A stretch of 64,000 nucleotides of DNA from Nocardioidaceae bacterium (lineage in GTDB: Bacteria > Actinomycetota > Actinomycetes > Propionibacteriales > Nocardioidaceae): the NCBI GenBank assembly GCA_035461195.1, contig DATHVS010000037.1, positions 70 through 64,069 of the forward strand, given 5' to 3'. The position numbers and the translations under genes were made by a program. The notes beneath the pieces are model-generated. The model made no database searches, was not told the DNA's origin, and worked only from the letters and a program-made list of their open reading frames with translations. Below are positions 1 through 64,000 of this stretch, piece by piece. How positions within the stretch are numbered: the stretch's first letter is position 1; the number at the start of each line of letters is the position of its first letter.

Positions 1-175
1 AGGTCACAGGCCCGCGTCGCACGTACGCCGGGCCGGGGACCCGAGCGCGACCCGGCCCGACGGGCGGGAGACGCCGACCCCAAGCGCGACCCGACACGAC
101 GGACGGCAGACGCGGCCCGGCACAGGCAGCGTCGGTGAAGCGCATGCATCGCCACCATCGGAGCACCATGGAGCA

Positions 176-502
176 ATGGACGACATCGCCGCGACCCTGC
201 ACGCCAAACGAGCCGAACTCCTCCAGCAGATGGGCCTGCTCGAGGAGAAGCCGGCCGACCACGGCTCGATCTCCTTCGGCAAGCGGGTCGGCGAGGGCAC
301 GTCCATGGCCGTGGACCGGCTCTCCCAGGTGGCCGTCCACGACCGCCTCCAGACCGCCCTCGCCGACGTCGACAGGGCGCTCGCGAAGCTGGACGAGGGT
401 TCCTACGGCCGATGCGACGTGTGCGGTGAACCGATCGCCGTGGAGCGGCTCGAGGCCCTCCCCTGGGCCGTCCGCTGCGTCAAGGACGCCTCACGGGGCT
501 GA
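176..502 (+). CDS. TraR/DksA C4-type zinc-finger protein
   Basis: ALAKLDEGSYGRCDVCGEPIAVERLEALPWAVRC signature; last ligand position is Asp (CVKD). Confidence 0.85.
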   Translation: MDDIAATLHAKRAELLQQMGLLEEKPADHGSISFGKRVGEGTSMAVDRLSQVAVHDRLQTALADVDRALAKLDEGSYGRCDVCGEPIAVERLEALPWAVRCVKDASRG

Positions 503-1129
503 AGCCAGGGCGTGCACGCTCACGGCGTACTCCGAGCTCGGCTCGAACGGCGCGCCCTCCCAGGTGGAGAACCGCTCCCGCGGGGAGAGCCCCGCGGCAC
601 CGCAGGCCTCGTCGTACGCCGAGAGCGGCGTGACCGGGCAGCCCGCCGGCAGGTGAGCGGGGTCGAGCCCGAACCCGGCCACCAGCAGGCCACCGGGCTT
701 CAGCAGGGTGGTCAAAGACGAGACGGCGCTGCCGACCGTCCCGGCCGCGAGGAGGGGTACGACGTTCCCGGCCATCACCACGAGGTCGAACCCGGCGGCA
801 CCGTCGAGGTCCCCGGACCCGAGTCCGTCGAGGTCCGCCCGGTGCCACGCCAGGTGCGGGGCAGTACGACGCGCGACGGCCAGCATCGACTCGTCGACGT
901 CGACCCCGACGACGGAGAACCCGAGCTCGTCGAGCCGCACCGCGACCCGGCCGGTCCCGCAGCCCGCATCGAGTACTCGAGCCCCGGGCGACAGCCGCGA
1001 CGCACAGAAGGTCGCCTCCCCGTGCGGGTCCCCGCCCTCACGAGCGCGGGCGGCCAGGCGCTCGGCGTACTCCTCACCCGTGGCCCCGCCGATCTGGGAC
1101 CACCGGGTCTGACCCGACTCCTCGGACAC
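491..1129 (-). CDS. Class I SAM-dependent methyltransferase
   Basis: VLDAGCGTGRVA motif I, GVDVD; GTG start at 1129 chosen just downstream of menB. Confidence 0.85.
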   Translation of the reverse strand: MSEESGQTRWSQIGGATGEEYAERLAARAREGGDPHGEATFCASRLSPGARVLDAGCGTGRVAVRLDELGFSVVGVDVDESMLAVARRTAPHLAWHRADLDGLGSGDLDGAAGFDLVVMAGNVVPLLAAGTVGSAVSSLTTLLKPGGLLVAGFGLDPAHLPAGCPVTPLSAYDEACGAAGLSPRERFSTWEGAPFEPSSEYAVSVHALASAP

Positions 1130-1136
1130 GGCGACC

Positions 1137-2063
1137 TCAGTAGTAGTGGGGGAAGGCCGACCAGTCGGGCTCGCGCTTCTCGAGGAAGGCGTCACGACCC
1201 TCGACGGCCTCGTCGGTCATGTAGGCCAGGCGGGTCGTCTCGCCGGCGAAGATCTGCTGGCCGACGAGCCCGTCGTCGATGAGGTTGAAGGAGTACTTCA
1301 GCATCCGCTGAGCGGTCGGCGACTTGCCGTTGATCTTGCGGCCCCACTCCAGCGCCACCTTCTCGAGGTCGGCGTGCGGGACGACCTTGTTGACCATGCC
1401 CATGCGGAGGGCCTCCTCGGCGGTGTACTCGTCGCCGAGGAAGAAGATCTCGCGGGCGAACTTCTGCCCGACCTGGCGGGCGAGGTACGCCGACCCGTAG
1501 CCGCCGTCGAAGGACCCGACGTCGGCGTCGGTCTGCTTGAACCGCGCGTGCTCGGCGCTCGCCAAGGTCAGGTCCGAGACGACGTGGAGCGAGTGGCCCC
1601 CGCCCGCGGCCCAGCCCGGCACCACGCAGATGACGACCTTCGGCATGAACCGGATCAACCGCTGGCACTCCAGGATGTGCAGCCGCGCGAGCTTCGCCTT
1701 GTCGACCGTCTCGGCGGTCTCGCCCTCGGCGTACTGGTAGCCGGCCCGCCCCCGGATGCGCTGGTCGCCCCCGGAGCAGAACGCCCACCCGCCGTCCTTG
1801 GGCGAGGGCCCGTTCCCGGTGAGCAGGACACAGCCGACGTCGCTGGAGGTGCGCGCGTGCTCCAGCACTCGCAGCAGCTCGTCGACGGTGTGGGGCCGGA
1901 AGGCGTTGCGAACTTCCGGCCGGTCGAACGCGATCCGCACAGTGCCGTGCTCGACCGCCCGGTGGTAGGTCAGGTCGGTCAGGTCCTCGAAGCCGGGCAC
2001 CGGCTTCCAGGCGGACGGGTCGAAGATCTCGGAGACAGCGTCGGGGGCCGGGGCGTCAGACAT
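1137..2063 (-). CDS. menB: 1,4-dihydroxy-2-naphthoyl-CoA synthase
   Basis: RPEVRNAFRP, AFCSGGDQR, GSFDGGYGS, AVEGRDAFLEKR crotonase/MenB motifs. Confidence 0.95.
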   Translation of the reverse strand: MSDAPAPDAVSEIFDPSAWKPVPGFEDLTDLTYHRAVEHGTVRIAFDRPEVRNAFRPHTVDELLRVLEHARTSSDVGCVLLTGNGPSPKDGGWAFCSGGDQRIRGRAGYQYAEGETAETVDKAKLARLHILECQRLIRFMPKVVICVVPGWAAGGGHSLHVVSDLTLASAEHARFKQTDADVGSFDGGYGSAYLARQVGQKFAREIFFLGDEYTAEEALRMGMVNKVVPHADLEKVALEWGRKINGKSPTAQRMLKYSFNLIDDGLVGQQIFAGETTRLAYMTDEAVEGRDAFLEKREPDWSAFPHYY

Positions 2064-2087
2064 GGCGGCAGGCTACCCCTGCCCCGG

Positions 2088-2993
2088 TCAGCCCCTGCCG
2101 TGCGGCTCGTGCCAGCCGGACAGGTCGGGCCCTACCGGCACGATGCCGTTCGGGTTGATGCGCTCGTGGGTGAGGTAGTAGTGCCGCTTGATGTGGTCGA
2201 AGTCGACCGTGTCGCCGAAGCCAGGGGTCTGGAACAGGTCCCGCGCGTAGGCCCACAGCACCGGCATCTCCGTGAGCTTGTGACGGTTGCACTTGAAGTG
2301 GCCGTGGTACGCCGCGTCGAACCGGACCAGCGTCGTGAAGAGGCGTACGTCGGCCTCGGTGATCTGCTCGCCGACGAGGTAGCGCTGCCCCGCGAGACGT
2401 TCCGAGAGCTGGTCGAGACGCTCGAAGAGTGCGGCGTACGCCTCCTCGTAGGCCCCCTGCGATGCAGCGAAGCCGCAGCGGTAGACGCCATTGTTGACGT
2501 CGCGGTAGACGACGTCGTTGACCTCGTCGATCTCCGCGCGCAGTGCCTCGGGATAGAGGTCGGGCGCCCCGTCACCGTGGAAGGCGCGCCACTCGGTGGA
2601 GAGGTCCAGCGTCATCTGCCCGAAGTCGTTGGTCACCACGAGGCCGGTCTCCACGTCGACGAGGGCCGGCACCGTCACACGCCCCCCGAAGTCGGGGTCG
2701 GTGCGCTCGTAGACCTCCGAGAGGTACTCGATGCCGAGGACCGGGTCCCGCCCCTCCGGGTCCAGCGTGAACCGCCACCCGCGCTCGTCGCGGATCGGGT
2801 CCGCGGTCCCGACCGATATCACCTCATCGAGCCCGAGCAGTCCGAGGACGATGCGCGCCCGGTGCGACCAGGGACAGGCCCGGCACCAGATCAGGCGGTA
2901 GCGCCCCGCCTCGGGTGTGGGGCGTCCGGTGAACCGGTTCGGCTGCCGCCTGAACGCCCCCGACTCGTCGGTCTCCTTCCCGAACTGCGCCAT
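2088..2993 (-). CDS. Glutathionyl-hydroquinone reductase-like GST (YqjG/ECM4, Xi/omega class)
   Basis: CRACPWSHR, RVTVPAL, VNNGVYRCGFA, TLVRFDAAYHGHFKCN, DHIKRHYY; ATG at 2993 coupled to upstream stop. Confidence 0.9.
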   Translation of the reverse strand: MAQFGKETDESGAFRRQPNRFTGRPTPEAGRYRLIWCRACPWSHRARIVLGLLGLDEVISVGTADPIRDERGWRFTLDPEGRDPVLGIEYLSEVYERTDPDFGGRVTVPALVDVETGLVVTNDFGQMTLDLSTEWRAFHGDGAPDLYPEALRAEIDEVNDVVYRDVNNGVYRCGFAASQGAYEEAYAALFERLDQLSERLAGQRYLVGEQITEADVRLFTTLVRFDAAYHGHFKCNRHKLTEMPVLWAYARDLFQTPGFGDTVDFDHIKRHYYLTHERINPNGIVPVGPDLSGWHEPHGRG

Positions 2994-3643
2994 CAGCCGC
3001 CCTTGGCGATCGAGACCGCCAGCGCTGCGAGGTGGCCGAGCCGGGCGAGCTCGGAGTCGAGGATCGGCGGCCCACCGCGCCGGCCGAACAGGATCAGCTC
3101 GTCCTTGTCCTCGAGGGGCGCCGCGGCGACCAGCGTCGACGACCATCGATCCCAGTCCCGGGGCACCTCCAGCCGGGAGGGGCGGCTCAGCGGAAACCAG
3201 TCGACCTCCCCGCCGAGGATGTCCGGTGCCGCTGAGGTGCTGTGCCTGATCGTGATACCGGAGTCGGCACGCTGGAGGCGCAGGCCCCAGTCGGCGCGGA
3301 AGGTGATGGGGAGGAGGTCGACGAGCTCGTCGATCGCCGTGTGCGGGGTGGCTGTGAGCGCCTCCACCGCCTCGAGGTCGAGGAAGACGTTGCCGCCCGC
3401 CCCGTAGCGGGAGATCCACAGCACGCTCACACCGTCGAGGCTGGTGCACGCGGAGACGATGGAGTCGGGCATCACGCCGGGCGCAGTCTCGAGCAGCACG
3501 TCGTCGACCGCCGTGCGGGTGGAGAGGTTCTTCTGGACGATCTCGATCGCCTCGATGTCACCGCCGGCCTCGCCGATGGCGGCTGCGACCCGCCCCAGGG
3601 ACCCCGGGACGTCGGGCAGCTCGACTCGGAGCAGGTACGGCAT
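2993..3643 (-). CDS. ACT-domain amino-acid-binding protein
   Basis: N-terminal LRVELPDVPGSLGRVAAAIGEAGGDI ACT signature. Confidence 0.8.
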   Translation of the reverse strand: MPYLLRVELPDVPGSLGRVAAAIGEAGGDIEAIEIVQKNLSTRTAVDDVLLETAPGVMPDSIVSACTSLDGVSVLWISRYGAGGNVFLDLEAVEALTATPHTAIDELVDLLPITFRADWGLRLQRADSGITIRHSTSAAPDILGGEVDWFPLSRPSRLEVPRDWDRWSSTLVAAAPLEDKDELILFGRRGGPPILDSELARLGHLAALAVSIAKGG

Positions 3644-3651
3644 CGGGCTGC

Positions 3652-4407
3652 TCAGCCCCTTTCCAGTTCGGCGACATCGCCGGCGCTCACGACACCGGGG
3701 GTCACAACCACGGCGTCCACCCCGAAGTTCACATCCTTCCGCACCCGACGATAACGCGCGAGGGTGTTCAGAACCGGGTCCCGCTCCCCACTTCCGTCAG
3801 GATCGAGGTCGACCACCGCGCACCGCGGCACGCGTCCTCGCACGAGCACGACCGCCCCGCCCAACCGGAGCTCGCGTCCTACCCAGGAGTCCTCCACGTG
3901 AGGCTGGTCGTCCACGTCGAGCAGGAACGTGGACCTGAACCGCGCGCTCGCCACGTCGTGCCCGATCCGCTCGGAGAGCAGCCGCATGGACGCAGTCGTC
4001 AGGACGGTCACCGCACCGCCGTACACCACCTCGCCGGGGTGGACCGAGCGTGCCAGCACCACCTCGCGCCCGAGGTGCTCGAAGAAGGCCCGCGACCACG
4101 GCCCTGCGACGACCTCGAGCGCGGCTGTCCGGCCCCAGTAGTCGGCCTTCACGACCTCCCCCGTCGGCGTCGGTGTGCCCTCGACGGTGCCGGCCGGGAG
4201 GTCGACGGACAGGACGCCGCCGTCCCAGCGCGCCGCCGCCCGGACGAGGGAGGGGTTCTCCACGGTCCGCAGGACGCGTCGACGAACAGGGTCGAGCAGG
4301 CAGAAGACGCGGTCGCCCACGGGCCCCTCCGGGGAAAGCTCGACCCGCTCCCGCGCGGTGTGGCGTGCACCCTTGAGCGCGGTGAGCCCGATCCTCTCGA
4401 TCCGCAT
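3652..4407 (-). CDS. MOSC domain protein
   Basis: GPVGDRVF, ARFRSTF, VPRCAVVD MOSC motifs; ATG 4407. Confidence 0.8.
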   Translation of the reverse strand: MRIERIGLTALKGARHTARERVELSPEGPVGDRVFCLLDPVRRRVLRTVENPSLVRAAARWDGGVLSVDLPAGTVEGTPTPTGEVVKADYWGRTAALEVVAGPWSRAFFEHLGREVVLARSVHPGEVVYGGAVTVLTTASMRLLSERIGHDVASARFRSTFLLDVDDQPHVEDSWVGRELRLGGAVVLVRGRVPRCAVVDLDPDGSGERDPVLNTLARYRRVRKDVNFGVDAVVVTPGVVSAGDVAELERG

Positions 4408-4442
4408 GCTGCCAGCGTGACACGGCGAGGTCAGGCGTCGTC

Positions 4443-5105
4443 TCATCGTCCGCTGGGCGAACCGGGACGACGAACCACCCGGATGTTGAAGACGGGGGTG
4501 CCGAGCCGCCCCGTCAGCCGCACCCACAGCGGCAGCCACATCTCCATCCCGCGGGCAGCGGCGAGATCCTCGAACTCGATGACGTCGCGCCAGCCGAGCT
4601 GCTCGAGCAGTGCCACGACTCTCTCGCGTGCTCCAGGGTCCTCCCCTGCCACGAACATCGTGGTCTCGTCGTCCCCCACCCGGGAGGGATCCACCATCAC
4701 CGCGCAGTTGACGGTGTTGAGCGACTTCACCACCCGGGTCCGGGGGAAGGCGCGCTGGATCTGCTCGGCGAGGGAGTCGGTGTCCTTGACCGTGAGGGTC
4801 GGCGGGAAGCCCGCGGAGAAGTCCAGCGGGTTCGCGACGTCGAGCAGCACCGAGTCCGCGAGGGCCGCCTCACCCACGGCCTCGAGCGCCTCGAGGGAGC
4901 CCCGTCCGCTGGTCGCGTTGACCACGAGGTCTGCACCCTCGGCCACGCCGGCGAAAGGGGCCAGCGGGAGGTCGAGGTCCCAGTCGTCCCGCGCCCGGGT
5001 GGCATCGGGGTCACGCGTCCCGACGACCACGTCGTGGCCGAGACGGCTCAACGCCGGGGCCAGGGTCCGGCCCACCATCCCCGTGCCGAGCACCGCGATC
5101 CTCAT
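4443..5105 (-). CDS. NADPH-dependent F420 reductase-like oxidoreductase
   Basis: MRIAVLGTGMVG Rossmann, LDVANPL, RVVKSLNT. Confidence 0.8.
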   Translation of the reverse strand: MRIAVLGTGMVGRTLAPALSRLGHDVVVGTRDPDATRARDDWDLDLPLAPFAGVAEGADLVVNATSGRGSLEALEAVGEAALADSVLLDVANPLDFSAGFPPTLTVKDTDSLAEQIQRAFPRTRVVKSLNTVNCAVMVDPSRVGDDETTMFVAGEDPGARERVVALLEQLGWRDVIEFEDLAAARGMEMWLPLWVRLTGRLGTPVFNIRVVRRPGSPSGR

Positions 5106-5115
5106 GTCAGGGACG

Positions 5116-5688
5116 CTACGGTGCCGGGCGCCCCAGCCGGAATGACTCGATCACCTCATAACGGGGCCGCTTGCGCGGCCCCTCACCCAGGTGCGACTCG
5201 ATCAGGGAGATCTCCTCCGCGTGCCAGGTGGGCCCCCGGTACGCGTCGAGCACCCGGATCCACTTGGTCACGTCGAGCGGGCGCCCGATACGGGCCAGGG
5301 TCAGGTGAGGGTGGAACCGGCCGCCCTCAGCCTCCGCCCCGCACTTGTTCGCCGCGGCGCGGGCCCCCGTCGCCAGCCGCCGAAGCTCCTCGGCGTCGCT
5401 CACCGCGAGGCCTGCCCAGAGCACCTTGGCCCGTCCCGCGTTCGGGAAGGCGCCACCGCCGGCGAGGGTCACCGAGAAAGGGGTACGACGGGCAGCCGCA
5501 CGTTTCAGGCGGGCGAACAGGTCGTCGAGGGTCCGGTCGGGGACCTCGGGCATGAACGCGAGCGTGACGTGCCACTGCTCCGGGGCGGTCCAGCGGAAGC
5601 CCCGCTCCGCCTCCTGTCGCGGCCCGAGGAACTCACCGAGGTCCTCGAGCGCTCCCTCGGGCGGGGTCAACGCCACGAACATCCGCAT
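5116..5688 (-). CDS. thpR: RNA 2',3'-cyclic phosphodiesterase (2H family)
   Basis: MRMFVAL start, two HxT motifs (WHVTLAF, PHLTLAR). Confidence 0.9.
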   Translation of the reverse strand: MRMFVALTPPEGALEDLGEFLGPRQEAERGFRWTAPEQWHVTLAFMPEVPDRTLDDLFARLKRAAARRTPFSVTLAGGGAFPNAGRAKVLWAGLAVSDAEELRRLATGARAAANKCGAEAEGGRFHPHLTLARIGRPLDVTKWIRVLDAYRGPTWHAEEISLIESHLGEGPRKRPRYEVIESFRLGRPAP

Positions 5689-5740
5689 GTCGCCACCGTA
5701 GACCCGCGTGGATCACCGCCGGGCTGGGTAACGCCGGGAC

Positions 5741-5941
5741 ATGACCGACAACGAAGAGATCCGCAACGAGGCCCAGCAGGCCGTTTACGAGCGCGTCCTC
5801 TCCTGGCAGGAGGGGGCCCCCGTCGGGACCGTCAAGGAGGAGCTGCGCAAGGCAGCTGCCGAGGTCGACGTCGAGGTCGACGACGCCTGGCTGGACGAGA
5901 AGGCCCGACAGATCAGTGACGCCGACCCCGCCTCGCGCTGA
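5741..5941 (+). CDS. Small acidic hypothetical protein (66 aa)
   Basis: High-GC3 codon usage, fills gap between divergent/convergent genes; GGGTAA 9 nt upstream. Confidence 0.65.
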   Translation: MTDNEEIRNEAQQAVYERVLSWQEGAPVGTVKEELRKAAAEVDVEVDDAWLDEKARQISDADPASR

Positions 5942-7163
5942 GCTCGAGGCGCACGGCGGCCGCAGTCCGGCGGCCCGACACGAGCGCGCCCTGGATGGAC
6001 GCCGTGTCCCGGTGGTCGCCGGCGACGAAGAGTCCCTCGCCGAGCTCCACCGGCTGACGGAGTGACACCCCGGGCCGCTGGTGCGGCAGTGCGTGCGGGA
6101 TCTCGTGAGCCACCACGAGGTCCCAGCCGGCGGTGGAGGTGCGGTACATCCGCGACAGGTGCTCGCGCACCTCTGACTCGGACGGCACGGCGCCCTGCGC
6201 GAGGGTCGTCGCCTGCACCAGGTGGCGCCCCTCCGGGGCGTAGGCGGGGGCGACGTTCGACATCACCGCGGTGTTGACGACCGGACCGCTGCGGGACGGG
6301 TCCAGCACGAGCAGGTCGAGATCGGAGGGGGCCTCGTCGACGGCGTACCAGTACGTGACGAGCCCCTTCATCCCGGCCGTGTCGACCCCGGTCAGCCCCG
6401 TGGCGACCGCCGGGTCCGTCGCCACGACGACCGCGCTGGCGTCGTACCGGCGACCGTCGGTGACCACCTGCCAGCCGTCGCGCCGAGTCTCCACGGAGGC
6501 CACCTCGGCGCCGAGGACGACCTCGCCCTCGAGGTCGGCGGCGATCTGCTCGGGGAGGGCCGACATCCCGAGCGCAGGGACGCCGGGGGTGCCGAGGGCG
6601 AACGAGCGGATCAGCAGCCGCGCGAACGTCGCGGACGTCTCGCCACGGTCCTCGGCGAGCACTCCGGTGAAGAACGGCTCGAAGACCTCGGCGCGGATCT
6701 TCCCGCGGACCCCGGCGCTGTCGAGGGAGGTCGCCAACGGTTCGTCCTGCTGCTCGAGGAGCTTGCGGACGCTGCCGAGCGACGGCTTGGCCCACGCTCC
6801 GAAGCGGGCGATCTCACCCGGCCGCACGTAGCCGCTGCGCATCACCTGCGGGAGGTACCCGGGGCTGCGCCGTGGGTCCGCCACGATGGCGAACCCGCGG
6901 GGCCCCGCGAGGGCCGCACCGGCGGCGAAGGTCCGCAGGTCCAGCGCGTCCACGTCGACGAGCTGCTGGAGTGCCGGGTACGCCGGGTTGATGAGCTGGA
7001 AACCACGGTCGCAGCGGAACCCGTCGACGTGGTCCGTGCGGACCCGGCCCCCGATGGCGTCGGACTTCTCCAGGACCACGACGTGGAGGCCACCGCGCTC
7101 GAGCTCGCGAGCACACGTCAGCCCGGCGAGGCCCGCACCGACGACGACGACATCCGACGACAT
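5913..7163 (-). CDS. FAD-dependent oxidoreductase (amine oxidase/protoporphyrinogen oxidase-like)
   Basis: VVVGAGLAGL, GGRVRT, DRGFQL, C-terminal AGD...SIQGALVSG. Confidence 0.85.
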   Translation of the reverse strand: MSSDVVVVGAGLAGLTCARELERGGLHVVVLEKSDAIGGRVRTDHVDGFRCDRGFQLINPAYPALQQLVDVDALDLRTFAAGAALAGPRGFAIVADPRRSPGYLPQVMRSGYVRPGEIARFGAWAKPSLGSVRKLLEQQDEPLATSLDSAGVRGKIRAEVFEPFFTGVLAEDRGETSATFARLLIRSFALGTPGVPALGMSALPEQIAADLEGEVVLGAEVASVETRRDGWQVVTDGRRYDASAVVVATDPAVATGLTGVDTAGMKGLVTYWYAVDEAPSDLDLLVLDPSRSGPVVNTAVMSNVAPAYAPEGRHLVQATTLAQGAVPSESEVREHLSRMYRTSTAGWDLVVAHEIPHALPHQRPGVSLRQPVELGEGLFVAGDHRDTASIQGALVSGRRTAAAVRLELSARRGRRH

Positions 7164-7191
7164 GCGGTCACTATCGCACCGGGCGCAAGCC

Positions 7192-8388
7192 TCAGTCGGC
7201 CAGTCCCTCCAGCTTGATCACCACACCGGCGTGGTCCGAGGGCCACAGGCCGGTCGCCTTGTCGCGATCACCCTTCTTGTCCCCGGTGACCTCGCCGTGC
7301 CGGACGCGGATCGTCTCCCCCGCGGCGGTGCGCGCGAAGATCATGTCGATCCGGTGGTCGAAGCCCCAGGCCCTGGTGTCGTTCACCAGCTCGCTCAGGC
7401 CCGCGGTCCACCCGCGCTGGGCCGGCCACCTCACCAGCCACATGTCCTCGAAGCCCTGGCCCACGATGAACTCGTACGGCGCCTTGTGCGCGACGGCGTC
7501 GAAGGACTTCACCGAGTCGTCGAGCGGGTCGGAGTTGCAGTCGCAGGCGATGACCGTGGTCCTGGGGGTGGCACCTGCCTCGGTCACCATCTGCACCGCC
7601 TGGGCGAGGGCGATGTCGGAGCTGAACGCCTCCAGGTGCGTGTTGACGAAGCGCAGGTCCACGCCTGCGGCGTTCTCGACGTCGACGAAGTTGTAGCCGC
7701 GGTCGAAGTTCATGGGGACGCCCGCGATCTCGACCGCGAGGTTGACGTCGTAGATCTTGTTCCCCCCGCCGACCGCCGCCAGGCCGGCGTCGGCGCGCAT
7801 GAGGATCACGTCGCGCATCGTCATCCGGACGTTGCGCGACGTCGGGTCACCGGGGTACGCCGCGAAGGCCGGCGCCTCGACGTCGGCCCGCATCCCGACG
7901 TTCACGGCCTCGTAGGAGACCCCCTCCTCCTCGAGGTCGTCGAGAAGCATCTCGAGGAAGTCGTAGTCGACGTTGGTGGCCGACGGAGCGGCGATGCCCG
8001 CAAGGTCGAGGGGCCCGCTGCGCCACAGCGCGACCTCCTGGAGCCCCACCAGGTCCGGCGCGGTGTCCGCGATCTCGTCGGCGAGGAGCCGGCTGCGCAC
8101 CGCGAAGTTCGTGCGGTCGACGATCTCGCGCGTCTCGTGGGTCGCCCGGCCCAGGGCCACGAGAATCGCGGCCTGGTCGCCGCCGGCCTCCGCAGCCTCG
8201 GTGGCGGCCCGCACGGGTCGGTTGATGTCGGCGCCGAGGTAGATGTTGCGGGTCATCACGGTCACCGAGCCCGCGTCGTCCGGTTTCGCCGCCTGGGCCG
8301 ACGTGGCGGCCAAGGGGGCGAAGGCTGTGCCGAGCAGCAGGGCGGCGAGGACCGCCCTCACACCTCGTGATCTGGGGGCATACGTCAT
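7192..8388 (-). CDS. Secreted endonuclease/exonuclease/phosphatase-family protein
   Basis: Signal peptide ending AQA; MTRN, GLQEV, NTHLE, CDCNS, RIDMIF, PSDHAGV. Confidence 0.85.
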   Translation of the reverse strand: MTYAPRSRGVRAVLAALLLGTAFAPLAATSAQAAKPDDAGSVTVMTRNIYLGADINRPVRAATEAAEAGGDQAAILVALGRATHETREIVDRTNFAVRSRLLADEIADTAPDLVGLQEVALWRSGPLDLAGIAAPSATNVDYDFLEMLLDDLEEEGVSYEAVNVGMRADVEAPAFAAYPGDPTSRNVRMTMRDVILMRADAGLAAVGGGNKIYDVNLAVEIAGVPMNFDRGYNFVDVENAAGVDLRFVNTHLEAFSSDIALAQAVQMVTEAGATPRTTVIACDCNSDPLDDSVKSFDAVAHKAPYEFIVGQGFEDMWLVRWPAQRGWTAGLSELVNDTRAWGFDHRIDMIFARTAAGETIRVRHGEVTGDKKGDRDKATGLWPSDHAGVVIKLEGLAD

Positions 8389-8543
8389 TACATTCCCTCC
8401 CTCAGGGGCTCACCCCGAGCCTCTCCCCCGCGGGCCGTCTGGACCAGAGCCCCTTCGGACCATGACGAGTGGGTAGAACGAGTTCCACTACGATCCGCGG
8501 GATCCGGCTTTCACGCCACAGCCTCAGGAGGCATGATCGTGGC

Positions 8544-9722
8544 GTGCACAGCAACCTCTCGGCCTCAGGCATCCTTGGCTCCGCGGGACGTGTCCCCCAC
8601 GTCGACACCGAGCCGCTGCTCAGCAGCGACCTGACCCTGGCCGGGCGGCGCCTGCCGTTGACGGCCACGGCGAGGATCTACGTCTGCGGCATCACGCCCT
8701 ACCTCGTCACCCACCTAGGGCACGCCTCGACGTTCGTCTGGGCCGACGTGGTCCAGTCGGTGGTCCGGCTCGCCGGAGTGGAGGTGGACACCTGCCGCAA
8801 CGTCACCGACGTCGACGACGTGCTCACCGCCGCAGCCCTCGAGCACGGCCGGCCCTACGACGAGTTCGCGCTGACCCAGGAGTTCCTCTTCGACCGCGAC
8901 ATGCGCGCCCTGGGCAACAAGGCGCCCGACCACACGCCCCACGCACGCCTCCACGTCGCCCACGTGACCCAGCTCGCCGCCGCCCTCCTCACGACGGGCC
9001 ACGCCTACGAACGCGACGGCTTCGTGTACTTCCGCGGCGACGGCGTGGCCACCCGCAGCGGCCTCAGCGAGAAGGAGGCGCTCGAGCGGTCCCGCGCCTT
9101 CGGCGACCAGCCCGACGACACCCACCGCGACTCCCCGTTCGACGTACCCGTCTGGCGACCCTCCCCCGAGGACGAGCCGGCGTGGCCGAGCCCGTGGGGC
9201 TGGGGCCGGCCCGGCTGGCACTCGGAGTGCGCTGCGATGGCCTGGGCGACGTTCGGGACCAGCGTCGACGTGATCGTCGGCGGCGAGGACCTCACCTACC
9301 CTCACCACGCCTACCAGTGCGCGATGGTTGAGGCGGCCAGCGGCGTCGCTCCCTTCGCCCGCCGGCAGGTCCACATCGGCGCCGTCCACCAGGACGGCCG
9401 CAAGATGGCGAAGTCCACGGGCAACATGACCCTCGTCCGGGACCTCCTGGCCGCCCACCGCCCGGCGGCGGTGCGTCTGATGATCGTCAACCGCGTCTGG
9501 CACCGGTCCTGGGAGTACGCCGAACGCGAGGTCGACCGGGCGGAGAAGGCCCTCGACGAGCTCTACGGGGCCGCCGGCCGCACCCACGACAGCACCGAGG
9601 CCGACGAGCAGGTCGTGACGGCACTCCTCGAGGACCTCGACGTCCCCCGGGCCGTCGACGTCGCCACCCGGGAGGGCGGCAGCGCCGCCCGCCTCCTCCT
9701 GGAGATCCTCAAGCTGCGCTGA
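8544..9722 (+). CDS. MshC/cysteinyl-tRNA-synthetase-like cysteine ligase paralog (no anticodon-binding domain)
   Basis: YVCGITPY..THLGH, NVTDVDD, GRPGWHSEC, GGEDLTYPHH, KMAKS; only ~392 aa. GTG 8544 lies 6 nt after CATGAT (leaderless-like); start uncertain. Confidence 0.8.
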   Translation: MHSNLSASGILGSAGRVPHVDTEPLLSSDLTLAGRRLPLTATARIYVCGITPYLVTHLGHASTFVWADVVQSVVRLAGVEVDTCRNVTDVDDVLTAAALEHGRPYDEFALTQEFLFDRDMRALGNKAPDHTPHARLHVAHVTQLAAALLTTGHAYERDGFVYFRGDGVATRSGLSEKEALERSRAFGDQPDDTHRDSPFDVPVWRPSPEDEPAWPSPWGWGRPGWHSECAAMAWATFGTSVDVIVGGEDLTYPHHAYQCAMVEAASGVAPFARRQVHIGAVHQDGRKMAKSTGNMTLVRDLLAAHRPAAVRLMIVNRVWHRSWEYAEREVDRAEKALDELYGAAGRTHDSTEADEQVVTALLEDLDVPRAVDVATREGGSAARLLLEILKLR

Positions 9723-9827
9723 GGGCGCATTGTGACGCAGGTCCAGTGTGTGGACCACCCCTGATGGGTATAGAACCATGGACCGGCCGCACCCGGCGGC
9801 CTCTTGCCCGGGGAAAGGTTCCAAGAC

Positions 9828-11123
9828 GTGGACTGGCTTCTCGACACGCGACACGACGACGCGACGAAGGCTGCCGTGCAGGCGGTGGGCGAGCACCTGC
9901 TGCGGCACGCCACGGACGAGTCGCGGGTCCCCGCTGCCGTCGCGGCGGTCGACAGCGCCCTCCGCTCCGCCGAGGGAGACTTGCTCTGGCTGCATCTCGA
10001 CTGGAGCCGCGTTCACCCGACCCTGCACCAGCGCCCCGTCGGTCCTGACGCCGCCCCGTCCCCCGATGACGGATTCGGGGCGATCCACGCCTCCGAACGC
10101 ACCACCTTGACCACGGCCGCCACGGGCGAGCCGACCTCAATCGACCTCACGGTCCCCAGGGAGGTCGTCATGAACTTCGACCCCGATGTAGCCGTCCTCG
10201 TAGATCTCGACCCCATCGGCGACGGAGCGTCGGCCGCCACAGTCGCCCTCGCCGCCGCTGCGGAGTCGCACCCGGTGGCCTCGCCCGACCAGGTGGCCGC
10301 GGCGGCCGGCGCGATGCTCGCGGACGCCACCCTCCGCGAGGAAGCCCATCTGAAGGATGCGGACGCGGCGATCGGCCACTTCGGACGCGTGCACGAGGCG
10401 CTCGGCGGCTCCTACCAGCGCGTCCACCTCGACGACCACGGTTTCGAGCTGCTCGTCGACAGGAGCCCTTTCGGCGCCGCCGTCTGCCAGATCCCCTCGC
10501 TCGCCCGCCTCACCGAGGCCATCGTCGGCCGGCTGGCGGCGCGCGTGCACGGCAAGGCCACGGTCGTCCACGACGAGAGCATCGCCCTCGGCGACCCCGC
10601 TGACCGGCTCCAGGTCCTCTTCGGCGACGTCGAGGACGAGGTCTGCGGCAGCACCTACCAGTGGCCGCCGGCGGGCACCCGCGAGTCGTCGGAGCCCTCC
10701 CCGCGCCTGGAGATGACGGTCTCCCTGCCGCGGCAGAGCCACAGCGTGCCGGTCATCCGGCGGCTGGCCGCCCAGATCCTGAGGGCCTTCGGCGTCTCGG
10801 GCGACAGCATCCACGACGTAGAGCTCGCGATATCCGAGGCGTGCGCCAACGTCATCCAGCACGCCATCGACAGCGAGGGCTACGAGGTGAGCATCGAGCT
10901 CGCCGCCGACCGGTGCGCGATCACGGTGCTCGACCGCGGCGATGGGTTCGACGCGACCCAGGTCCGGGACCAGGCGGACATCGACGCGGAGAGCGGGCGC
11001 GGGCTCAGCCTGATGCGCGCGCTCGTCGACAACCTCAACTTCGTCAGCGAACCCAAGGTCGGTGCGGTCGTGCACATGGTCAAGCAGCTCCACTACGACG
11101 ACAGCCACCCGTTCAGGAGGTGA
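9828..11123 (+). CDS. Composite signalling protein: MetOD1-like domain plus C-terminal RsbW-like (HATPase_c_2) kinase/anti-sigma domain
   Basis: C-terminal ELAISEACANVIQHA, DRGDGF, ESGRGLSLM; central SPFG..PSL..G.LAA..G.A.V..ESIA.GDP resembles MetOD1 (recalled); GAAAGG RBS 9 nt before GTG 9828. Confidence 0.7.
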   Translation: MDWLLDTRHDDATKAAVQAVGEHLLRHATDESRVPAAVAAVDSALRSAEGDLLWLHLDWSRVHPTLHQRPVGPDAAPSPDDGFGAIHASERTTLTTAATGEPTSIDLTVPREVVMNFDPDVAVLVDLDPIGDGASAATVALAAAAESHPVASPDQVAAAAGAMLADATLREEAHLKDADAAIGHFGRVHEALGGSYQRVHLDDHGFELLVDRSPFGAAVCQIPSLARLTEAIVGRLAARVHGKATVVHDESIALGDPADRLQVLFGDVEDEVCGSTYQWPPAGTRESSEPSPRLEMTVSLPRQSHSVPVIRRLAAQILRAFGVSGDSIHDVELAISEACANVIQHAIDSEGYEVSIELAADRCAITVLDRGDGFDATQVRDQADIDAESGRGLSLMRALVDNLNFVSEPKVGAVVHMVKQLHYDDSHPFRR

Positions 11124-11448
11124 GTGCCCCGCTGAGGGCGCCTCGCCCGGCGAGGTCCTCGGCGAGGAACTCCCGGAGCAGGTCCACGGCCTGGACGATC
11201 TTCTGGCTGCGGAGCGAGTAGAAGACGTTGCTGCCCGAACGGCGCGCGGAGACGATCCCACGCTCGCGGAGGACGGCGAGGTGCTGGCTGGCGTTGGACT
11301 GGGTGAAGCCGAGGGCGTCGCAGATGTCGCCGACGCTGAGCTCCCGGTCGCGCAGCTCGTTGATGATCAGCAGTCGTTTCGGGTCGGCGATCGCCTTGCA
11401 CACCCGGGCGTGGAGCTCCTGCAGCTGTGCAGCCACGTCCTGATCCAT
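11113..11448 (-). CDS. ArsR/SmtB family transcriptional regulator
   Basis: KAIADPKRLLII, SVGDI, QSNASQHLAVLRERGIV, RSGSNVFYSL. Confidence 0.92.
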   Translation of the reverse strand: MDQDVAAQLQELHARVCKAIADPKRLLIINELRDRELSVGDICDALGFTQSNASQHLAVLRERGIVSARRSGSNVFYSLRSQKIVQAVDLLREFLAEDLAGRGALSGALTS

Positions 11449-11477
11449 GCGTCCTCCCCTCGCCTCAGCAAGGCAAC

Positions 11478-11492
11478 AGTGTAGTTCCGGAC
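11478..11492 (-). promoter_or_regulatory. Putative -10 (TACACT) with GTCCGGAAC motif upstream of ArsR gene
   Basis: Minus strand GTCCGGAAC-TACACT; near copy at 13457-13472. Confidence 0.4.
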
Positions 11493-11518
11493 CGGCGGGA
11501 TGCGACCCACCGGCTGTT

Positions 11519-11878
11519 TCAGGTCTCGACCACCACCACGAAGACGAGGGCTGAGGCCGAGAGCAGCACGAGGCCGCCGGTGAGGAGCCTGGTCAGACCG
11601 TGCGCCAGAGGTGAGCGTCCTTCCTCGACCCGGCGCACTGCCGTCACGTAGCGCCGCTCACCCATCACGAGCAGCGCCAGGGCCAGGCCGAGCCCGCCCA
11701 GCCCGGGCGCGGCAACCACCAGGTCGCTGTCGGCGAGGTGGACGAGCAGGGCCGAGAACGCCGCGAGCGCGAGTGCGGTGCGCTGCCAGGCCATCGCGGT
11801 GCGCTCCGCGGCCAGCCCCACGTCGAGGGACGGCTCGGAACGCCGGCGATGACCCAGCACCCTGGTCAGCACGCTCAC
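11519..11878 (-). CDS. DUF202 (YidH-like) membrane protein
   Basis: GLAAERTAMAWQRTAL motif, 3 hydrophobic helices. Confidence 0.85.
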   Translation of the reverse strand: MSVLTRVLGHRRRSEPSLDVGLAAERTAMAWQRTALALAAFSALLVHLADSDLVVAAPGLGGLGLALALLVMGERRYVTAVRRVEEGRSPLAHGLTRLLTGGLVLLSASALVFVVVVET

Positions 11879-11886
11879 GGGGCGAC

Positions 11887-12264
11887 TTACCCCTGCACCA
11901 GGTCGTAGGCGACGAGGCCGAGGGCGGCGAAGGCGGCCAGCGCGAGCGCGGCCGCGACCAGCCTCGGCACCGGGGAGTGCGGGAGCCGCTCCCCGAGCCG
12001 CATGGCCCGCTCGTTGCGCTCCCAGTGCGCGTAGGCCACCGTTGCCACGACGCCGCCGAGCCCGACCAGCACGAAGCCCAGCAGGTGCCTCACCACCGAG
12101 AGCCCCGGCACGAACTGCACCACCGCGACGCCCGCGGCCATCAGTGCCAGGGCGGTGCGGACCCAGGCCAGGAAGGTACGTTCGTTGGCCAGGGTGAAGC
12201 GGTAGTCCGGGGTCTCACCCACCTCGTGCAGCGGGGTCCGCCCCGACCTGCGGGCTGTCGCCAT
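11887..12264 (-). CDS. DUF202 (YidH-like) membrane protein
   Basis: PDYRFTLANERTFLAWVRTAL motif. Confidence 0.9.
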   Translation of the reverse strand: MATARRSGRTPLHEVGETPDYRFTLANERTFLAWVRTALALMAAGVAVVQFVPGLSVVRHLLGFVLVGLGGVVATVAYAHWERNERAMRLGERLPHSPVPRLVAAALALAAFAALGLVAYDLVQG

Positions 12265-12268
12265 CTGC

Positions 12269-13408
12269 TCAGACCATCGACGTCGACGCGGCGCACTGGT
12301 TCTTGCCCACGTCGAGCACGTCGATCTCGTCCTCCGGCGGGGTGAGCTGGCCGGCGTTCACCTGACGGATCGTGTCGTAGAAGTCGGGGGCCGCAGGCAG
12401 CGAGGTGACGATCTCCTCGACGAACTTCTCCATCGCCTTCTCGTTGAGCAGGGTGGCAGTGAAGACGTCCTCGAGCGTGGTGACGACCAGCCCCTCGTCG
12501 TTGACCTCCTCGGGGATCGTCCAGTGCGCCGGGGCGATGATCGTCTGGGGGTCGAGGGGGCGAAGGCGCTCGTGGCAGCTGTGGAAGAGGTCCCGAGCCA
12601 GCTCCTCGGCCTGGCCGGTGAGGTCGGGGCGGCCCAGGCCGCGGACGAACACGGTGTCGCCGACGAGGAGCACCTTCTCGGCGACCAGCAGCGCGATGGT
12701 GCCGGGCGTGTGGCCGGGCAGGTGCATGCTCATCACCCGAACCTCGGCGGAGCCGAGGTCGAGGACGTCGCCGTCCTTGAGGGGGACGTTCGGGAACGGC
12801 ACGACCCCGCCGGCGTCCTCCGGGGGCAGGTGGTAGTCGACGCCGAGCTCCCGCGCCAGGGCGGGTCCGCCGCTGATGTGGTCGGCGTGGACGTGGGTGT
12901 CGACGACGTGGGTCACGGTCATGCCGTGCTCCTTGGCCGTGTCGAGGTAGGGCTGCGGGTCGCGGGTGGGGTCGACGATGACGCAGCTCTGGCCGGGGAC
13001 GCCGACGAGGTAGGACAGGCACGCCTTGGCCGGGCGCTGGAACTGCCACACACGTACCTCGCCCGGGAGGCCGGTGATCTCGAAGGGCACGAGCAGGCGG
13101 TTCCACGCATCGGTCCCTCCTTCGAGGGACCGGGTGTGCTTGCCGAGCTCGGCGAACTCCTCGGCGACGAGGGCCGACCCGTTGCCCTGGCCGCAGATCA
13201 CGACGGCCCCCTCCTTGGCCCGCTCGGCCTCGTCCTCGAGCTCCTCCATCACTCGGTAGACCGGCACGTTACGCGTCGGCACGGGTCGGCGGCCCTCGAC
13301 CGGGGCGGCCTCGAACTCGTCGACGTTGCGCACGTCGAGGATCTCGCTGACCCGGCCTTCGGCGATCTCCTGGAACAGCTCGAGCGGGGTGATGGTCATC
13401 TCGGCCAC
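12269..13408 (-). CDS. Rhodanese-persulfide dioxygenase fusion (YrkH/CstB-like MBL-fold)
   Basis: N-terminal LDVR...VICGQGNGS rhodanese; DTHVHADHISG, PGHTPG, GDTVF, C-terminal GKNQCA. Confidence 0.88.
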   Translation of the reverse strand: MAEMTITPLELFQEIAEGRVSEILDVRNVDEFEAAPVEGRRPVPTRNVPVYRVMEELEDEAERAKEGAVVICGQGNGSALVAEEFAELGKHTRSLEGGTDAWNRLLVPFEITGLPGEVRVWQFQRPAKACLSYLVGVPGQSCVIVDPTRDPQPYLDTAKEHGMTVTHVVDTHVHADHISGGPALARELGVDYHLPPEDAGGVVPFPNVPLKDGDVLDLGSAEVRVMSMHLPGHTPGTIALLVAEKVLLVGDTVFVRGLGRPDLTGQAEELARDLFHSCHERLRPLDPQTIIAPAHWTIPEEVNDEGLVVTTLEDVFTATLLNEKAMEKFVEEIVTSLPAAPDFYDTIRQVNAGQLTPPEDEIDVLDVGKNQCAASTSMV

Positions 13409-13456
13409 GGGTGGTCTCCCTGGGGAAAATTGGGTCTTGTTATATGCGCAAGCACG

Positions 13457-13477
13457 AATGTAGTGTCCGGACTCACA
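13457..13477. promoter_or_regulatory. Divergent promoter element: minus-strand -10 TACATT overlapping a CRP/FNR-like site AGTGT-CCGGAC-TCACA
   Basis: One perfect TCACA half-site with N6 spacing (13462-13477); GTCCGGAC motif shared with 11484-11492. Confidence 0.4.
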
Positions 13478-13518
13478 CTTGGCAACGCCTTCTTCTCGAG
13501 GAAAGGGAACGCGCAGCG

Positions 13519-14019
13519 ATGGCTGACAGCACGTCCGAGGACGTACCCGAGAGCATGACGATCGTCGCCTGGAGCGGTGACCTGGACAAGATGTGGCCGA
13601 CCCTGATCCTGGGCTCGACCGGTGCCGCCTACGGCATGCAGACCACCATCTTCTTCACCTTCTGGGGGCTCTACCCCCTCGTCCGCGACGACGTCCGGAT
13701 CACCGGCGACAACGCGATGACCAAGGCCCTGGCCGGGATGAACCGGCCCGGCATGAGCCACATGAAGCTCTCGAAGCTCAACATGGCCGGGGCCGGGGCG
13801 TGGATGATGAGGAAGCTGGCCAAGGACCACAAGGTGGCCAGCCCGAAGGAGCTGGTCGAGATGTGTACCGAGCTCGGGGTCAACCTCTGGCCCTGCGAGA
13901 TGACCATGGACCTCATGGGCCTTCGCCAGGACCAGCTCATCGAAGGGGTCGGTGAGCCGGTCGGCGCCGCGACGGCGCTCTCGGAGATGAGCAAGTCGCA
14001 GATCAACCTCTTCATCTGA
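13519..14019 (+). CDS. DsrE/DsrF-like sulfur relay protein (YrkE/DsrE2 type)
   Basis: IVAWSGDLDK, TIFFTFWGL, WPCEMTMDLMG, VGAAT. Confidence 0.9.
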   Translation: MADSTSEDVPESMTIVAWSGDLDKMWPTLILGSTGAAYGMQTTIFFTFWGLYPLVRDDVRITGDNAMTKALAGMNRPGMSHMKLSKLNMAGAGAWMMRKLAKDHKVASPKELVEMCTELGVNLWPCEMTMDLMGLRQDQLIEGVGEPVGAATALSEMSKSQINLFI

Positions 14020-14084
14020 CCCGCCACGACGGCCACGGCCGTCGTACCTCTCACCCACGAAACCGGCGAAGGAGCCACCCCGTC

Positions 14085-14318
14085 ATGGAGTACACCATCG
14101 ACCTCGTCATCGACGCCAAGGGCCAGAAGTGCCCCATGCCCGTGCTGCTGACCTCCCGCGGCATCAAGAAGATCGAGTCCGGGCAGGTCATGGTCGTCGA
14201 GGCGACCGACAGCGGTTCGAAGAGCGACATCCCCTCCTGGGCCAAGGACACGGGCAACGAGCTGATCGAGCAGAGCTCCGAGGACGGCGTCTACCGCTAC
14301 GTCATCCGGAAGAAGTAG
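14085..14318 (+). CDS. tusA: TusA-family sulfurtransferase
   Basis: IDAKGQKCPMP, ATDSGS..DIPSW. Confidence 0.9.
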   Translation: MEYTIDLVIDAKGQKCPMPVLLTSRGIKKIESGQVMVVEATDSGSKSDIPSWAKDTGNELIEQSSEDGVYRYVIRKK

Positions 14319-14323
14319 TCCCG

Positions 14324-15853
14324 GTGCAGTACGGATTCGCGATCGACCAACGCACCTGCATCGGCTGTCACGCCTGCACGGTCGCTTGCAAGACCGAGAA
14401 CGACGTGCCCCTGGGGCAGTTCCGCACCTGGGTGAAGTACGTCGACAGCGGCGAGTTCCCCGACACGACCCGCTCCTTCGGCGTGATGCGGTGCAACCAC
14501 TGCACCGACGCACCGTGCGTCAAGATCTGCCCGACCCAGGCGCTGTTCAAGCGTGAGGACGGCATCGTCGACTTCGACAGCGACCGGTGCATCGGCTGCA
14601 AGAGCTGCATGCAGGCCTGCCCGTACGACGCGATCTACATCGACGCGCAGTCCAACACCGCCGCCAAGTGCAACCTGTGCGCGCACCGGGTCGACAACGA
14701 CCTGGAGCCGGCCTGCGTGGTGGTCTGCCCGACCCACTCCATCTGGGTGGGCGACCTCGACGACGCGACGAGCGGTATCGCGAAGCTGGTGCGCACCGAG
14801 GAGACCCAGGTCCGCACCCCCGAGCAGAACACCGGCCCCAACGTCTTCTACCTCGGCGCCGACCAGGCGGTGCTCGACCCGCTGGCGGCGCCGGTGGACG
14901 ACACCTACATCTGGGCCAAGCCGGACCCACACCGGCTCGAGACCGCCGGCGACCTGCCCGGCAGCCCGCGGACGAAGGCCCGCACCACGCTGAACACCGC
15001 GCACCCTCGGCCGTGGGGCTGGAAGGTCGTCACCTACCTGTGGACCAAGGGCATCGGCGCCGGTGCCCTGGCGGTCGCAGCTCTGGCGGTCATCCTCGGC
15101 ATCGACCTCGGGGTCCTGGGTGACTACGTCGCCCCGGCCCTGGCGATCTTCGGGGCGGCGACGACCGGGGCGCTGCTGGTGCTGGACCTGAAGCGCCCCG
15201 AGCGGTTCCTGTACCTGTTCCTGAAGTCGAACTTCTCTTCGTGGCTGGTGCTCGGGGGATACGTCCTGACGCTGTTCACAGGCGGGTCGATCCTCTGGAT
15301 CCTGGCTGCGGCACTGGACATCGGCTGGGCGATGACGACGTTGGCGTGGCTGGCGGTCCCCTTCTCGGCGCTCATGGCCGGTTACACCGCGTTCCTGTTC
15401 GGCCAGGCCGAGGGCCGCGACCTGTGGCAGTCGCCGGTGCTCTTCTGGCACCTGCAGGCGCAGGCCGTGATGGTCGGTGCGGGCATCCTGGCGGTCGCTG
15501 GTCTGTTCCTGGACCTCTCGGACGCCGCGTGGACGCTGGTCATCGCCTCGTTCGTGATCGCCACGATGGCGCACCTGGTGATCCTCCTCATCGAGTACGC
15601 CGGCAAGCACAGCAGCCGGCAGGCCGCGACCGCGGCGCACGTGATCACGAGTGGCCGCTACGCCAAGACGTTCTGGATGGGCAGCGTGGTCCCGACCGTG
15701 CTGGCCGCCGCCGTCGGGGTGGTGGCGTGGCTGATGGGTGTCGACAGCACCTCGATGGTGCTGGTGGCGATCGCCGGCCTCGTCGTCCAGCCGGCGCTGC
15801 TGGCCTACGAGAGCGTCTTCGTCCGCGCGGGCCAGGACATGCCGCTGTCATGA
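14324..15853 (+). CDS. Fused 4x[4Fe-4S] ferredoxin and NrfD/PsrC-type membrane anchor (PsrB-PsrC-like)
   Basis: CIGCHACTVAC, CNHCTDAPCVKIC, CIGCKSCMQAC, CNLC..CVVVC, then WGWKVVTYLW, DLKRPERF and ~8 TM helices; GTG start 14324. Confidence 0.9.
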   Translation: MQYGFAIDQRTCIGCHACTVACKTENDVPLGQFRTWVKYVDSGEFPDTTRSFGVMRCNHCTDAPCVKICPTQALFKREDGIVDFDSDRCIGCKSCMQACPYDAIYIDAQSNTAAKCNLCAHRVDNDLEPACVVVCPTHSIWVGDLDDATSGIAKLVRTEETQVRTPEQNTGPNVFYLGADQAVLDPLAAPVDDTYIWAKPDPHRLETAGDLPGSPRTKARTTLNTAHPRPWGWKVVTYLWTKGIGAGALAVAALAVILGIDLGVLGDYVAPALAIFGAATTGALLVLDLKRPERFLYLFLKSNFSSWLVLGGYVLTLFTGGSILWILAAALDIGWAMTTLAWLAVPFSALMAGYTAFLFGQAEGRDLWQSPVLFWHLQAQAVMVGAGILAVAGLFLDLSDAAWTLVIASFVIATMAHLVILLIEYAGKHSSRQAATAAHVITSGRYAKTFWMGSVVPTVLAAAVGVVAWLMGVDSTSMVLVAIAGLVVQPALLAYESVFVRAGQDMPLS

Positions 15854-15919
15854 CCCTCCCGACGGCGACACCGCGATGGCCAGGCCGCACACCCCTCAGA
15901 TCTTCTGGAAGGACTTGTC

Positions 15920-18796
15920 ATGACGGCTGAGACCGAGCGCGAGACGGCGCAGGTCCCGATGCCCGGGGCCCGCTCGCACGAGCGGCTGCGCAACTACCCG
16001 CCGCCGGAGGACTGGGACGCCCACGTGGAGTACGACTCCCGGTCCCACCCGAAGAAGGTGGCCCGCACCTACTCCCTGATCCCGACGATCTGCTTCAACT
16101 GCGAGTCCTCGTGCGGCCTCCTGGCGTACGTCGACCAGGACGACCTCTCGGTCAAGAAGTTCGAGGGCAACCCGGCGCACCCGGGCTCGCGCGGCCGCAA
16201 CTGTGCGAAGGGGCCCGCGACGATCAACCAGGTCCACGACCCCGAGCGGATCCTGTACCCGCGGAAGCGGGTCGGCGAGCGTGGCTCCGGCCAGTTCGAG
16301 CGGGTCTCGTGGGAGGAGGCGCTCACCGACATCGGGGGGCGCATCCGCCGGGCGATCGTCGAGGGCCGCAAGGACGAGGTGATGTACCACGTCGGCCGGC
16401 CCGGTGAGGACGGCTTTGTGGAGCGGGTGCTCCAGGCCTGGGGGGTCGACGGCCACAACAGCCACACCAACGTGTGCTCCTCGGGCGGTCGCACCGGCTA
16501 CACCCACTGGATGGGCTACGACCGGCCCTCGCCGGACTACGCCAACGCCAAGGCGATCCTGCTGCTGTCGTCCCACCTGGAGACCGGGCACTACTTCAAC
16601 CCGCACGCGCAGCGGATCATGGAGGCCAAGGCCAACGGCGCGAAGCTGGTCGCCATGGACCTGCGGCTGTCCAACACCGCGTCGCACGCGGACCTGTGGA
16701 TCGCGCCGTGGCCGGGCAGCGAGGCGGCGATCTTCTTGTCGGTGGCCTCCTACCTGCTGCGCACCCGCAAGATCGCCAAGGACTACCTCCGTCGCTGGGT
16801 GAACTGGGACGTCTACATGGAGCGTCTCCACCCCACCGACCCGCGCAACGACTTCGAGCTGTTTCTCGAGCGGCTGACCGAGGACTACGCGCAGTACACC
16901 TTCGAGTACGCCGCAGCCGAGGCGCACGTCCCGGTCGAGCAGGTCGAGGAGCTGGCCCGCATCGTCGCCGACGCCGGCACCCGGCTGGCCACGCACACGT
17001 GGCGCTCGGCCGCGGCGGGCAACCTCGGCGGCTGGCAGATCACGCGCAGCCTGTTCTTCCTCAACGTGCTCACCGGCAGCGTCGGGACCGTCGGCGGCAC
17101 CCACCCCAACGGCTGGGACAAGTTCATCGCGCACTTCCCGGAGATGCCCGAGGCCAACGAGGAGTGGAGCGAGTTCCTGTGGCCACAGGAGTACCCGCTG
17201 ACCACCAACGAGATGTCGATCCTGCTGCCGCACCTGCTCAAGGACGGTCGTGGCAGCGGGCACCTCGAGGTGTACTTCAGTCGCGTCTACAACCCGCTGT
17301 GGGTCAACCCCGACGGGTTCACCTGGATCGACGTGCTGAAGGACGAGTCCAAGATCGGTCTGCACGTGGCGCTCACGCCGACCTGGAGCGAGTCGGCCAC
17401 CTTCGCCGACTACGTCCTGCCGATGGGCCACGCCTCGGAGCGCCACGACACGATGTCGTTCGAGACCCACGCCTCGAAGTGGATCGCCTTCCGCCAGCCG
17501 GTGGGCCGGGTGGCCATGGAGAAGCGCGGCATGCCCTACCAGGACACCCGGGACGGCAACCCCGGCGAGGTCTGGGAGGAGAACGAGTTCTGGTTCGACC
17601 TGTCCTGGAAGATCGACCCGGACGGCTCCCTCGGGATCCGGAGGTACTTCGAGTCCAAGGAGCGTCCGGGCGAAAAGATGACCCAGGACGAGTACTACGA
17701 CATCCTCTTCGCCAACAGCGTCCCGGGCCTCCCCGAGGCGGCCGAGGCGCAGGGCATGACGCCACTGCAGTACATGCGCAAGTACGGCGTGTTCGAGGTC
17801 GCCAAGGAGGTCTACCGGCTCGACGAGCGCCCCCTGACCGAGGCCGAGCTCGCGGGGGCCGAGCCCGACGAGAGAGGCGTGCTCCGCAAACCGGTGACCC
17901 TGGAGTCCCAGCCGCCGCTGGTCGGTGAGGCCGGCGCCGTGGGCCTCGTCCAGGAAGACGGCTCGAAGGTGCAGGGCTGGCTCTCCCCGTCGCGCAAGCT
18001 CGAGCTGTACTCCACGACGCTGGCCGACTGGGGCTGGCCTGAGTACGCCACGCCGGGCTACATCGAGTCCCACGTCTCCGCGAAGCGGATCGACCGCAGC
18101 AGCTCGGAGTTCGTGCTCATGCCGAACTTCCGCCTGCCCACGCTCATCCACACCCGCTCGGGCAACGCGAAGTTCCTCAACGAGATCGCCAACACCCACC
18201 CGCTGTGGATGAACAAGGACGACGCCGCGCAGATGGGCGTCAAGACCGGGGACCTGGTCCGGCTGACCACCGAGATCGGCCACTTCGTCGCCCGCGTCTG
18301 GGCGACCGAGGCGATCCGTCCCGGCGTCACCGGCCTGTCGCACCACATGGGCCGCTGGATGCAGGAGGACCACCCCGGCAGCCGCTGGGTGATGGGCAAG
18401 GTCAAGCTCGACCGGTCCGACGACGGTATCTGGAAGCTCCGCTACACCGACGGCGTCAGGCCCTTCAAGAGCGAGGACCCCGACTCCGAGCGGATCTACT
18501 GGGACGACCCGGGGGTGCACCAGAACCTCGCCTTCCCGGTCCAGCCGGACCCGGTGTCGGGCATGCACTGCTGGCACCAGAAGGTGCGCATCGAAAGGGC
18601 TCGCGAGGGCGACAGGTACGGCGACGTCGAGGTCGACGTGAACAGGTCGCGTGAGGTCTACAAACGGTGGCTGGCGATGACCCGCCCCGGCCCCGGCCCC
18701 GACGGGCTGCGCCGGCCGGAGTTCATGATGCGGCACGTGACCCCGAAGCGGTCGGCGTACCGCGTCGCCACGGCCGGTGCCGGAGGGAACGCCTGA
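15920..18796 (+). CDS. Mo-bisPGD (DMSO reductase family) oxidoreductase catalytic subunit, Psr/Ttr/Soe-like, no Tat signal
   Basis: CFNCESSC..NCAKG Fe-S motif, HDPERILYP, HTNVC putative Cys ligand, ADYVLP, C-terminal binding domain; no RRxFL leader. Confidence 0.9.
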   Translation: MTAETERETAQVPMPGARSHERLRNYPPPEDWDAHVEYDSRSHPKKVARTYSLIPTICFNCESSCGLLAYVDQDDLSVKKFEGNPAHPGSRGRNCAKGPATINQVHDPERILYPRKRVGERGSGQFERVSWEEALTDIGGRIRRAIVEGRKDEVMYHVGRPGEDGFVERVLQAWGVDGHNSHTNVCSSGGRTGYTHWMGYDRPSPDYANAKAILLLSSHLETGHYFNPHAQRIMEAKANGAKLVAMDLRLSNTASHADLWIAPWPGSEAAIFLSVASYLLRTRKIAKDYLRRWVNWDVYMERLHPTDPRNDFELFLERLTEDYAQYTFEYAAAEAHVPVEQVEELARIVADAGTRLATHTWRSAAAGNLGGWQITRSLFFLNVLTGSVGTVGGTHPNGWDKFIAHFPEMPEANEEWSEFLWPQEYPLTTNEMSILLPHLLKDGRGSGHLEVYFSRVYNPLWVNPDGFTWIDVLKDESKIGLHVALTPTWSESATFADYVLPMGHASERHDTMSFETHASKWIAFRQPVGRVAMEKRGMPYQDTRDGNPGEVWEENEFWFDLSWKIDPDGSLGIRRYFESKERPGEKMTQDEYYDILFANSVPGLPEAAEAQGMTPLQYMRKYGVFEVAKEVYRLDERPLTEAELAGAEPDERGVLRKPVTLESQPPLVGEAGAVGLVQEDGSKVQGWLSPSRKLELYSTTLADWGWPEYATPGYIESHVSAKRIDRSSSEFVLMPNFRLPTLIHTRSGNAKFLNEIANTHPLWMNKDDAAQMGVKTGDLVRLTTEIGHFVARVWATEAIRPGVTGLSHHMGRWMQEDHPGSRWVMGKVKLDRSDDGIWKLRYTDGVRPFKSEDPDSERIYWDDPGVHQNLAFPVQPDPVSGMHCWHQKVRIERAREGDRYGDVEVDVNRSREVYKRWLAMTRPGPGPDGLRRPEFMMRHVTPKRSAYRVATAGAGGNA

Positions 18797-19935
18797 TGAG
18801 CCTGCTCTCTCGCCGCCGACCCGCCGTCGAGGTCGACCTCGCCGCGGTGCGGACCGCGCTCGGCACGGTCGAGGATCCCGAACTGCACCTGCCTCTGGAC
18901 GAGGCGGGCATGCTCGGGGACCTCGACGTTGACCGGTCGGGCACCGTCAGGGTGAGCGTCAAGCTCACCACGCCCGCCTGCCCGATGAAGGACACCCTCG
19001 CCCGCGAGGTCACCGAGGCCGTGAGCAAGGTTGCCGGCGTCGAGCGGGTCGAGGTCTCCTTCGGCGCGATGAGCGAGAACGAGAAGATGCGTCTCGCCCA
19101 GCGCCTGCGCGGTGACAACCCCGACGGTGGCGGCCACCCGTTCGGGGTCGACTCGCAGACCCAGGTCTACGCGATCGCCAGCGGCAAGGGCGGCGTCGGG
19201 AAGTCCACCGTCACCGCGAACCTCGCGGTCGCGCTCGCGAACCAGGGCAAGCGGGTGGGCGTCCTCGACGCCGACGTGTGGGGCTACTCGATCCCCCACC
19301 TGTTCGGCGTACGCCGGGCGCCGATCGCGATCAAGGGGATGATGCTCCCGGTCGAGGCCCACGGCGTCTCGCTCATGTCGGTCGGCTTCTTCGTCAAGGA
19401 CGAGGAGCCGGTCGTCTGGCGCGGCCCGATGCTCCACAAGGCGCTCGAGCAGTTCCTCGGCGACGTCCACTGGGGCGAGCTCGACGTGCTGCTCATCGAC
19501 CTCCCGCCCGGGACCGGCGACATCACCATGTCGCTGCTCGAGCTCGTGCCGGACGCGGCCCTCATCGCGGTGACCACGCCGCAGCCCGCTGCCCAGACGG
19601 TGGCGGAGCGGGTGGGCAGGATGGCTCGCAACGCCCGCATGCCCGTGGCCGGCGTCATCGAGAACATGTCGGCGCTCGTGTGCGGGTCGTGCCACGAGAG
19701 CACCGCACTGTTCGGGTCGGGTGGCGGGGAACGGCTCGCCACGGCGATCGACGCGCCTCTGCTCGGGCAGGTGCCGCTCGACCTCGAGCTGCGCGAGGGC
19801 GGTGACGCCGGGGTCCCGGCGATGGTCTCGGCGCCCGGCTCGCACTCGGCACAGGAGCTACGGCGTGTCGCAGCCGCCCTGCCCGTCGTACGCCGGAGCC
19901 TGGTCGGCCGCTCCCTACCGCTCTCGGTCGTCTGA
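18796..19935 (+). CDS. mrp: Mrp/NBP35 (ApbC) Fe-S cluster carrier ATPase
   Basis: N-terminal DPE..LTTPACP, SGKGGVGKST, WRGPM, DLPPGTGD, ENMS..CGSC; TGATG overlap with Mo enzyme. Confidence 0.92.
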   Translation: MSLLSRRRPAVEVDLAAVRTALGTVEDPELHLPLDEAGMLGDLDVDRSGTVRVSVKLTTPACPMKDTLAREVTEAVSKVAGVERVEVSFGAMSENEKMRLAQRLRGDNPDGGGHPFGVDSQTQVYAIASGKGGVGKSTVTANLAVALANQGKRVGVLDADVWGYSIPHLFGVRRAPIAIKGMMLPVEAHGVSLMSVGFFVKDEEPVVWRGPMLHKALEQFLGDVHWGELDVLLIDLPPGTGDITMSLLELVPDAALIAVTTPQPAAQTVAERVGRMARNARMPVAGVIENMSALVCGSCHESTALFGSGGGERLATAIDAPLLGQVPLDLELREGGDAGVPAMVSAPGSHSAQELRRVAAALPVVRRSLVGRSLPLSVV

Positions 19936-19946
19936 GCCACGGCGGC

Positions 19947-21215
19947 ATGCACACCTGGCAGGTGCGGGACTTCGTACCCGAGGACCTCGAGGATCTCGTC
20001 CGCCTCGACGACGCCTCGACCACCACGAGACAGCCGCCGTTGTTCGGGCTGCCCGACGTGGTCGCCGCGCTCACGGCCCGCCAGCCTGCCGTGGTGGCGG
20101 TGGCCCACGGGCGGATCATCGGCTCCGCGGTGAGCCGGGTCGAGGGCGATCGCGCCTGGCTGCTCCGGCTGGCGCTCGCACCCGACTGGCGCGGGAGGGG
20201 GCTCGGCAGCGCGCTCCTCGGCGCGCTCGAGCACCGGCTGGTCGCGTCGGGGGTACGCCGGCTGAGTGCGATCCTGCCCGAGGCGGAGACCGGCACCCAG
20301 GCCTTCGTCAACAGCGGTTTCACCAGAAGGACGGGCCTGACGTACTTCGAGAAGACCGAGATGGTCACACCGCACACCGCGAACCTTCTCTCCTCGCTGG
20401 GCGGCAGCGTCCCGGCCGCAGGGCTGTGGGACCAGGTCGCGGGGATGGCCACCGAGAAGGAGCTGGTCGAGAGGCGGCTGGTGCTGCCGCTCGCGCGGCC
20501 GGTGGAGGCCCACGAGCACGGCGTCGAGCCACCCCGCGCCGTCGTCCTCTTCGGCCCACCCGGCACCGGCAAGACCACCTTCGCCAAGGCGGTGGCGAGC
20601 CGGTTGTCGTGGCCGTTCGTGGAGCTGTTCCCCAGCCGTCTCGCTGCTGAGGACGGCGGTCTCGCGGCGGGCATCGGCGCGGCTTTCGCCCGGATCGCCG
20701 AGCTCGACAACGTGGTGGTGTTCATCGACGAGGTCGAGGAGATCGCCGCGGCACGCGAGGCCGGAGGCCCTTCGGTCGCGGTGGTCAACGAGCTGCTGAA
20801 GGCCCTCGTCGGCTTCCGGGAACGCGACGGGCGGCTGCTCGTCTGCGCCACCAACTCCGTGCGCGCCCTCGACAGCGCCTTCCTCCGCCACGGCCGGTTC
20901 GACTACGTGCTGCCCATCGGCCCACCGGACGAGACGGCCCGCGCCGCGATGTGGACCAGCCACCTCGCCCGCACCGAGGACGACGTCGACACGACCGCCC
21001 TGGTGGGGGCGAGCACGAACTTCACGCCGGCCGACATCGCTCACGCGGCGCGTACGGTGGCCCAGAAGACCTTCGAGTGCACCGTGGACACCGGCCGCCG
21101 CTGTCGCGCGACCACCGCGGACTACGTGAGCACGCTCCAGGCAATGCGGCCCACGCTCACCGAGGAGATGGTGACGGCGTTCGACGAGGACATCACGGAG
21201 TTCGCGCGCACGTGA
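19947..21215 (+). CDS. GNAT acetyltransferase-AAA+ ATPase fusion
   Basis: RLALAPDWRGRGLGSALL (acetyl-CoA motif A); GPPGTGKT, FIDEVE, CATN, RHGRFD. Confidence 0.85.
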   Translation: MHTWQVRDFVPEDLEDLVRLDDASTTTRQPPLFGLPDVVAALTARQPAVVAVAHGRIIGSAVSRVEGDRAWLLRLALAPDWRGRGLGSALLGALEHRLVASGVRRLSAILPEAETGTQAFVNSGFTRRTGLTYFEKTEMVTPHTANLLSSLGGSVPAAGLWDQVAGMATEKELVERRLVLPLARPVEAHEHGVEPPRAVVLFGPPGTGKTTFAKAVASRLSWPFVELFPSRLAAEDGGLAAGIGAAFARIAELDNVVVFIDEVEEIAAAREAGGPSVAVVNELLKALVGFRERDGRLLVCATNSVRALDSAFLRHGRFDYVLPIGPPDETARAAMWTSHLARTEDDVDTTALVGASTNFTPADIAHAARTVAQKTFECTVDTGRRCRATTADYVSTLQAMRPTLTEEMVTAFDEDITEFART

Positions 21216-21231
21216 GCCGACGAGGAGGACG

Positions 21232-22686
21232 ATGACCCCGGTCAGCCGCCGCACCGTGCTCGGGCTGGGTGCGCTGGGGGTCGCGACTGCCGCTGTCGGA
21301 ACGGCAGGGGTGCTCACCTTGACCCGCCCGTGGCGCTCGACCCGTGACACCGTGGCCGGCGGGTCCCTGCGCGAGCCTGCGGTGCTCCGCAGCGAGGACG
21401 GCTCGCTCGAGGTGACCCTGACCGCGCGTTCCGGTGTCCACGAGGTCGCGGGCGTCCGGGCGCGCACCCTCGGCTTCAACGGCGGGCTGCCCGGCCCGAC
21501 CCTCGTCGTACGCCCCGGCGACCGGCTCCGGATCCGTCTGGTCAACGAGCTCGACGAGCCCACCAACCTCCACGTCCACGGTCTCCACGTCTCACCGAGG
21601 GACAACGGTGACAACGTCTTCGTCGAGGTGGCTCCCGGCGGGTCGTTCGACTACGAGCACCGGTTGCCCGAGGACCATCCTCCGGGTCTGTACTGGTACC
21701 ACCCGCACCACCACGGCATGGTCGCCGACCAGATCTACGGCGGCCTCTTCGGCGCGATCCTCGTGGAGGACCCCGAGCCGGTCGCGGTCGCCGCTGACCG
21801 GCTGCTCGTCGTCTCCGACATCACCCTCGACCCCGACGGCGGCGTCCTCCGGCCCTCCCCCATGGAGCAGATGATGGGCCGTGAGGGCGCGCTGGTGCTC
21901 GTCAACGGCCAGGCCAGGCCCCACGTCGAGGCCCGCAGCGGGGAGCGTCAGCGGTGGCGGGTGCTGAACGCCTGCACCTCGAGGTTCCTGTCTCTTCGGC
22001 TCGACGGGCACGAGCTGCACCTGCTCGGCATGGACGGCGGCCGCCACGCCGAACCCGTGCGCACCGAGCAGGTGCTCCTCGCCCCGGGCAACCGGGCGGA
22101 CCTGCTCGTCACCGTCGGCCGCGGCGACGGAGTCCTGCGCGCAGTCCCCTACGACCGCGGCGGCATGGGCATGGGGATGGGCGGAATGATGCGGGACACG
22201 CAGGAAGGGCCGGTGCGGCTGCTCGACCTCCGGGTCACCGGCGCGGCGGAACCGCCGCCCGGACTGCCCGTGTTCGCGGCTCCCCGGGACCTGCGCGACG
22301 AGGCCGTGGACGCCGACCGCGACCTCGTCCTGGCCATGGGAATGGGGATGGGGATGGGCCGGATGAGCTTCACCATCGACGGCCGGGAGTTTGCGGCCGA
22401 CCGGGTCGACCAGGCGGTGACGGCCGGTTCGGTCGAGGAGTGGACGATCCACAACGACAGCCCGATGGACCACCCCTTCCACCTGCACGTCTGGCCGATG
22501 CAGGTCCTCGAGGAGAACGGCCGCCGGCCTGACCGACCCACCTGGCTCGACGTGGTGAACGTCCCCGCCCGGGGCAGCGTGCGGATGCGGGTCGCCTTCG
22601 ACGGGTTCGACGGCCGCACGGTCTACCACTGCCACATCCTCGACCACGAGGACCGCGGGATGATGGGTGTGGTCGAGGCGACCTAG
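21232..22686 (+). CDS. Tat-exported multicopper oxidase with Met-rich inserts
   Basis: SRRTVLG leader; HVHG, WYHPH, HPFHLH, HCHILDHEDRGMM; MGMGMG segments. Confidence 0.95.
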   Translation: MTPVSRRTVLGLGALGVATAAVGTAGVLTLTRPWRSTRDTVAGGSLREPAVLRSEDGSLEVTLTARSGVHEVAGVRARTLGFNGGLPGPTLVVRPGDRLRIRLVNELDEPTNLHVHGLHVSPRDNGDNVFVEVAPGGSFDYEHRLPEDHPPGLYWYHPHHHGMVADQIYGGLFGAILVEDPEPVAVAADRLLVVSDITLDPDGGVLRPSPMEQMMGREGALVLVNGQARPHVEARSGERQRWRVLNACTSRFLSLRLDGHELHLLGMDGGRHAEPVRTEQVLLAPGNRADLLVTVGRGDGVLRAVPYDRGGMGMGMGGMMRDTQEGPVRLLDLRVTGAAEPPPGLPVFAAPRDLRDEAVDADRDLVLAMGMGMGMGRMSFTIDGREFAADRVDQAVTAGSVEEWTIHNDSPMDHPFHLHVWPMQVLEENGRRPDRPTWLDVVNVPARGSVRMRVAFDGFDGRTVYHCHILDHEDRGMMGVVEAT

Positions 22687-22697
22687 AATCGGCGGCG

Positions 22698-23060
22698 ATG
22701 CTGACGACCAAGCGACTCCTGCTGGGCATTGTGATGCTCGGCGTCGTCGGCATGCACGGACTCGCCGCGACCGGGGGTACGCCGGCCGCGCACCACGTCT
22801 GGGCGACGACGACGGCCGCCGCCTCTGCTCGCGCCGCCGACCACGTGCACACCTCGACGACTCCCGCCGACGACGAGGGCGCAACCGCTCTCGCGCTGTG
22901 CATGGCACTGCTGCTGGCCCTCGCCGGCGCGGTCCGGGCGGGACGACGTACGACATGGGTCGCGCAGCTCGACCGGGGGTCCCCTCCACTGCCGCTCCCC
23001 TTCCCACCGGTGCTGCGCGACAGGTCTCCGGTGCCACGGTTCACGGTGATGCGCTGCTGA
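22698..23060 (+). CDS. Small His-containing membrane protein of actinobacterial copper clusters (DUF6153-like)
   Basis: Two hydrophobic segments, MHGL..HH, position upstream of DUF305; TAGAAT 8 nt before ATG. Confidence 0.6.
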   Translation: MLTTKRLLLGIVMLGVVGMHGLAATGGTPAAHHVWATTTAAASARAADHVHTSTTPADDEGATALALCMALLLALAGAVRAGRRTTWVAQLDRGSPPLPLPFPPVLRDRSPVPRFTVMRC

Positions 23061-23114
23061 GGGGTGGTCCTTGCGCCACCGACCAGCACGTTTCGAACCG
23101 ATGAAGGAGAACAC

Positions 23115-23711
23115 ATGCGCCTCTCGCGCACCCTCGCCGCGGTCGCGGCCGCACTCACCCTGACCCTCGCCGGCTGTGCCTCGTCCGAGTCGTCGGCGGA
23201 CCCCAGCGGGTTCAACGACGCCGACGTGGACTTCGCCACCGACATGATCCAGCACCACGCCCAGGCCCTGGTGATGGTCGACATGACGATGGGCCGCGAC
23301 CTCGACCCCGAGATGGTCGAGCTGACCGAGGAGATCCGCGCCGCGCAGGCGCCGGAGATCGAGCAGATGGCCGACTGGCTCGAGGACTGGGACCAGCCGG
23401 TCCCGCAGACCAGCAGGGACCACGCCAACGCCCACGCCGACGACCACGGCGGGGACGACGGCGCGCAGATGGACGCCGACATGCCCGGCATGATGAGCGC
23501 CGAGGAGATGGACGCCCTCGAGGACGCCTCCGGCGAGGAGTTCCGGACCATGTGGCTGGAGATGATGATCGAGCACCACCAGGGTGCGGTCGAGATGGCC
23601 GAGACCGTGGTCGAGGAGGGTCAGAACGGCGAGGTTCGCGCCCTTGCGGAGGACGTCATCCGCACCCAGAGCGACGAGATCTCCACGATGCAGGACCTGT
23701 TGGAGGGCTGA
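23115..23711 (+). CDS. DUF305 (CopM-like) lipoprotein
   Basis: LAGC lipobox; FATDMIQHHAQA and MMIEHHQGA repeats, MPGMM. Confidence 0.9.
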   Translation: MRLSRTLAAVAAALTLTLAGCASSESSADPSGFNDADVDFATDMIQHHAQALVMVDMTMGRDLDPEMVELTEEIRAAQAPEIEQMADWLEDWDQPVPQTSRDHANAHADDHGGDDGAQMDADMPGMMSAEEMDALEDASGEEFRTMWLEMMIEHHQGAVEMAETVVEEGQNGEVRALAEDVIRTQSDEISTMQDLLEG

Positions 23712-23714
23712 GCC

Positions 23715-24575
23715 GTGAGCGACCTGACGCGCACTGTCGGGGCCGCCGCGGCCGTCGCCCTCCTGCTCGTGTCGGCCGGCTGCTCGTCGGCCGACACGGA
23801 CGGCCGCGACAAGGCAGCCGACCCCGCCTCACACGACGACGCCTTCGGGCACGTCCACGACCTCGGCGTGAACCCCGCCGACGGGCGTCTCTACGTGGCC
23901 TCGCACATGGGCGTCTTCCGCCAGTCCGACGACGGTTTCGAGCGGATCGCCGACCGTTGGCAGGACACGATGGCGTTCACCGTGGCCGGCCCCGACCACT
24001 TCCTCGCCAGCGGCCACCCGGACATGCGCGAGGACAAGCCGACCCACCTCGGCCTGATCGAGTCCACCGACGCCGCCGAGTCGTGGACCGCCCTCTCGTT
24101 GGAGGGAGAGGCAGACTTCCACGCCCTCGAGCTCGCCGGCGACCGGCTGTACGGCTTCGACGCCCTGACCGGGACGCTGATGGTCACCGAGGACCGGCGC
24201 ACCTGGGAGGATCTGCTCTCCCTCCCCGTCCTCGACGTCGCTGCCGACCCCGAGGACCCCGAGGCGCTGGTGATCGTCGACCAGCGCGGCGAGCTGATGC
24301 GGTGGCGGACCGGAGGGGCTCCGGCGGCCCTCGAGGCCGCTCCCCGCATCGCGTTCCTCGACTGGTCCGAACCTGGACGCATCGTGGGCCTCGGCGGCGA
24401 GGCGGACGTCTGGGTCAGCGAGGACGGCGGAGAGACCTGGCGTGAGGCCGGTGTGGTGCCCGGTGGCCCGCAGGCGCTGACCACCGACGGCGACAACTGG
24501 TACGCCGCGACCGACCAGGGCCTGTTCACCTCCACCGACCGGGGGGAGTCCTGGGAGTCGGTGCCGCTGGGCTGA
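23715..24575 (+). CDS. BNR/beta-propeller lipoprotein (F510_1955-like)
   Basis: SAGC lipobox, HVHDL, SGHP, STDAAESW/SEDGGETW/STDRGESW Asp-box repeats. Confidence 0.8.
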   Translation: MSDLTRTVGAAAAVALLLVSAGCSSADTDGRDKAADPASHDDAFGHVHDLGVNPADGRLYVASHMGVFRQSDDGFERIADRWQDTMAFTVAGPDHFLASGHPDMREDKPTHLGLIESTDAAESWTALSLEGEADFHALELAGDRLYGFDALTGTLMVTEDRRTWEDLLSLPVLDVAADPEDPEALVIVDQRGELMRWRTGGAPAALEAAPRIAFLDWSEPGRIVGLGGEADVWVSEDGGETWREAGVVPGGPQALTTDGDNWYAATDQGLFTSTDRGESWESVPLG

Positions 24576-24599
24576 TCGGCGCCACCCACTCCTTGATCC

Positions 24600-24641
24600 A
24601 TACCCCCCGCGGGTATATGGTAAGGATACCCCCTAGGGGTT
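24600..24641. promoter_or_regulatory. Two CsoR-type operators (ATACCCCCCGCGGGTAT; ATACCCCCTAGGGGTT)
   Basis: TAC-C-tract/G-tract-GTA pseudo-palindromes immediately upstream of csoR RBS AGGAGGAGG. Confidence 0.8.
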
Positions 24642-24656
24642 TAGGAGGAGGACGGT

Positions 24657-24950
24657 ATGGCACACGTGCAGCCCGGGTACATCGCTGAGAAGCAGGCCCA
24701 CCTGAACCGGCTCAAGCGCATCGAGGGACAGGTCCGCGGCATCCAGCGGATGGTCGACGAGGACACCTACTGCATCGACATCCTCACGCAGGTGTCGGCG
24801 GTGACGAAGGCCCTCGAGACAGTCGCTCTCTCCCTGCTCGACGAGCACCTGCGCCACTGCGTCAGCGACGCGGTGCGTGAGGGCGGCGACGTGGCCGACG
24901 AGAAGCTCACCGAGGCCTCCGCGGCGATCGCCCGCCTCGTCCGTTCCTGA
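24657..24950 (+). CDS. csoR: Copper-sensing repressor CsoR
   Basis: RLKRIEGQVRGI, YCIDILTQ, HLRHC (C-H-C copper ligands). Confidence 0.92.
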   Translation: MAHVQPGYIAEKQAHLNRLKRIEGQVRGIQRMVDEDTYCIDILTQVSAVTKALETVALSLLDEHLRHCVSDAVREGGDVADEKLTEASAAIARLVRS

Positions 24951-24973
24951 CCACGACACGAGAAGGAGTCACT

Positions 24974-25192
24974 ATGACCACCCAGACCTACTCCGTCACG
25001 GGCATGACCTGCGGTCACTGCGCCGGCGCCGTGACCGACGAGATCAAGGCGCTCGACGGCGTCAGCGAGGTCCAGGTCGACCTCGTCGCCGGCGGCACGT
25101 CCACCGTCACCGTGACCAGCGCGGCTCCGCTCGACGAGGCCGCCGTCGCCGAGGCCCTCGCCGAGGCCGGCGACTACGAGCTCGCCGGCTGA
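24974..25192 (+). CDS. copZ: Copper chaperone (HMA domain)
   Basis: GMTCGHC. Confidence 0.9.
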   Translation: MTTQTYSVTGMTCGHCAGAVTDEIKALDGVSEVQVDLVAGGTSTVTVTSAAPLDEAAVAEALAEAGDYELAG

Positions 25193-25222
25193 CGCGACCC
25201 ACCAGGGGAGGAGGCAGGACCC

Positions 25223-27511
<2,289 letters not shown>

Positions 27512-27514
27512 TCC

Positions 27515-27532
27515 TAGAACCTGTTCTAGAAT
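27515..27532 (+). promoter_or_regulatory. KstR-type operator TAGAACCTGTTCTA overlapping -10 TAGAAT of a leaderless gene
   Basis: Perfect TnnAACnnGTTnnA palindrome 27515-27528; TAGAAT 27527-27532 then 6 nt to ATG 27539. Confidence 0.75.
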
Positions 27533-27538
27533 CGGGCC

Positions 27539-28276
27539 ATGTCGCCCTCCGTCCACACCGTCCTCGGCACTCCGGTGGCCATGCCCGTCGAGGTCCGCAC
27601 CGCACAGGCGGCCACCGCGATGTTCTCCGTGCCCGCCGGCCGCGCCCAGGCGATGATCGACCACTCCGGGCTCCAGGTGCTGCCGCACCGTCCCGGACGG
27701 TCCGTGGTCGGCATCGTGGCGGTCCGGTACGTCGACGGCGACCTCGGCCCGTACGACGAGCTCGGGGTCTGCGTCCTCGTCCGACGGCACGATGCCCCTG
27801 CTCGGCGTACGACGCTCGGCGACCTGCGCTCCCTCCTCCGCGGGCGCGCCGGCGTGCTGATCCACCGCCTGCCTGTCGACGGGGAGTTCACGATGGCGGC
27901 CGGCCGGGAGATCTGGGGCTTCCCGAAGACCCTCGCGGAGTTCGACACCGACCTCACAGGACCCGACAGGCGGGTCATGGTCCGCCAGGAGGGGCACCTC
28001 GTCGTCGACCTGCGGGTCCGGCCCGGCCTGCCCCTGCCCGCCCCCGGCAGCAACCTCGCCCTCACGGCGTACTCCTGCCTCGACGGCGTCACCCGCCACA
28101 CCTCGTGGGAGATGGATCCGCGCGACGTCCGCTCTCGCCCCGGCGGCGCGGACCTGCGCCTCGGCGACCACCCGATGGCCCGCGAGCTCGCCGGTCTCGG
28201 GCTCCCCCGGCGGGCGCTGTTCAGCACCGTCATCGGGAACCTCGCCATGAGCTTCGGCGACGCCGAGCCCGTCTGA
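27539..28276 (+). CDS. Acetoacetate decarboxylase-family protein (Rv3519-like)
   Basis: MPV..RTA..AMFSVPA, RYVDGDLG.Y.E, LPVD..FT..AGR.IWGFPK, LGDHP. Confidence 0.85.
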   Translation: MSPSVHTVLGTPVAMPVEVRTAQAATAMFSVPAGRAQAMIDHSGLQVLPHRPGRSVVGIVAVRYVDGDLGPYDELGVCVLVRRHDAPARRTTLGDLRSLLRGRAGVLIHRLPVDGEFTMAAGREIWGFPKTLAEFDTDLTGPDRRVMVRQEGHLVVDLRVRPGLPLPAPGSNLALTAYSCLDGVTRHTSWEMDPRDVRSRPGGADLRLGDHPMARELAGLGLPRRALFSTVIGNLAMSFGDAEPV

Positions 28277-28401
28277 CCGCCCCGGCCATAGGGCCCCAGT
28301 GGGAGGGGACGGAGGACCCTGGGGACCAAACGGACGAGCCTGGATCATCGAGACCAGGCATGGCCGGGACGACCCCTGGCCGCACCGAGAGGGGACGCAC
28401 C

Positions 28402-29028
28402 ATGGCCACAGCGGTACGCGTACGTGAGACGACCCGGCGCGAGGTCGAGCAGGCCGCGGGGCCGGCCCGCGGCTGGTTCACGATGATGCTCGTCGGTGGG
28501 CTCGCGGGCGTGGTCTCCGGGGTCTGGCAGCTCGTGGAGCGGATCGCCTACGCCGGCGGTGACACGTCAGGCTCGATCTGCGACATCAACGCGGTCCTCT
28601 CCTGCAACAGCGTCTACACCCAGTGGCAGTCCTCGGCGCTCGGCATCCCCAACGCGATGATCAGCGTGCCTGTCTTCGCGATCCTCGCCTCCGCCGGCCT
28701 CGCCGGCCTGCTCGGGTCCCGGCTCTCGCGCCCCTACCTCGCCACCCTGCTCGGCGTCACCGTCGGCATGGCGGGCTTCTTGACCTGGTACATGCAGCAG
28801 TCGGCGTTCGCCATGGGTGCGCTGTGCCTGTTCTGCACCGTCTGCGCCGCCGCCCTCGTCGTGACCGGCATCGGCCTCACCCGCGTCGTCGACGCCGAGC
28901 AGGCCCTGGGCACCGGCCGGGCCGGCCACCAGCTGAGGCTGCTCGTCGAGGCTCGGGCAGACATCATCATCTGGGTCGGTCTCGCCGCGCTCATCACGGT
29001 GCTGCTCGTGCTCGGCCTGGCGCTCTGA
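28402..29028 (+). CDS. Vitamin K epoxide reductase (VKOR) family membrane protein
   Basis: ICDINAVLSC loop cysteines, GIPN, CLFC redox motif. Confidence 0.88.
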   Translation: MATAVRVRETTRREVEQAAGPARGWFTMMLVGGLAGVVSGVWQLVERIAYAGGDTSGSICDINAVLSCNSVYTQWQSSALGIPNAMISVPVFAILASAGLAGLLGSRLSRPYLATLLGVTVGMAGFLTWYMQQSAFAMGALCLFCTVCAAALVVTGIGLTRVVDAEQALGTGRAGHQLRLLVEARADIIIWVGLAALITVLLVLGLAL

Positions 29029-29031
29029 CCC

Positions 29032-29472
29032 TCAGGCAGCACCCTCGAACCTGGCCTGCAAGCCTTCGAGGGTGCTGTCGACGAGCCCCTTGATCACCTT
29101 GTTGCGGATGAAGCCCGGCAGCGGCAGGTTGTGGTGGATCGTCAGGGAGTACGTCACCGACGTCCGGCCACGGCCCGCCTTCGCGAGGGTGTAGTCCCCC
29201 TCCTGCCCCGTCTGGAGCCGCCCCTTGACCATCCGCCACGACATCCCGTCGTCGCGGTGCTCGTAGGACAGGGTGTACTCGTCGGTGCCCACGGTGGCCG
29301 ACGCCTTGAAGCGCGCGGTGGCGGGCAGACCGTCGTCGTACTCCTCGAGGACCTCCGCCTCGAGGATCTCGGGGATCCACTCGGCCTGGCTCTCCACGTC
29401 GCGGAGGGTGGCGAGCACGTCCGCCAGGGGCGCGCCGACCTCGACCGTCCGCCGAGCGTTGTCAGTGGGCAT
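29032..29472 (-). CDS. SRPBCC (cyclase/dehydrase-like) protein
   Basis: L.DVE...EW.PE, Y.L.Y, G.Y.L, V.Y.L; ATG 29472 chosen by RBS spacing. Confidence 0.8.
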   Translation of the reverse strand: MPTDNARRTVEVGAPLADVLATLRDVESQAEWIPEILEAEVLEEYDDGLPATARFKASATVGTDEYTLSYEHRDDGMSWRMVKGRLQTGQEGDYTLAKAGRGRTSVTYSLTIHHNLPLPGFIRNKVIKGLVDSTLEGLQARFEGAA

Positions 29473-32400
29473 GGGCATCACTCCCGACCGGTCGCTGGTA
29501 GGCGTTCTGGTAGTCGAGCACTCCGGTGACGGCGCGCGAGAGCGCCGACTCGAGGTCCTCGAGCAGGGCCTGGGCCCCTACGGTGCTGCCGGCGTCGCCG
29601 AGCATCTCGAGCTCGTGCGCGAGGTGGCCGACCACGGGTAGGCCGAGGTTGAGGGCGCTGCCCTTGAGCCGGTGCGCGGCCGCGGTGAGCGCCGCGGGGT
29701 CCCGGGCCGCGGTGGCCGACCCGATCGCGTGGGCTGACTCGGTTGCCCGGGCGACGAAGTTCGCGATCGCCTTGTCGAGGTAGCCGGTGCCGCCGGGGTC
29801 GAGGTCGCGGAGCATGTCGAGCCGGTCGAGATCGAGGACCCCATCGCGCACTCCCGACTCGGGCAGGACCCCGGGCCGGTCTCCTGAGCCGCCGCCCAGT
29901 CGGCGCCGCAGCATCGCCCCGAGGGCCTCGGGGTTCACGGGCTTGGTGAGGAAGTCGTCCATGCCGGCGGCGAGACACTTCTCCCGCTCGCCCTCGACCG
30001 CGGCGGCGGTCATCGCGAGGATCGGGATGCGCTGACCCTCCGGCTCGAGGTCGCGGATCGCCCGGGCCGCCGCGTAGCCGTCCATGCGCGGCATCTGCAC
30101 GTCCATCAGCACTCCGGCGTACCCGCCCCGCTTCCACGCCTCAACCGCTTCCACCCCGTCGTCGGCGGTGTCCGCCGCGTAGCCGAGCGTCTCGAGGATG
30201 CCGAGCGCGACGAGCTGGTTGACGGGGTTGTCCTCCACCACGAGCAGTCGCGGCCGGTCCGAGCCCCCCGTCGACTCGCCCCGGGCGGCCGCGTCGGAGG
30301 GGGTACGTCGACGGACGTGCTCCTCGCCGTCGAAGGCCCGCAGCAGCGCGTCGACCACGTCGCCGGCGAGGACCGGCTTGGTCAGGCACTCCACGATGCC
30401 TGCCGCGAGGAGCTCCTCCCCGCCCGGCTCTGCGGAGGAGGTGAGCATGATCAGCGGGGTCCGTGCGAGGTCCTGGTCCGCCCGGACCATCGCAGCGAGC
30501 TGCATGCCGTCGTACTCCGGCATGGCCATGTCGAGCAGCACCGCGTCGAACCGCTCCCCGGAGCAGGCCGCTTTGCGCATGGTCTCCAGCGCACGAAGCG
30601 CCCCGGGCGCGGTGGCGGATCGCACGTCCCAGCGACTGAGGTGCTCGCTGAGGATGAGCCGGTTGTTCGCGTTGTCGTCCACGACGAGCACCCGTCGCCC
30701 GGCGAGCACGTCGCGCTGCCGGATCTCGTCGCTGCCGGTGGGCCGGGTCCCCGCGGACCGGAAGCACGCGGTGAACCAGAACGCCGCCCCCTGGCCGAGG
30801 GTGCTCTCCACGCCGATCTCGCCGTCCAGGGCGGCCACGATCTCGCTCGAGATGGCCAGCCCGAGGCCGGTGCCGCCGTACTGGCGGGTCGTCGAGGCGT
30901 CGGCCTGGGAGAACGGTTCGAAGATGTGGTCGGCCTTGTCGGGGTCGACGCCCACACCGGTGTCGACGACCTCGACCCGCAGCACGGTCGTTCCGGACGG
31001 CCCCGGCTCGGCGGTGGCCCGCACGAACACCTCCCCCTCCTCGGTGAACTTCACCGCGTTCGAGCCGAGGTTGGTCATCACCTGTGCGAGGCGGGTGGGG
31101 TCGCCGTTGAGGAGCTCCGGCACGTCGGGGTGGCAGGAGACGAGCAGCTCGAGACCCTTGCTGCGGGCGCTCTCGGCGAGGACGCTGGCCACCTGGTCGA
31201 AGACCGCGCGCACCTCGAAGTCGACGTTCTCGAGCTCGAGCTTGCCGGCCTCGATCTTGGAGAAGTCGAGGATGTCGTTGATCACCCCGAGCAGCGACCG
31301 GCTGGCGATCTGGGCCCCTGCGGCGAGCCGCTGCTGGTGCGGGTCGAGGTCGGTGCGCAGCAGCAGGTCGTTGAGGCCGATGACCCCGTTGAGCGGAGTG
31401 CGGATCTCGTGGCTCATCGTGGCCAGGAAGTCCGACTTCTGGCGTGAGGCCTCCATGGCCGCGTCGCGGGCCGCCGCGAGCTCCTTCGCGGCCCGCTCCC
31501 TCTCGGCGACCCGGCCGATCTGCACGGCCACCTGGTCGATCATCGCCCGGATCATCGTGTGCCGCTCGAAGGGCGCGCTCGAGGTGATCACGATGACGAC
31601 CGTGACCTCGTCGCCCAGCATGACCGGGAAGGCGATCGACGGCCGCCCCGGGTGGGTCTCCTCGTCCCAGACCTGGGTGCGCTCCCGCAGCGCCCGGGCA
31701 GCCAGGGCGCTCTCGAAGGCGACCAGCTCGGGCTGCTGCGCGTCGAGGTCGCGCTCCTCGCGGTCCAGGTGGAGCTGGACCAGGCCGTCGGGGTGCTCGC
31801 TGCTCGGCAGGAACCCACGGCCGCGCACCCAGTCGTCGTGGTGCAGCAGGAGCGGCTGGGCGACCGCAAGCAGGTCGATGAGGGTCTCGGACTCGTTGGC
31901 CGCGGTCGCCATCACCTGCATGAGGGTGTTCTGGGCGACGAGGTCACGCAGGACCAGCTCGGACTCCTTGGCGTCGGTGACGTCCTGGTGGGTGCCGCGC
32001 GCACGGACCGGGACCCCCTCGTCGTCACGGAAGACCTCGCCCCGCCCCCGCATCCACGTGGGCTCCCCGTTGCGCGTCACACGGACCACGAAGTCGAACT
32101 CGTCGGCCCCCTCGAGCGCGGCGGCGACGGCCTCGTCGACGATGTGACGGTCGTCGGGATGGACCGTCGCCAGGAACGCCGGGTACGTGTGGCCGAGCTC
32201 CTCCTGCGGCAGGTCGTGGAGCGCGTGCAACCCGTCGGAGACGGTGATGACGTCGTCGACGATGTCCCACTCGTAGCTGCCGATGTTGGCGATGCGTTGC
32301 GCCTCTGCGAGCATCAGCCGGCTGTGGCTGAGCTCGTCGAAGAGCCGGCGGCGCTCGGAGTAGTCGGTGACCCGGTGGAGGAAGCCCGAGACGTTGCCGT

Positions 32401-32710
32401 CCGCGTCGTACAGCGTGCTCTCACGGACCAGCACCCACAGCTGCTCGCCGCTCTTGCGGACCCACAGGCACTCGACCTCGTGCGGGTGCACCTGCCCGCG
32501 GGCCAGGTCGCGCAGGTGGTCGGTGAACTGGCGCCGGCCGTCCTCGTCGAGGGCGTCGAAGACGGTGAGGTCCGCCAGCTCGGCCGGTGCGCGCCCGAGG
32601 AGCTCGGCGATGCGCCGGTTCGCGTAGAGGGTGCACCCTTCGGCGTCGATCACCCAGATGCCGTCGAGGGACGTCTCGACGATGTCGCGGTACAACGTCC
32701 CCAAGTCCAT
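29462..32710 (-). CDS. Cytoplasmic hybrid histidine kinase PAS-PAS-GAF-HisKA-HATPase-REC-REC-Hpt
   Basis: FLATMSHEIRTPLNG, NAVKFT, DTGVG, FSQAD, GGTGLGL; LLDMAMP and LMDVQMP receivers; AHRLKGSA Hpt. Confidence 0.92.
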   Translation of the reverse strand: MDLGTLYRDIVETSLDGIWVIDAEGCTLYANRRIAELLGRAPAELADLTVFDALDEDGRRQFTDHLRDLARGQVHPHEVECLWVRKSGEQLWVLVRESTLYDADGNVSGFLHRVTDYSERRRLFDELSHSRLMLAEAQRIANIGSYEWDIVDDVITVSDGLHALHDLPQEELGHTYPAFLATVHPDDRHIVDEAVAAALEGADEFDFVVRVTRNGEPTWMRGRGEVFRDDEGVPVRARGTHQDVTDAKESELVLRDLVAQNTLMQVMATAANESETLIDLLAVAQPLLLHHDDWVRGRGFLPSSEHPDGLVQLHLDREERDLDAQQPELVAFESALAARALRERTQVWDEETHPGRPSIAFPVMLGDEVTVVIVITSSAPFERHTMIRAMIDQVAVQIGRVAERERAAKELAAARDAAMEASRQKSDFLATMSHEIRTPLNGVIGLNDLLLRTDLDPHQQRLAAGAQIASRSLLGVINDILDFSKIEAGKLELENVDFEVRAVFDQVASVLAESARSKGLELLVSCHPDVPELLNGDPTRLAQVMTNLGSNAVKFTEEGEVFVRATAEPGPSGTTVLRVEVVDTGVGVDPDKADHIFEPFSQADASTTRQYGGTGLGLAISSEIVAALDGEIGVESTLGQGAAFWFTACFRSAGTRPTGSDEIRQRDVLAGRRVLVVDDNANNRLILSEHLSRWDVRSATAPGALRALETMRKAACSGERFDAVLLDMAMPEYDGMQLAAMVRADQDLARTPLIMLTSSAEPGGEELLAAGIVECLTKPVLAGDVVDALLRAFDGEEHVRRRTPSDAAARGESTGGSDRPRLLVVEDNPVNQLVALGILETLGYAADTADDGVEAVEAWKRGGYAGVLMDVQMPRMDGYAAARAIRDLEPEGQRIPILAMTAAAVEGEREKCLAAGMDDFLTKPVNPEALGAMLRRRLGGGSGDRPGVLPESGVRDGVLDLDRLDMLRDLDPGGTGYLDKAIANFVARATESAHAIGSATAARDPAALTAAAHRLKGSALNLGLPVVGHLAHELEMLGDAGSTVGAQALLEDLESALSRAVTGVLDYQNAYQRPVGSDAHAH

Positions 32711-32763
32711 CCAGGCCTCCTGCGGCAAAGGCTACGGGCGGCTCTGCGCCTTCTGCACAGGTT

Positions 32764-33612
32764 TCACCCGATTCCCGGCATCGGGACCGCGTTGCCGGAG
32801 ACCGCGATCCCCGTCTCCGTGCCGGCCGGCACGTCCACGAGGAGCGTGCTCGGACGGCCCATCTCGTGACCCTGGTGCACCGTGACCCGCACCGGCGGCT
32901 CGACGAGGCCGAGTGCACGCAGGTAGCCACCCAGCGCGGCGGCGGCCGCCCCGGTGGCCGGGTCCTCCACGACCCCACCGGGAGGGAACGCGTTGCGGGA
33001 GCGGAAGGTCGTCCCCGACTCACGCCACACCACGTTGACCGTGGTCCAGCCACGCTCCGCGGTGAGCTCGTCGAGGCTCGCGAAGTCGTAGGACATGGCC
33101 TCCATCGCCGACCGGTCGCTCACCGCGATGACCGGGTGCTGGGCGCCCGCGTAGGTGACGTGGGGAGGCAGGTCCCCGTCGAGGACGGTATGGGGCCAGC
33201 CGAGGATCCGCAGCAGCCGGTCGACGTCGGCGGAGTCGAGCGGGTCGACGCGCGGGCGGACGCTGGTCAACGTCGCGGTCAGCTGTCCGTCGGCGCCTCG
33301 CCTGGTCTCCACCGGAACCTCCCCTGCTGCCGTCTGGAGGACCCGCTCCCCCTCCCCGTGCCGCTCGGCGTGAGCGACCGCGGCAGCGATGGTCGCGTGA
33401 CCGCAGAAGGGCACCTCGGCCCGGGGGCTGAAGTAGCGCATGTCCAACCCTCCGTCGGGACGAGGAGCCAAGAACGCGGTCTCCGAGTAGCCGACCTCGG
33501 TCGCGATCAGCTGCATCTCCTCGGGCGTCAGGCTCGAGCTGTCCAGCACGACACCGGCCGGGTTGCCGCCGTCCGGGTCCGTGCTGAAGGCGGTGTAGCG
33601 CAGGATCTCCAT
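32764..33612 (-). CDS. PhzF family isomerase/epimerase
   Basis: AF...GGNPAGV, YSETAF, EVPFCGHAT, EDPATG. Confidence 0.92.
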   Translation of the reverse strand: MEILRYTAFSTDPDGGNPAGVVLDSSSLTPEEMQLIATEVGYSETAFLAPRPDGGLDMRYFSPRAEVPFCGHATIAAAVAHAERHGEGERVLQTAAGEVPVETRRGADGQLTATLTSVRPRVDPLDSADVDRLLRILGWPHTVLDGDLPPHVTYAGAQHPVIAVSDRSAMEAMSYDFASLDELTAERGWTTVNVVWRESGTTFRSRNAFPPGGVVEDPATGAAAAALGGYLRALGLVEPPVRVTVHQGHEMGRPSTLLVDVPAGTETGIAVSGNAVPMPGIG

Positions 33613-33658
33613 GCCTCCCATCCTGCGCCGGGAAACCGGCAACGGTCGAGCGAGCTGC

Positions 33659-34174
33659 TCACGGCGCCGGGAGGGGGTTCGGCTGCCCCACCCCGCGGAC
33701 AATGGCCTGCGCCCAGCGGTCGACCTCGTCCCAGTCGCGGAAGTCCCCCTCGGGCAGCGACCTCCGAGCTCGCGGCAGGCCTCGGAGCAGCCTCTCCCGG
33801 AAGGTCAGCTGCCCCACCTCGAGCGCCCCGCGGAAGACAACGTGTCCGCGCGGCGCTGCTGCCTGCTCCAGCTCGGGTAGCTCGGCAGGGGCGACAGCCG
33901 CCTCCGAGCCGAGGGGACCGCTGCTGAACAGCCACACGGGCCGCGCCGCGAGTGCCTCCCGGTTGCCGCGGACGAAGCCAGTCGCCTCCGCCAGCCAGCG
34001 CCTGCGGTAGAGGGCGCTGCCCACGACCACCGCGTCGTACGCAGCGAGGTCGCCCACCTCCCCGACGGGCAGCACGTCGACGGCGTGGCCGGCGCGCTCG
34101 AGCACCCGGGCCACGACGGTGGCGATCACCTGGGTGGCCCCGTGCCGGCTCGCGTGGGCGACGAGGATGCGCAT
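33659..34174 (-). CDS. Flavodoxin-domain protein (HemG-like)
   Basis: ILVAHASRHGAT, YDAVVVGS, WLFSSGP, DFRDWDEV..WA. Confidence 0.88.
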   Translation of the reverse strand: MRILVAHASRHGATQVIATVVARVLERAGHAVDVLPVGEVGDLAAYDAVVVGSALYRRRWLAEATGFVRGNREALAARPVWLFSSGPLGSEAAVAPAELPELEQAAAPRGHVVFRGALEVGQLTFRERLLRGLPRARRSLPEGDFRDWDEVDRWAQAIVRGVGQPNPLPAP

Positions 34175-34344
34175 CTGCACCACCTCTCGCCCCAAGCGTG
34201 CTCGGTCGAGCCGTCGCGGCCCAGGGGCAAAGGCCCCGAACCGGTCAACACGTGCGCCGATCGTGGCCGGTGTGCGCGAGCCGCGATCGCGGTCCGCACC
34301 CCCCGGTGGCCCGCACGGTCGTGACCCCGAGCGGTGACCTCACC

Positions 34345-35149
34345 TCACCCGACGAGGAAGCGCCGGACCTCGTCGGCCACCCGGGCGTCCTGCCCCAGGA
34401 GGACGTGCCCGCCGGACTCGCAGACGAGGACCTCCGCGGCGGGGAGCCGCCGAGCCGAGTAGCGCACGACGTCGGCGGTCAAGTAGGGGTCGTCCTCGGC
34501 GGAGACGAGCAGCACCGGCATTCGCAGCTCCTCGATGGGCAGGTCCGGGGCGATCGGCGTGGTCGTGCCCCCGTCATGGGCCAGACCGACGTGACGCAGC
34601 TTCGCCGGGAAGAACCAGCCGACGAACTTCGCGCGGTCCTCGGTAGTGACCTGGCGGTCGAGAGCACGGGGAACTCCAGCAACCCAGACGATGAGCCCCG
34701 GCGCGAGACGTCCGACAGCCCAGACCAGGAGGTCCGAACCGAGCAGATGGTCCATGACGAAGTCGGGTGGGCCGGCGTCGGGTGGGCCGGGCGAGGGCGG
34801 GAGGTAGAGCGCCGGGGTGATCAGCACGAGCGCCCGAACTCGCTCGGGGTGACGCAGGGCCAAGCGGGTCGCTGGTTGGGCCCCGGCCGAGACGGCGACG
34901 GTCGCGACCTCGAGAGCCTCAAGCAGAGCCGCGAGGGCATCGGCCTGGTCGTCCAGAGACGCGTCGGTCGGCATGGCGTGCCGAGGTACCCGAACCTCGA
35001 CGGGGCGATGACGTGGAAGTCGTCCCCCAGGACGCCGCTCCTACCCGCAGCCCCATGTCGAAGCCACCGGCGGCGCCGTGGACCACGAGGACCGGCGGTC
35101 CGTGGCCCGCCTCCGCGACCTCGACAAGGCCGGACCTGGTGTGCACCAA
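34345..35149 (-). pseudogene. Alpha/beta hydrolase remnant, two frameshifts and 5' truncation
   Basis: VLVVHGAAGGFD (frame A), HVIAPSRFGYLGTP (frame B), MPTDASLDDQADA..VSAG..SGGH (frame C); shifts near 35040 and 34975. Confidence 0.75.
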
Positions 35150-35158
35150 TGCGACGAG

Positions 35159-36073
35159 TCAGCGTGGGGTGAGCTCGGTCGCCGTCACCGTGAGCCGGTG
35201 CCACTCGAGGACGGCGTCCTCCACGCACCCGACGAAACGGTTCTGGGCGTCCTCGTCGAGGAGTGGCGACACCCTGAGCGTGGTTGCCTCCCCTGGCCCC
35301 GTCTGCACACCGCGGAACCGGACATGGGTGCCGGAGTTCAGGGTGCAGTAGCGGCCCACCGTCTCGACGACAGCGATGTCGGTCGTGGTCGGGCCGCGAT
35401 TGTCGACCACCACGGTCATCGTGGTCACTCCCGACCCGATCGGCTCCGACCAGTAGTGGCTGAGGAGGTAGAGACCCCCCACGGCCAGACCGGCCACCGC
35501 TGCACCCGCGACCACCAGGGCGAGCAGGGTCGTCCCCGGCCGACGGCCCAGGACCTCGCGGGCGGTCGGCCGGGCCGCGTCGAGGGTGGCGCCGGCAGAT
35601 CCGCGGTGCCGAAGTGCGGCGACCTGCTCGACTCCCCCGGCGACCGCCGAGATCACGATCCCCGCCGCGAGGAAGACCGGGATGAACACGCTCTGGTCCG
35701 GAGACTCCCACGCCACCAGTGCCAGGAGCACCGCCCCGAGTGCATGGGTGGCGGTCGGCGTGGCGAGCCAGGGGAAGTCGGGTCGCGGCTCAAGGTCAGG
35801 GGTCGGGGTGTCGGTGAGGGAAGGGACAGCTGGGGCGGTTGGCGGGACCTTGAGTGCGAGGAGGACCTCCTCGACCCTTCGCTCGAGCCGCCGCAGCCGT
35901 CCCAGCACCAGGAACGTCCCTCCGACGACCAGCGCGGAGACGAGGGCCAGCCCCGCGATGCCGGACCTGCTCCACTCCCAGTTCGCCAGGTAGTAGATGA
36001 AGTGGACGCCCGCGACCACGACGACCGCGGCGAGGGTGATCCACAGCACCGCGCGGGCCACCAGTCTGGTCAC
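35159..36073 (-). CDS. Hypothetical multi-pass membrane protein
   Basis: About 5 hydrophobic segments plus C-terminal soluble domain with two Cys; GTGA overlap with upstream gene. Confidence 0.7.
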   Translation of the reverse strand: MTRLVARAVLWITLAAVVVVAGVHFIYYLANWEWSRSGIAGLALVSALVVGGTFLVLGRLRRLERRVEEVLLALKVPPTAPAVPSLTDTPTPDLEPRPDFPWLATPTATHALGAVLLALVAWESPDQSVFIPVFLAAGIVISAVAGGVEQVAALRHRGSAGATLDAARPTAREVLGRRPGTTLLALVVAGAAVAGLAVGGLYLLSHYWSEPIGSGVTTMTVVVDNRGPTTTDIAVVETVGRYCTLNSGTHVRFRGVQTGPGEATTLRVSPLLDEDAQNRFVGCVEDAVLEWHRLTVTATELTPR

Positions 36074-38166
36074 GGCTCCTCCTCTCCGGCGAGGCGTACC
36101 TCCCCGGTCCCTCCGTCGACGACCATCCGCGACCCCGCCGGGAATCGGTTGAGCGCATCGTGGACGGCGACCACGGTGGGCACGCCGTACTCCCGGGCGA
36201 GGATTGCCAGGTGCGACAGGCTCGCCCCGGTCTCCGCCACCAGCCCGGCCAGCCCCGGGAGCCACCCGGCCAGACCCGGCTCGAGGGTGCGTACGACGAG
36301 CACGTCACCCGGCGAGGGAGGCCGCCGCACCGAGCCGTGACGGACCGTCCCCATTCCACGACCTCCGCCGGCCGGCGTACCGAACCCCGGGGTGACCCGG
36401 GGACGGCCGACCGGCACCGGCTCGCCGTCCGCTCCGAGTCGGAACTGCGCGGGGAGCGGTGCGCTGAACGCGAGCCGGACCTCTCGGACGCGACGCTCGT
36501 CGATCACCGCCGGTGGCTCGGTGGCGACGAGCAGCGGTCTCAGCTCGTCGAGGTGGAGCAGTCCGACCTGGGTGTGGTGCTCGAGCAGTCCCCGTGCCTT
36601 GAGCCGACGGCCGAGGTCGTTGGCGGCACGCACCGTCAGCTCCTGGACCCACCGGGCACGCAACCGGACCTGCTCCCGCTCGCCGAGGGCAGTCGGCGGC
36701 TTGACCCCGGTCACCTGGGGCGCTGGCGGAAGCTCGATCCCCTCGCGCATGGACGGAGGGACCAGCGCCAGCAGCACGGGATGGTGCCGGACCAGCTCTT
36801 CTCGGGACAGGTGCGGGTCCGCCGAGCCCAGAACCCTCAGTGCGAGCGCCCCTGCAGTGGTCTCGGCAGGTGGAAGGAGCGTTCCGGCGAGAGCCTCGTC
36901 GTGGTGCAGCCGGCGAAGCAGCTCGACCGCCTCCTCCAGCGTGGCGACCAGCCCCAGCTCGTCCGACCCTCGCAGGTCGACCCCGGACAGCCAGCGGTCG
37001 GTCTCGGCCACCAACGCTGCCACCCGGCCGGGCAGCTCGGCCCGGAGCGAGCCGGTGCGCCAGGCCACCCTCAGCTGCCGGACCGCCGGGCGCGGGTCGA
37101 GCGGGCCGAGCGGTCTGCGCGTGCGCACGTAGCCGAAGAGCTCGAGGTCGGCGGCCACCCGACCGTGGACGGTGATGAGCACCGGTGAGCCGGCGACCCT
37201 GGCCTTTGGCACCGCCCCCGTCCCGTGCATCGCGTCCACGACGCCCTCGCGGAGCGGCCGGACCCACAGGTCCACCTCGAGCTCGCCGAGCGGGTCGGGG
37301 AAGGTCTCACCGAGCGGCCCGGGCCCGAGGACCGGGCCTGTCGTGGGGGCGGCCTGGGCGGTGGCCGTCACCGGTCGGCTCTGGAGCAGCCACAGGTCCC
37401 CGCCCTCGTCGATCGCCCACTCCATGTCCTGGGGCACCCCGAAGACGCGCTCGGTGCGCCGCGCCAGCGCCGCCAGGGAGAGGACGTCACCGGGGCCGAG
37501 CAGGCGGCGGGCGTGGTCGTGGAGCCCGAGGCGGTACACCGACCTGTGGTCGAGACTGATGAGCCGGCCGCGGCGGCTCACGACGTAGTGCTGTGCGGTG
37601 ACCTGCCCACTCACGAGCTTGTCCGGGCCGCCGCTCACGGCCTCGACGACGATGTTGGCCCGCTCCCCCGTGACCGGGTCGACCCCGAACATCACCCCGG
37701 AACGGTTCGGCTCGATGTGCCTCTGGACGAGAACACCCATGGGGCTCGGGGTCGGGCCAGTGCCTACCTCGTCGGCAGAAGCCCACACGGCGGTCACGGC
37801 GGCGAGGAAGCCGGCGCGGTCCCGCACGTCGAGGACGGTGCGGAAGCGTCCGGCCATCGAGCTGGCCGCCACGTCCTCGACGGTGGAGGAGGAACGGACG
37901 ATGACCGGGTGCCGGCCCCGCTCGGTGAAGTCGGCCCAGGCGTCCTCGAGGGCACCGGTGGTCGAGGAGGTCAGGGTCCGACCTGCGCGGAGGTAATCCT
38001 CGTGGGCTCGGGTCGTCACCACGAAGCCCGGGATCACGGGCAGACCGTCCCGGCAGGCTGACGCGATGCTTGCCGCCTTGGAGCCGCTCACCCCTGGGTC
38101 GAGGGCGCTGTCCTCGGCGAGCGCGCAGACGTGGTGCACCTGCATCGCCTCTGACGTCACGGCCAT
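36070..38166 (-). CDS. PEP/pyruvate-binding (ATP-grasp) plus His-swivel phosphotransferase (RPH/PPDK-like)
   Basis: GSKAA, VRSSS..ED...SMAG.F, SGVMFG.DP, DMEWA..LQSRPVT; C-terminal ETGASLSHLAILAREYGVP. Confidence 0.85.
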   Translation of the reverse strand: MAVTSEAMQVHHVCALAEDSALDPGVSGSKAASIASACRDGLPVIPGFVVTTRAHEDYLRAGRTLTSSTTGALEDAWADFTERGRHPVIVRSSSTVEDVAASSMAGRFRTVLDVRDRAGFLAAVTAVWASADEVGTGPTPSPMGVLVQRHIEPNRSGVMFGVDPVTGERANIVVEAVSGGPDKLVSGQVTAQHYVVSRRGRLISLDHRSVYRLGLHDHARRLLGPGDVLSLAALARRTERVFGVPQDMEWAIDEGGDLWLLQSRPVTATAQAAPTTGPVLGPGPLGETFPDPLGELEVDLWVRPLREGVVDAMHGTGAVPKARVAGSPVLITVHGRVAADLELFGYVRTRRPLGPLDPRPAVRQLRVAWRTGSLRAELPGRVAALVAETDRWLSGVDLRGSDELGLVATLEEAVELLRRLHHDEALAGTLLPPAETTAGALALRVLGSADPHLSREELVRHHPVLLALVPPSMREGIELPPAPQVTGVKPPTALGEREQVRLRARWVQELTVRAANDLGRRLKARGLLEHHTQVGLLHLDELRPLLVATEPPAVIDERRVREVRLAFSAPLPAQFRLGADGEPVPVGRPRVTPGFGTPAGGGRGMGTVRHGSVRRPPSPGDVLVVRTLEPGLAGWLPGLAGLVAETGASLSHLAILAREYGVPTVVAVHDALNRFPAGSRMVVDGGTGEVRLAGEEEP

Positions 38167-38336
38167 AGAACTGACCTCTCGCAGCCTTTGCTGCCGTCCA
38201 GTCTTCTGCGTGGGGGCAGCGTTTCCCAGGGCCGTAGGTCACGGGCTCGGCTGGTCCGCCCACGCCCCTCCCAGGGACCATCGGCCCCTTCCCGGGCCCC
38301 TCCCGACGCAGGAGAGTGGAAGGGAGGAGCAGCCCC

Positions 38337-40700
38337 ATGACCGACCTCGAGCCCTCGCCGCGCCGCGGCTACGTGTTCGCGCTCGGTGTGCTCACCGTCT
38401 GGACGTCGGTCGTCTCCGCCTTGGCGGCCTGGGCGAACCCGCCGGCCGACGAGTGGCTCTACTACCAGGTACGGGCACTGGAGCTTCCTGCGTTGCTCGA
38501 CCAACTCGACATCGTCCGGTCTCTGCCCGTCATCGCGCTGCTGGCGCTGCCTGGCCTCCTCGGGTGGCGCTGCCGGGCCCACGTGGCGGGCTACCTCCTG
38601 GCACTGATCGGCGCGGTCGGTGTCGGATTCCTCCTGCAGGCGGTGGTCTCCCGGCCACGTCCGTTCGACTCCTACCTGACCGGCTCCGACAGCTACCCGA
38701 GCGTGGCGGTGGCGGCGCTCGCCGTCCTGGCGCTGATGGTCCCCGTCAGCCTGCACCTGCTCACCCGCAGCCGCGCACTCGCCGCGACTGCCGGTGTCGT
38801 GCTCTGGTTGCTCGTGATCGGCACGTCGTTGCAAGAGGTCTCGGCAGCGCTGCGCTGGCCACTGGACGTGCTGGGAGCCGCATCCCTCGGCGCTCTCGCT
38901 GCGGTGGCGGCCCTGGCCGTCGTACGACATCCGTCGAGTCTCCACGCCCGCTGCGACGACTGCGGCTGGCACGGGGAGGGCTCGGCTGGGCCGCCCCCGG
39001 AGCCGGCGCTCGAAGGCCGGCAGCACCCGCTCTACCGGGCTGCGCTGGTCTGGAGCCTCCTCCTGGCGGCTGTCTTCGGCTACCTCGCCGTCACCCGCGG
39101 CATCCCCCGCATCCCCGAGTCCGGGGTGATGGGCTACGGCCTGGAGATACCGCTCAACATCGCCCTGGTCGCGCTGATCGTGGTCGGGGTGCTGGTCGCT
39201 GCACGCTGGCACGTGACCGGGGCGATCCTGGTCGCCTTCTTCGCGACCCTGCTCGGCTACGCCTCCTCGGTGCAGTACGCACCGTGGGTGGCGCTGGTCG
39301 TCGCCATAGCAGGGTTCGTGCCCGCGCTCCTGCTGTGGCTGCAGTGGCACCGGGTGGCCACCCTGCGCTCTGCCCTGGCCGTCGCCGTCACGACCGCGGT
39401 CGTGCTCAGCGGGCTCGTCTACTTCGCGGGCACCAACTACAGCACCAACTGGGGACCGACCCACGCGACCTCGACCACCCCCGCGGCACCTGGCGACGTG
39501 ATCGACTGGATGTGGTCCGGCGCGGTCACCGACACCGGTGTCACCGTGAGGGCGAGGACCGAGGACGACGCCGACCGGGTCCGGCTGGTCGTCGGGGGGA
39601 CCACCGAGCTGGCCGACCCGGTGTACTCCGAGCCGCAGCGCTCCGAGGAGTCCTCCGGGCACGTGGTCTCGCTGACCGTCGACGGGCTGACACCCGATCG
39701 GGACTACTACTACGCCCTCGAGCTCGACGGCGAGGTCTACCGCGGGCGGGTCGGTCACTTCGCGACCTTCCCGCGGGGCCCGGCGTCGTTCACCTTCGCG
39801 TTCGCCTCCTGCTCGCGAACCGGCTCAAACGGCGTGGTGTACGACGTGATCCGCCACCAGCGGCCGTTGTTCTTCCTCAACCACGGCGACTGGTACTACG
39901 GCGACGTGGACCGCAACGACACGACCATGGTCCGCCGCCAGTACGACGCGAACCTGTCCTCCCCGGCCCAGGCCGCCCTCTACGCATCCACCTCGTTCGC
40001 CTACGTGTGGGACGACCACGACTTCGGCGGGAACGACGCCGACAGCACCGCCGCGGCCAAGCCGGCGACGATGGAGATCTACCGCTCGTTCGTCCCCCAC
40101 TACCCGCTGCGGGGAGGTCCGGAGTCGGCGATCTTCCAGACGTTCACGGTCGGCGACGTGCGGTTCATCCTCACCGACCCGCGGTCCGCCCGGGACGCTC
40201 CGGATGAACCACCACGGTCGATGCTCGGCGAGGAGCAGCTCGGCTGGCTCCTGGACGAGATCGAGCAGGCCGACCGCTACGGTCTCGTCGTGTGGGCCAA
40301 CGGGGCGCCCTGGGTTGGCGAGCCCGACCCGACCTCCGACAGGTGGCCCGCCTTCGCCGAGGAGCGCCGCACGATCGGGAATGCCATCGCCGACAACGGC
40401 GTCGACAACCTGCTCATGATCAGCGGCGACGCGCACATGCTCGCCTACGACGACGGGACGAACACCGACTACTCGGACTCCGGGAACGCAGGCTTCCCGC
40501 TGTTCCACGCCGCGTCGCTGGACCGGAAGGGCAGCGTCAAGGGCGGCCCCTACACCGGACCGGTGATCCCCGGCGGCGGCCAGTTCGGCCTGGTCACCGT
40601 CCGTGACGACGGGACCCGGGTCCGGGTCACGATGGAGGGCATGACCTGGCAGGAGGAGGTCCTGTTCACGCGCACCTTCACCGTCGTTCGCACGCAATGA
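38337..40700 (+). CDS. Polytopic membrane protein: degenerate PAP2-like domain fused to PhoD alkaline phosphatase
   Basis: SRPRP, YPS, WPLDVLG PAP2 remnants; GDWYYGD, WDDHDF, DPRSAR, ISGDAH PhoD motifs. Confidence 0.82.
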   Translation: MTDLEPSPRRGYVFALGVLTVWTSVVSALAAWANPPADEWLYYQVRALELPALLDQLDIVRSLPVIALLALPGLLGWRCRAHVAGYLLALIGAVGVGFLLQAVVSRPRPFDSYLTGSDSYPSVAVAALAVLALMVPVSLHLLTRSRALAATAGVVLWLLVIGTSLQEVSAALRWPLDVLGAASLGALAAVAALAVVRHPSSLHARCDDCGWHGEGSAGPPPEPALEGRQHPLYRAALVWSLLLAAVFGYLAVTRGIPRIPESGVMGYGLEIPLNIALVALIVVGVLVAARWHVTGAILVAFFATLLGYASSVQYAPWVALVVAIAGFVPALLLWLQWHRVATLRSALAVAVTTAVVLSGLVYFAGTNYSTNWGPTHATSTTPAAPGDVIDWMWSGAVTDTGVTVRARTEDDADRVRLVVGGTTELADPVYSEPQRSEESSGHVVSLTVDGLTPDRDYYYALELDGEVYRGRVGHFATFPRGPASFTFAFASCSRTGSNGVVYDVIRHQRPLFFLNHGDWYYGDVDRNDTTMVRRQYDANLSSPAQAALYASTSFAYVWDDHDFGGNDADSTAAAKPATMEIYRSFVPHYPLRGGPESAIFQTFTVGDVRFILTDPRSARDAPDEPPRSMLGEEQLGWLLDEIEQADRYGLVVWANGAPWVGEPDPTSDRWPAFAEERRTIGNAIADNGVDNLLMISGDAHMLAYDDGTNTDYSDSGNAGFPLFHAASLDRKGSVKGGPYTGPVIPGGGQFGLVTVRDDGTRVRVTMEGMTWQEEVLFTRTFTVVRTQ

Positions 40701-40710
40701 TCGCGGCGGG

Positions 40711-42276
40711 TCACCGGGCGCCGGCGAGGTCGAGCCACGCACCTAGCTGGGCCGGGTCGGCCTCCCCGCAGCGGAACCCGACGTGGCCGTCGGGCCGCAC
40801 CGCGACCAGTCCCCGGCCGGGGGTGCCCAGCCGGTGCACCGTCACGTGTGGCCCGAGGAGGGCCGCGTCGAGGTCCCGGGCGTCACGCTCCAGCAGGACG
40901 TGCACCCCCGGCCGGGCAGTCAGGTCGTGCAGCCGGGCCGTCCCCCCGGCGTACGCCACCGACTGGTCCGGCAGCCGGTCACCAGGTCGCGTCCGGCTGT
41001 CACCCCGCGGGGTCCCCTCCACCGAGAGCGGGCTGTGCCGGTAGCGCACCCAGCGCTGCGACAGCACCCGCACCACCTCGGCCATGAGACGTGGTTGTCC
41101 CAGCAGCAATGGGAAAGCGGGCGCCGCCAGCGGGACCAGGCGCCCGCGCAGGAAAGCCGGGAGCGGGTTCGTCGAGGCCTCGGCGAAGAACACCAGGTGG
41201 GTGAGGGCGAGGACCTGGCGGGCGACCGGCCGGCGCTCCTGGCCGTACGACGCGAGCAGGCGGGCGTTCGTGCCGTCGGCCGACGCGAAGGCCAGCTTCC
41301 AGCCGAGGTTCACCGCGTCCAGGATGCCGGTGTTCATGCCCTGCGCGGCGGCCGGCGAGTGCGCGTGCGCTGCGTCGCCGGCGAGGAACAGCGGTCCCCG
41401 GCGGAAGGCGTCGGCGAGCCGGTGCTGGAGCCGCACCTGCGCCGACCAGCGCATCTCGGTGACCGCAGCGTCGAGCCCGGCCGCGTCCAGCAGCTCCTGT
41501 ACGTCGGAGGCCGGGACCTCGTGGCCGGGCTGCCCGAACGCGCTGTGCTCGTCGTGGCTCGGCCGGGTGGCCAGCACCCGCCACGAGGCCCCCTCCCCGA
41601 GGGCGAACACGAACACCAGGCCCTCCCTGCCGGCCACGACGTGGAGCACGTCCGGCTCGAGGTCTCCCTCGAGCTCCACATCGGCGAGGACCACCTCCTC
41701 GCGGTAGGCACCTCCGTGCCACCCGATCCGGGCCAGGCCACGGACAGTGCTTGCCGGGCCGTCGCACCCGGCGACGAACCTGCAGGTCACCTCCTCAGGA
41801 CCGCTCTGGGAACGGAGGGCCGCCCGCACCGGCTCGCCTTCGGGACCCGGGGCGAGGCCCACCAGCTCGGTGCCGCGCTCGACCTGGACACCGCGTTTCA
41901 CGAGCGCCTGCGCGAGCACCTCCTCGGCGTCCATCTGGCGCAGCAGGGTCAGGTGGGGGAAGGCGGTGTCGGGCAGGGCCACGTCGGCGAGCTGCGCGGC
42001 GACCACCTTGCCACCCAGGTGCAGCCGGGCCTTCGGGGAGACGTCGCCGCGGTCGACGAGCTCCTCGGTCACCCCAAGAGGGCGCAGGCTCTCCAGGGCG
42101 CGCGGGTGCATGATCATCGCCCGCGACGGCCGGAACGCCTCGGGTCGACGCTCGACGACCCGCACCGAGGCCCCGTGGTCGTGGGCCTGGAGGGCGGCCG
42201 CGAGCCCCGTCGGTCCGGCACCGACGACGAGCACGTCCGGGCGTGAGCTCAGGCCACCGCGACGACGCGCCACCAT
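40711..42276 (-). CDS. FAD-dependent monooxygenase (PheA/TfdB, aromatic hydroxylase type)
   Basis: [42 protein letters not shown]. Confidence 0.9.
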   Translation of the reverse strand: MVARRRGGLSSRPDVLVVGAGPTGLAAALQAHDHGASVRVVERRPEAFRPSRAMIMHPRALESLRPLGVTEELVDRGDVSPKARLHLGGKVVAAQLADVALPDTAFPHLTLLRQMDAEEVLAQALVKRGVQVERGTELVGLAPGPEGEPVRAALRSQSGPEEVTCRFVAGCDGPASTVRGLARIGWHGGAYREEVVLADVELEGDLEPDVLHVVAGREGLVFVFALGEGASWRVLATRPSHDEHSAFGQPGHEVPASDVQELLDAAGLDAAVTEMRWSAQVRLQHRLADAFRRGPLFLAGDAAHAHSPAAAQGMNTGILDAVNLGWKLAFASADGTNARLLASYGQERRPVARQVLALTHLVFFAEASTNPLPAFLRGRLVPLAAPAFPLLLGQPRLMAEVVRVLSQRWVRYRHSPLSVEGTPRGDSRTRPGDRLPDQSVAYAGGTARLHDLTARPGVHVLLERDARDLDAALLGPHVTVHRLGTPGRGLVAVRPDGHVGFRCGEADPAQLGAWLDLAGAR

Positions 42277-42815
42277 GACTCCCTCTCGTGCCGGAGGTGG
42301 CCGTCGAGCCGTGTGGGCTCGGCCAGGACGTCGTCGCGGCGCAGGCCGGGCAGGACCCGGAAGTCGATCGACCCCCTCTCGCTGACGAGCTCGAGCACAC
42401 GCCACAGGGCACGGGCGTAGTCCTCCGCCCTGCCTGGGCCGTCCCATTCGTAGAGACCCCGGTAGGTACCGTGCGCGTCGTGCGCGAGCCAGAGCTTGGA
42501 CACGAAGCCGGGGAAGCCCACGAACAGCGGGGTGTTGAGCAGGCTCTCGCGCTCGAAGGCCGCATGTCCGCGGCCGTGGACACCTCTCAGCCTGAAGGCC
42601 ACGAGCAGCACGCAGGGGTCGGCGGCAGGGGGACGGTCCACGACCGTCTCACGAAAGACGCGGCCCTCGTTGCCGTCCGCGAACCGGATGACCCGGCCGA
42701 CGTGGTCGGCTCGACGGTGGATGCGCCCCTGGGTGAGCAACCCCATCGAGGAGGCGACGCAACGTGCCACGCCTCGCCAGGCGGTGGCGTGCGGAAGCGG
42801 TCTCGGATGGCTCAC
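42249..42815 (-). CDS. Hypothetical protein with YdhR-like (dimeric alpha-beta barrel monooxygenase) C-terminus
   Basis: GFPGFVSKLW..TYRGLYEWD resembles YdhR core; start uncertain. Confidence 0.55.
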   Translation of the reverse strand: MSHPRPLPHATAWRGVARCVASSMGLLTQGRIHRRADHVGRVIRFADGNEGRVFRETVVDRPPAADPCVLLVAFRLRGVHGRGHAAFERESLLNTPLFVGFPGFVSKLWLAHDAHGTYRGLYEWDGPGRAEDYARALWRVLELVSERGSIDFRVLPGLRRDDVLAEPTRLDGHLRHERESWWRVVAVA

Positions 42816-42953
42816 AGCGCCTCCCCCAGCATCGAAGTCCGACTCCAGCATGCGGGGGCACCGGCCCGGTGGACCAGTCAGCCACCAAAAATGACCCGGT
42901 CGGGCCGGTTCCGCAGTCCTAGAATCGGGCGGATCCTGTGGGCGAGGGAGGAC

Positions 42954-45788
42954 ATGCAGGTCGACGTACGCCTCCTCGGCGGCTTCGAGGTCGCCGTCGA
43001 CGGCGAGCAGGTCCCGGCAGACGCCTGGCGGCGACGTGCCGCCGCGTCGCTGGTGAAGCTGCTTGCGCTTCAGCCGGGCCGGCGGATGCTGCGCGAGCAG
43101 GTCATGGACGCTCTGTGGCCCGATCTCCTCGTCGACGAGGCGGCGCCCCGGCTCCACAAGGCGGCGCACTACGCCCGCGCCGCCCTCGGCGTACGTGACG
43201 CCCTCGTCCTGAGCGGCGACCTGGTCTGCCTGCTGCCGGGGGCAGACGTTCGGCTCGACATCGACGCGTTCGACCGGGCGGCGGCCGCTGCTGCCGGGCA
43301 GTCCGACCCCACCGTCGCGGAGCAGGCTCTCGGGCACTACCGCGGTGACCTGCTGCCTTCAGACCTGTACGAACCCTGGACGGACGAGGCCCGAGAGACC
43401 CGGCGCCTGCGCCACCACGAGCTGCTACGTCAGGCAGGCCGCTGGGAGGAGCTCCTCGAGGCCGACCCGGTCGACGAGGAGGCCCACCTGCGCGTCATGC
43501 GCGAGCGGCTCGAGCGGCGGGACCGCCGAGCCGTCCTCCGCCAGTTCGAGCGTCTGGAGAAGGCGCTGGACGCGGAGCTGGGGGTGTCCCCGGGCGAGGC
43601 TGCGCACGCACTCCGTGAGGAGGCACTCGCGCTGCCGGTCGAGGACGCGACCGGAAGACCGGCGGGCCGTCGGGCGACGCCGGTCCCGTTGCCGCCCACC
43701 CGGACCATCGGTCGAGAGCTCGACATCGCCCAGGTGCTCGACCGGCTCGAGCGGTCGAGGATCGTGACCCTGCTGGGACCCGGTGGCGTCGGCAAGACCA
43801 GGCTCGCTGTCGAGGCTGCGCTCAGACACAGCGAGACGCAGTCGGTCGAGGCCTGCTTCGTGGACCTCACCCAGGTCGACCGGCCAGAGCTGGTTCCCGA
43901 GCTCGTGGTCCGCGAGCTCGGCGTGCACAACGGCTCGCAGGCCGACACCCGCAACCTCCTGCGCGAGGCGCTACGCGGACGATCGCTGCTGCTGGTGCTC
44001 GACAACTACGAGCATGTCGTCGAGGCCGGCGGCCTCGTCGGCGAGATCGTCTCGTGGTCCGACGGGGTTCGCGTCCTCTGCACCAGCCGCGCGCGCCTGA
44101 ACGTGGCAGGGGAGCACGTGCTCGACGTCGCCCCGCTGCCGGTCGACGACTACGGCGACGACGTCCTGGTCCCCTCCCGCGGTCCCGGCGACGCCGTGGA
44201 GCTCTTCGCCCAGGTCGCCTCCGCGGTGGACCCGGTCTTCGACCTGGCCCACAACCTGGACGACCTGGTGGCGATCTGCCGGACGCTGGACGGGCTGCCG
44301 CTCGCCATCGAGCTCGCTGCGGGCCACGTGCGCACCCTGCCCCCTCCGCTGCTGCGGACCCGGCTCGCGACGCGGCTGGGGTCGTCCTCGGGAGCACGCC
44401 GCGACGCACCCGCGCGTCAACAGACCATCCCCGCGACCATCGACTGGAGCCTCCAGCTGCTCGGACCCGAGGAGCGGCGGCTGTTCGCACGCCTCGGTGT
44501 CTTCGCCGCCGCGGTGCCGCTCCAGGCCGTGGAGCGCGTCTGCAGCGACGCGACGTGCGAGGTCCTCGACGCCCTCGGCAGGCTCGTGGACCAGAGCCTG
44601 GTCCGCCGTCTCCCCGGCCCCCGCGAGGGTGAGTGGCGCTTCGGCCTGCTCGAGCTGATGCGCGAACGGGCCCGCGACCTCCTCGTCGGCGACGAGCGAA
44701 CCTGGGTCGAGGAGCAGCACGCCCGGTACGTCGCCGAGGTGACCGACGAGCTCGACGAGCACCGGTGGACCCTGGCCGCCGACCGGTGGATCGACCTCAC
44801 CATGGAGTTCCTCCCGGAGATCCGACTCGCCCGGGCCTGGGCCGAGAAGCACGACGAGGTCGAGCTCGCCGCCCGCCTCGCCGCCGACCTCGGCACCTTC
44901 TGGCACCGCGAGGGCCACTACGCCGAGGGGCGCAGGTGGGTCACGGAGTCGCTCGCGCACGCCGCCGAGCTCGACGACGAGCTCGTCGCCCGGCTCCACC
45001 TCGCCGCCGGGTTCGTCGAGTGGCCCCGCGACCAGCGCGTGGCGCGGCGACACTGGAAGGACGCAGTCCAGCGCTTCCGCAGGCAGGGCAACCGCCGTTA
45101 CCTGGCCTACTCGCTCGGCCTGACCTCGGGCACCTACATCGGAGAGCGGGATCGCTACGACGTCGCGATGCGGCTGTGCGACGAGTCGATCGGGCTCGCC
45201 CGTGAGGTCGGGGAGCGCCCGTTGATCGCGCAGTCGCTGAACATCAAGGGCGAGCTCGCCCGCGTCCAGGGCGACGACGACACGGCGTACGTGGCGTACG
45301 CCGAGGGGCGCGACCTCGCCGTCGCGGCCCACGACCGCGCCCACCTGAGCGCCTTCCTGGCGAACCTCAGCTACCTCGCGGACCACCGCGGGGAGTACGA
45401 CGAGGCGCGCCGCCTCGGCTGTGAGTCGCTGCGGATGTCGTGGGCACGGGGGCGTCGGATGATGTCGGCCTGGTCGATCTCCGAGCTCGCCGGCCCCGAG
45501 CTCGGCCTGGGGAGGCCCGAGCGGGGCGCCGTCCTGGTCGGAGCGGCCGACCACGCACTGGAGATGCTCGGTGTCACCCGGCACCCCGGTGACCGGCCGG
45601 AGCACGAGCGGGTCGTCGCGGGACTCCGCGCCGCCCTGGGCGAGGCGGTGTTCACGCGCCTGCGCGCGGAGGGCGCGCAGCTGTCCCTGCCCGAGGCAGT
45701 GGCCCTCGCCCTCTCCGACGGTCGCGGGACCGAGGTCCGCCCGCAGCGGAGCGGCGGCCGTCGCGCGCGGGTTCCCTCAGGCGTCTAG
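42954..45788 (+). CDS. AfsR-like large regulator (wHTH-BTAD-NB-ARC ATPase-TPR)
   Basis: RLLGGF, YRGDLLP..EPW, DPVDE..H, GPGGVGKT, LVLDNYEH, LDGLPLAIELAA, TPR-like C-terminus. Confidence 0.88.
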   Translation: MQVDVRLLGGFEVAVDGEQVPADAWRRRAAASLVKLLALQPGRRMLREQVMDALWPDLLVDEAAPRLHKAAHYARAALGVRDALVLSGDLVCLLPGADVRLDIDAFDRAAAAAAGQSDPTVAEQALGHYRGDLLPSDLYEPWTDEARETRRLRHHELLRQAGRWEELLEADPVDEEAHLRVMRERLERRDRRAVLRQFERLEKALDAELGVSPGEAAHALREEALALPVEDATGRPAGRRATPVPLPPTRTIGRELDIAQVLDRLERSRIVTLLGPGGVGKTRLAVEAALRHSETQSVEACFVDLTQVDRPELVPELVVRELGVHNGSQADTRNLLREALRGRSLLLVLDNYEHVVEAGGLVGEIVSWSDGVRVLCTSRARLNVAGEHVLDVAPLPVDDYGDDVLVPSRGPGDAVELFAQVASAVDPVFDLAHNLDDLVAICRTLDGLPLAIELAAGHVRTLPPPLLRTRLATRLGSSSGARRDAPARQQTIPATIDWSLQLLGPEERRLFARLGVFAAAVPLQAVERVCSDATCEVLDALGRLVDQSLVRRLPGPREGEWRFGLLELMRERARDLLVGDERTWVEEQHARYVAEVTDELDEHRWTLAADRWIDLTMEFLPEIRLARAWAEKHDEVELAARLAADLGTFWHREGHYAEGRRWVTESLAHAAELDDELVARLHLAAGFVEWPRDQRVARRHWKDAVQRFRRQGNRRYLAYSLGLTSGTYIGERDRYDVAMRLCDESIGLAREVGERPLIAQSLNIKGELARVQGDDDTAYVAYAEGRDLAVAAHDRAHLSAFLANLSYLADHRGEYDEARRLGCESLRMSWARGRRMMSAWSISELAGPELGLGRPERGAVLVGAADHALEMLGVTRHPGDRPEHERVVAGLRAALGEAVFTRLRAEGAQLSLPEAVALALSDGRGTEVRPQRSGGRRARVPSGV

Positions 45789-45792
45789 ACGG

Positions 45793-45847
45793 TTTCCCCC
45801 ACGCTTCCCAGGGTGTAAGGCCGATGGAAGGCCGTGGGAAGGCGGCG
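45793..45847. repeat. 11-bp-period direct repeats (SARP/AfsR-type operator)
   Basis: GTAAGGCCGAT/GGAAGGCCGTG/GGAAGGCGGCG at 45815/45826/45837, plus inverted TTTCC/CTTCC at 45793/45804. Confidence 0.65.
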
Positions 45848-45889
45848 GGGCCAGTGTGGCGTCATCGGCACTGATCCCCGGAGGACACC

Positions 45890-46096
45890 ATGAACCACAT
45901 GCTCGCCAGCGACCTCCACGTCCAGGCGATACGGCAGGACCTCGAGCGCGAGCTCCGCGACCCCCACCGCGCCGCCCTGCGGGAGTGGAGGCGCCACCGC
46001 GCCGGGGAGCAACGGGCCGCCCGTCGACGTACCCTCGAGCGGGTCGGCGCACGGGTCCGGGGTGCCCTGGCGAACCTGCGTCCACGCCCGACGTGA
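45890..46096 (+). CDS. Small basic helical protein (68 aa)
   Basis: GGAGG RBS 5 nt before ATG, lies in intergenic gap. Confidence 0.7.
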   Translation: MNHMLASDLHVQAIRQDLERELRDPHRAALREWRRHRAGEQRAARRRTLERVGARVRGALANLRPRPT

Positions 46097-46210
46097 CGTA
46101 GGTCGCACGTCGCGCGACGACTGTCTCGAGGCGTCGCGGTGGGCACCTATCCTTGTCCGCGCATGTCCGGATATTCCACGCAGACAAGACATCACGGAGG
46201 TTCCCACCTG

Positions 46211-46774
46211 ATGGCACTCATCAACACGGAAGTGAAGCCGTTCCAGGCCACCGCTTTCCACAACGGCTCGTTCGTGGAGGTGGGCGACGAGAACCTGCGC
46301 GGCGCGTGGTCGGTGGTGTTCTTCTACCCGGCCGACTTCACGTTCGTGTGCCCGACCGAGCTCGGCGACCTCGCCGACGTCTACGAGGACTTCAAGATGA
46401 TGGGCGTCGAGGTGTACTCGGTCTCGACCGACACGCACTTCACCCACAAGGCGTGGCACGAGGCGTCGGACACCATCGCGAAGGTGCAGTACCCGATGAT
46501 CGGGGACCCGACCGGCACCATCACCAACAACTTCGAGGTGATGCGCGAGGGTCAGGGCCTTGCCGAGCGGGCGACGTTCGTGATCGACCCCGACGGGATC
46601 ATCCAGCTCGTGGAGATCACCTCAGAGGGCGTCGGTCGCAACGCCGTCGAGCTGCTCCGCAAGGTGAAGGCCGCGCAGTACGTCCGGGAGCACCCGAACG
46701 AGGTCTGCCCCGCGAAGTGGGAGGAGGGCGACGACACCCTCACCCCCGGCCTCGACCTCGTGGGCAAGATCTGA
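46211..46774 (+). CDS. ahpC: Alkyl hydroperoxide reductase C (2-Cys peroxiredoxin)
   Basis: [20 protein letters not shown]. Confidence 0.95.
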
Positions 46775-46796
46775 GGTCGTAGGACCTCACCCGACA

Positions 46797-46830
46797 CGGC
46801 GCGGGACGGGCTCGGGCCCGTCCCGCGCCG
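46797..46830. other. Perfect 15-bp GC hairpin between ahpC and ahpF (terminator/mRNA stabiliser)
   Basis: CGGCGCGGGACGGGC-TCGG-GCCCGTCCCGCGCCG. Confidence 0.7.
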
Positions 46831-46882
46831 GCGTCGCGACCCCGGCCCGTCCCGCTCTCCGCCCCGCCCCAGGAGGTCCCCC

Positions 46883-48442
46883 GTGCCCGTGCTCGACCCT
46901 GCCGTCTCGAAGCAGCTCGCCACGCACCTGAAGCTCGTCCAGCGCCCGGTCGAGCTGGTCGCGTCCCTCGACGAGGGCGAGAAGTCTGCGCAGCTCGCCC
47001 AGCTCCTCGACGAGGTCGCCGCACTGTCCGACCAGGTCACCGTGCGCCACGACGGCCACGACGAACGACGGCCGTCCTTCGCGATCGTCCGCACCGGCAC
47101 CGACGTCTCCGTCGGCTTCGCCGGCCTGCCCCTCGGCCACGAGCTGACCTCGTTCGTGCTGGCCCTGCTCCAGGTTGGCGGGCACCCCCCGGCCGTCCCC
47201 GACGAGGTGGTCGCGCAGATCCAGGCCCTCGACGGTGAGCTCCGCTTCGAGACCTTTCTCTCCCTGTCCTGCCAGAACTGCCCCGACGTGGTCCAGGCGC
47301 TCAACCTGATGAGCGTGGTGAACCCCAGGATCAGCCACACCGCGATCGACGGCGCGCTGTTCCAGGACGAGGTCGAGGCCCGCGGTGTCATGGCGGTGCC
47401 GACGGTCCTCCTCGACGGCGAGTCCTTCGACCAGGGCCGGATGACGCTCGAGCAGATCCTCGCCAAGCTCGACACCAGCGCGTCCGAGGAGGCCGCGGAG
47501 GAGCTCGGCGACAAGGACCCGTTCGACGTGCTCGTGGTGGGGGCCGGGCCGGCAGGAGTGGCCGCCGCGATCTACGCGGCCCGCAAGGGAATCCGCACCG
47601 GCATGGTCGGCGAGCGTCTCGGCGGCCAGGTGCTCGACACGATGGCGATCGAGAACCTCGTCTCCGTCCCCTACACCGAGGGACCCAAGCTCGCCGCGCA
47701 GCTCGAGCAGCACGTCAGCGAGTACGACGTCGACGTCATGGACCTCCAGCGCGCCACCCGGCTCGTCCCGGCCGGTGCGCACGACCTCCACGCCGTGCAG
47801 CTGGACAACGGCGCGGTCCTCCGCGGCCGCTCCGTGGTCCTCGCGACCGGCGCCCGCTGGCGACAGATCGGCGTCCCCGGCGAGGACGAGTACCGCAACA
47901 AGGGGGTCACCTACTGTCCGCACTGCGACGGCCCGCTGTTCAGGGGCAAGCGGGTCGCGGTCGTCGGCGGCGGCAACTCCGGTGTGGAGGCCGCCATCGA
48001 CCTCGCCGGCGTCGTCGAGCACGTGACGCTGGTCGAGTACGACGACCGCCTCCGCGCCGACGACGTGCTCCAGCGCAAGCTGAACAGCCTGCCCAACGTC
48101 GACGTCGTGGTCAGCGCGAACACCACCGAGGTGCTCGGCGACGGCGTGCGCGTCACAGGGCTGAGGTACGACGACCGCGCCACCGGTGAGCAGCACGAGG
48201 TCGCGCTCGCAGGTGTCTTCGTCCAGATCGGCCTGCTGCCCAACACGGAGTGGCTCGAGGGCGCCATCGACCTGACCGACCGCAAAGAGGTCGTGGTCGA
48301 CGACCGTGGCGCCACCTCGGTCCCCGGTGTCTACGCCGCCGGCGACTGCACGACCGTGCCCCACAAGCAGATCGTGACCGCGATGGGCATGGGCTCGACC
48401 GCCGCGCTGTCGGCGTTCGACCACCTGATCCGTCAGGTGTGA
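46883..48442 (+). CDS. ahpF: Alkyl hydroperoxide reductase F
   Basis: N-terminal domain with SCQNCPD, GAGPAG, YCPHCDG, GGGNSG, AAGD. Confidence 0.95.
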
Positions 48443-49266
48443 CCGAGCGTGGCGCAGTGGTCGGGGACGTACGTCGCGTGCTCCCTCGGAGGTCGCTCGT
48501 AGCCCTTCGGCTTCGGCCGCCGCGGCAGCTCCAGGACCGGACGCTGTACGTCGACGTACGGGATCGTCGAGAGCAGGTGGGCCATCATGTTCAGGCGCGC
48601 CCGCTTCTTCACGTCGCTCTCCACGACGTACCAGGGGGCTTCCGGGATGTCGGTGTGCACCATCATCTCGTCCTTGGCGCGGGAGTAGTCCTCCCACCGG
48701 GTGATCGACTCCAGGTCCATGGTGGAGAGCTTCCACTGGCGCATCGGGTCCTCCAGCCGTGACTTGAAGCGCCGCTGCTGCTCCTGGTCGCTCACGGAGA
48801 ACCAGTACTTCCGCAGCCTGATCCCGTCCTCGACGACGAGCCGTTCGAAGATCGGGCACTGGTGCAGGAACCGGCGGTACTCCGCCGGCGTGCAGAACCC
48901 CATCACCTTCTCGACACCGGCCCGGTTGTACCAGGAGCGGTCGAAGATCACGATCTCCCCGGCACGCGGCAGCTGCTCGATGTAACGCTGGAAGTACCAC
49001 TGCCCACGCTCACGCTCGGTGGGGGCAGGCAGGGCCACGATGCGGGCGACCCGCGGGCTGAGGTACTGGGTGATCCGCTTGATGGTCCCGCCCTTGCCTG
49101 CGGCGTCCCGGCCCTCGAACACCACCACGATCCGCTCCCCCTCGGCGCGGACCCATTCCTGCACCTTGACCAGCTCAGCCTGCAGGCGGAAGAGCTCGGC
49201 CTCGTAGATCGCCTTCGGTACCTTCTGGTCGGCACGATCTGCGTGCTTGTCGCGGGGTTTGGCCAT
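48433..49266 (-). CDS. ppk2: Polyphosphate kinase 2
   Basis: [29 protein letters not shown]. Confidence 0.95.
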
Positions 49267-49393
49267 GCCTCAGCCTAGCCACGCCCCCGCGCGATTGCCG
49301 GTTCTCACAGGATCACCCCGCCGGTCGAGCGGGCCCATGCACGACGCCTGTCCGAGGCAAGTGCCACGGCTCTCTTCCTCCTTTCACTCCCGG

Positions 49394-49426
49394 GGAAGGT
49401 CGGTGGAAGATGTTCGGAAGGCCGGC
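49394..49426 (+). repeat. Second set of 11-bp-period GGAAG repeats upstream of MFS gene
   Basis: GGAAGGTCGGT/GGAAGATGTTC/GGAAGGCCGGC at 49394/49405/49416. Confidence 0.6.
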
Positions 49427-49471
49427 CAGGGACCGTCTCTCCTACAGAGAACTTCCTGGACGGAGGACGTG

Positions 49472-50713
49472 ATGACCGACCTGCTCACCACCCGGGCCGA
49501 ACGCAAGGCCAGGGGCGGCGTACTCAGCGCCCAGCTGGTGGCCTCGCTCGGCCTCGCCACCGGGGCCGCCGCCGGTGGGCTGCTCGCCGAGCACGTCGTG
49601 GGCGGACCCTCGGCTGCCGGCGCGCCCCTGGGTGCACTGGTCCTGGGCGCCGGAGCAGCCGCGCTGCCGCTCAGCCGGATCATGGCCGCCCGCGGCCGCG
49701 TGCTGGGCCTGCGGATCGGCTACCTCGTCGCGGCGGTGGGCGCAGCCGTCGTGCTCCTTGCGGCGGTCAGCCTGTCGCTGCCCCTGCTGGTCGCGGGCAA
49801 CTTCCTCGTCGGGGCCGGCAACAGCTCGGTGATGCTGAGCCGCTACGTTCTCGCCGACATGGCAGGACCTCATGGCCGGGCACGGGCGATGGGTACGTCG
49901 ATGCTGGCTGTCGCCGCCGGAGCGGTCCTCGGTCCCGCGCTGCTCGGTCCCAGCGCAGCACTGTCCTCCGTGCTGGGGCTGCCCGACGCCGCCGGGCTGT
50001 ACGTCCTCGCACTGCTGGCGTTCCTGGCGGCACCTGGGCTCCTGACGGCGTTCCCGGACGGGGTCTCTCAGGCCGGGGTCCGGCACGTCAGGGAGACGCT
50101 GTCCGAGAACGTGCGTGACCGTCGCCGGCTCGTCAGCTCATCCGCCGTTTACGGAGCTCTCGTCCTCGGCGCCGCGAACCTCACCATGGCGTCGATGATG
50201 GTCGTCGTACCCGTGCACCTGCACCACTCGGGCAGCGGGCTGCACGGTGTCGGGATGGTGGTCAGCATCCACGTGGCGGCGATGTTCGTCGCCTCGCCGC
50301 TGATCGGGCGACTGGTCGACCGGTTCGGCAGCAGACCCGTCGCCGTCACCGGCGGCGTGGTCCTGGTCCTGGTCGGGCTTCTGCCATCACTGGTGTCGGT
50401 CCACTCGCTCGCGACGGCATCGGGACTGCTGATCCTTCTCGGCCTCGGCTGGAGCACCCAGGTGATCGCCGGGAGCGCCATGCTCACCAACGGCCTCCCC
50501 CTCGGGAGCCGCGCGACCGGCGAGGCCGCCGGCGAGATCGCGATGAGCGCCGGCGCCGCACTGGGCTGCCTCGTGCTGGCCGGCCCACTTTCGGCTCTCG
50601 GCGGGCTCGCCCTGCTCGCGGCGGCCGCAGTGCCCCTGAACCTCGCACTGGTGCTCGCGCTGTCGCTGCGGCGCCTTCACGGGGTCCGCGCGGTGCCGGT
50701 GGGCGCGGTGTAG
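49472..50713 (+). CDS. MFS transporter
   Basis: 12 hydrophobic segments, GRLVDRFG motif A, RY..AD; GGAGG RBS. Confidence 0.88.
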   Translation: MTDLLTTRAERKARGGVLSAQLVASLGLATGAAAGGLLAEHVVGGPSAAGAPLGALVLGAGAAALPLSRIMAARGRVLGLRIGYLVAAVGAAVVLLAAVSLSLPLLVAGNFLVGAGNSSVMLSRYVLADMAGPHGRARAMGTSMLAVAAGAVLGPALLGPSAALSSVLGLPDAAGLYVLALLAFLAAPGLLTAFPDGVSQAGVRHVRETLSENVRDRRRLVSSSAVYGALVLGAANLTMASMMVVVPVHLHHSGSGLHGVGMVVSIHVAAMFVASPLIGRLVDRFGSRPVAVTGGVVLVLVGLLPSLVSVHSLATASGLLILLGLGWSTQVIAGSAMLTNGLPLGSRATGEAAGEIAMSAGAALGCLVLAGPLSALGGLALLAAAAVPLNLALVLALSLRRLHGVRAVPVGAV

Positions 50714-50724
50714 CGGTCGCCTCT

Positions 50725-51078
50725 CTACTGCGAGCGGCGCTCTGCCCGCGCCCGCGCGCGGATGATCCGCGGGCGGCTGACCAGGTATGCGATGAGCACC
50801 ATGCCCACCGTCTGGATGATTCGGTTCACGTCGAGCGCGGGCCGCCACTCGACCTGTCCGTCCTTGATGACGTAGGCCCCGGCCGGGCGCGCGCTCGCAC
50901 CGAAGCCACCACCCTCGCCTTCCTGCCCTTTCTCGTCGTGGCCTGTTCCCCCGCCTGCGCCGCCACCCACGACGGCAGCAGGGATGACGGTCAGGCCGTC
51001 CTTCTCGTACGGCTCGGCGTACACCCGCTTGACCGTGATCGAGTCCCGGGCAGCCTCGAGGACCTCTGCAACCTTCAT
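50725..51078 (-). CDS. YtfJ/GerW-family protein
   Basis: V..EPYEKDGLTVIPAA..GGAGGG..GGGFG...P.G. Confidence 0.8.
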   Translation of the reverse strand: MKVAEVLEAARDSITVKRVYAEPYEKDGLTVIPAAVVGGGAGGGTGHDEKGQEGEGGGFGASARPAGAYVIKDGQVEWRPALDVNRIIQTVGMVLIAYLVSRPRIIRARARAERRSQ

Positions 51079-51239
51079 GATTCCCTCCCTCGGCGCCGAG
51101 CTCGTGCCGACGCCAGACCTCTCATGCTTCGCGGATCACCGGCCGGGAGACAGGGCTGAAGGTCCCTCGGGGGACGACCTGTCCGGATCGGGACCTCTTC
51201 CTCTCCAGACCGAGCCCGCCCCCGACCTATGGTGCGACC

Positions 51240-52157
51240 ATGAGGACCTCGAGAACACTCCTGGCGCTCACTGCGGCGGTCGGTGTCCTGGCGGTTGTCG
51301 CCGCGGGGGCCGGCGTCTTCCTCGGCGGCGGGGTGGGGCCGTTCGCCTTCACCAACGTCCACGGCGACCCCGTCGAGATGTACGGCGTGGGGATCTACGA
51401 CCACGACTCACTCATGCGGGGATCGGGCCAGCGAGGCGTCGACGCGGTGACGCTCTTCCTTGTCGTCCCCCTCATGGCTGCGTCCGCCTGGCTCCATCGG
51501 CGCGGGTCCCTGCGCGGCACGCTCGTCCTCGCCGGCACGCTGCTCTGGTTCACCTACGCGGGTATCAGCTACGTCGCCGCGGTGGCCTACAACGAGCTCT
51601 TCCTCGTGTACGTCGCCCTGTTCGGCACGAGCTTCTACGCGGTGCTGCTCGCGTTCGCGGCCGTCGACCGTGACGACCTCGCACACCGGATCGGTCCTGG
51701 TGCTCCTCGACGCGCTCCCGCCGCCTTCCTCTTCGCCATCGGCACCTTCACCCTGGGCATCTGGCTCATGACCCCCCTCGACGGACTGCTCCGGGGCCAG
51801 CCGCCGTCGGACCTCGACAGCTACACCAGCATGTTCACCAACGGGTTCGACATCGCCGTCATCGTGCCCGCCACCATCGTCGTCGGCGCCCTCATGCTGC
51901 GCCGAGACCCCCTTGGCTACGCCCTCGGCGTTCCACTCGTCTTGTTCGCCGGGCTGCTCGCCCCGATGGTCGCGGCGATGACCGTGTACCAGGTGAGGGC
52001 AGGGGTGGACTTCACCACGGGAGAGGTCGTCGGGCCGATCAGCGGCTTCATGGTGCTCGCCGCGGTCGCGGTTTGGCTCGTCGTCGTACTGCTGCGACAC
52101 GTCGGCGAGACCACGTCGGGACCGACGCCTCTGAGGCCGCGCACTCTCGTCCGGTAG
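51240..52157 (+). CDS. Hypothetical multi-pass membrane protein
   Basis: About 9 TM segments; TATGGT-N6-ATG leaderless start. Confidence 0.75.
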   Translation: MRTSRTLLALTAAVGVLAVVAAGAGVFLGGGVGPFAFTNVHGDPVEMYGVGIYDHDSLMRGSGQRGVDAVTLFLVVPLMAASAWLHRRGSLRGTLVLAGTLLWFTYAGISYVAAVAYNELFLVYVALFGTSFYAVLLAFAAVDRDDLAHRIGPGAPRRAPAAFLFAIGTFTLGIWLMTPLDGLLRGQPPSDLDSYTSMFTNGFDIAVIVPATIVVGALMLRRDPLGYALGVPLVLFAGLLAPMVAAMTVYQVRAGVDFTTGEVVGPISGFMVLAAVAVWLVVVLLRHVGETTSGPTPLRPRTLVR

Positions 52158-52193
52158 ACAGGAAGCTCGATGCCCCGACGAGGAGGAACTGGC

Positions 52194-52409
52194 ATGGCAG
52201 GACGCACGTGGTCAGAGCTCACCGACAAGCAGCGAGCCCTCCTGCTGGTCGCGGCGTCGGTCCAGGTCTCGCTGGCCGTCTCCGCCTGGGCGGACCTCGC
52301 CGACCGGCCCGCCTCGGAGATCAACGGCAGCAAGGCGCGCTGGGCCGCGATCATCGCCGTCAACTTCGTCGGGCCGCTGTCCTACTTCCGCTGGGGTCGC
52401 CGGCGGTAG
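52194..52409 (+). CDS. Stand-alone PLDc_N-like small membrane protein
   Basis: DL..RP..I.GSK..W..II..NFVGPL.YF.WGR; AGGAGG RBS. Confidence 0.75.
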   Translation: MAGRTWSELTDKQRALLLVAASVQVSLAVSAWADLADRPASEINGSKARWAAIIAVNFVGPLSYFRWGRRR

Positions 52410-52517
52410 CCGTCGCCGAGCGCACTAGCCACTTCAGCCCATTGACGGGCAGCGGAGCCGGTCGCTGAATGGAGGGGCGTCACGACGGACGCATCGATGT
52501 CACGAAGGAGACGCCCG

Positions 52518-54761
52518 ATGCAGAGGTCGAAGACCCAGCGGCTCTCGATGGCATGTGCGCGCCACCCGTGGAGGGCGCTGGGTGCTTGGTTCGTCGTGCT
52601 GTGCCTTGCTCTGGCGTCCAACGCGATGTTCCTGGGCTCCGCACTCACCACGGAGGGTGAGCTCCTGACCGAGCCGGAGTCCGTCAAGGGACTGAACCTG
52701 CTCGAAGACCGGTTCCCCGGCTGGGACGACACCAGTGAGCTGGTCGTGGTCCGGGCCGAGAGCGGCGATGTCCGGTCCGTCGACTTCCAGGCCGTCGTGG
52801 CAGGGCTGCGCGACGACATCGCCGCGGCCGAGGGCGTGCGGCGGGTCGGGGATCCCTTCGACAGCCGGGCCGAGGGACTGGTGTCTCAGGACGGCGCCGC
52901 CGTCCTCCTGCCCGTGGCGATCGACGACGCCGGAGGTGCCGATCCGATCGTCGGGATCGTCGATGTCATCGACGCCGTCGAGGCTGTTGACGAGCAGGGC
53001 GAGGTCGCTGCCGCCGTCACGGGCGACTGGACGATCGGCCACGACTTCCTCGTCCTCTCTCAGCACGACCTGGAGAAGGGCGAGCTGCAGTTCGGGTTGC
53101 CCGCTGCCCTGGTCGTGCTGCTGCTCGTCTTCGGTGCTGTGGTGGCCGCCCTGGTCCCGCTCACGGTGGCGCTGGTCTCGATCGTCGTCGCCCTCGGCAT
53201 CTCCGCACTGGTCGGTCAGACCGTCGACCTGTCGTTCTTCCTGCTGAACATGGTGGTCGCCATGGGGCTCGCCCTGGGGATCGACTACAGCCTGTTCATC
53301 ACCTCCCGCTACCGGGAGGAGCGGCATGCCGGGCTGGCCAGGCCGGACGCTATCGCGGTCTGCGGCGCCACCGCCGGCAAGGCCGTCCTGTTCTCGGGTT
53401 TGGCCTTCGTCGTCGCCCTCCTCGGTCTGCTCCTCGTGCCGGACCATGTCCTTCGCAGCCTCGCCTTCGGTGCGGTCGTGGTGGGCCTGGTGACGGTGGC
53501 CGCAGCGCTCACCCTCCTGCCGGCACTGCTGGCTGTCCTGGGTGACCGCATCGAACGCGGACGCATCCCCTTCGTCCCCCAGCAGCACGGCGGTGAGAGC
53601 CGATTCTGGCGGCGCGTCGTCACCCTGGTCACCCGTCGTCCGGGAGTCACGGTCGCCGCCACCAGCCTGGTGCTCGTCGCCGCAGCCGTCCCTGTGCTCG
53701 ACCTACAGACCGGCTCTGCAGGGGTAACCTCGCTTCCCGCCGACACCGTCGGACGGCAGGGTTTCGTCGCGTTGGAGGCCAGTTTCCCCGCCGGCGTACG
53801 GACCAGCCCGGTCAACATCGTCGTGGAGGGCGACACGTCTGCGCCGGAGGTGCGCCTGGCGCTGGGACGACTTGAGAGCCGGGTCGCCGACGACGACGCG
53901 TTCGGGCCGTCCACGGTCACAGCAGCACCCACCGGGGACCTCGGCCTGGTCGAGATCGCCCTCCTCGGCGACCCCGCCGAGGCCCCGGCCAGGGCAGCCA
54001 TCGAACGGCTACGAGACGAATACGTGCCCGCGGCCTTCGAAGATGTCGACGCCGAGGTCTACGTGACCGGACAGACAGCGTTCGAGCTCGATTACGCGGC
54101 CCTCATCGACCGGTGGCTACCCATCGTCATCGCCTTCGTGCTGACCTTGAGCTTCTTCCTGCTCCTGCTCGTCTTCCGTTCGGTCGTGCTGCCGTTGAAG
54201 GCCGTGCTGCTGAACCTGCTCTCGGTCGGTGCCGCCTACGGGTTGATGGTCCTGGTGTTCCAAAAAGGCGTTGGCGCTGATCTCCTAGGGCTCCAGCAGA
54301 TCGACCGGGTCGAACCGTGGGTGCCGGTGTTCCTGTTCTCGGTGCTGTTCGCCCTGTCCATGGACTACCACGTCTTCCTGCTGACCCGGATCCGTGAGCG
54401 TTACCTCGCGACCGGGGACACGATCGACGCGGTCACCCACGGCGTCGGCGCCACCGGCCGCATCATCACCGGTGCGGCGCTGATCATCGTGGTGGTCTTC
54501 ATCGGCTTCGCGACCGGAGACATCGTGGGCTTCCAGCAGATGGGGTTTGGCGTAGGGGTCGCGCTGCTGCTCGACGCGACCGTGATCCGCACCATCCTCG
54601 TACCCTCGAGCATGGCGCTGCTCGGCGACTGGAACTGGTATCTCCCGAGGTGGCTCGAGTGGTTGCCCGAACTGCACGTGGAAGGTGGCGCCGAGGGCGA
54701 GGCAGAGCGGCTTGTCGGCGTGGCCGGCGAGGAGCGCGCCGAGGTCCGCGCCGCGCCGTGA
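52518..54761 (+). CDS. MMPL family transporter
   Basis: GLALGIDYSLF..RYREE, SMDYHVFL..RIRE, TGRIITGAA, LLDATVIR. Confidence 0.92.
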   Translation: MQRSKTQRLSMACARHPWRALGAWFVVLCLALASNAMFLGSALTTEGELLTEPESVKGLNLLEDRFPGWDDTSELVVVRAESGDVRSVDFQAVVAGLRDDIAAAEGVRRVGDPFDSRAEGLVSQDGAAVLLPVAIDDAGGADPIVGIVDVIDAVEAVDEQGEVAAAVTGDWTIGHDFLVLSQHDLEKGELQFGLPAALVVLLLVFGAVVAALVPLTVALVSIVVALGISALVGQTVDLSFFLLNMVVAMGLALGIDYSLFITSRYREERHAGLARPDAIAVCGATAGKAVLFSGLAFVVALLGLLLVPDHVLRSLAFGAVVVGLVTVAAALTLLPALLAVLGDRIERGRIPFVPQQHGGESRFWRRVVTLVTRRPGVTVAATSLVLVAAAVPVLDLQTGSAGVTSLPADTVGRQGFVALEASFPAGVRTSPVNIVVEGDTSAPEVRLALGRLESRVADDDAFGPSTVTAAPTGDLGLVEIALLGDPAEAPARAAIERLRDEYVPAAFEDVDAEVYVTGQTAFELDYAALIDRWLPIVIAFVLTLSFFLLLLVFRSVVLPLKAVLLNLLSVGAAYGLMVLVFQKGVGADLLGLQQIDRVEPWVPVFLFSVLFALSMDYHVFLLTRIRERYLATGDTIDAVTHGVGATGRIITGAALIIVVVFIGFATGDIVGFQQMGFGVGVALLLDATVIRTILVPSSMALLGDWNWYLPRWLEWLPELHVEGGAEGEAERLVGVAGEERAEVRAAP

Positions 54762-54780
54762 GGACGCCCCCTCGGAAACA

Positions 54781-54818
54781 CGAAAGCCCAGGACAAAGGT
54801 CGTCTGCCCGGGCTTTCG
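54781..54818. terminator. Hairpin between convergent MMPL and SurA-like genes
   Basis: CGAAAGCCC...GGGCTTTCG. Confidence 0.65.
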
Positions 54819-54848
54819 AGTGGTCTGGGACTCGAGGTTGGTCTGGGA

Positions 54849-55610
54849 CTACAGGTTCACCACGACGTCCGCGTCCTCGCGTAGCTCCTGCAGCAGGCTC
54901 TGGGCCACCTCGGACTTCTTCTCCGACTCGACCTGCTCCTCGAGCTGCGGGCGTACCTCGGCAAAGGGCGGCATCTCCTGCCCGGCCTGCTCACCGGCCT
55001 GCTCCTGCTGAGCGACCAGCTCGTCGTACATCGCGCGAACTTCCTGCTTCGACGCGCTGACGTCACCTGCCTCGGACTCGATGAGGCGCTCGATCAGGAC
55101 CTGGGTCCGGACCTGGGAGTCGATCTCCTCCCGGTCCATGCCCTGCTCCTCCAGTGCCGCCACGAAGGCGTCGACCGACTCGAGACCGTTCTGTGCCGCA
55201 AGCTGCTTCAGCCTCTGGTCGACTTCCTGGTCCGAGGCGGAGATGTCTCGCTCGGCGGCCTCCTGGACGAAGAGCTCGGTGCTGACCAGGGAGTCCGCGA
55301 CCTGCTTCTTCAGCTGGTCCTGGTCGACCTCCTGCCCGGACGTCTGCGACTGCATGGCCGCCTGCTGGAACTGAGCCTCATAGGCCTGCACGAACTCCTC
55401 CCTGGGAATCTCCTCTCCGTTCACCTCGGCGACGACCTCGGGGATGCCTTCGAGGTCGGCCTGCGGCGCTGACGGGTCGGCCTGCTTCTCCTCCTGCTGT
55501 TGCTGAGCCCCGTTCGAGGTGTCGCCGCCGTCCTCGTCCGTTCCGCCGCACGCGGAGGCACCGACCAGGACCAGGGCCAGGAAGAATCCCAGCAGCCAAT
55601 TCTTGCGCAA
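54849..55610 (-). CDS. SurA/PrsA N-terminal-domain lipoprotein chaperone
   Basis: ASAC lipobox, VAEVNGEEI, Q/E-rich helices; TTG start after AAAGGTGAG. Confidence 0.82.
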   Translation of the reverse strand: MRKNWLLGFFLALVLVGASACGGTDEDGGDTSNGAQQQQEEKQADPSAPQADLEGIPEVVAEVNGEEIPREEFVQAYEAQFQQAAMQSQTSGQEVDQDQLKKQVADSLVSTELFVQEAAERDISASDQEVDQRLKQLAAQNGLESVDAFVAALEEQGMDREEIDSQVRTQVLIERLIESEAGDVSASKQEVRAMYDELVAQQEQAGEQAGQEMPPFAEVRPQLEEQVESEKKSEVAQSLLQELREDADVVVNL

Positions 55611-55854
55611 AACGAACTCACCTTTCGAGAATAAAAATTGCTCTCCACGTTACCAGGGCGATACAAAATCAATTCTTCCCAGGTAATTAAATACGAGAAT
55701 TCAGGTGGCCCATTTCACAGGACCCGCTCCAACTCCCGGGCCCCATGCGTTCGTGCTCAAGTAGTCTCCCTCCCGTAGCAGACGCGACGCCCGGCGCACC
55801 TCCGGCCGCTCACAGCAGCGGTCCCCGAGGGCCCGGCGAGAGAGGCAGGGCGGG

Positions 55855-57699
55855 ATGACGGACATCGAAGCGGTACTCGACGGAGCAGGTCTGCACGGTG
55901 AGGCGGTGCGCGAGTACGTCAAGCACTGGGCGGAGCTGACCGGTGCCGCACGTGTCGAGGTCGTCAGTGCGAGCGACGACGCCCGGTTGATCCAGGAGTC
56001 ACTCGCCGCCGGCGAGCTGCTCCCTGCGGGCGAGGGGCTCTACTACTCCCGGAGCTATCACAAGGACACCGCCCGCTCCGAGGAGCGGACCATCGTCGCC
56101 ACGGGCAAGGAGAGCGATGCCGGCGTCTACAACAACTGGCACCCGTCCTCGGAGATGAAGCCGAAGCTCGAGGGGCTGATGCGGGGCGCCTCGGCCGGCA
56201 AGACCATGTACGTCATCCCCTACCTCATGGCTCCGCCCGGATCACCGCTCGAGAAGTACGCCGCGGGCGTGCAGCTCACCGACCACCGTCCGGTCGTGCT
56301 GCACATGATCCGGATGGCCCGCGTCGGCCTCGACAAGGTCGGGCACCTGATCGAGCACGGCGACTTCGTCCGCGCGGTCCACGTCACCGGCGACCTCGAG
56401 AACCTCGGGCAGGGCACGCCCGATGACAAGCGCTACTTCGTCACCGTCGCCGACGAGCGGACGATTCTCCATTTCGGCTCCTCCTACGGCGGCAACGCCC
56501 TGCTCGGAAAGATCGCGCACGGTCTCCGCCAGGCGTCATTCGACGGCTGGGCCAGCGGGGAGTTCCTCGCCGAGCAGTTCATGCTCCTCGGCATCGTCGA
56601 CAAGGAGACCGGCCGCAGGTACCACATCTGCGGTGGCTTCCCCTCGGCCTCGGGCAAGACCAACCTGGCGATGACCCTGTCCCCGGACGCGCTCGGCGAC
56701 CGCTATCACGTCGAGTTCTACGGCGACGACATCGCCTGGCTCTGGGTGGCCGAGGACGGCAGGCTGTACGGCATGAACCCCGAGAACGGGGTTTTCGGCG
56801 TCGCCAAGGACACCAACGAGAAGACCAACCCCACAGCGCTCGACGCAGTTGCCCCCGGCACGAAGGCGATCTTCACCAACGTCGCCTACAACGAGGAGAC
56901 CCAGGAGGTCTGGTGGGAGGGCCGCACGAAGGAGCCGCCCGCAGACCTCGACGGCTGGCTGGACTGGAAGGGCCGCCGCATCGCCGACCGCACTCCTGAG
57001 GAGGCAGGTCAGCCTTGGGCGCACCCCAACAGCCGGTTCACCACGACGCTCGCCAACGTGCCCAACGTGGCCGAGGACTTCGAGGACCCGAAGGGCGTGA
57101 AGATCGACGCGGTCATCTTCGGCGGCCGCACCAGCGACCGGGAGCCCCTGGTCCGCGCCATGCCGGACCTGGCCGAGGGCGTGTACGACGGACTCACCCT
57201 GGGCGCCGAGGCGACCTTCGCCGCGGACGGCCTCGAGGGCAAGCTGCGCTACGACCCCATGTCGATGCGGCCGTTCCTGTCCTACCCCGAGGGCGCGTAC
57301 GCGGCCCACTGGCTGGAGGTCATCGGACGGACGTCGGAGCACCCGGTCTTCGCGCACGTCAACTGGTTCCAGAAGGACCCCGAGGACGGCCACTTCCTGT
57401 GGCCCGGCTATCGCGAGAACCTCCGTGCCCTGCTGTGGCTCATGCAGCTCAAGCGCGGCGAGGTGACCGGCCGCCCGACTCCAGTCGGGGTGATCCCGAC
57501 CGAGGAGGAGCTGAACCTCGACGGGCTGGACATCGATGCCGAGGACCTCCACCGCATCCTGAACCTCGACATCGACCGTTGGCGCGAGGAGATCGCGTTC
57601 CGCGAGAAGCACCTGGAGCAGTTCGCGAACCTGCCGGAGCCGATCTGGGAGGCCCATCGCCGGGTCGCCGCTGCGCTCGAACGCGAGGCCGAAGCCTGA
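55855..57699 (+). CDS. GTP-dependent PEP carboxykinase, divergent paralog
   Basis: [47 protein letters not shown]. Confidence 0.9.
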   Translation: MTDIEAVLDGAGLHGEAVREYVKHWAELTGAARVEVVSASDDARLIQESLAAGELLPAGEGLYYSRSYHKDTARSEERTIVATGKESDAGVYNNWHPSSEMKPKLEGLMRGASAGKTMYVIPYLMAPPGSPLEKYAAGVQLTDHRPVVLHMIRMARVGLDKVGHLIEHGDFVRAVHVTGDLENLGQGTPDDKRYFVTVADERTILHFGSSYGGNALLGKIAHGLRQASFDGWASGEFLAEQFMLLGIVDKETGRRYHICGGFPSASGKTNLAMTLSPDALGDRYHVEFYGDDIAWLWVAEDGRLYGMNPENGVFGVAKDTNEKTNPTALDAVAPGTKAIFTNVAYNEETQEVWWEGRTKEPPADLDGWLDWKGRRIADRTPEEAGQPWAHPNSRFTTTLANVPNVAEDFEDPKGVKIDAVIFGGRTSDREPLVRAMPDLAEGVYDGLTLGAEATFAADGLEGKLRYDPMSMRPFLSYPEGAYAAHWLEVIGRTSEHPVFAHVNWFQKDPEDGHFLWPGYRENLRALLWLMQLKRGEVTGRPTPVGVIPTEEELNLDGLDIDAEDLHRILNLDIDRWREEIAFREKHLEQFANLPEPIWEAHRRVAAALEREAEA

Positions 57700-57883
57700 C
57701 GCCTTCTCGTTCTGCGAGCGGTGTTCGAGAGGCGGCTGAACTCAGTTGAAAAGGAAAAGCAGGTGACGACAGGCACCGACCTCAGGTGCACTTGAAGACG
57801 TACAACGGTCCAGGTGGCCGATGACTTCACGCTCGACCCCGGGTCTGCACCCACGACGGACAACGAGCGAGAGGGCTGTACCG

Positions 57884-58867
57884 ATGAACGAGGCGATCTT
57901 TACCGAGAACCTGGTCAAGAGGTTCGGTGAGACCACCGCACTCGCCGGCGTCGACCTGTCCGTGCCGGCGGGCACCGTCCTCGGGGTCCTCGGCCCCAAC
58001 GGGGCGGGCAAGACGACCGCGGTCCGGGTGCTGGCAACGTTGATCCGGCCTGACGAGGGCCGCGCCGTCGTCGGAGGGTACGACGTTGTCCACGACGCCC
58101 ACCGGGTCCGCCGGCTGATCGGGATGACGGGCCAGTACGCCTCCGTGGACGAGAACCTCACCGGCTTCGAGAACCTGCTGCTGATCGGTCGCCTGCTGGG
58201 ACAGCCGCGAGCCGAGGCGAAGCAGCACTCGCGCGAGCTGTTGAGGAGGTTCGGCCTTGAGGAGGCGGGCAACCGGGCCACGAAGACGTACTCCGGCGGC
58301 ATGCGACGTCGGCTCGACATCGCCGCCAGTCTCGTGGGCCGTCCGCAGATGCTCTACCTCGACGAGCCCACGACCGGTCTGGACCCCCGCGCCCGCGTGG
58401 AGCTGTGGACGCTCGTCCGTGGGCTCGTCGCCGACGGCGTGACCGTGCTGCTGACCACCCAGTACCTCGAGGAGGCTGACACGCTCGCCGACCACATCGC
58501 GGTCATCGACCACGGGCGCGTCATCGCGAAGGGCACGCCGGAGGAGCTCAAGACGAAGACCGTCGGCCAGTCGCTGGCGGTACGCCCCGAGAACCGGGAG
58601 GACATCCCCACCGTCCTCTCCGTCGTGCAGGAGCTGGTGGGGAGCGAGGCCCTCGTGGAGGACCGGACCGTGACAGCACCGGTGGCCGACCCGGGCGTGC
58701 TGCCGGCCGCCGTACGACGACTCGACGACGCCGGGGTGGCGATCGCCGAGCTCACCTTGCGCCACGCAAGCTTGAACGAGGTCTTCCTGTCGCTGACCGG
58801 GCACCCGGCCGAGGAGGACCAGGCGGAGAGCGGCCGGTCTGAGGAGCGGGAAGGAGCAAGGACATGA
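57884..58867 (+). CDS. DrrA-like ABC exporter ATP-binding subunit
   Basis: GPNGAGKTT, YSGGMRRR, LDEPTTGLDP, TTQYLEEAD. Confidence 0.93.
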   Translation: MNEAIFTENLVKRFGETTALAGVDLSVPAGTVLGVLGPNGAGKTTAVRVLATLIRPDEGRAVVGGYDVVHDAHRVRRLIGMTGQYASVDENLTGFENLLLIGRLLGQPRAEAKQHSRELLRRFGLEEAGNRATKTYSGGMRRRLDIAASLVGRPQMLYLDEPTTGLDPRARVELWTLVRGLVADGVTVLLTTQYLEEADTLADHIAVIDHGRVIAKGTPEELKTKTVGQSLAVRPENREDIPTVLSVVQELVGSEALVEDRTVTAPVADPGVLPAAVRRLDDAGVAIAELTLRHASLNEVFLSLTGHPAEEDQAESGRSEEREGART

Positions 58868-59688
58868 ACGCGGTATCCGTGAGCACGACCACCGCGCCGG
58901 TCCCGGTCGAGGAGAGCGCACACCCCGGGCTCGTCGAGGGGCTCCGACAGACAGCGACGCTGGCCTGGCGCACGCTCGTGCAGATCAGGCACAACCCCTG
59001 GGAGCTGGGCGACTTCAGCTTCCAGCCGATCATGTTCGTGCTGCTGTTCACCTACGTCTTCGGTGGCGCGATCGCCGGATCGACAGGTGAGTACCTGACC
59101 TTCGCCCTGCCGGGCATCATCGTGATGAACATGCTCTTCGTGACCATGTACGTCGGCATGGGACTGAACACCGACCTGACCAAAGGTGTCTTCGACCGAC
59201 TCCGCTCCCTGCCGCTGGCGCGGTGGGCTCCGATGGCCGGCCGGATCACCGCCGACCTGGTCAAGCAGGCCTGGTCGATCGTCCTGCTGCTCGGCGTGGG
59301 CGCCATCCTCGGGTTCAGGATCGGCACGTCATGGCTCTCGCTGCTCGCTGCAGTCGCGCTCATCCTGGTGTTCGCGCTGGCGTTCTCGTGGCTCTCGGTG
59401 CTGGTGGGCACCGTCGCGAAGGACCCCGAGCAGGTGCAGATCTTCGGGTTCACAGCGCTGTTCCCGATTACCTTCGTGTCCAACGTCTTCGTCCCGGTCG
59501 AGACGATGCCCGACTGGCTCCAGGTCATCGTCGAGGCCAACCCGGTGACGATCCTCGCCGACGCCACCCGCGGCCTGATGGTGGGCGGCCCCGTCGCCGA
59601 GCCGGTGGTCGGCTCGCTGATCTGGGCAGCCGCGATCGTCGCCGTATTCGCCCCGCTGTCGATGTGGGCGTTCAGACGGCGCGTGTAG
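58864..59688 (+). CDS. DrrB-like ABC-2 permease
   Basis: ATGA overlap; GVFDRLRSLP, SNVFVP...MPDW, NPVT. Confidence 0.92.
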   Translation: MNAVSVSTTTAPVPVEESAHPGLVEGLRQTATLAWRTLVQIRHNPWELGDFSFQPIMFVLLFTYVFGGAIAGSTGEYLTFALPGIIVMNMLFVTMYVGMGLNTDLTKGVFDRLRSLPLARWAPMAGRITADLVKQAWSIVLLLGVGAILGFRIGTSWLSLLAAVALILVFALAFSWLSVLVGTVAKDPEQVQIFGFTALFPITFVSNVFVPVETMPDWLQVIVEANPVTILADATRGLMVGGPVAEPVVGSLIWAAAIVAVFAPLSMWAFRRRV

Positions 59689-59714
59689 CGGTGAGCAGAC
59701 GGCAGCGGAAACAC

Positions 59715-59750
59715 AAAACCCCAGGTCACGGGGGATGAACCTGGGGTTTT
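59715..59750. terminator. Bidirectional intrinsic terminator between ABC permease and tRNA
   Basis: AAAACCCCAGGT...ACCTGGGGTTTT 12-bp stem with A/T tails. Confidence 0.85.
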
Positions 59751-59757
59751 GCGTGAG

Positions 59758-59830
59758 CGCGCTCGGAGGGATTCGAACCCCCAACCTTTTGATCCGTAGT
59801 CAAATGCTCTATCCGTTGAGCTACGAGCGC
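59758..59830 (-). tRNA. tRNA-Arg (anticodon ACG), CCA not encoded
   Basis: GCGCTCG/CGAGCGC acceptor, GCTC/GAGC D-stem, TTTGA-CTACGGA-TCAAA anticodon arm, GGTTCGAATC T-loop; 73 nt. Confidence 0.97.
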
Positions 59831-59930
59831 GTGCCGTTGGGCGTGTGAACTCTAGCGCGAGTGGCCGCACGACGAAAATCGAGGGGTCTCGGTGTGACCC
59901 ACCCCGCACTCGGCGGGCAACGCTCCCGAC

Positions 59931-60484
59931 TCAGCGATCGAGGACCGACCGGACGGCGTCACGCGTGCGGTCGATCACCGAGGCGAGCGGACCGGCGGCG
60001 AAGTTCGCGGTCGCCGACTCGACACCGGGGTGAGGATGCGTGGGTGCGATCGCCTCCGCAGCACGTACGGCGTCCGCCATGACGGCTCGGGTCTTCTCGT
60101 CGGTCTCCGCCTCGAGGATCGGGAACTCCTCCCTCTCCTCGCTCTCGGCGTGCTCGAGTACGGCGCTGCGCAGCTGCGCCAGGGTGGGCGTGAAGTCGGC
60201 GTCACTGGTCTTCATCTCGTCCAGCCTGCTGAGGACCTCCTTGGCCGAGTGCTCCTCCTTCAGGCGGGCGTCGACGACGTCGTTGCCGCCCTCACCGAGC
60301 CGCGCCCGCGGGTGCACGACCATCTCCTCCGCGGCTCGTGGACGGCGAGGAACCGACGCAGCTCCGCGAAACGCCGCTGACGGTCCTCGCCATGGGCCTG
60401 CTCGACTGCGTCGAACATGGTCCTGATCCGCTGGTGCTGGTCCTTCAGCAGACCGACGACGTCGTTGGTCTTCTCGTTGCTCAT
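59931..60484 (-). pseudogene. Hemerythrin/HHE cation-binding protein with a single-base frameshift
   Basis: DQH..LAVHE|AEEMVVHP joined by restoring one base at ~60335 (CAC GAG [A]CC GCG GAG GAG ATG); EEH and EHAESEE motifs downstream. Confidence 0.8.
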
Positions 60485-60526
60485 GACCGGGCGCTACCCA
60501 GAGGTCGGCAGCTCGACACGGGTTGT

Positions 60527-61981
60527 CTACGGCCAGTCACTGCCGAGCCCCCCTCGCGTCCCGGCAACCGCAGAGGCAGTACGTCGACCAGGGCGACCGT
60601 GCGTGGCCACGCGACGGAGACTGTCCGGGGTGAAGAGCGCAGCGGCGGGCGCGTCGAGACCGGTCACGTCGAAGAAGCGCCACGCCATGACCGGGTCCTC
60701 CTCAGCGGCTGTCATGACCCTGTCGATGTAGGAGTTCACCGCCCGGAACGGCAGCGGCCTCGGACCGGGCACGATCTCCGGCGGCATGGCGAGATCGCCA
60801 CCGGTGGCGAAGCGCCAGGCCTCACCGATCGGCTTCGCCACCGACTTGAAGAACCTGGCGGCAACGTCGTCCTCGCCCTGGCGCAGGACCGCCCCCATGG
60901 CGAGCGCCTCGATCCCGGCAACAGTCATGCCTTGCCCGTAGATGGGGTTAAAGCTGCAGAGCGCATCGCCCGTCGCCAGGAGCCCCTGCGGGAAACGGTC
61001 GAGCTTGTCGAAGCGTCGTCGGATATTCGCACTGAAGCGATGCTGGTGCAGGTCCCCGACCGGTTCGGCGGTCCGCAAGGCCACGGCGTACTCCCGTGGC
61101 AGGAACTGCTCACCGAACTCCAGCCAGGCTTCGCGCTGCATCGGGGGATGGTGCCCGGCGTAACCGGCCATGGTCACGACCCAGGTCCCGCTCTCCCGGG
61201 CGCAGGCCCCGAGTCCCGTCGGCCGCTCCGGCGTCGGCCCCACCTCCAGGGCGGTCACCGGACCCATGCTTCCTTCGGGGAACCTGACCTGCTGCGTGAC
61301 GTACTTGAGGTCGATCGGGAGGACCTCCTCCGGCGGTGGGGCGTAGCCCATCGCACGAAGCCAGGCACTGGTTCTCGAGCTGCGGCCGGTCGCCACCACC
61401 ACGAGGTCCGCCGGAAGCCCCCGCTGCACGGCCGACGCGTCACGGGAGGCGATCCGTGCCCCGGTGACCCGGGTAAGCCGTTCGTCGGTCATGAGTCCGG
61501 CGACCTCCCAGCCGTCGAGCACCTCGACATTCGGCAGGCTCCGGAAGCGTCGCAGGACCTTGCTCTCGAGGAAGGGCCTGCTCGGCGCGCACAGGGCGAC
61601 CTGGTCGACGCTGCGCCGAGCACCCTCGGCCTCCGCCGAGTGGAAGAACGTGTGCCCGTTGACCTTGAAGTAGACGGAGCCGAGATCGCGCGAGAACGGG
61701 ACCCCCGCCTCGCTCAGCTCGGCCAGGAGCCCCGGGAAGAGGTCCTCCATCAGTCGGCCCCCGCGCGGCAGGAGCAGGTGCACGTGGGAGGCTTGGGGCA
61801 CGCCACGGCGCGGCCTCGCCTCGTCGGGCAGGAGGTCGCGCTCCACCACGGTGATGCGCTCGAAGTGGTCGGCGAGGACTCGAGCTGCCAGCAGACCGCC
61901 CATGCCCGCACCCAGAACCACAGCGTGGGCGCCGAGCGTGCGGTGTTCGTCAAGCGATCCGCGTTGAAGCGGCAGGTGCAT
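60527..61981 (-). CDS. FAD-dependent oxidoreductase/monooxygenase
   Basis: VVLGAGMGGLLAARVL, RRGVPQ..H.H.LL, ATGR.S, GDALCSFNPIYGQGMT. Confidence 0.88.
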   Translation of the reverse strand: MHLPLQRGSLDEHRTLGAHAVVLGAGMGGLLAARVLADHFERITVVERDLLPDEARPRRGVPQASHVHLLLPRGGRLMEDLFPGLLAELSEAGVPFSRDLGSVYFKVNGHTFFHSAEAEGARRSVDQVALCAPSRPFLESKVLRRFRSLPNVEVLDGWEVAGLMTDERLTRVTGARIASRDASAVQRGLPADLVVVATGRSSRTSAWLRAMGYAPPPEEVLPIDLKYVTQQVRFPEGSMGPVTALEVGPTPERPTGLGACARESGTWVVTMAGYAGHHPPMQREAWLEFGEQFLPREYAVALRTAEPVGDLHQHRFSANIRRRFDKLDRFPQGLLATGDALCSFNPIYGQGMTVAGIEALAMGAVLRQGEDDVAARFFKSVAKPIGEAWRFATGGDLAMPPEIVPGPRPLPFRAVNSYIDRVMTAAEEDPVMAWRFFDVTGLDAPAAALFTPDSLRRVATHGRPGRRTASAVAGTRGGLGSDWP

Positions 61982-62152
61982 GACCCCTCCCGGAAGGGGC
62001 GGATCGTCGCCGGTGCGGGGACGCGGGCGCGTCGACGTACCCCGGTCAGACCAGTGGAACACCGGGACGGGCCAGGCGGCATGACCCGTTCGAGCTAGTG
62101 CCGAAGGTGGTTCGCGTAGCCATTGATCGATCCAATAGCCGCCCGCAGAGCA

Positions 62153-62168
62153 TGTGAGTACATTCACT
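62153..62168. promoter_or_regulatory. CRP/GlxR-type binding site TGTGA-GTACAT-TCACT
   Basis: 9/10 match to TGTGA-N6-TCACA in the divergent region upstream of pckG. Confidence 0.7.
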
Positions 62169-62338
62169 AGCACCCCTGCTGCGCCGAACAGCCGCTCGGC
62201 GTACGTTGAAGCACCACGAAGATCGCTGCAACGACGCGGCGACTCACCAGACAAGAACTCCACGACAGACCATCGATACGCTCGATGGCCGGTATCTGCA
62301 TTCCCGCATACCGGACGCGCGAGAGGGAACGGTAGGCC

Positions 62339-64000
<1,662 letters not shown>

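Follow-up and report, generated by a model that had tools for sequence, protein, structure and literature searches.

The window analysed here, a 64,000-nt stretch of DNA from a Nocardioidaceae bacterium, carries a gene for a protein related to the cysteine ligase MshC and to CysRS. The gene lies in an ORF that is open from 8469 to 9722 on the plus strand, and because homologues of the ligase are 392 aa long, its start was set at the GTG codon at 8544 (Table 1). No second copy of the gene was found in the 64-kb window by tblastn with the protein. A conserved GGCATGATCG decamer precedes the start codon, and 12 related loci with differing surroundings have it at identical spacing to theirs. GGCATGATCG, with its CATGAT hexamer, probably provides the -10 box for a leaderless transcript, a promoter assignment made from sequence conservation. 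Scanning for E. coli-type promoters and terminators gave nothing, as expected of an E. coli model in a high-GC actinobacterium. When RNA evidence was sought, the window sequence was matched in soil metagenome DNA runs alone. The ligase gene is followed by a gene for a MetOD1/RsbW-like protein and then by a sulfur locus, which is convergent to the ligase and 1.4 kb off, with the former gene between them. In the relative L001, the orthologue of the DsrE2 protein is 172 aa long, so the true start of the window's DsrE2 gene is probably near 13500. The search for an operator shared by the promoters of the ligase gene and of the sulfur locus revealed no notable shared 8-mer and no palindrome, and a TGTAGTGTCCGGAC-like motif is confined to the sulfur locus.

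Table 1. Features of the ligase locus and the neighbouring sulfur locus (positions in the window).
Feature	Position	Strand	Remarks
Conserved GGCATGATCG element	8530..8539	+	CATGAT 8532-8537, 6 nt before GTG
MshC/CysRS-like cysteine ligase paralog, 392 aa, GTG start	8544..9722	+	Catalytic motifs intact; below TIGR03447 and TIGR00435 cut-offs; AlphaFold pLDDT 89
Protein with MetOD1-like N-terminal region and RsbW-type HATPase_c_2, 439 aa	9804..11123	+	
ArsR/SmtB-family regulator, BigR-like	11113..11448	-	Below BigR model cut-off; first gene of convergent sulfur locus
Two DUF202 small membrane proteins	11519-11878 and 11887-12264	-	Pfam assignment via syntenic genes in L001
Rhodanese and metallo-beta-lactamase fold protein	12269..13408	-	Persulfide dioxygenase-type fusion
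DsrE2-family sulfur carrier	13411..14019	+	
TusA sulfurtransferase	14085..14318	+	
Fusion of 4Fe-4S (TtrB/DsrO-like) and NrfD-like membrane subunit	14330..15853	+	
Molybdopterin oxidoreductase, DMSO-reductase family (PhsA/Ttr-like)	15920..18796	+	
Mrp/NUBPL-type Fe-S cluster carrier ATPase	18667..19935	+	Last sulfur-locus gene

The ligase has a class-I CysRS-type fold. It matches the Pfam catalytic domain tRNA-synt_1e with E=4e-71, which indicates that the resemblance is homology and not chance. Every motif that an earlier note had read from the sequence was located in the 392-aa protein, namely VCG at 47, CGITPY at 48, HLGH at 57, HSEC at 226, YPHH at 252 and KMAKS at 287. The same note pointed out that the protein, which stops near 392 aa, has no anticodon-binding domain. 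This is true, as the TIGR00435 match ends at profile position 332 of 466 and the C-terminal anticodon-binding domain is absent. However, it is no peculiarity, because MshC also lacks such a domain; a class-I CysRS fold of about 400 aa (about 410 aa in MshC) with Zn ligands, GITPY loop, HIGH and KMSKS is ordinary MshC architecture. The best Foldseek match of the AlphaFold model was MshC 8hfn, with which it aligned over the whole length (392 columns; TMq 0.84, TMt 0.80). Against CysRS 1u0b, TMt was just 0.69, since the extra domain of 1u0b is left without a partner. The protein is acidic like MshC, with a net charge of -16. Net charge and pI were also tried as a proxy for tRNA binding and did not discriminate.

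The site that forms Cys-AMP in MshC is kept in the ligase. Its Zn ligands C48, C229 and H254 correspond to C43, C231 and H256 of M. smegmatis MshC and to C28, C209 and H234 of E. coli CysRS. The counterparts of the alpha-amino binders T46 and T83 of MshC are T51 and T88, those of the HIGH-motif residues H52 and H55 are H57 and H60, and the KMSKS-motif residues are K287 (K289 in MshC) and K290. Among 75 species-level members of the family, conservation is 100% for C48, G49, T51, Y53, H57, H60, T88, W225, C229, H254 and K290 and 97% for K287; the conservation of the site extends to 116 close family members. In MshC structures, these residues hold Zn, the amino group of cysteine and the adenylate (PMC9736012). 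The ligase is thus predicted to be an intact cysteine-activating enzyme, with cysteine as its likely substrate. The earlier note had also reported that DATH is replaced by LVTH, and this held only in part. LVTH is present at 54, but L54 is a trait of a minor subclade and only V55, where MshC has A50, has changed throughout the family. Position 54 is D in 93% and L in 4% of the 75 species-level members. L54 was found in 47 of 120 close clusters, restricted to the window's own subclade, and DATH is still read in distant members (e.g., Actinomadura L054).

The ligase belongs to a family that is separate from both MshC and CysRS. With the NCBIfam models, it scored 253.3 bits against a cut-off of 485.1 for MshC (TIGR03447) and 240.7 bits against 340 for CysRS (TIGR00435). 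Other family representatives scored 236-290 bits on TIGR03447, and canonical MshC representatives 518-631. In the representative search, scores fell from 391 to 251 bits past the full-length family members. Neighbor-joining analysis placed the family and MshC in two mutually separate clades, each with bootstrap support of 100/100. On average, the family shares 39% identity with MshC and 35% with CysRS, whereas identity among MshC proteins of different orders is about 62%. Thus, the earlier proposal of a paralog distinct from characterised MshC and CysRS was borne out by the tree of homologues as well as by the scores. The family is present in at least 80 species and confined to Actinomycetota, the phylum of mycothiol; its carriers include Nocardioidaceae, Geodermatophilaceae, Pseudonocardiaceae, Micromonosporaceae and Actinomadura, among others, and an orthologue is present in Actinoplanes italicus. 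It was not found on plasmids in PLSDB, where every match had less than 60% identity and belonged to MshC or CysRS. A literature search found no paper on an MshC paralog or on this clade. By sequence, the family is an uncharacterised third clade of anticodon-domain-less CysRS derivatives, parallel to MshC.

We also revealed coexistence of the family gene with MshC-type and CysRS-type genes in isolates, which supports the paralog reading of the earlier note. The isolate run X35 carries the family gene of Nocardioides psychrotolerans at 100%. Reading the ends of second contigs matched to the family gene, we recognised two more contigs of equal depth in this run, with AFDLLNRAWR and ENEQAQS as their respective continuations. 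The former fits a signature present in 228 of 236 MshC and in none of 228 other sequences and is MshC-type. The latter fits a signature found in 70 of 83 CysRS, in one of 25 sequences of the Chloroflexota group and in no MshC or family sequence, and is CysRS-type. As all three types lie on separate contigs, the family gene is an extra paralog in this isolate. In three Actinomadura-like isolates, an MshC-type second contig was also found besides the family gene. Protein searches for species co-occurrence with canonical MshC queries matched just Mycobacteriales and Nanopelagicales/Frankiales/Streptacidiphilus.

In contrast to the activation site, the acceptor side is remodelled. K73, F181, E236, N237, E238 and Q241 (E. 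coli numbering), which are 90-100% conserved among 60 CysRS sequences, correspond to V93, V201, A256, Y257, Q258 and M261 in the family; the E238 equivalent is Q in 83% of members. The cysteine-adenylating site claimed in the earlier note is kept, while residues invariant in tRNA-charging CysRS are gone. MshC has also altered K73, F181, N237, E238 and Q241, but retains E236 (as E258). The MshC invariants are not kept in the family either. Q80, P88, R92, M181, R188 and G190 of MshC are replaced by R, V, A, A, F/Y and a deletion, and R194, L204, R210, E258, R294 and R304 by D, P, variable residues, A, T and L. The MshC loop ERGGDPxRPGK (E187-R188-G189-G190-D191-P192-x-R194-P-G196-K197) is lost as well. 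Since the family has neither the CysRS invariants nor the MshC invariants, this looks like a third acceptor specificity, with the acceptor-contact residues deduced from conservation patterns. The ligase probably attaches cysteine to a novel acceptor, in a predicted pocket that would be lined by W66, R85, V93, A97, F186, D192, V201, A256, Y257 and Q258. Distant members retain DATH, PGK and an E at position 258, so some of these may have an MshC-like acceptor.

The neighbourhood of the family gene was compared across 86 loci. Its commonest neighbour is a PDO/rhodanese gene, which lies within 10 kb in 21 loci and is directly adjacent (at most 165 bp) in 12, or 11 without one duplicate contig, in several arrangements. 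Direct adjacency was observed in N. psychrotolerans, a Geodermatophilaceae MAG and unclassified Actinomycetota MAGs, among others. Other recurrent neighbours are DsrE2, TusA, SulP and TDT-type anion transporters; in a Micromonosporaceae MAG (L030), TusA is 113 nt and DsrE2 364 nt from the family gene. About 74% of the loci have no sulfur genes within 10 kb, no operon partner is common to all 86, and the enrichment of sulfur genes is not a formal statistic because the loci are phylogenetically non-independent. The link to sulfur metabolism that the earlier note drew from the window is carried by the relatives, which recurrently have the family gene beside PDO, rhodanese, TusA or DsrE genes; the window's own sulfur locus, placed as described above, is missing in the 78%-identical relative L003. 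The supposed co-occurrence with the MetOD1/RsbW-like gene did not extend beyond the window's subclade (three of the 86 loci, L001, L003 and L007, and the window). A regulator gene recurs 27-113 nt 3' of the ligase gene, encoding the RsbW-like protein in these loci and a GntR/UTRA protein in L004, L034, L036 and L060. In L013, a GntR/UTRA gene is 51 nt upstream instead. According to Chandra and Chater, a SCO1664-like gene reportedly accompanies mshC as a rule. Proteins of about 230-270 aa encoded downstream of some family genes were considered as such a partner and rejected, as they form no conserved cluster. Among 85 loci scanned for tRNA genes, 66 had none; there was none near the window gene, and no SelC-like tRNA was found. 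In L027, L050 and L070, a tRNA-Cys gene lies 2.2-2.6 kb off; these three loci count as two independent events.

We consider the best explanation, at a probability of roughly 0.45, to be a Zn- and ATP-dependent L-cysteine-adenylating ligase of the third clade, whose acceptor would be neither tRNA nor GlcN-Ins and which would have an accessory role in thiol/persulfide homeostasis. Cysteine would bind with its thiolate on Zn (C48/C229/H254), and HLGH and KMAKS would convert it to Cys-AMP. In a next step, the cysteinyl group would be handed to a nucleophile, most likely a small-molecule amine in the remodelled pocket, which appears less basic and more aromatic. The ligase would be accessory to canonical MshC and CysRS, and may act in low-molecular-weight thiol/persulfide homeostasis with CstB-like persulfide dioxygenase-rhodanese, TusA and DsrE proteins. 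A variant thiol or a persulfide carrier, as suggested in the earlier note, would be a candidate product. A more specific proposal, that the family makes a novel cysteinyl conjugate (a second low-molecular-weight thiol or a cysteinylated carrier, but not mycothiol) serving CstB-like enzymes as persulfide acceptor or carrier, is doubtful. About as doubtful is a second, divergent MshC isozyme that joins cysteine to GlcN-Ins and provides more mycothiol, e.g., under sulfide/persulfide stress. Architecture and fold are those of MshC, and I50, P52, T56, T63, the G187/D188 loop insertion, R273 and G285 are common to the family and MshC and absent in CysRS. Restriction to Actinomycetota fits a mycothiol-related role. 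The family is also sister to MshC in the neighbor-joining tree, with support of just 46/100. CstB-type PDOs act on thiol persulfides, and extra mycothiol near their genes would make sense. However, the TIGR03447 score is about half of the cut-off, identity to MshC is far below that between MshC of different orders, and the arginines R92, R188, R194, R210 and R294 are all replaced together with G190 and E258. As further differences from MshC, the gene coexists with an MshC-type gene and often lies by PDO/rhodanese genes, which is not the usual setting of MshC.

Three further explanations assign the protein to translation, persulfide synthesis or sensing. It is improbable that the family is a minimal tRNA-dependent CysRS, perhaps a backup resistant to stress, that charges tRNA-Cys or some special tRNA. 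In favour of this, the protein matches E. coli CysRS and MshC with equal E-value and score, W218, M232 and some positions of the CP domain side with CysRS over MshC, and tRNA-Cys genes lie in the vicinity in the two cases described above. A precedent is CysRS* of Desulfobacterales, which lacks the anticodon domain and has a SelC-like tRNA as its substrate (Mukai et al. 2017, as cited in PMC9437257). Like CysRS*, the family is a truncated paralog beside the canonical enzyme, but it belongs to another phylum and has neither a linked special tRNA nor a SelB homologue, as no SelB- or SelC-like partner was found among the neighbours. Furthermore, the family no longer has K73, F181, E236, N237 and Q241 and mostly has another residue for E238, most loci are without a tRNA gene, the protein is as acidic as MshC, and canonical CysRS is encoded in the same Nocardioides genome. 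Still less credible is the idea, touched on in the earlier note, that the ligase is a CARS-type cysteine persulfide synthase, with Cys-SSH feeding or buffering the adjoining PDO/TusA system. CARS enzymes have been reported to make cysteine persulfide; the KIIK motif is needed, and its lysines and those of KMSKS bind PLP. The linkage to persulfide-handling genes and the retained KMAKS lysines fit this suggestion, but KIIK is absent (V93 for K73 and A96 for K76), and the strict conservation of HIGH and KMSKS speaks for adenylation chemistry. We give very little weight to a non-catalytic cysteine/ATP sensor like HisZ that feeds the downstream regulator (RsbW-like in the window, GntR/UTRA in sister lineages). 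A closely following regulator gene occurs in two subclades, but most loci have no adjoining regulator. Degenerate aaRS paralogs usually lose catalytic residues, whereas all of those in this family are at or near 100% conserved.

To our knowledge, CysRS-derived enzymes outside normal translation have only two established functions, those of MshC and CysRS*. An unrecognised product of cysteine ligation is suggested by a third clade in which the cysteine-activating site is intact and the acceptor side remodelled. Its placement by persulfide dioxygenase, rhodanese, TusA and DsrE genes offers a testable entry into sulfide/persulfide handling and a possible sulfane-sulfur-carrying thiol in mycothiol users. 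BshC, the cysteine-adding enzyme of bacillithiol, for which the acceptor in thiol biosynthesis is an amino sugar, may be a functional analogue of the ligase, although fold and family are unrelated. CysRS itself (TIGR00435; 1LI5/1U0B) shares with the family the tRNA-synt_1e domain, the Zn-thiolate residues, WPSPWG-GRPGWH-EC and W218/M232, and differs in its anticodon-binding domain and in the acceptor-side residues described above. The nearest sequence neighbours outside the family are truncated CysRS-like proteins of Chloroflexota/Anaerolineae (215-250 bits), which are also uncharacterised. They are 375-435 aa long, with the GITPY loop and without an anticodon domain; unlike the family, they retain E238, Q241, F181 and KMSKS and score 320-400 bits on both the MshC and the CysS model. 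Family members are annotated in public databases as "cysteine--tRNA ligase" or as MshC, and such annotation can distort counts of aaRS genes and of mycothiol pathways, in genomes as well as in MAGs.

The window ligase falls outside both MshC, the mycothiol ligase that joins cysteine to GlcN-Ins, and cysteinyl-tRNA synthetase (CysRS). Its NCBIfam scores are 253 bits for the MshC equivalog, against a cut-off of 485, and 241 bits for the CysRS model, against a cut-off of 340. On the MshC model, canonical MshC representatives reached 518-631 bits and other members of the clade of the window ligase (the family) 236-290. Against solved structures, its sequence is equidistant from the two, with 199.7 bits for MshC of M. 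smegmatis and 196.7 bits for CysRS of E. coli. A neighbor-joining tree of 106 sequences and 301 columns recovered the family and MshC each as monophyletic (both 100/100), while their sister grouping (46/100) and a super-clade of all truncated forms (55/100) were weak. On average, the family is 39% identical to MshC, 38% to a Chloroflexota group and 35% to CysRS. The sub-cut-off scores and the separate clade bear out the distinct cysteine ligase paralog that the earlier note had claimed.

The homologues from a database search formed a dense set, 60-95% identical, 391-398 aa long and mostly from Nocardioidaceae; pipelines name them "cysteine--tRNA ligase" or MshC. A scan of one genome for each species with two peptides specific to the family, WPSPWGWG and RPGWH[AS]EC, confirmed relatives in at least 564 stretches. 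The best 80 of these are 50-86% identical and come from Nocardioides, Marmoricola, Geodermatophilus, Pseudonocardia, Actinoplanes, Jidongwangia, Actinomadura, Cryptosporangium, Motilibacteraceae, Streptosporangiaceae, Trebonia and many MAGs; the sole non-actinobacterial label among them, on a MAG contig called 'Sphingomonas', probably reflects mis-binning. Among 1.84 billion cluster representatives, full-length family members scored 308-522 bits and the next full-length protein, of a different kind, 251. The tier below consists of truncated CysRS-like proteins of 375-435 aa from Chloroflexota/Anaerolineae, with canonical MshC representatives lower still (~185-192 bits). We found nothing on MshC homologues or paralogs in the literature within reach, in which the family is undescribed. 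Reviews of aminoacyl-tRNA synthetase paralogs give only MshC and CysRS*, the truncated CysRS of Desulfobacterales, as CysRS paralogs (PMC9437257), and a survey of class-I synthetase-like peptide ligases asked whether MshC is a one-off, leaving the family clade unmentioned (PMC2922099).

The Pfam class-I CysRS catalytic domain was detected in the window ligase (E=4e-71), as was every motif named by the earlier note. An AlphaFold model from a 40-sequence alignment gave pLDDT 89 and pTM 0.88, with only residues 1-25 disordered. The top Foldseek match was MshC (8hfn; TMq 0.84, TMt 0.80, 392 columns), followed by the E. coli CysRS-tRNA complex (TMq 0.81, TMt 0.69). Since MshC matches best over 392 columns, the domain architecture is that of MshC. 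An anticodon domain, the lack of which was previously seen as a peculiarity, is absent from MshC too; its absence is ordinary in this fold class and does not distinguish the ligase from MshC.

Residues were compared among 116 family, 116 MshC, 60 CysRS and 25 Chloroflexota proteins, with numbering checked on the Zn ligands and CysRS numbered as in E. coli. C48, G49, T51, Y53, H57, H60, T88, W225, C229, H254, K287 and K290 are invariant in the family; in MshC structures, the equivalent residues bind Zn, the adenylate and the amino group of cysteine (PMC9736012). We read the family as retaining the first half-reaction, Cys + ATP -> Cys-AMP. At positions conserved in CysRS, the family replaces K73 (90% in CysRS) by V93, F181 (100%) by V201, E236 (93%) by A256, N237 (92%) by Y257, the Zn ligand E238 (100%) by Q258 and Q241 (100%) by M261. 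MshC is also changed at five of these six, keeping E236 as its E258, whereas the Chloroflexota group, unlike the family, keeps E238, Q241 and F181. Residues invariant in MshC are replaced as well: Q80 by R85, P88 by V93, R92 by A97, M181 by A179, R188 by F/Y186, R194 by D192, L204 by P202, E258 by A256, R294 by T292, R304 by L302, W343 by L340 and R344 by Y341, with G190 deleted and R210 variable. Several of these substitutions are located in exactly the segments of a channel that a 2026 docking study placed beside the Cys-AMP site of MshC, between helices 178-188, 86-97 and 227-239 (PMC13156731). I50, P52, T56, T63, the G187/D188 loop insertion, R273 and G285 are common to the family and MshC and not to CysRS. 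The acceptor side, with contact residues that we infer, would be unlike that of both tRNA-charging CysRS and GlcN-Ins-using MshC. The signature was kept across 75 species-level members (50-88% identical): W66 100%, R85 100%, V93 99%, A97 93%, A179 99%, V201 95%, A256 91%, Y257 92%, Q258 83% (E in 15%) and A289 99%. Position 54 is D in 93% of these members and L in 4%, and Actinomadura members read DATH and PHHAYE; LVTH, present in the window ligase, is therefore only a local trait of its own subclade.

The earlier note had proposed looking for canonical mshC and cysS elsewhere in the genome. We compared isolate assemblies with the family gene, using short signatures of about 20-30 residues per gene, not full-length genes. 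FD[LVI][LVI].R.W is present in 228/236 canonical MshC and absent from all 83 CysRS, 120 family and 25 Chloroflexota proteins; HHENE.AQ is present in 70/83 CysRS and absent from every MshC and family member. In the Nocardioides isolate run X35 (4.65 Mb of contigs, ~105x depth), a 21-kb contig matches the N. psychrotolerans locus L034 at 100%. A separate 100-kb contig of equal depth aligns at the HIGH-motif segment alone and continues AFDLLNRAWR; on a third contig, of 9.8 kb, the match is limited to the PHH segment, with MAGKYLGPA before and ENEQAQSRAA after it. By these signatures, this isolate carries an MshC-type and a CysRS-type gene besides the family gene. Three Actinomadura-like runs (X26, X27, X33) contain a family gene with ~90% identity to the copy in Actinomadura sp. 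WMMA1423; in each of them NTYLAFDLVN(R) is read from a second contig, and one run has an ENEIAQS contig in addition. The 64-kb window holds no second ligase copy.

The ligase start was placed within the longer open reading frame because all close homologues are 392 aa long. The decamer GGCATGATCG ends 4 nt before the GTG, and exactly 6 nt separate CATGAT within it from the start codon. GGCATGATCG has identical spacing in the window and 12 related loci (L001-L005, L007-L011, L016, L043) and accompanies the ligase gene across differing genomic contexts; in N. ferulae, the upstream gene stops just 7 nt before the ligase start. This suggests that GGCATGATCG/CATGAT is the own -10 box of a leaderless ligase mRNA, and its fixed spacing would support the chosen start. 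No operator common to the ligase and sulfur-locus promoters was found. A candidate operator of the sulfur locus, TGTAGTGTCCGGAC and the similar GTGTAGTTCCGGAC, is absent upstream of the ligase. The window is carried by a soil metagenome (97% of sampled words in one DNA run) and was in none of the RNA runs searched.

Features of the window and of related loci
Feature	Position	Remarks
Open reading frame	8469-9722 (+)	ligase start GTG 8544
Ligase motifs (aa)	VCG 47; CGITPY 48; LVTH 54; HLGH 57; HSEC 226; YPHH 252; KMAKS 287	in the 392-aa protein
GGCATGATCG	8530-8539	decamer
Sulfur locus	11113-19935	
GTGTAGTTCCGGAC	~11480	upstream of ArsR-family gene
TGTAGTGTCCGGAC	13459-13472	divergent PDO/DsrE2 intergenic region
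GNAT acetyltransferase-AAA ATPase fusion	19947-21215	422 aa; between sulfur locus and copper island
Copper-resistance island	21232-27511	multicopper oxidase, DUF6153, DUF305, unknown 286-aa protein, CsoR, CopZ-like HMA protein, CopA P-type ATPase
tRNA-Ala(GGC)	43992-44088	97 nt; anticodon at position 37 (ARAGORN)
tRNA-Cys(GCA), L027	3929-4001	
tRNA-Cys(GCA), L050	8039-8111	
tRNA-Cys(GCA), L070	13486-13558	
Cluster convergent with family gene, L006	9172-14704	PP-binding carrier protein, AMP-binding ligase, E1 alpha/beta dehydrogenase subunits, unknown 507-aa protein

In the window, the ligase (+) is followed after 81 nt by a gene (+) whose 439-aa product matches MetOD1 weakly and contains an RsbW-type HATPase_c_2 domain. 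Then come an ArsR/BigR-like gene, two DUF202 proteins and a rhodanese-persulfide dioxygenase (PDO) gene (-), convergent to the ligase side, and DsrE2, TusA, an Fe-S/NrfD fusion, a molybdopterin oxidoreductase and Mrp (+). This layout is shared by L001, a relative with 88% identity. Because the same copper island directly follows the RsbW-like gene in L003 (78% identical), which has no sulfur locus, the window sulfur locus looks like an insertion between the two. The MetOD1/RsbW-like gene, for which the earlier note had proposed a co-occurrence check, proved a local trait of L001, L003, L007 and the window.

Genes were called and clustered in 86 loci and the window, and no universal ligase partner was found among them; rhodanese/PDO proteins formed the largest cluster after the ligase itself. 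By tblastn, a PDO/rhodanese gene lies within 10 kb of the ligase in 21/86 loci, and within 165 bp in 12 of these 21 (11 without one duplicated contig), where random scatter within 10 kb would place fewer than one. DsrE2 (10 loci), TusA (9 loci), SulP (6 loci) and the Fe-S/NrfD subunit (11 loci) were also detected. The typical adjoining gene is divergent and of CstB type (450-475 aa, metallo-beta-lactamase domain plus rhodanese), and at such loci (L004, L034, L036) the ligase sometimes has a GntR/UTRA regulator 27-68 nt downstream; rhodanese genes may also lie upstream on the same strand (L057, L058, L076), or DsrE2 or TusA directly adjoin (L030). Sulfur-linked loci belong to N. psychrotolerans, Actinoplanes italicus, Geodermatophilaceae and Micromonosporaceae MAGs and unclassified MAGs. 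The linkage is strong qualitatively; the loci are not phylogenetically independent, and no p-value is claimed. Non-sulfur contexts include N. ferulae (acyl-CoA oxidase, ligase, ppa-dacB-tilS-hpt) and Pseudonocardiaceae (L017, L021, L022, L032), with the ligase between prfB-PadR-luciferase-like monooxygenase and ftsX-ftsE; L006, with its carrier-protein/AMP-ligase cluster, is another. The connection with sulfur genes is thus recurrent but facultative. The finding is real, and the core idea of a distinct cysteine ligase paralog with a sulfur-gene connection is partly supported. In the Pseudonocardiaceae loci, three to four genes separate the ligase from egtD, which encodes a histidine methyltransferase of EgtD type in the ergothioneine pathway. 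In L056 and L079, a transporter of the TDT/TehA/SLAC1 anion family, which includes sulfite exporters, is directly upstream on the same strand.

Our best-supported reading, still tentative at a probability of about 0.45, is that the family forms a third specificity class. As an accessory ligase, it would adenylate cysteine and transfer it to a nucleophile other than tRNA and GlcN-Ins, in a role tied to thiol/persulfide handling. A divergent MshC isozyme, sharing the MshC architecture and differing at the MshC invariants, is unlikely. A minimal tRNA-dependent CysRS is rather less probable; in three loci, by two independent events, tRNA-Cys and the family gene are 2.2-2.6 kb apart, which is above expectation for a usually single-copy tRNA and, with such small numbers, a weak hint. 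No tRNA is near the ligase in the window, and 66/85 related loci scanned have no tRNA gene at all. A persulfide synthase like the CysRS enzymes reported to make cysteine persulfide is improbable, as the family lacks their KIIK motif, and a non-catalytic sensor is the least credible reading, with all catalytic residues conserved.

The tRNA-Ala of the window is unusually long for a bacterial tRNA-Ala and could contain an insertion or be a false call. The Chloroflexota/Anaerolineae proteins (P0131, P0138-P0158), CysRS-like and without an anticodon domain, form a separate group scoring between the MshC and CysS cut-offs. They are uncharacterised as far as we could tell and may be either minimal enzymes that charge tRNA or a further class of ligase.

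Follow-up and report, generated by a model that had tools for sequence, protein, structure and literature searches.

SoeABC, the known cytoplasm-facing sulfite:quinone enzyme, occurs in taurine regulons (PMC8076601, PMC5320631). In known systems, TusA and DsrE deliver sulfur to an oxidizing enzyme (PMC11094781). Persulfide dioxygenase (PDO) occurs widely among Actinobacteriota and Gemmatimonadota, SoeABC was undetected there (PMC12345210), and sulfite oxidation in Rhodococcus is unresolved in the literature (PMC8557817). For an uncharacterized complex with an NrfD-type subunit from Actinobacteria, Chloroflexi, and Chlorobi, Calisto and Pereira tentatively suggested a formate:quinone oxidoreductase, 'FqoABC' (PMC8076601).

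Our window, a 64-kb stretch (64,000 nucleotides) from a Nocardioidaceae bacterium, carries a divergent locus at 11113-21215 (Table 1). ArsR, two DUF202 proteins, and a rhodanese-persulfide dioxygenase fusion (Rhd-PDO) are encoded on the minus strand; DsrE, TusA, a fused 4x[4Fe-4S]-NrfD protein, a Tat-less Mo-bisPGD subunit, and Mrp are encoded on the plus strand. All ten genes named in an earlier sequence-only reading are present, as judged by third-position GC and by Pfam/NCBIfam matches above curated cut-offs, and its picture of a divergent, co-regulated unit joining a TusA/DsrE relay, a rhodanese-PDO, and a cytoplasm-facing quinone-type Mo-bisPGD complex held up. The GNAT-AAA gene, by contrast, falls outside the conserved unit because it recurs in only ~4 of ~190 loci. 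We also replaced the earlier FeS-NrfD start (14129) with a GTG codon 6 nt past the TusA stop and placed the DsrE start as tabulated. The Mrp gene begins at an ATG that shares one base with the Mo stop codon (TGATG) and is translationally coupled to the Mo gene; dsrE-tusA-FeSNrfD-Mo-Mrp forms one tightly spaced operon. A copper-resistance island adjoins the locus.

Table 1. Features of the divergent candidate sulfur locus, in window coordinates.
Feature	Position	Strand	Remarks
ArsR/SmtB-family regulator	11113-11448	-	last gene, leftward operon
DUF202 membrane protein b	11519-11878	-	Pfam PF02656, 53 bits; ~3 TM helices
DUF202 membrane protein a	11887-12264	-	Pfam PF02656, 71 bits
Rhodanese + type-III (CstB-like) PDO fusion	12269-13408	-	Rhodanese (N-terminal) + Lactamase_B (metallo-beta-lactamase) domains
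Divergent control region	13409-13518	.	conserved element + promoters
DsrE2-like sulfurtransferase (DrsE_2)	13519-14019	+	Pfam PF13686, 158 bits
TusA sulfur carrier	14085-14318	+	Pfam TusA, 81 bits
Fer4_11 + NrfD fusion	14324-15853	+	PsrB-like four-cluster ferredoxin N-terminal, eight-helix NrfD quinone-site anchor
Mo/W-bisPGD catalytic subunit, 958 aa	15920-18796	+	Molybdop_Fe4S4, Molybdopterin, Molydop_binding domains
Mrp/ApbC-type Fe-S cluster carrier (DUF59 + ParA/NUBPL)	18796-19935	+	ParA 301 bits, FeS_assembly_P 66 bits
GNAT-AAA	19947-21215	+	outside conserved unit

Conservation of the catalytic residues of PDO, rhodanese, TusA, and DsrE supports a persulfide-to-sulfite-to-sulfate route. 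Rhd-PDO most closely matched PDB entries 3TP9 (E 2e-30), CstB 3R2U (4e-20), and ETHE1 4CHL; its DTHxHADH, PGHTPG, GDTVF, and PAHW motifs are conserved, as are Cys69 of the rhodanese domain (95%) and Cys369 of the C-terminal NQCAAS sequence (100%). DsrE, with 2QS7 and 3PNX as top PDB matches, scored 87 bits against NCBIfam DsrE2, under the cut-off of 210; Cys126 is shared by all its orthologues (100%) and Cys116 by 92%. TusA shows no variation at Cys16 of its KCPMP motif among 28 orthologues. Counting against this route, fusions of the CstB kind are reported to yield thiosulfate and not free sulfite. The DUF202 pair lies between ArsR and PDO in 18-21 of 35 relay-type loci and is a candidate sulfur-oxyanion channel or exporter. 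Hydrophobic segments are present in protein b, the only PDB relatives of protein a are the channel-forming TM domains of yeast Vtc1 (8I6V, 7YTJ; E 2e-4), and a SulP permease takes the position of protein a in four loci (L026, L031, L032, L034).

The Mo subunit carries an FS0 [4Fe-4S] motif and a metal ligand, Cys186, which aligns with Mo ligand Cys173 of PsrA; the motif DGHNSHTN-[VI]CS is invariant across 12 aligned, diverse family members. Its AlphaFold model (pTM 0.79) most closely resembles the folds of ArrA and PsrA, at 18-19% identity. In the FeS-NrfD fusion, 16 cysteines form four cluster motifs, ~8 TM helices follow, and the FeS part matches PsrB (2VPW_B) with E 5e-50. The sequence-only reading called the Mo enzyme Tat-less, and both the Mo subunit and the FeS domain indeed lack a twin-arginine or any other signal; among relatives, a true RRTFLK signal was present only in a 30%-identical outgroup from Azoarcus. 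These absences, the N-terminal placement of the FeS domain on the anchor, and a positive-inside distribution consistent with N-in topology fit a complex predicted to face the cytoplasm.

Its earlier description as a 'Psr/Soe-like' enzyme is apt for architecture and fails for clade membership. The Mo subunit is 22-27% identical to the SoeA, Psr/Phs, and formate-dehydrogenase clades each (23% to the SoeA family, 25% to PhsA), its family was monophyletic in 99 of 100 bootstraps, and a sister relationship to SoeA appeared in 0 of 100; the subunit belongs to none of the three clades. Because the subunit lies outside the SoeA clade, its function is not transferable by homology.

The FeS-NrfD plus Mo core, often with Mrp, occurs in Actinomycetota, Chloroflexota, Gemmatimonadota, Acidobacteriota, Planctomycetota, and Halobacteria, and defines a large, unnamed, and very widespread family. 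Its presence in many phyla and on plasmids, including an identical locus on pRHL3 of Rhodococcus jostii RHA1, disposes of the notion that the locus is special to one organism. Consistent with the earlier remark that no actinobacterial example is characterized, we found no characterized member of the FeSNrfD-Mo family; a search of RNA runs found none containing the locus sequence. We compiled 84 Actinomycetota/Chloroflexota loci and a second set of 80 loci from other phyla. The fused FeS-NrfD gene lies upstream of the Mo gene in 80/84 and 68/80 loci, respectively, and Mrp directly follows the Mo gene in 48/84 and likewise in Natrinema. The full arrangement, which is far beyond chance, recurs in register: a search with the Mo subunit gave it in ~37 of 80 genomes, and one with PDO gave it in 19 of 20 loci whose flanks were adequate. 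Failure of the Mo enzyme to co-occur elsewhere with DsrE, TusA, and PDO would have spoken against the sequence-only reading; they occur together in many genomes.

What does the Mo complex oxidize or reduce? The earlier proposal was 'sulfite or polysulfide/tetrathionate', and gene context points to sulfite specifically. First, in several phyla the core is flanked by sulfite producers or sulfur-oxyanion transporters. Neighbors in the 84 loci include PDO (51), DsrE (39), TusA (39), SulP (22), TauE (8), SauS (5), and Xsc (2), and 65 loci have at least one such neighbor; these are raw tallies from phylogenetically related loci, not independent events. SulP also occurs in 28 of the 80 loci from other phyla. 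The flanks contain no sulfur-linked neighbor in about one-fifth of the first set and half of the second, and a SulP gene next to the core could alternatively serve to take up sulfate or molybdate instead of exporting a product. Second, in five actinobacterial sulfoacetate clusters, FeSNrfD-Mo(-Mrp) fills the slot of SoeABC in an Azospirillum plasmid cluster ordered TctCBA-SauS-SucC-SucD-SoeA-SoeB-SoeC-hyp-Xsc. SauS (56-60%) and SucC/D (53-61%) are orthologous between them, Xsc (46%) lies within the flanks of two clusters (L029, L058), and TctA/C within those of two (L029, L045). The Mo subunits of these clusters match SoeA at 27-32% identity over partial length only, none of the five has a SoeC match, and there are 70-72% homologues of the Azospirillum protein labeled SoeA by JGI. 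Scores for SauS in L029 (777 bits, cut-off 600) and Xsc in L058 (840 bits, cut-off 676) are at equivalog level. Third, the gene immediately preceding the core in L069 encodes a taurine-type ABC binding protein, and xsc lies 8 kb from a family member on a haloarchaeal plasmid. Finally, subclades whose members neighbor PDO, Xsc, or SulP are interleaved at 65-72% identity, suggesting one function. We therefore favor, as the probable though by no means certain explanation, a cytoplasm-facing sulfite:menaquinone oxidoreductase that would complete a persulfide-to-sulfite-to-sulfate route under control of a conserved operator.

One point against this reading is that dsrE and tusA share an operon with the Mo complex and not with PDO; in two Chloroflexota loci (L074, L080) they come right after the Mo gene, and the vicinity lacks PDO. 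The complex may thus act on carrier-bound sulfur. It would then oxidize TusA/DsrE persulfide directly to thiosulfonate or sulfite and pass electrons to menaquinone, an O2-independent third cytoplasmic sulfur-oxidizing system beside rDsr and sHdr with PDO as a parallel aerobic route. The hand-over of sulfur to oxidizing enzymes in known systems and loci L085, L087, and L134, where TusA/DsrE accompany the core, agree with this possibility, which we nevertheless consider unlikely. More than half of the core loci, at 65-72% identity, lack DsrE/TusA, so that the core appears to work independently of the relay; the core occurs in Xsc/SauS sulfonate clusters, which have no sulfur intermediate other than free sulfite; and the relay-PDO module can occur without the Mo core (L199).

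It is quite unlikely, in our estimation, that the complex is a cytoplasm-facing enzyme of the Psr, Phs, or Ttr type, which would use quinol to reduce polysulfide, thiosulfate, or tetrathionate and would convert excess sulfane sulfur to H2S. PsrA, PsrB, and ArrA are the closest solved relatives by sequence and fold, the Mo ligand is a cysteine as in PsrA, and NCBIfam PhsA and TtrB are among the best, sub-threshold matches, but scores fall far under the family cut-offs (PhsA, 161 versus 694 bits; TtrA, 93 versus 1750). Association with O2-dependent PDO, Xsc/SauS, and SulP/TauE suits an oxidative sulfite sink, and a cytoplasmic H2S-making reductase beside a persulfide dioxygenase would create a futile cycle. 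A non-sulfur substrate, either formate ('FqoABC' as a formate:quinone oxidoreductase) or another oxyanion, with coincidental sulfur neighbors, is very improbable: some database entries of the family are labeled 'formate dehydrogenase', its taxonomic spread resembles that of 'FqoC' (PMC8076601), and the copper-resistance island is nearby, but invariant Cys-Ser replaces the Sec/Cys-His dipeptide of formate dehydrogenases, their models score 125 bits against a cut-off of 666, and sulfur-linked neighbors recur across unrelated phyla and differing pathway contexts.

In the sulfite-oxidizing reading, the two operons would constitute a repressor-controlled system for cytoplasmic disposal of sulfane sulfur that feeds electrons into respiration. 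Conserved cysteines in TusA, in DsrE, and in the rhodanese domain would carry persulfide sulfur; the fused PDO would receive low-molecular-weight persulfide and oxidize it to sulfite in an O2-dependent reaction; and sulfite would be oxidized to sulfate by the Mo-bisPGD subunit at the cytoplasmic membrane face. Two electrons would reach menaquinone in the NrfD anchor by way of five [4Fe-4S] clusters (FS0 and the four of the ferredoxin domain), Mrp would serve in Fe-S cluster maturation, and the oxyanion product would be exported by the DUF202 pair or, in other genomes, by SulP or TauE.

The conserved element ATATGCGCA-N6-AATGTA (13442-13462) occurs once in the window and in 28 of 165 loci, compared with 0.8 expected from shuffles; 27 of these 28 fall between PDO and DsrE in ArsR-type loci. 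It overlaps the -10 region of a leftward sigma-70-like promoter (TTGCCA-17-TACATT, 13485..13457), the sole promoter-like match within 11000-21400, and also a weaker rightward promoter (TTGTTA-18-TAGTGT). ArsR, found with the relay-type locus in 34/84 loci, exceeds the cut-offs for HTH_5, at 58 bits, and for NCBIfam HTH_metalloreg, at 88 bits; its BigR score of 63.5 bits is well under the cut-off of 155. Cys17 is invariant in 31 orthologues, and Cys43 is present in 35%. A Thermomicrobium operon is headed by a CstR-like regulator (C..C, no His). Both regulators fit reactive-sulfur sensing. ArsR is the presumed repressor of both operons, and we infer that it pairs with this candidate operator, where it would cover both divergent promoters until released by reactive sulfur species.

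The complex differs from SoeABC in its anchor, which is an NrfD domain fused to the FeS subunit rather than a DmsC-type SoeC protein. If the sulfite reading is correct, a soil actinobacterium converts toxic persulfide sulfur to sulfite and then sulfate, and a widespread, uncharacterized membrane Mo enzyme, a functional analogue and not an orthologue of SoeABC, does the same job without close kinship.

The two divergent operons of the sulfur locus occupied DNA of ~71% GC from a soil-metagenome, Nocardioidaceae-like genome, and a search of sequencing runs found the window sequence only in soil-metagenome DNA runs. Real genes in the window were picked out by third-position GC, and every domain named in the sequence-only reading was matched by Pfam or NCBIfam models. 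Spacing within the rightward operon was tight, with 6 nt between tusA and the ferredoxin-NrfD fusion gene and overlap of the Mrp ATG with the stop codon of the Mo-subunit gene. The GNAT-AAA gene had also been counted as part of the system but was present in just 2 of 80 loci and is no longer included. It encodes a GNAT acetyltransferase–AAA+ ATPase fusion, lies between Mrp and the copper genes, and keeps this position only in a few close relatives (homologous loci L003, L181, and L189).

Genes of the divergent sulfur operons and of the adjoining DNA in the window
Feature	Position	Operon
Divergent MshC/CysS-like ligase	8469-9722	
Protein with RsbW-type domain	9804-11123	
ArsR regulator	11113-11448	leftward
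DUF202 membrane protein	11519-11878	leftward
DUF202 membrane protein	11887-12264	leftward
Rhodanese-PDO	12269-13408	leftward
DsrE	13519-14019	rightward
TusA	14085-14318	rightward
Ferredoxin-NrfD fusion	14324-15853	rightward
Mo-bisPGD subunit, 958 aa	15920-18796	rightward
Mrp	18796-19935	rightward
GNAT-AAA	19947-21215	
Copper-resistance island	21232-27511	

The ferredoxin domain contained 16 cysteines in four cluster motifs, had no signal peptide, and was followed by a linker of ~100 residues and by ~8 transmembrane helices in the NrfD part, where loop charges fit an N-in topology by the positive-inside rule. The Mo subunit carried the FS0 cysteine motif but no twin-arginine motif, and its Cys186 aligned with Cys173, the Mo ligand of Thermus PsrA. 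Because signal peptides are missing, the N-in end of the anchor bears the fused FeS domain, and the loop charges agree, the catalytic dimer is predicted to face the cytoplasm on a heme-free quinone anchor. Among relatives, a true RRTFLK signal was present only in the Azoarcus outgroup, which is 30% identical; "Tat-like" motifs picked up in 16 relatives by a loose regular expression were actually ERRY(M/L)L(V/I)PT sequences just before FS0 and not signals. A fold search with an AlphaFold model of the Mo subunit (pTM 0.79) returned nothing closer than ArrA, PsrA, and other Mo-bisPGD enzymes, all at 14-19% identity, and every curated NCBIfam model of a Mo enzyme scored far under its cut-off. Mrp is presumably a dedicated Fe-S carrier, and a NarJ/TorD-like chaperone takes its place in Chloroflexota and Gemmatimonadota.

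Judged by its sequence and gene context, the Mo complex is most likely a sulfite:menaquinone oxidoreductase analogous to SoeABC. First, when every gene lying no more than 10 kb from the core was clustered across 84 loci, which are related rather than independent and have heuristic gene calls, the neighbors included PDOs of two architectures (51 loci), DsrE (39), TusA (39), SulP sulfate-permease-family transporters with STAS domains (22), and TauE/SafE (8), together with recurring GntR/UTRA regulators, SQR-like flavoproteins, and rhodanese-YgaP proteins. A SulP gene also followed the Mo gene in 28 of 80 loci of other phyla. Second, the same core was found inside organosulfonate clusters of other actinomycetes, in which SauS (777 bits, cut-off 600) and Xsc (840 bits, cut-off 676) reached equivalog level and, in one cluster, a taurine-type ABC binding protein stood directly upstream of the core. 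Five actinobacterial clusters encoded SauS and SucC/D proteins 53-61% identical to those of an Azospirillum plasmid cluster, with Xsc (46%) or TctA/C detected in the flanks of some, and all five had FeSNrfD-Mo(-Mrp) where Azospirillum has SoeABC; tblastn found no match to SoeC in the actinobacterial sulfoacetate clusters. On a Halomarina plasmid, xsc lay 8 kb from a family member. Third, subclades with different contexts were intermixed at 65-72% identity, which argues for one activity. Cytoplasmic sulfite, or sulfate as its product, is the only metabolite that the PDO, Xsc, and SulP/TauE contexts have in common, and this is the ground for reading the complex as a sulfite oxidoreductase; menaquinone is assumed as the acceptor because it is the actinobacterial quinone. 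Two Actinomadura madurae loci (L083/L084, positions 2500-9974) have a class-I fumarase-like alpha/beta pair (PF05681/PF05683), TauE, GntR, and a nitrate/taurine-type ABC transporter before the core, genes that may constitute an undescribed desulfonation route feeding sulfite to the complex.

The placement of tusA and dsrE inside the Mo operon leaves room for a more novel reading, an enzyme acting on carrier-bound sulfur, in which FeSNrfD-Mo would oxidize the sulfane sulfur of the TusA/DsrE relay directly, without oxygen, and pass the electrons to menaquinone. We consider this improbable; were it true, it would add a third cytoplasmic sulfur-oxidizing machine to reverse Dsr and sHdr, and one that is plasmid-borne in ordinary soil heterotrophs. 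A reductase of the Psr/Phs type has structural kinship in its favor, as PsrABC of Thermus thermophilus (PDB 2VPW-2VPZ) provides the best solved relative of the FeS domain (PsrB, 2VPW_B, E 5e-50) and one of the best of the Mo subunit (PsrA, E 4e-29; TM-score 0.75 normalized to target), and shares with the window complex an NrfD-type anchor (70.7 bits for the window NrfD), a Cys Mo ligand, and a PsrB-like four-cluster subunit. Psr and Phs are Tat-exported, however, whereas the window Mo subunit lacks an RR motif, has ~200 extra residues, and is 19-25% identical to them; the missing Tat signal would put it on the opposite membrane face. Moreover, the NCBIfam PhsA model gave 161 bits against a cut-off of 694, and the gene context of the window family is oxidative rather than reductive. 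Formate dehydrogenase was rejected, as an invariant Cys-Ser occupies the position of Sec-His in FdnG, and the Fdh-alpha profile scored 125 bits against 666.

In the leftward operon, the PDO domain was nearest the CstB type (best PDB matches 3TP9, CstB 3R2U, and ETHE1), and its metal-binding motifs DTHVHADH, PGHTPG, GDTVF, and PAHW were kept in 21 orthologs; the rhodanese cysteine is retained as well. The cst operon of Staphylococcus aureus (CstR, CstA, CstB, SQR) resembles the window locus in having a CstB-type PDO-rhodanese fusion and TusA-type carriers and, together with BigR/SqrR-type regulation, in its thiol-based repressor and divergent operon layout. CstB has one or more C-terminal rhodanese domains, however, whereas the window PDO has a single, N-terminal one (residues 10-104), and the cst operon has no respiratory Mo complex such as the one attached here. 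At the C-terminus of the PDO (window 12269-12300) lies the motif G.NQCAAS, with a cysteine that did not vary among 21 orthologs; this stretch may be a mobile persulfide-carrying tail, and we know of no description of such a tail in CstB-type enzymes. The MshC/CysS-like ligase of the window scored under both equivalog cut-offs (253 versus 485 bits and 241 versus 340). In 12 of 84 loci a homolog of it was encoded no more than 10 kb from the Mo core, which may hint that the PDO has a link to mycothiol or to a different thiol cofactor. A Nocardioidaceae-type locus, L199 (6636-8869), retains ArsR, both DUF202 genes, Rhd-PDO, DsrE, and TusA, and after TusA has a CstB-like PDO-rhodanese gene replacing FeSNrfD-Mo-Mrp.

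TusA matched its Pfam model (81 bits, cut-off 28.6) with an invariant Cys16 in KCPMP, the CPxP site, and its score of 59 against 78 for the NCBIfam E. coli TusA equivalog indicates that it is not an ortholog of that protein. DsrE matched Pfam DrsE_2 (158 bits) and, under the cut-off, NCBIfam DsrE2 (87 versus 210); its nearest structures were 2QS7 and 3PNX, and its Cys126 was invariant among orthologs. DUF202 genes stood between ArsR and PDO in 21 of 35 relay-type loci. The only solved relatives of DUF202 were the channel-forming transmembrane domains of yeast Vtc1, and a SulP permease occupied exactly the DUF202 slot in four loci; this kinship and replacement suggest a role of DUF202 in oxyanion export. 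Two Nanopelagicales-like loci (L057, 1813-2742; L067, 5410-6312) have in the same slot a protein of ~300 aa that gave no Pfam match.

The element ATATGCGCA-N6-AATGTA was unique in the window, at 13442-13462 in the 110-bp divergent region, and was found in 28 of 165 loci compared with 0.8 expected in shuffles, with 27 of these 28 matches in the PDO|DsrE gap of ArsR-type loci. It overlapped the -10 of the leftward promoter 13485..13457, the sole sigma-70-like promoter found in 11000-21400; in our own reading of the sequence, a weaker rightward promoter also has the element within its spacer. The ArsR protein scored 63.5 bits against the BigR equivalog cut-off of 155 and lacked the Cys pair conserved in BigR/SqrR repressors; instead, it had a single invariant cysteine (Cys17, helix 1), with a second in 35% of orthologs. 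In Thermomicrobium, the core operon was headed by a CsoR-family protein without the copper-ligand histidine, which, compared with published fingerprints, would be of the CstR type. The gene convergent with arsR, whose 3' end overlaps it by 11 bp, encodes a protein of 439 aa whose C-terminal part is an RsbW-type anti-sigma kinase domain.

The 120 closest homologs of the Mo subunit were 68-100% identical, came from many actinomycete orders, and carried generic annotations only. Genome scans located the FeSNrfD-Mo pair in Nocardioides, Intrasporangium, Rhodococcus, Micromonospora, Actinomadura, Mycobacterium sherrisii, Pseudonocardia, Acidimicrobiia, Nanopelagicales, Chloroflexus, and Thermomicrobium, and at 53-59% identity the family extended to Gemmatimonadota, Acidobacteriota, Planctomycetota, Myxococcota, Binatia, SAR324, and Deinococcales. 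The core was present on a Thermomicrobium roseum megaplasmid, the fused FeSNrfD-Mo-Mrp trio on haloarchaeal plasmids, and the complete two-operon locus, gene for gene, on linear plasmid pRHL3 of Rhodococcus jostii RHA1. The copper-resistance island directly downstream of the window locus encodes a Tat-signal multicopper oxidase (CueO-like), a CopM metallochaperone, an F510_1955-type glycosylhydrolase, a RicR/CsoR copper repressor (C-H-C type), and a CopA P-type ATPase; similarly, the RHA1 plasmid copy has genes for a heavy-metal ATPase and a cation transporter and a CsoR-like gene on its flanks, and a copper-sulfide link is possible.

Several homologs depart from this arrangement. Family Mo subunits at 53-59% identity in L149 (a Luminiphilus MAG), L160, L163, and L086 have no ferredoxin or NrfD gene in their flanks and may be orphan catalytic subunits or assembly or binning artifacts; L149, considered as an A-B-C SoeABC, was rejected on this account. 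The nearest unfused relative, P0147 (locus L165, 6001-8748), has B-C-A gene order and 32% identity. In the alignment, LAGAG replaces its metal-ligand cysteine, and it may be a non-catalytic Mo-subunit-like protein; a word-indexed search for homologs returned P0147 alone.

PDOs and desulfonating enzymes release sulfite inside the cell, and to our knowledge the enzyme that removes it has not been identified in Gram-positive heterotrophs or in many others. In metagenomic surveys, PDO is widespread among Actinobacteriota, Gemmatimonadota, and related phyla, with SoeABC reported as rare or absent (PMC12345210), and sulfite oxidation in Rhodococcus is still unsettled (PMC8557817). Our literature search found no paper that describes the family in Actinobacteria as a sulfite dehydrogenase, and none that characterizes it. 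If the family is the missing sulfite:menaquinone oxidoreductase, it would close the heterotrophic sulfide-oxidation and sulfonate-mineralization pathways in several phyla that are abundant in soil, freshwater, and the sea, tie them to energy conservation, and supply an extra marker gene, one missed by present sulfur-cycle annotation (KEGG K21307, NCBIfam); two distant Mo-bisPGD lineages would then have been recruited for one and the same step. R. jostii RHA1 is genetically tractable and carries an identical locus on a plasmid (pRHL3, RHA1_RS43835-43850), so the question is directly testable.

The family may correspond to PSRLC3 (CT0494-0496; the "FqoABC" of Calisto and Pereira, 2021), which is likewise an uncharacterized NrfD-anchored Mo complex with the same unusual taxonomic spread. 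FqoABC, with CT0494 (PSRLC3 of green sulfur bacteria) as template, is listed besides Chlorobi in 59 species of Actinobacteria and in 48% of Chloroflexi (PMC8076601), and PSRLC3 was proposed as a sulfite-oxidizing system by Frigaard and Dahl, as cited in PMC6338057. Compared by description only, PSRLC3 keeps its three subunits separate, whereas the window family has a B-C fusion, and the formate assignment of FqoABC does not fit the active site of the family. Set against the residue lists published for CT0494 (FqoC) and aq_1231 (SoeC), the window NrfD domain matched at chance level only.

Allochromatium vinosum, Aquifex aeolicus, and Roseobacters have SoeABC, a sulfite:quinone oxidoreductase that faces the cytoplasm. 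In this established system, SoeC has been reported only from Proteobacteria, a few Clostridia, and Aquificae (PMC8076601). As SoeA reference we used, in place of the A. vinosum and Aquifex proteins, the plasmid operon of Azospirillum sp. TSH58 (L174) and proteins named SoeA by JGI (P0289 and others), all reached via Xsc synteny on the Azospirillum plasmid. Gene order there is TctCBA-SauS-SucC-SucD-[Mo 998 aa]-[FeS 251 aa]-[DmsC 321 aa]-hyp-Xsc, and for homologs 70-72% identical to this Mo protein JGI uses the name "sulfite dehydrogenase (quinone) subunit SoeA," which is carried by none of the 120 closest homologs of the window subunit. The window Mo subunit was 23-24% identical to six SoeA-family proteins (24% to Azospirillum SoeA, over roughly the first third only), compared with 25% to PhsA, 27% to DmsA, and 22% to FdnG. 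In a simple neighbor-joining tree of divergent sequences (100 bootstraps, A. vinosum and Aquifex SoeA left out), the window family was monophyletic in 99 of 100 replicates and SoeA in 100 of 100, the two were exclusive sisters in 0 of 100, and the window family grouped with uncharacterized enzymes whose B and C subunits are not fused (96). The subunit had first been taken as Soe-like, but with these values it falls outside the SoeA clade; the bootstraps, low identities, Cys-Ser signature, and sub-cut-off profile scores together place it, on sequence criteria, in a separate deep lineage of the Mo-bisPGD superfamily. Matches in Ralstonia, Caballeronia, and Phaeobacter, tried as sources of SoeA, were unrelated enzymes of 730-1140 aa. 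P0287, a bona fide SoeA-family protein 71% identical to Azospirillum SoeA, is labeled as from an Actinomycetota MAG, and some actinomycetes may thus carry canonical SoeABC besides or instead of the window family.

SoeABC and the window complex are nevertheless built alike. Both are three-module CISM complexes with a Tat-less Mo-bisPGD subunit of ~960-1000 aa that contains FS0, Cys-Ser at the metal-ligand position, and a C-terminal DPV[ST]G..W motif; both have a four-cluster ferredoxin, a heme-free quinone anchor, and a predicted cytoplasmic orientation; and both occur in the same sulfoacetate/taurine (SauS-SucCD-Xsc) cluster setting. They differ in that SoeABC has A-B-C gene order and a separate SoeC of the DmsC type (PF04976 in Azospirillum), whereas the window family has BC-A(-Mrp) order, an NrfD anchor (PF03916) fused to the ferredoxin, and, unlike SoeABC, an attached Mrp or NarJ-like chaperone.
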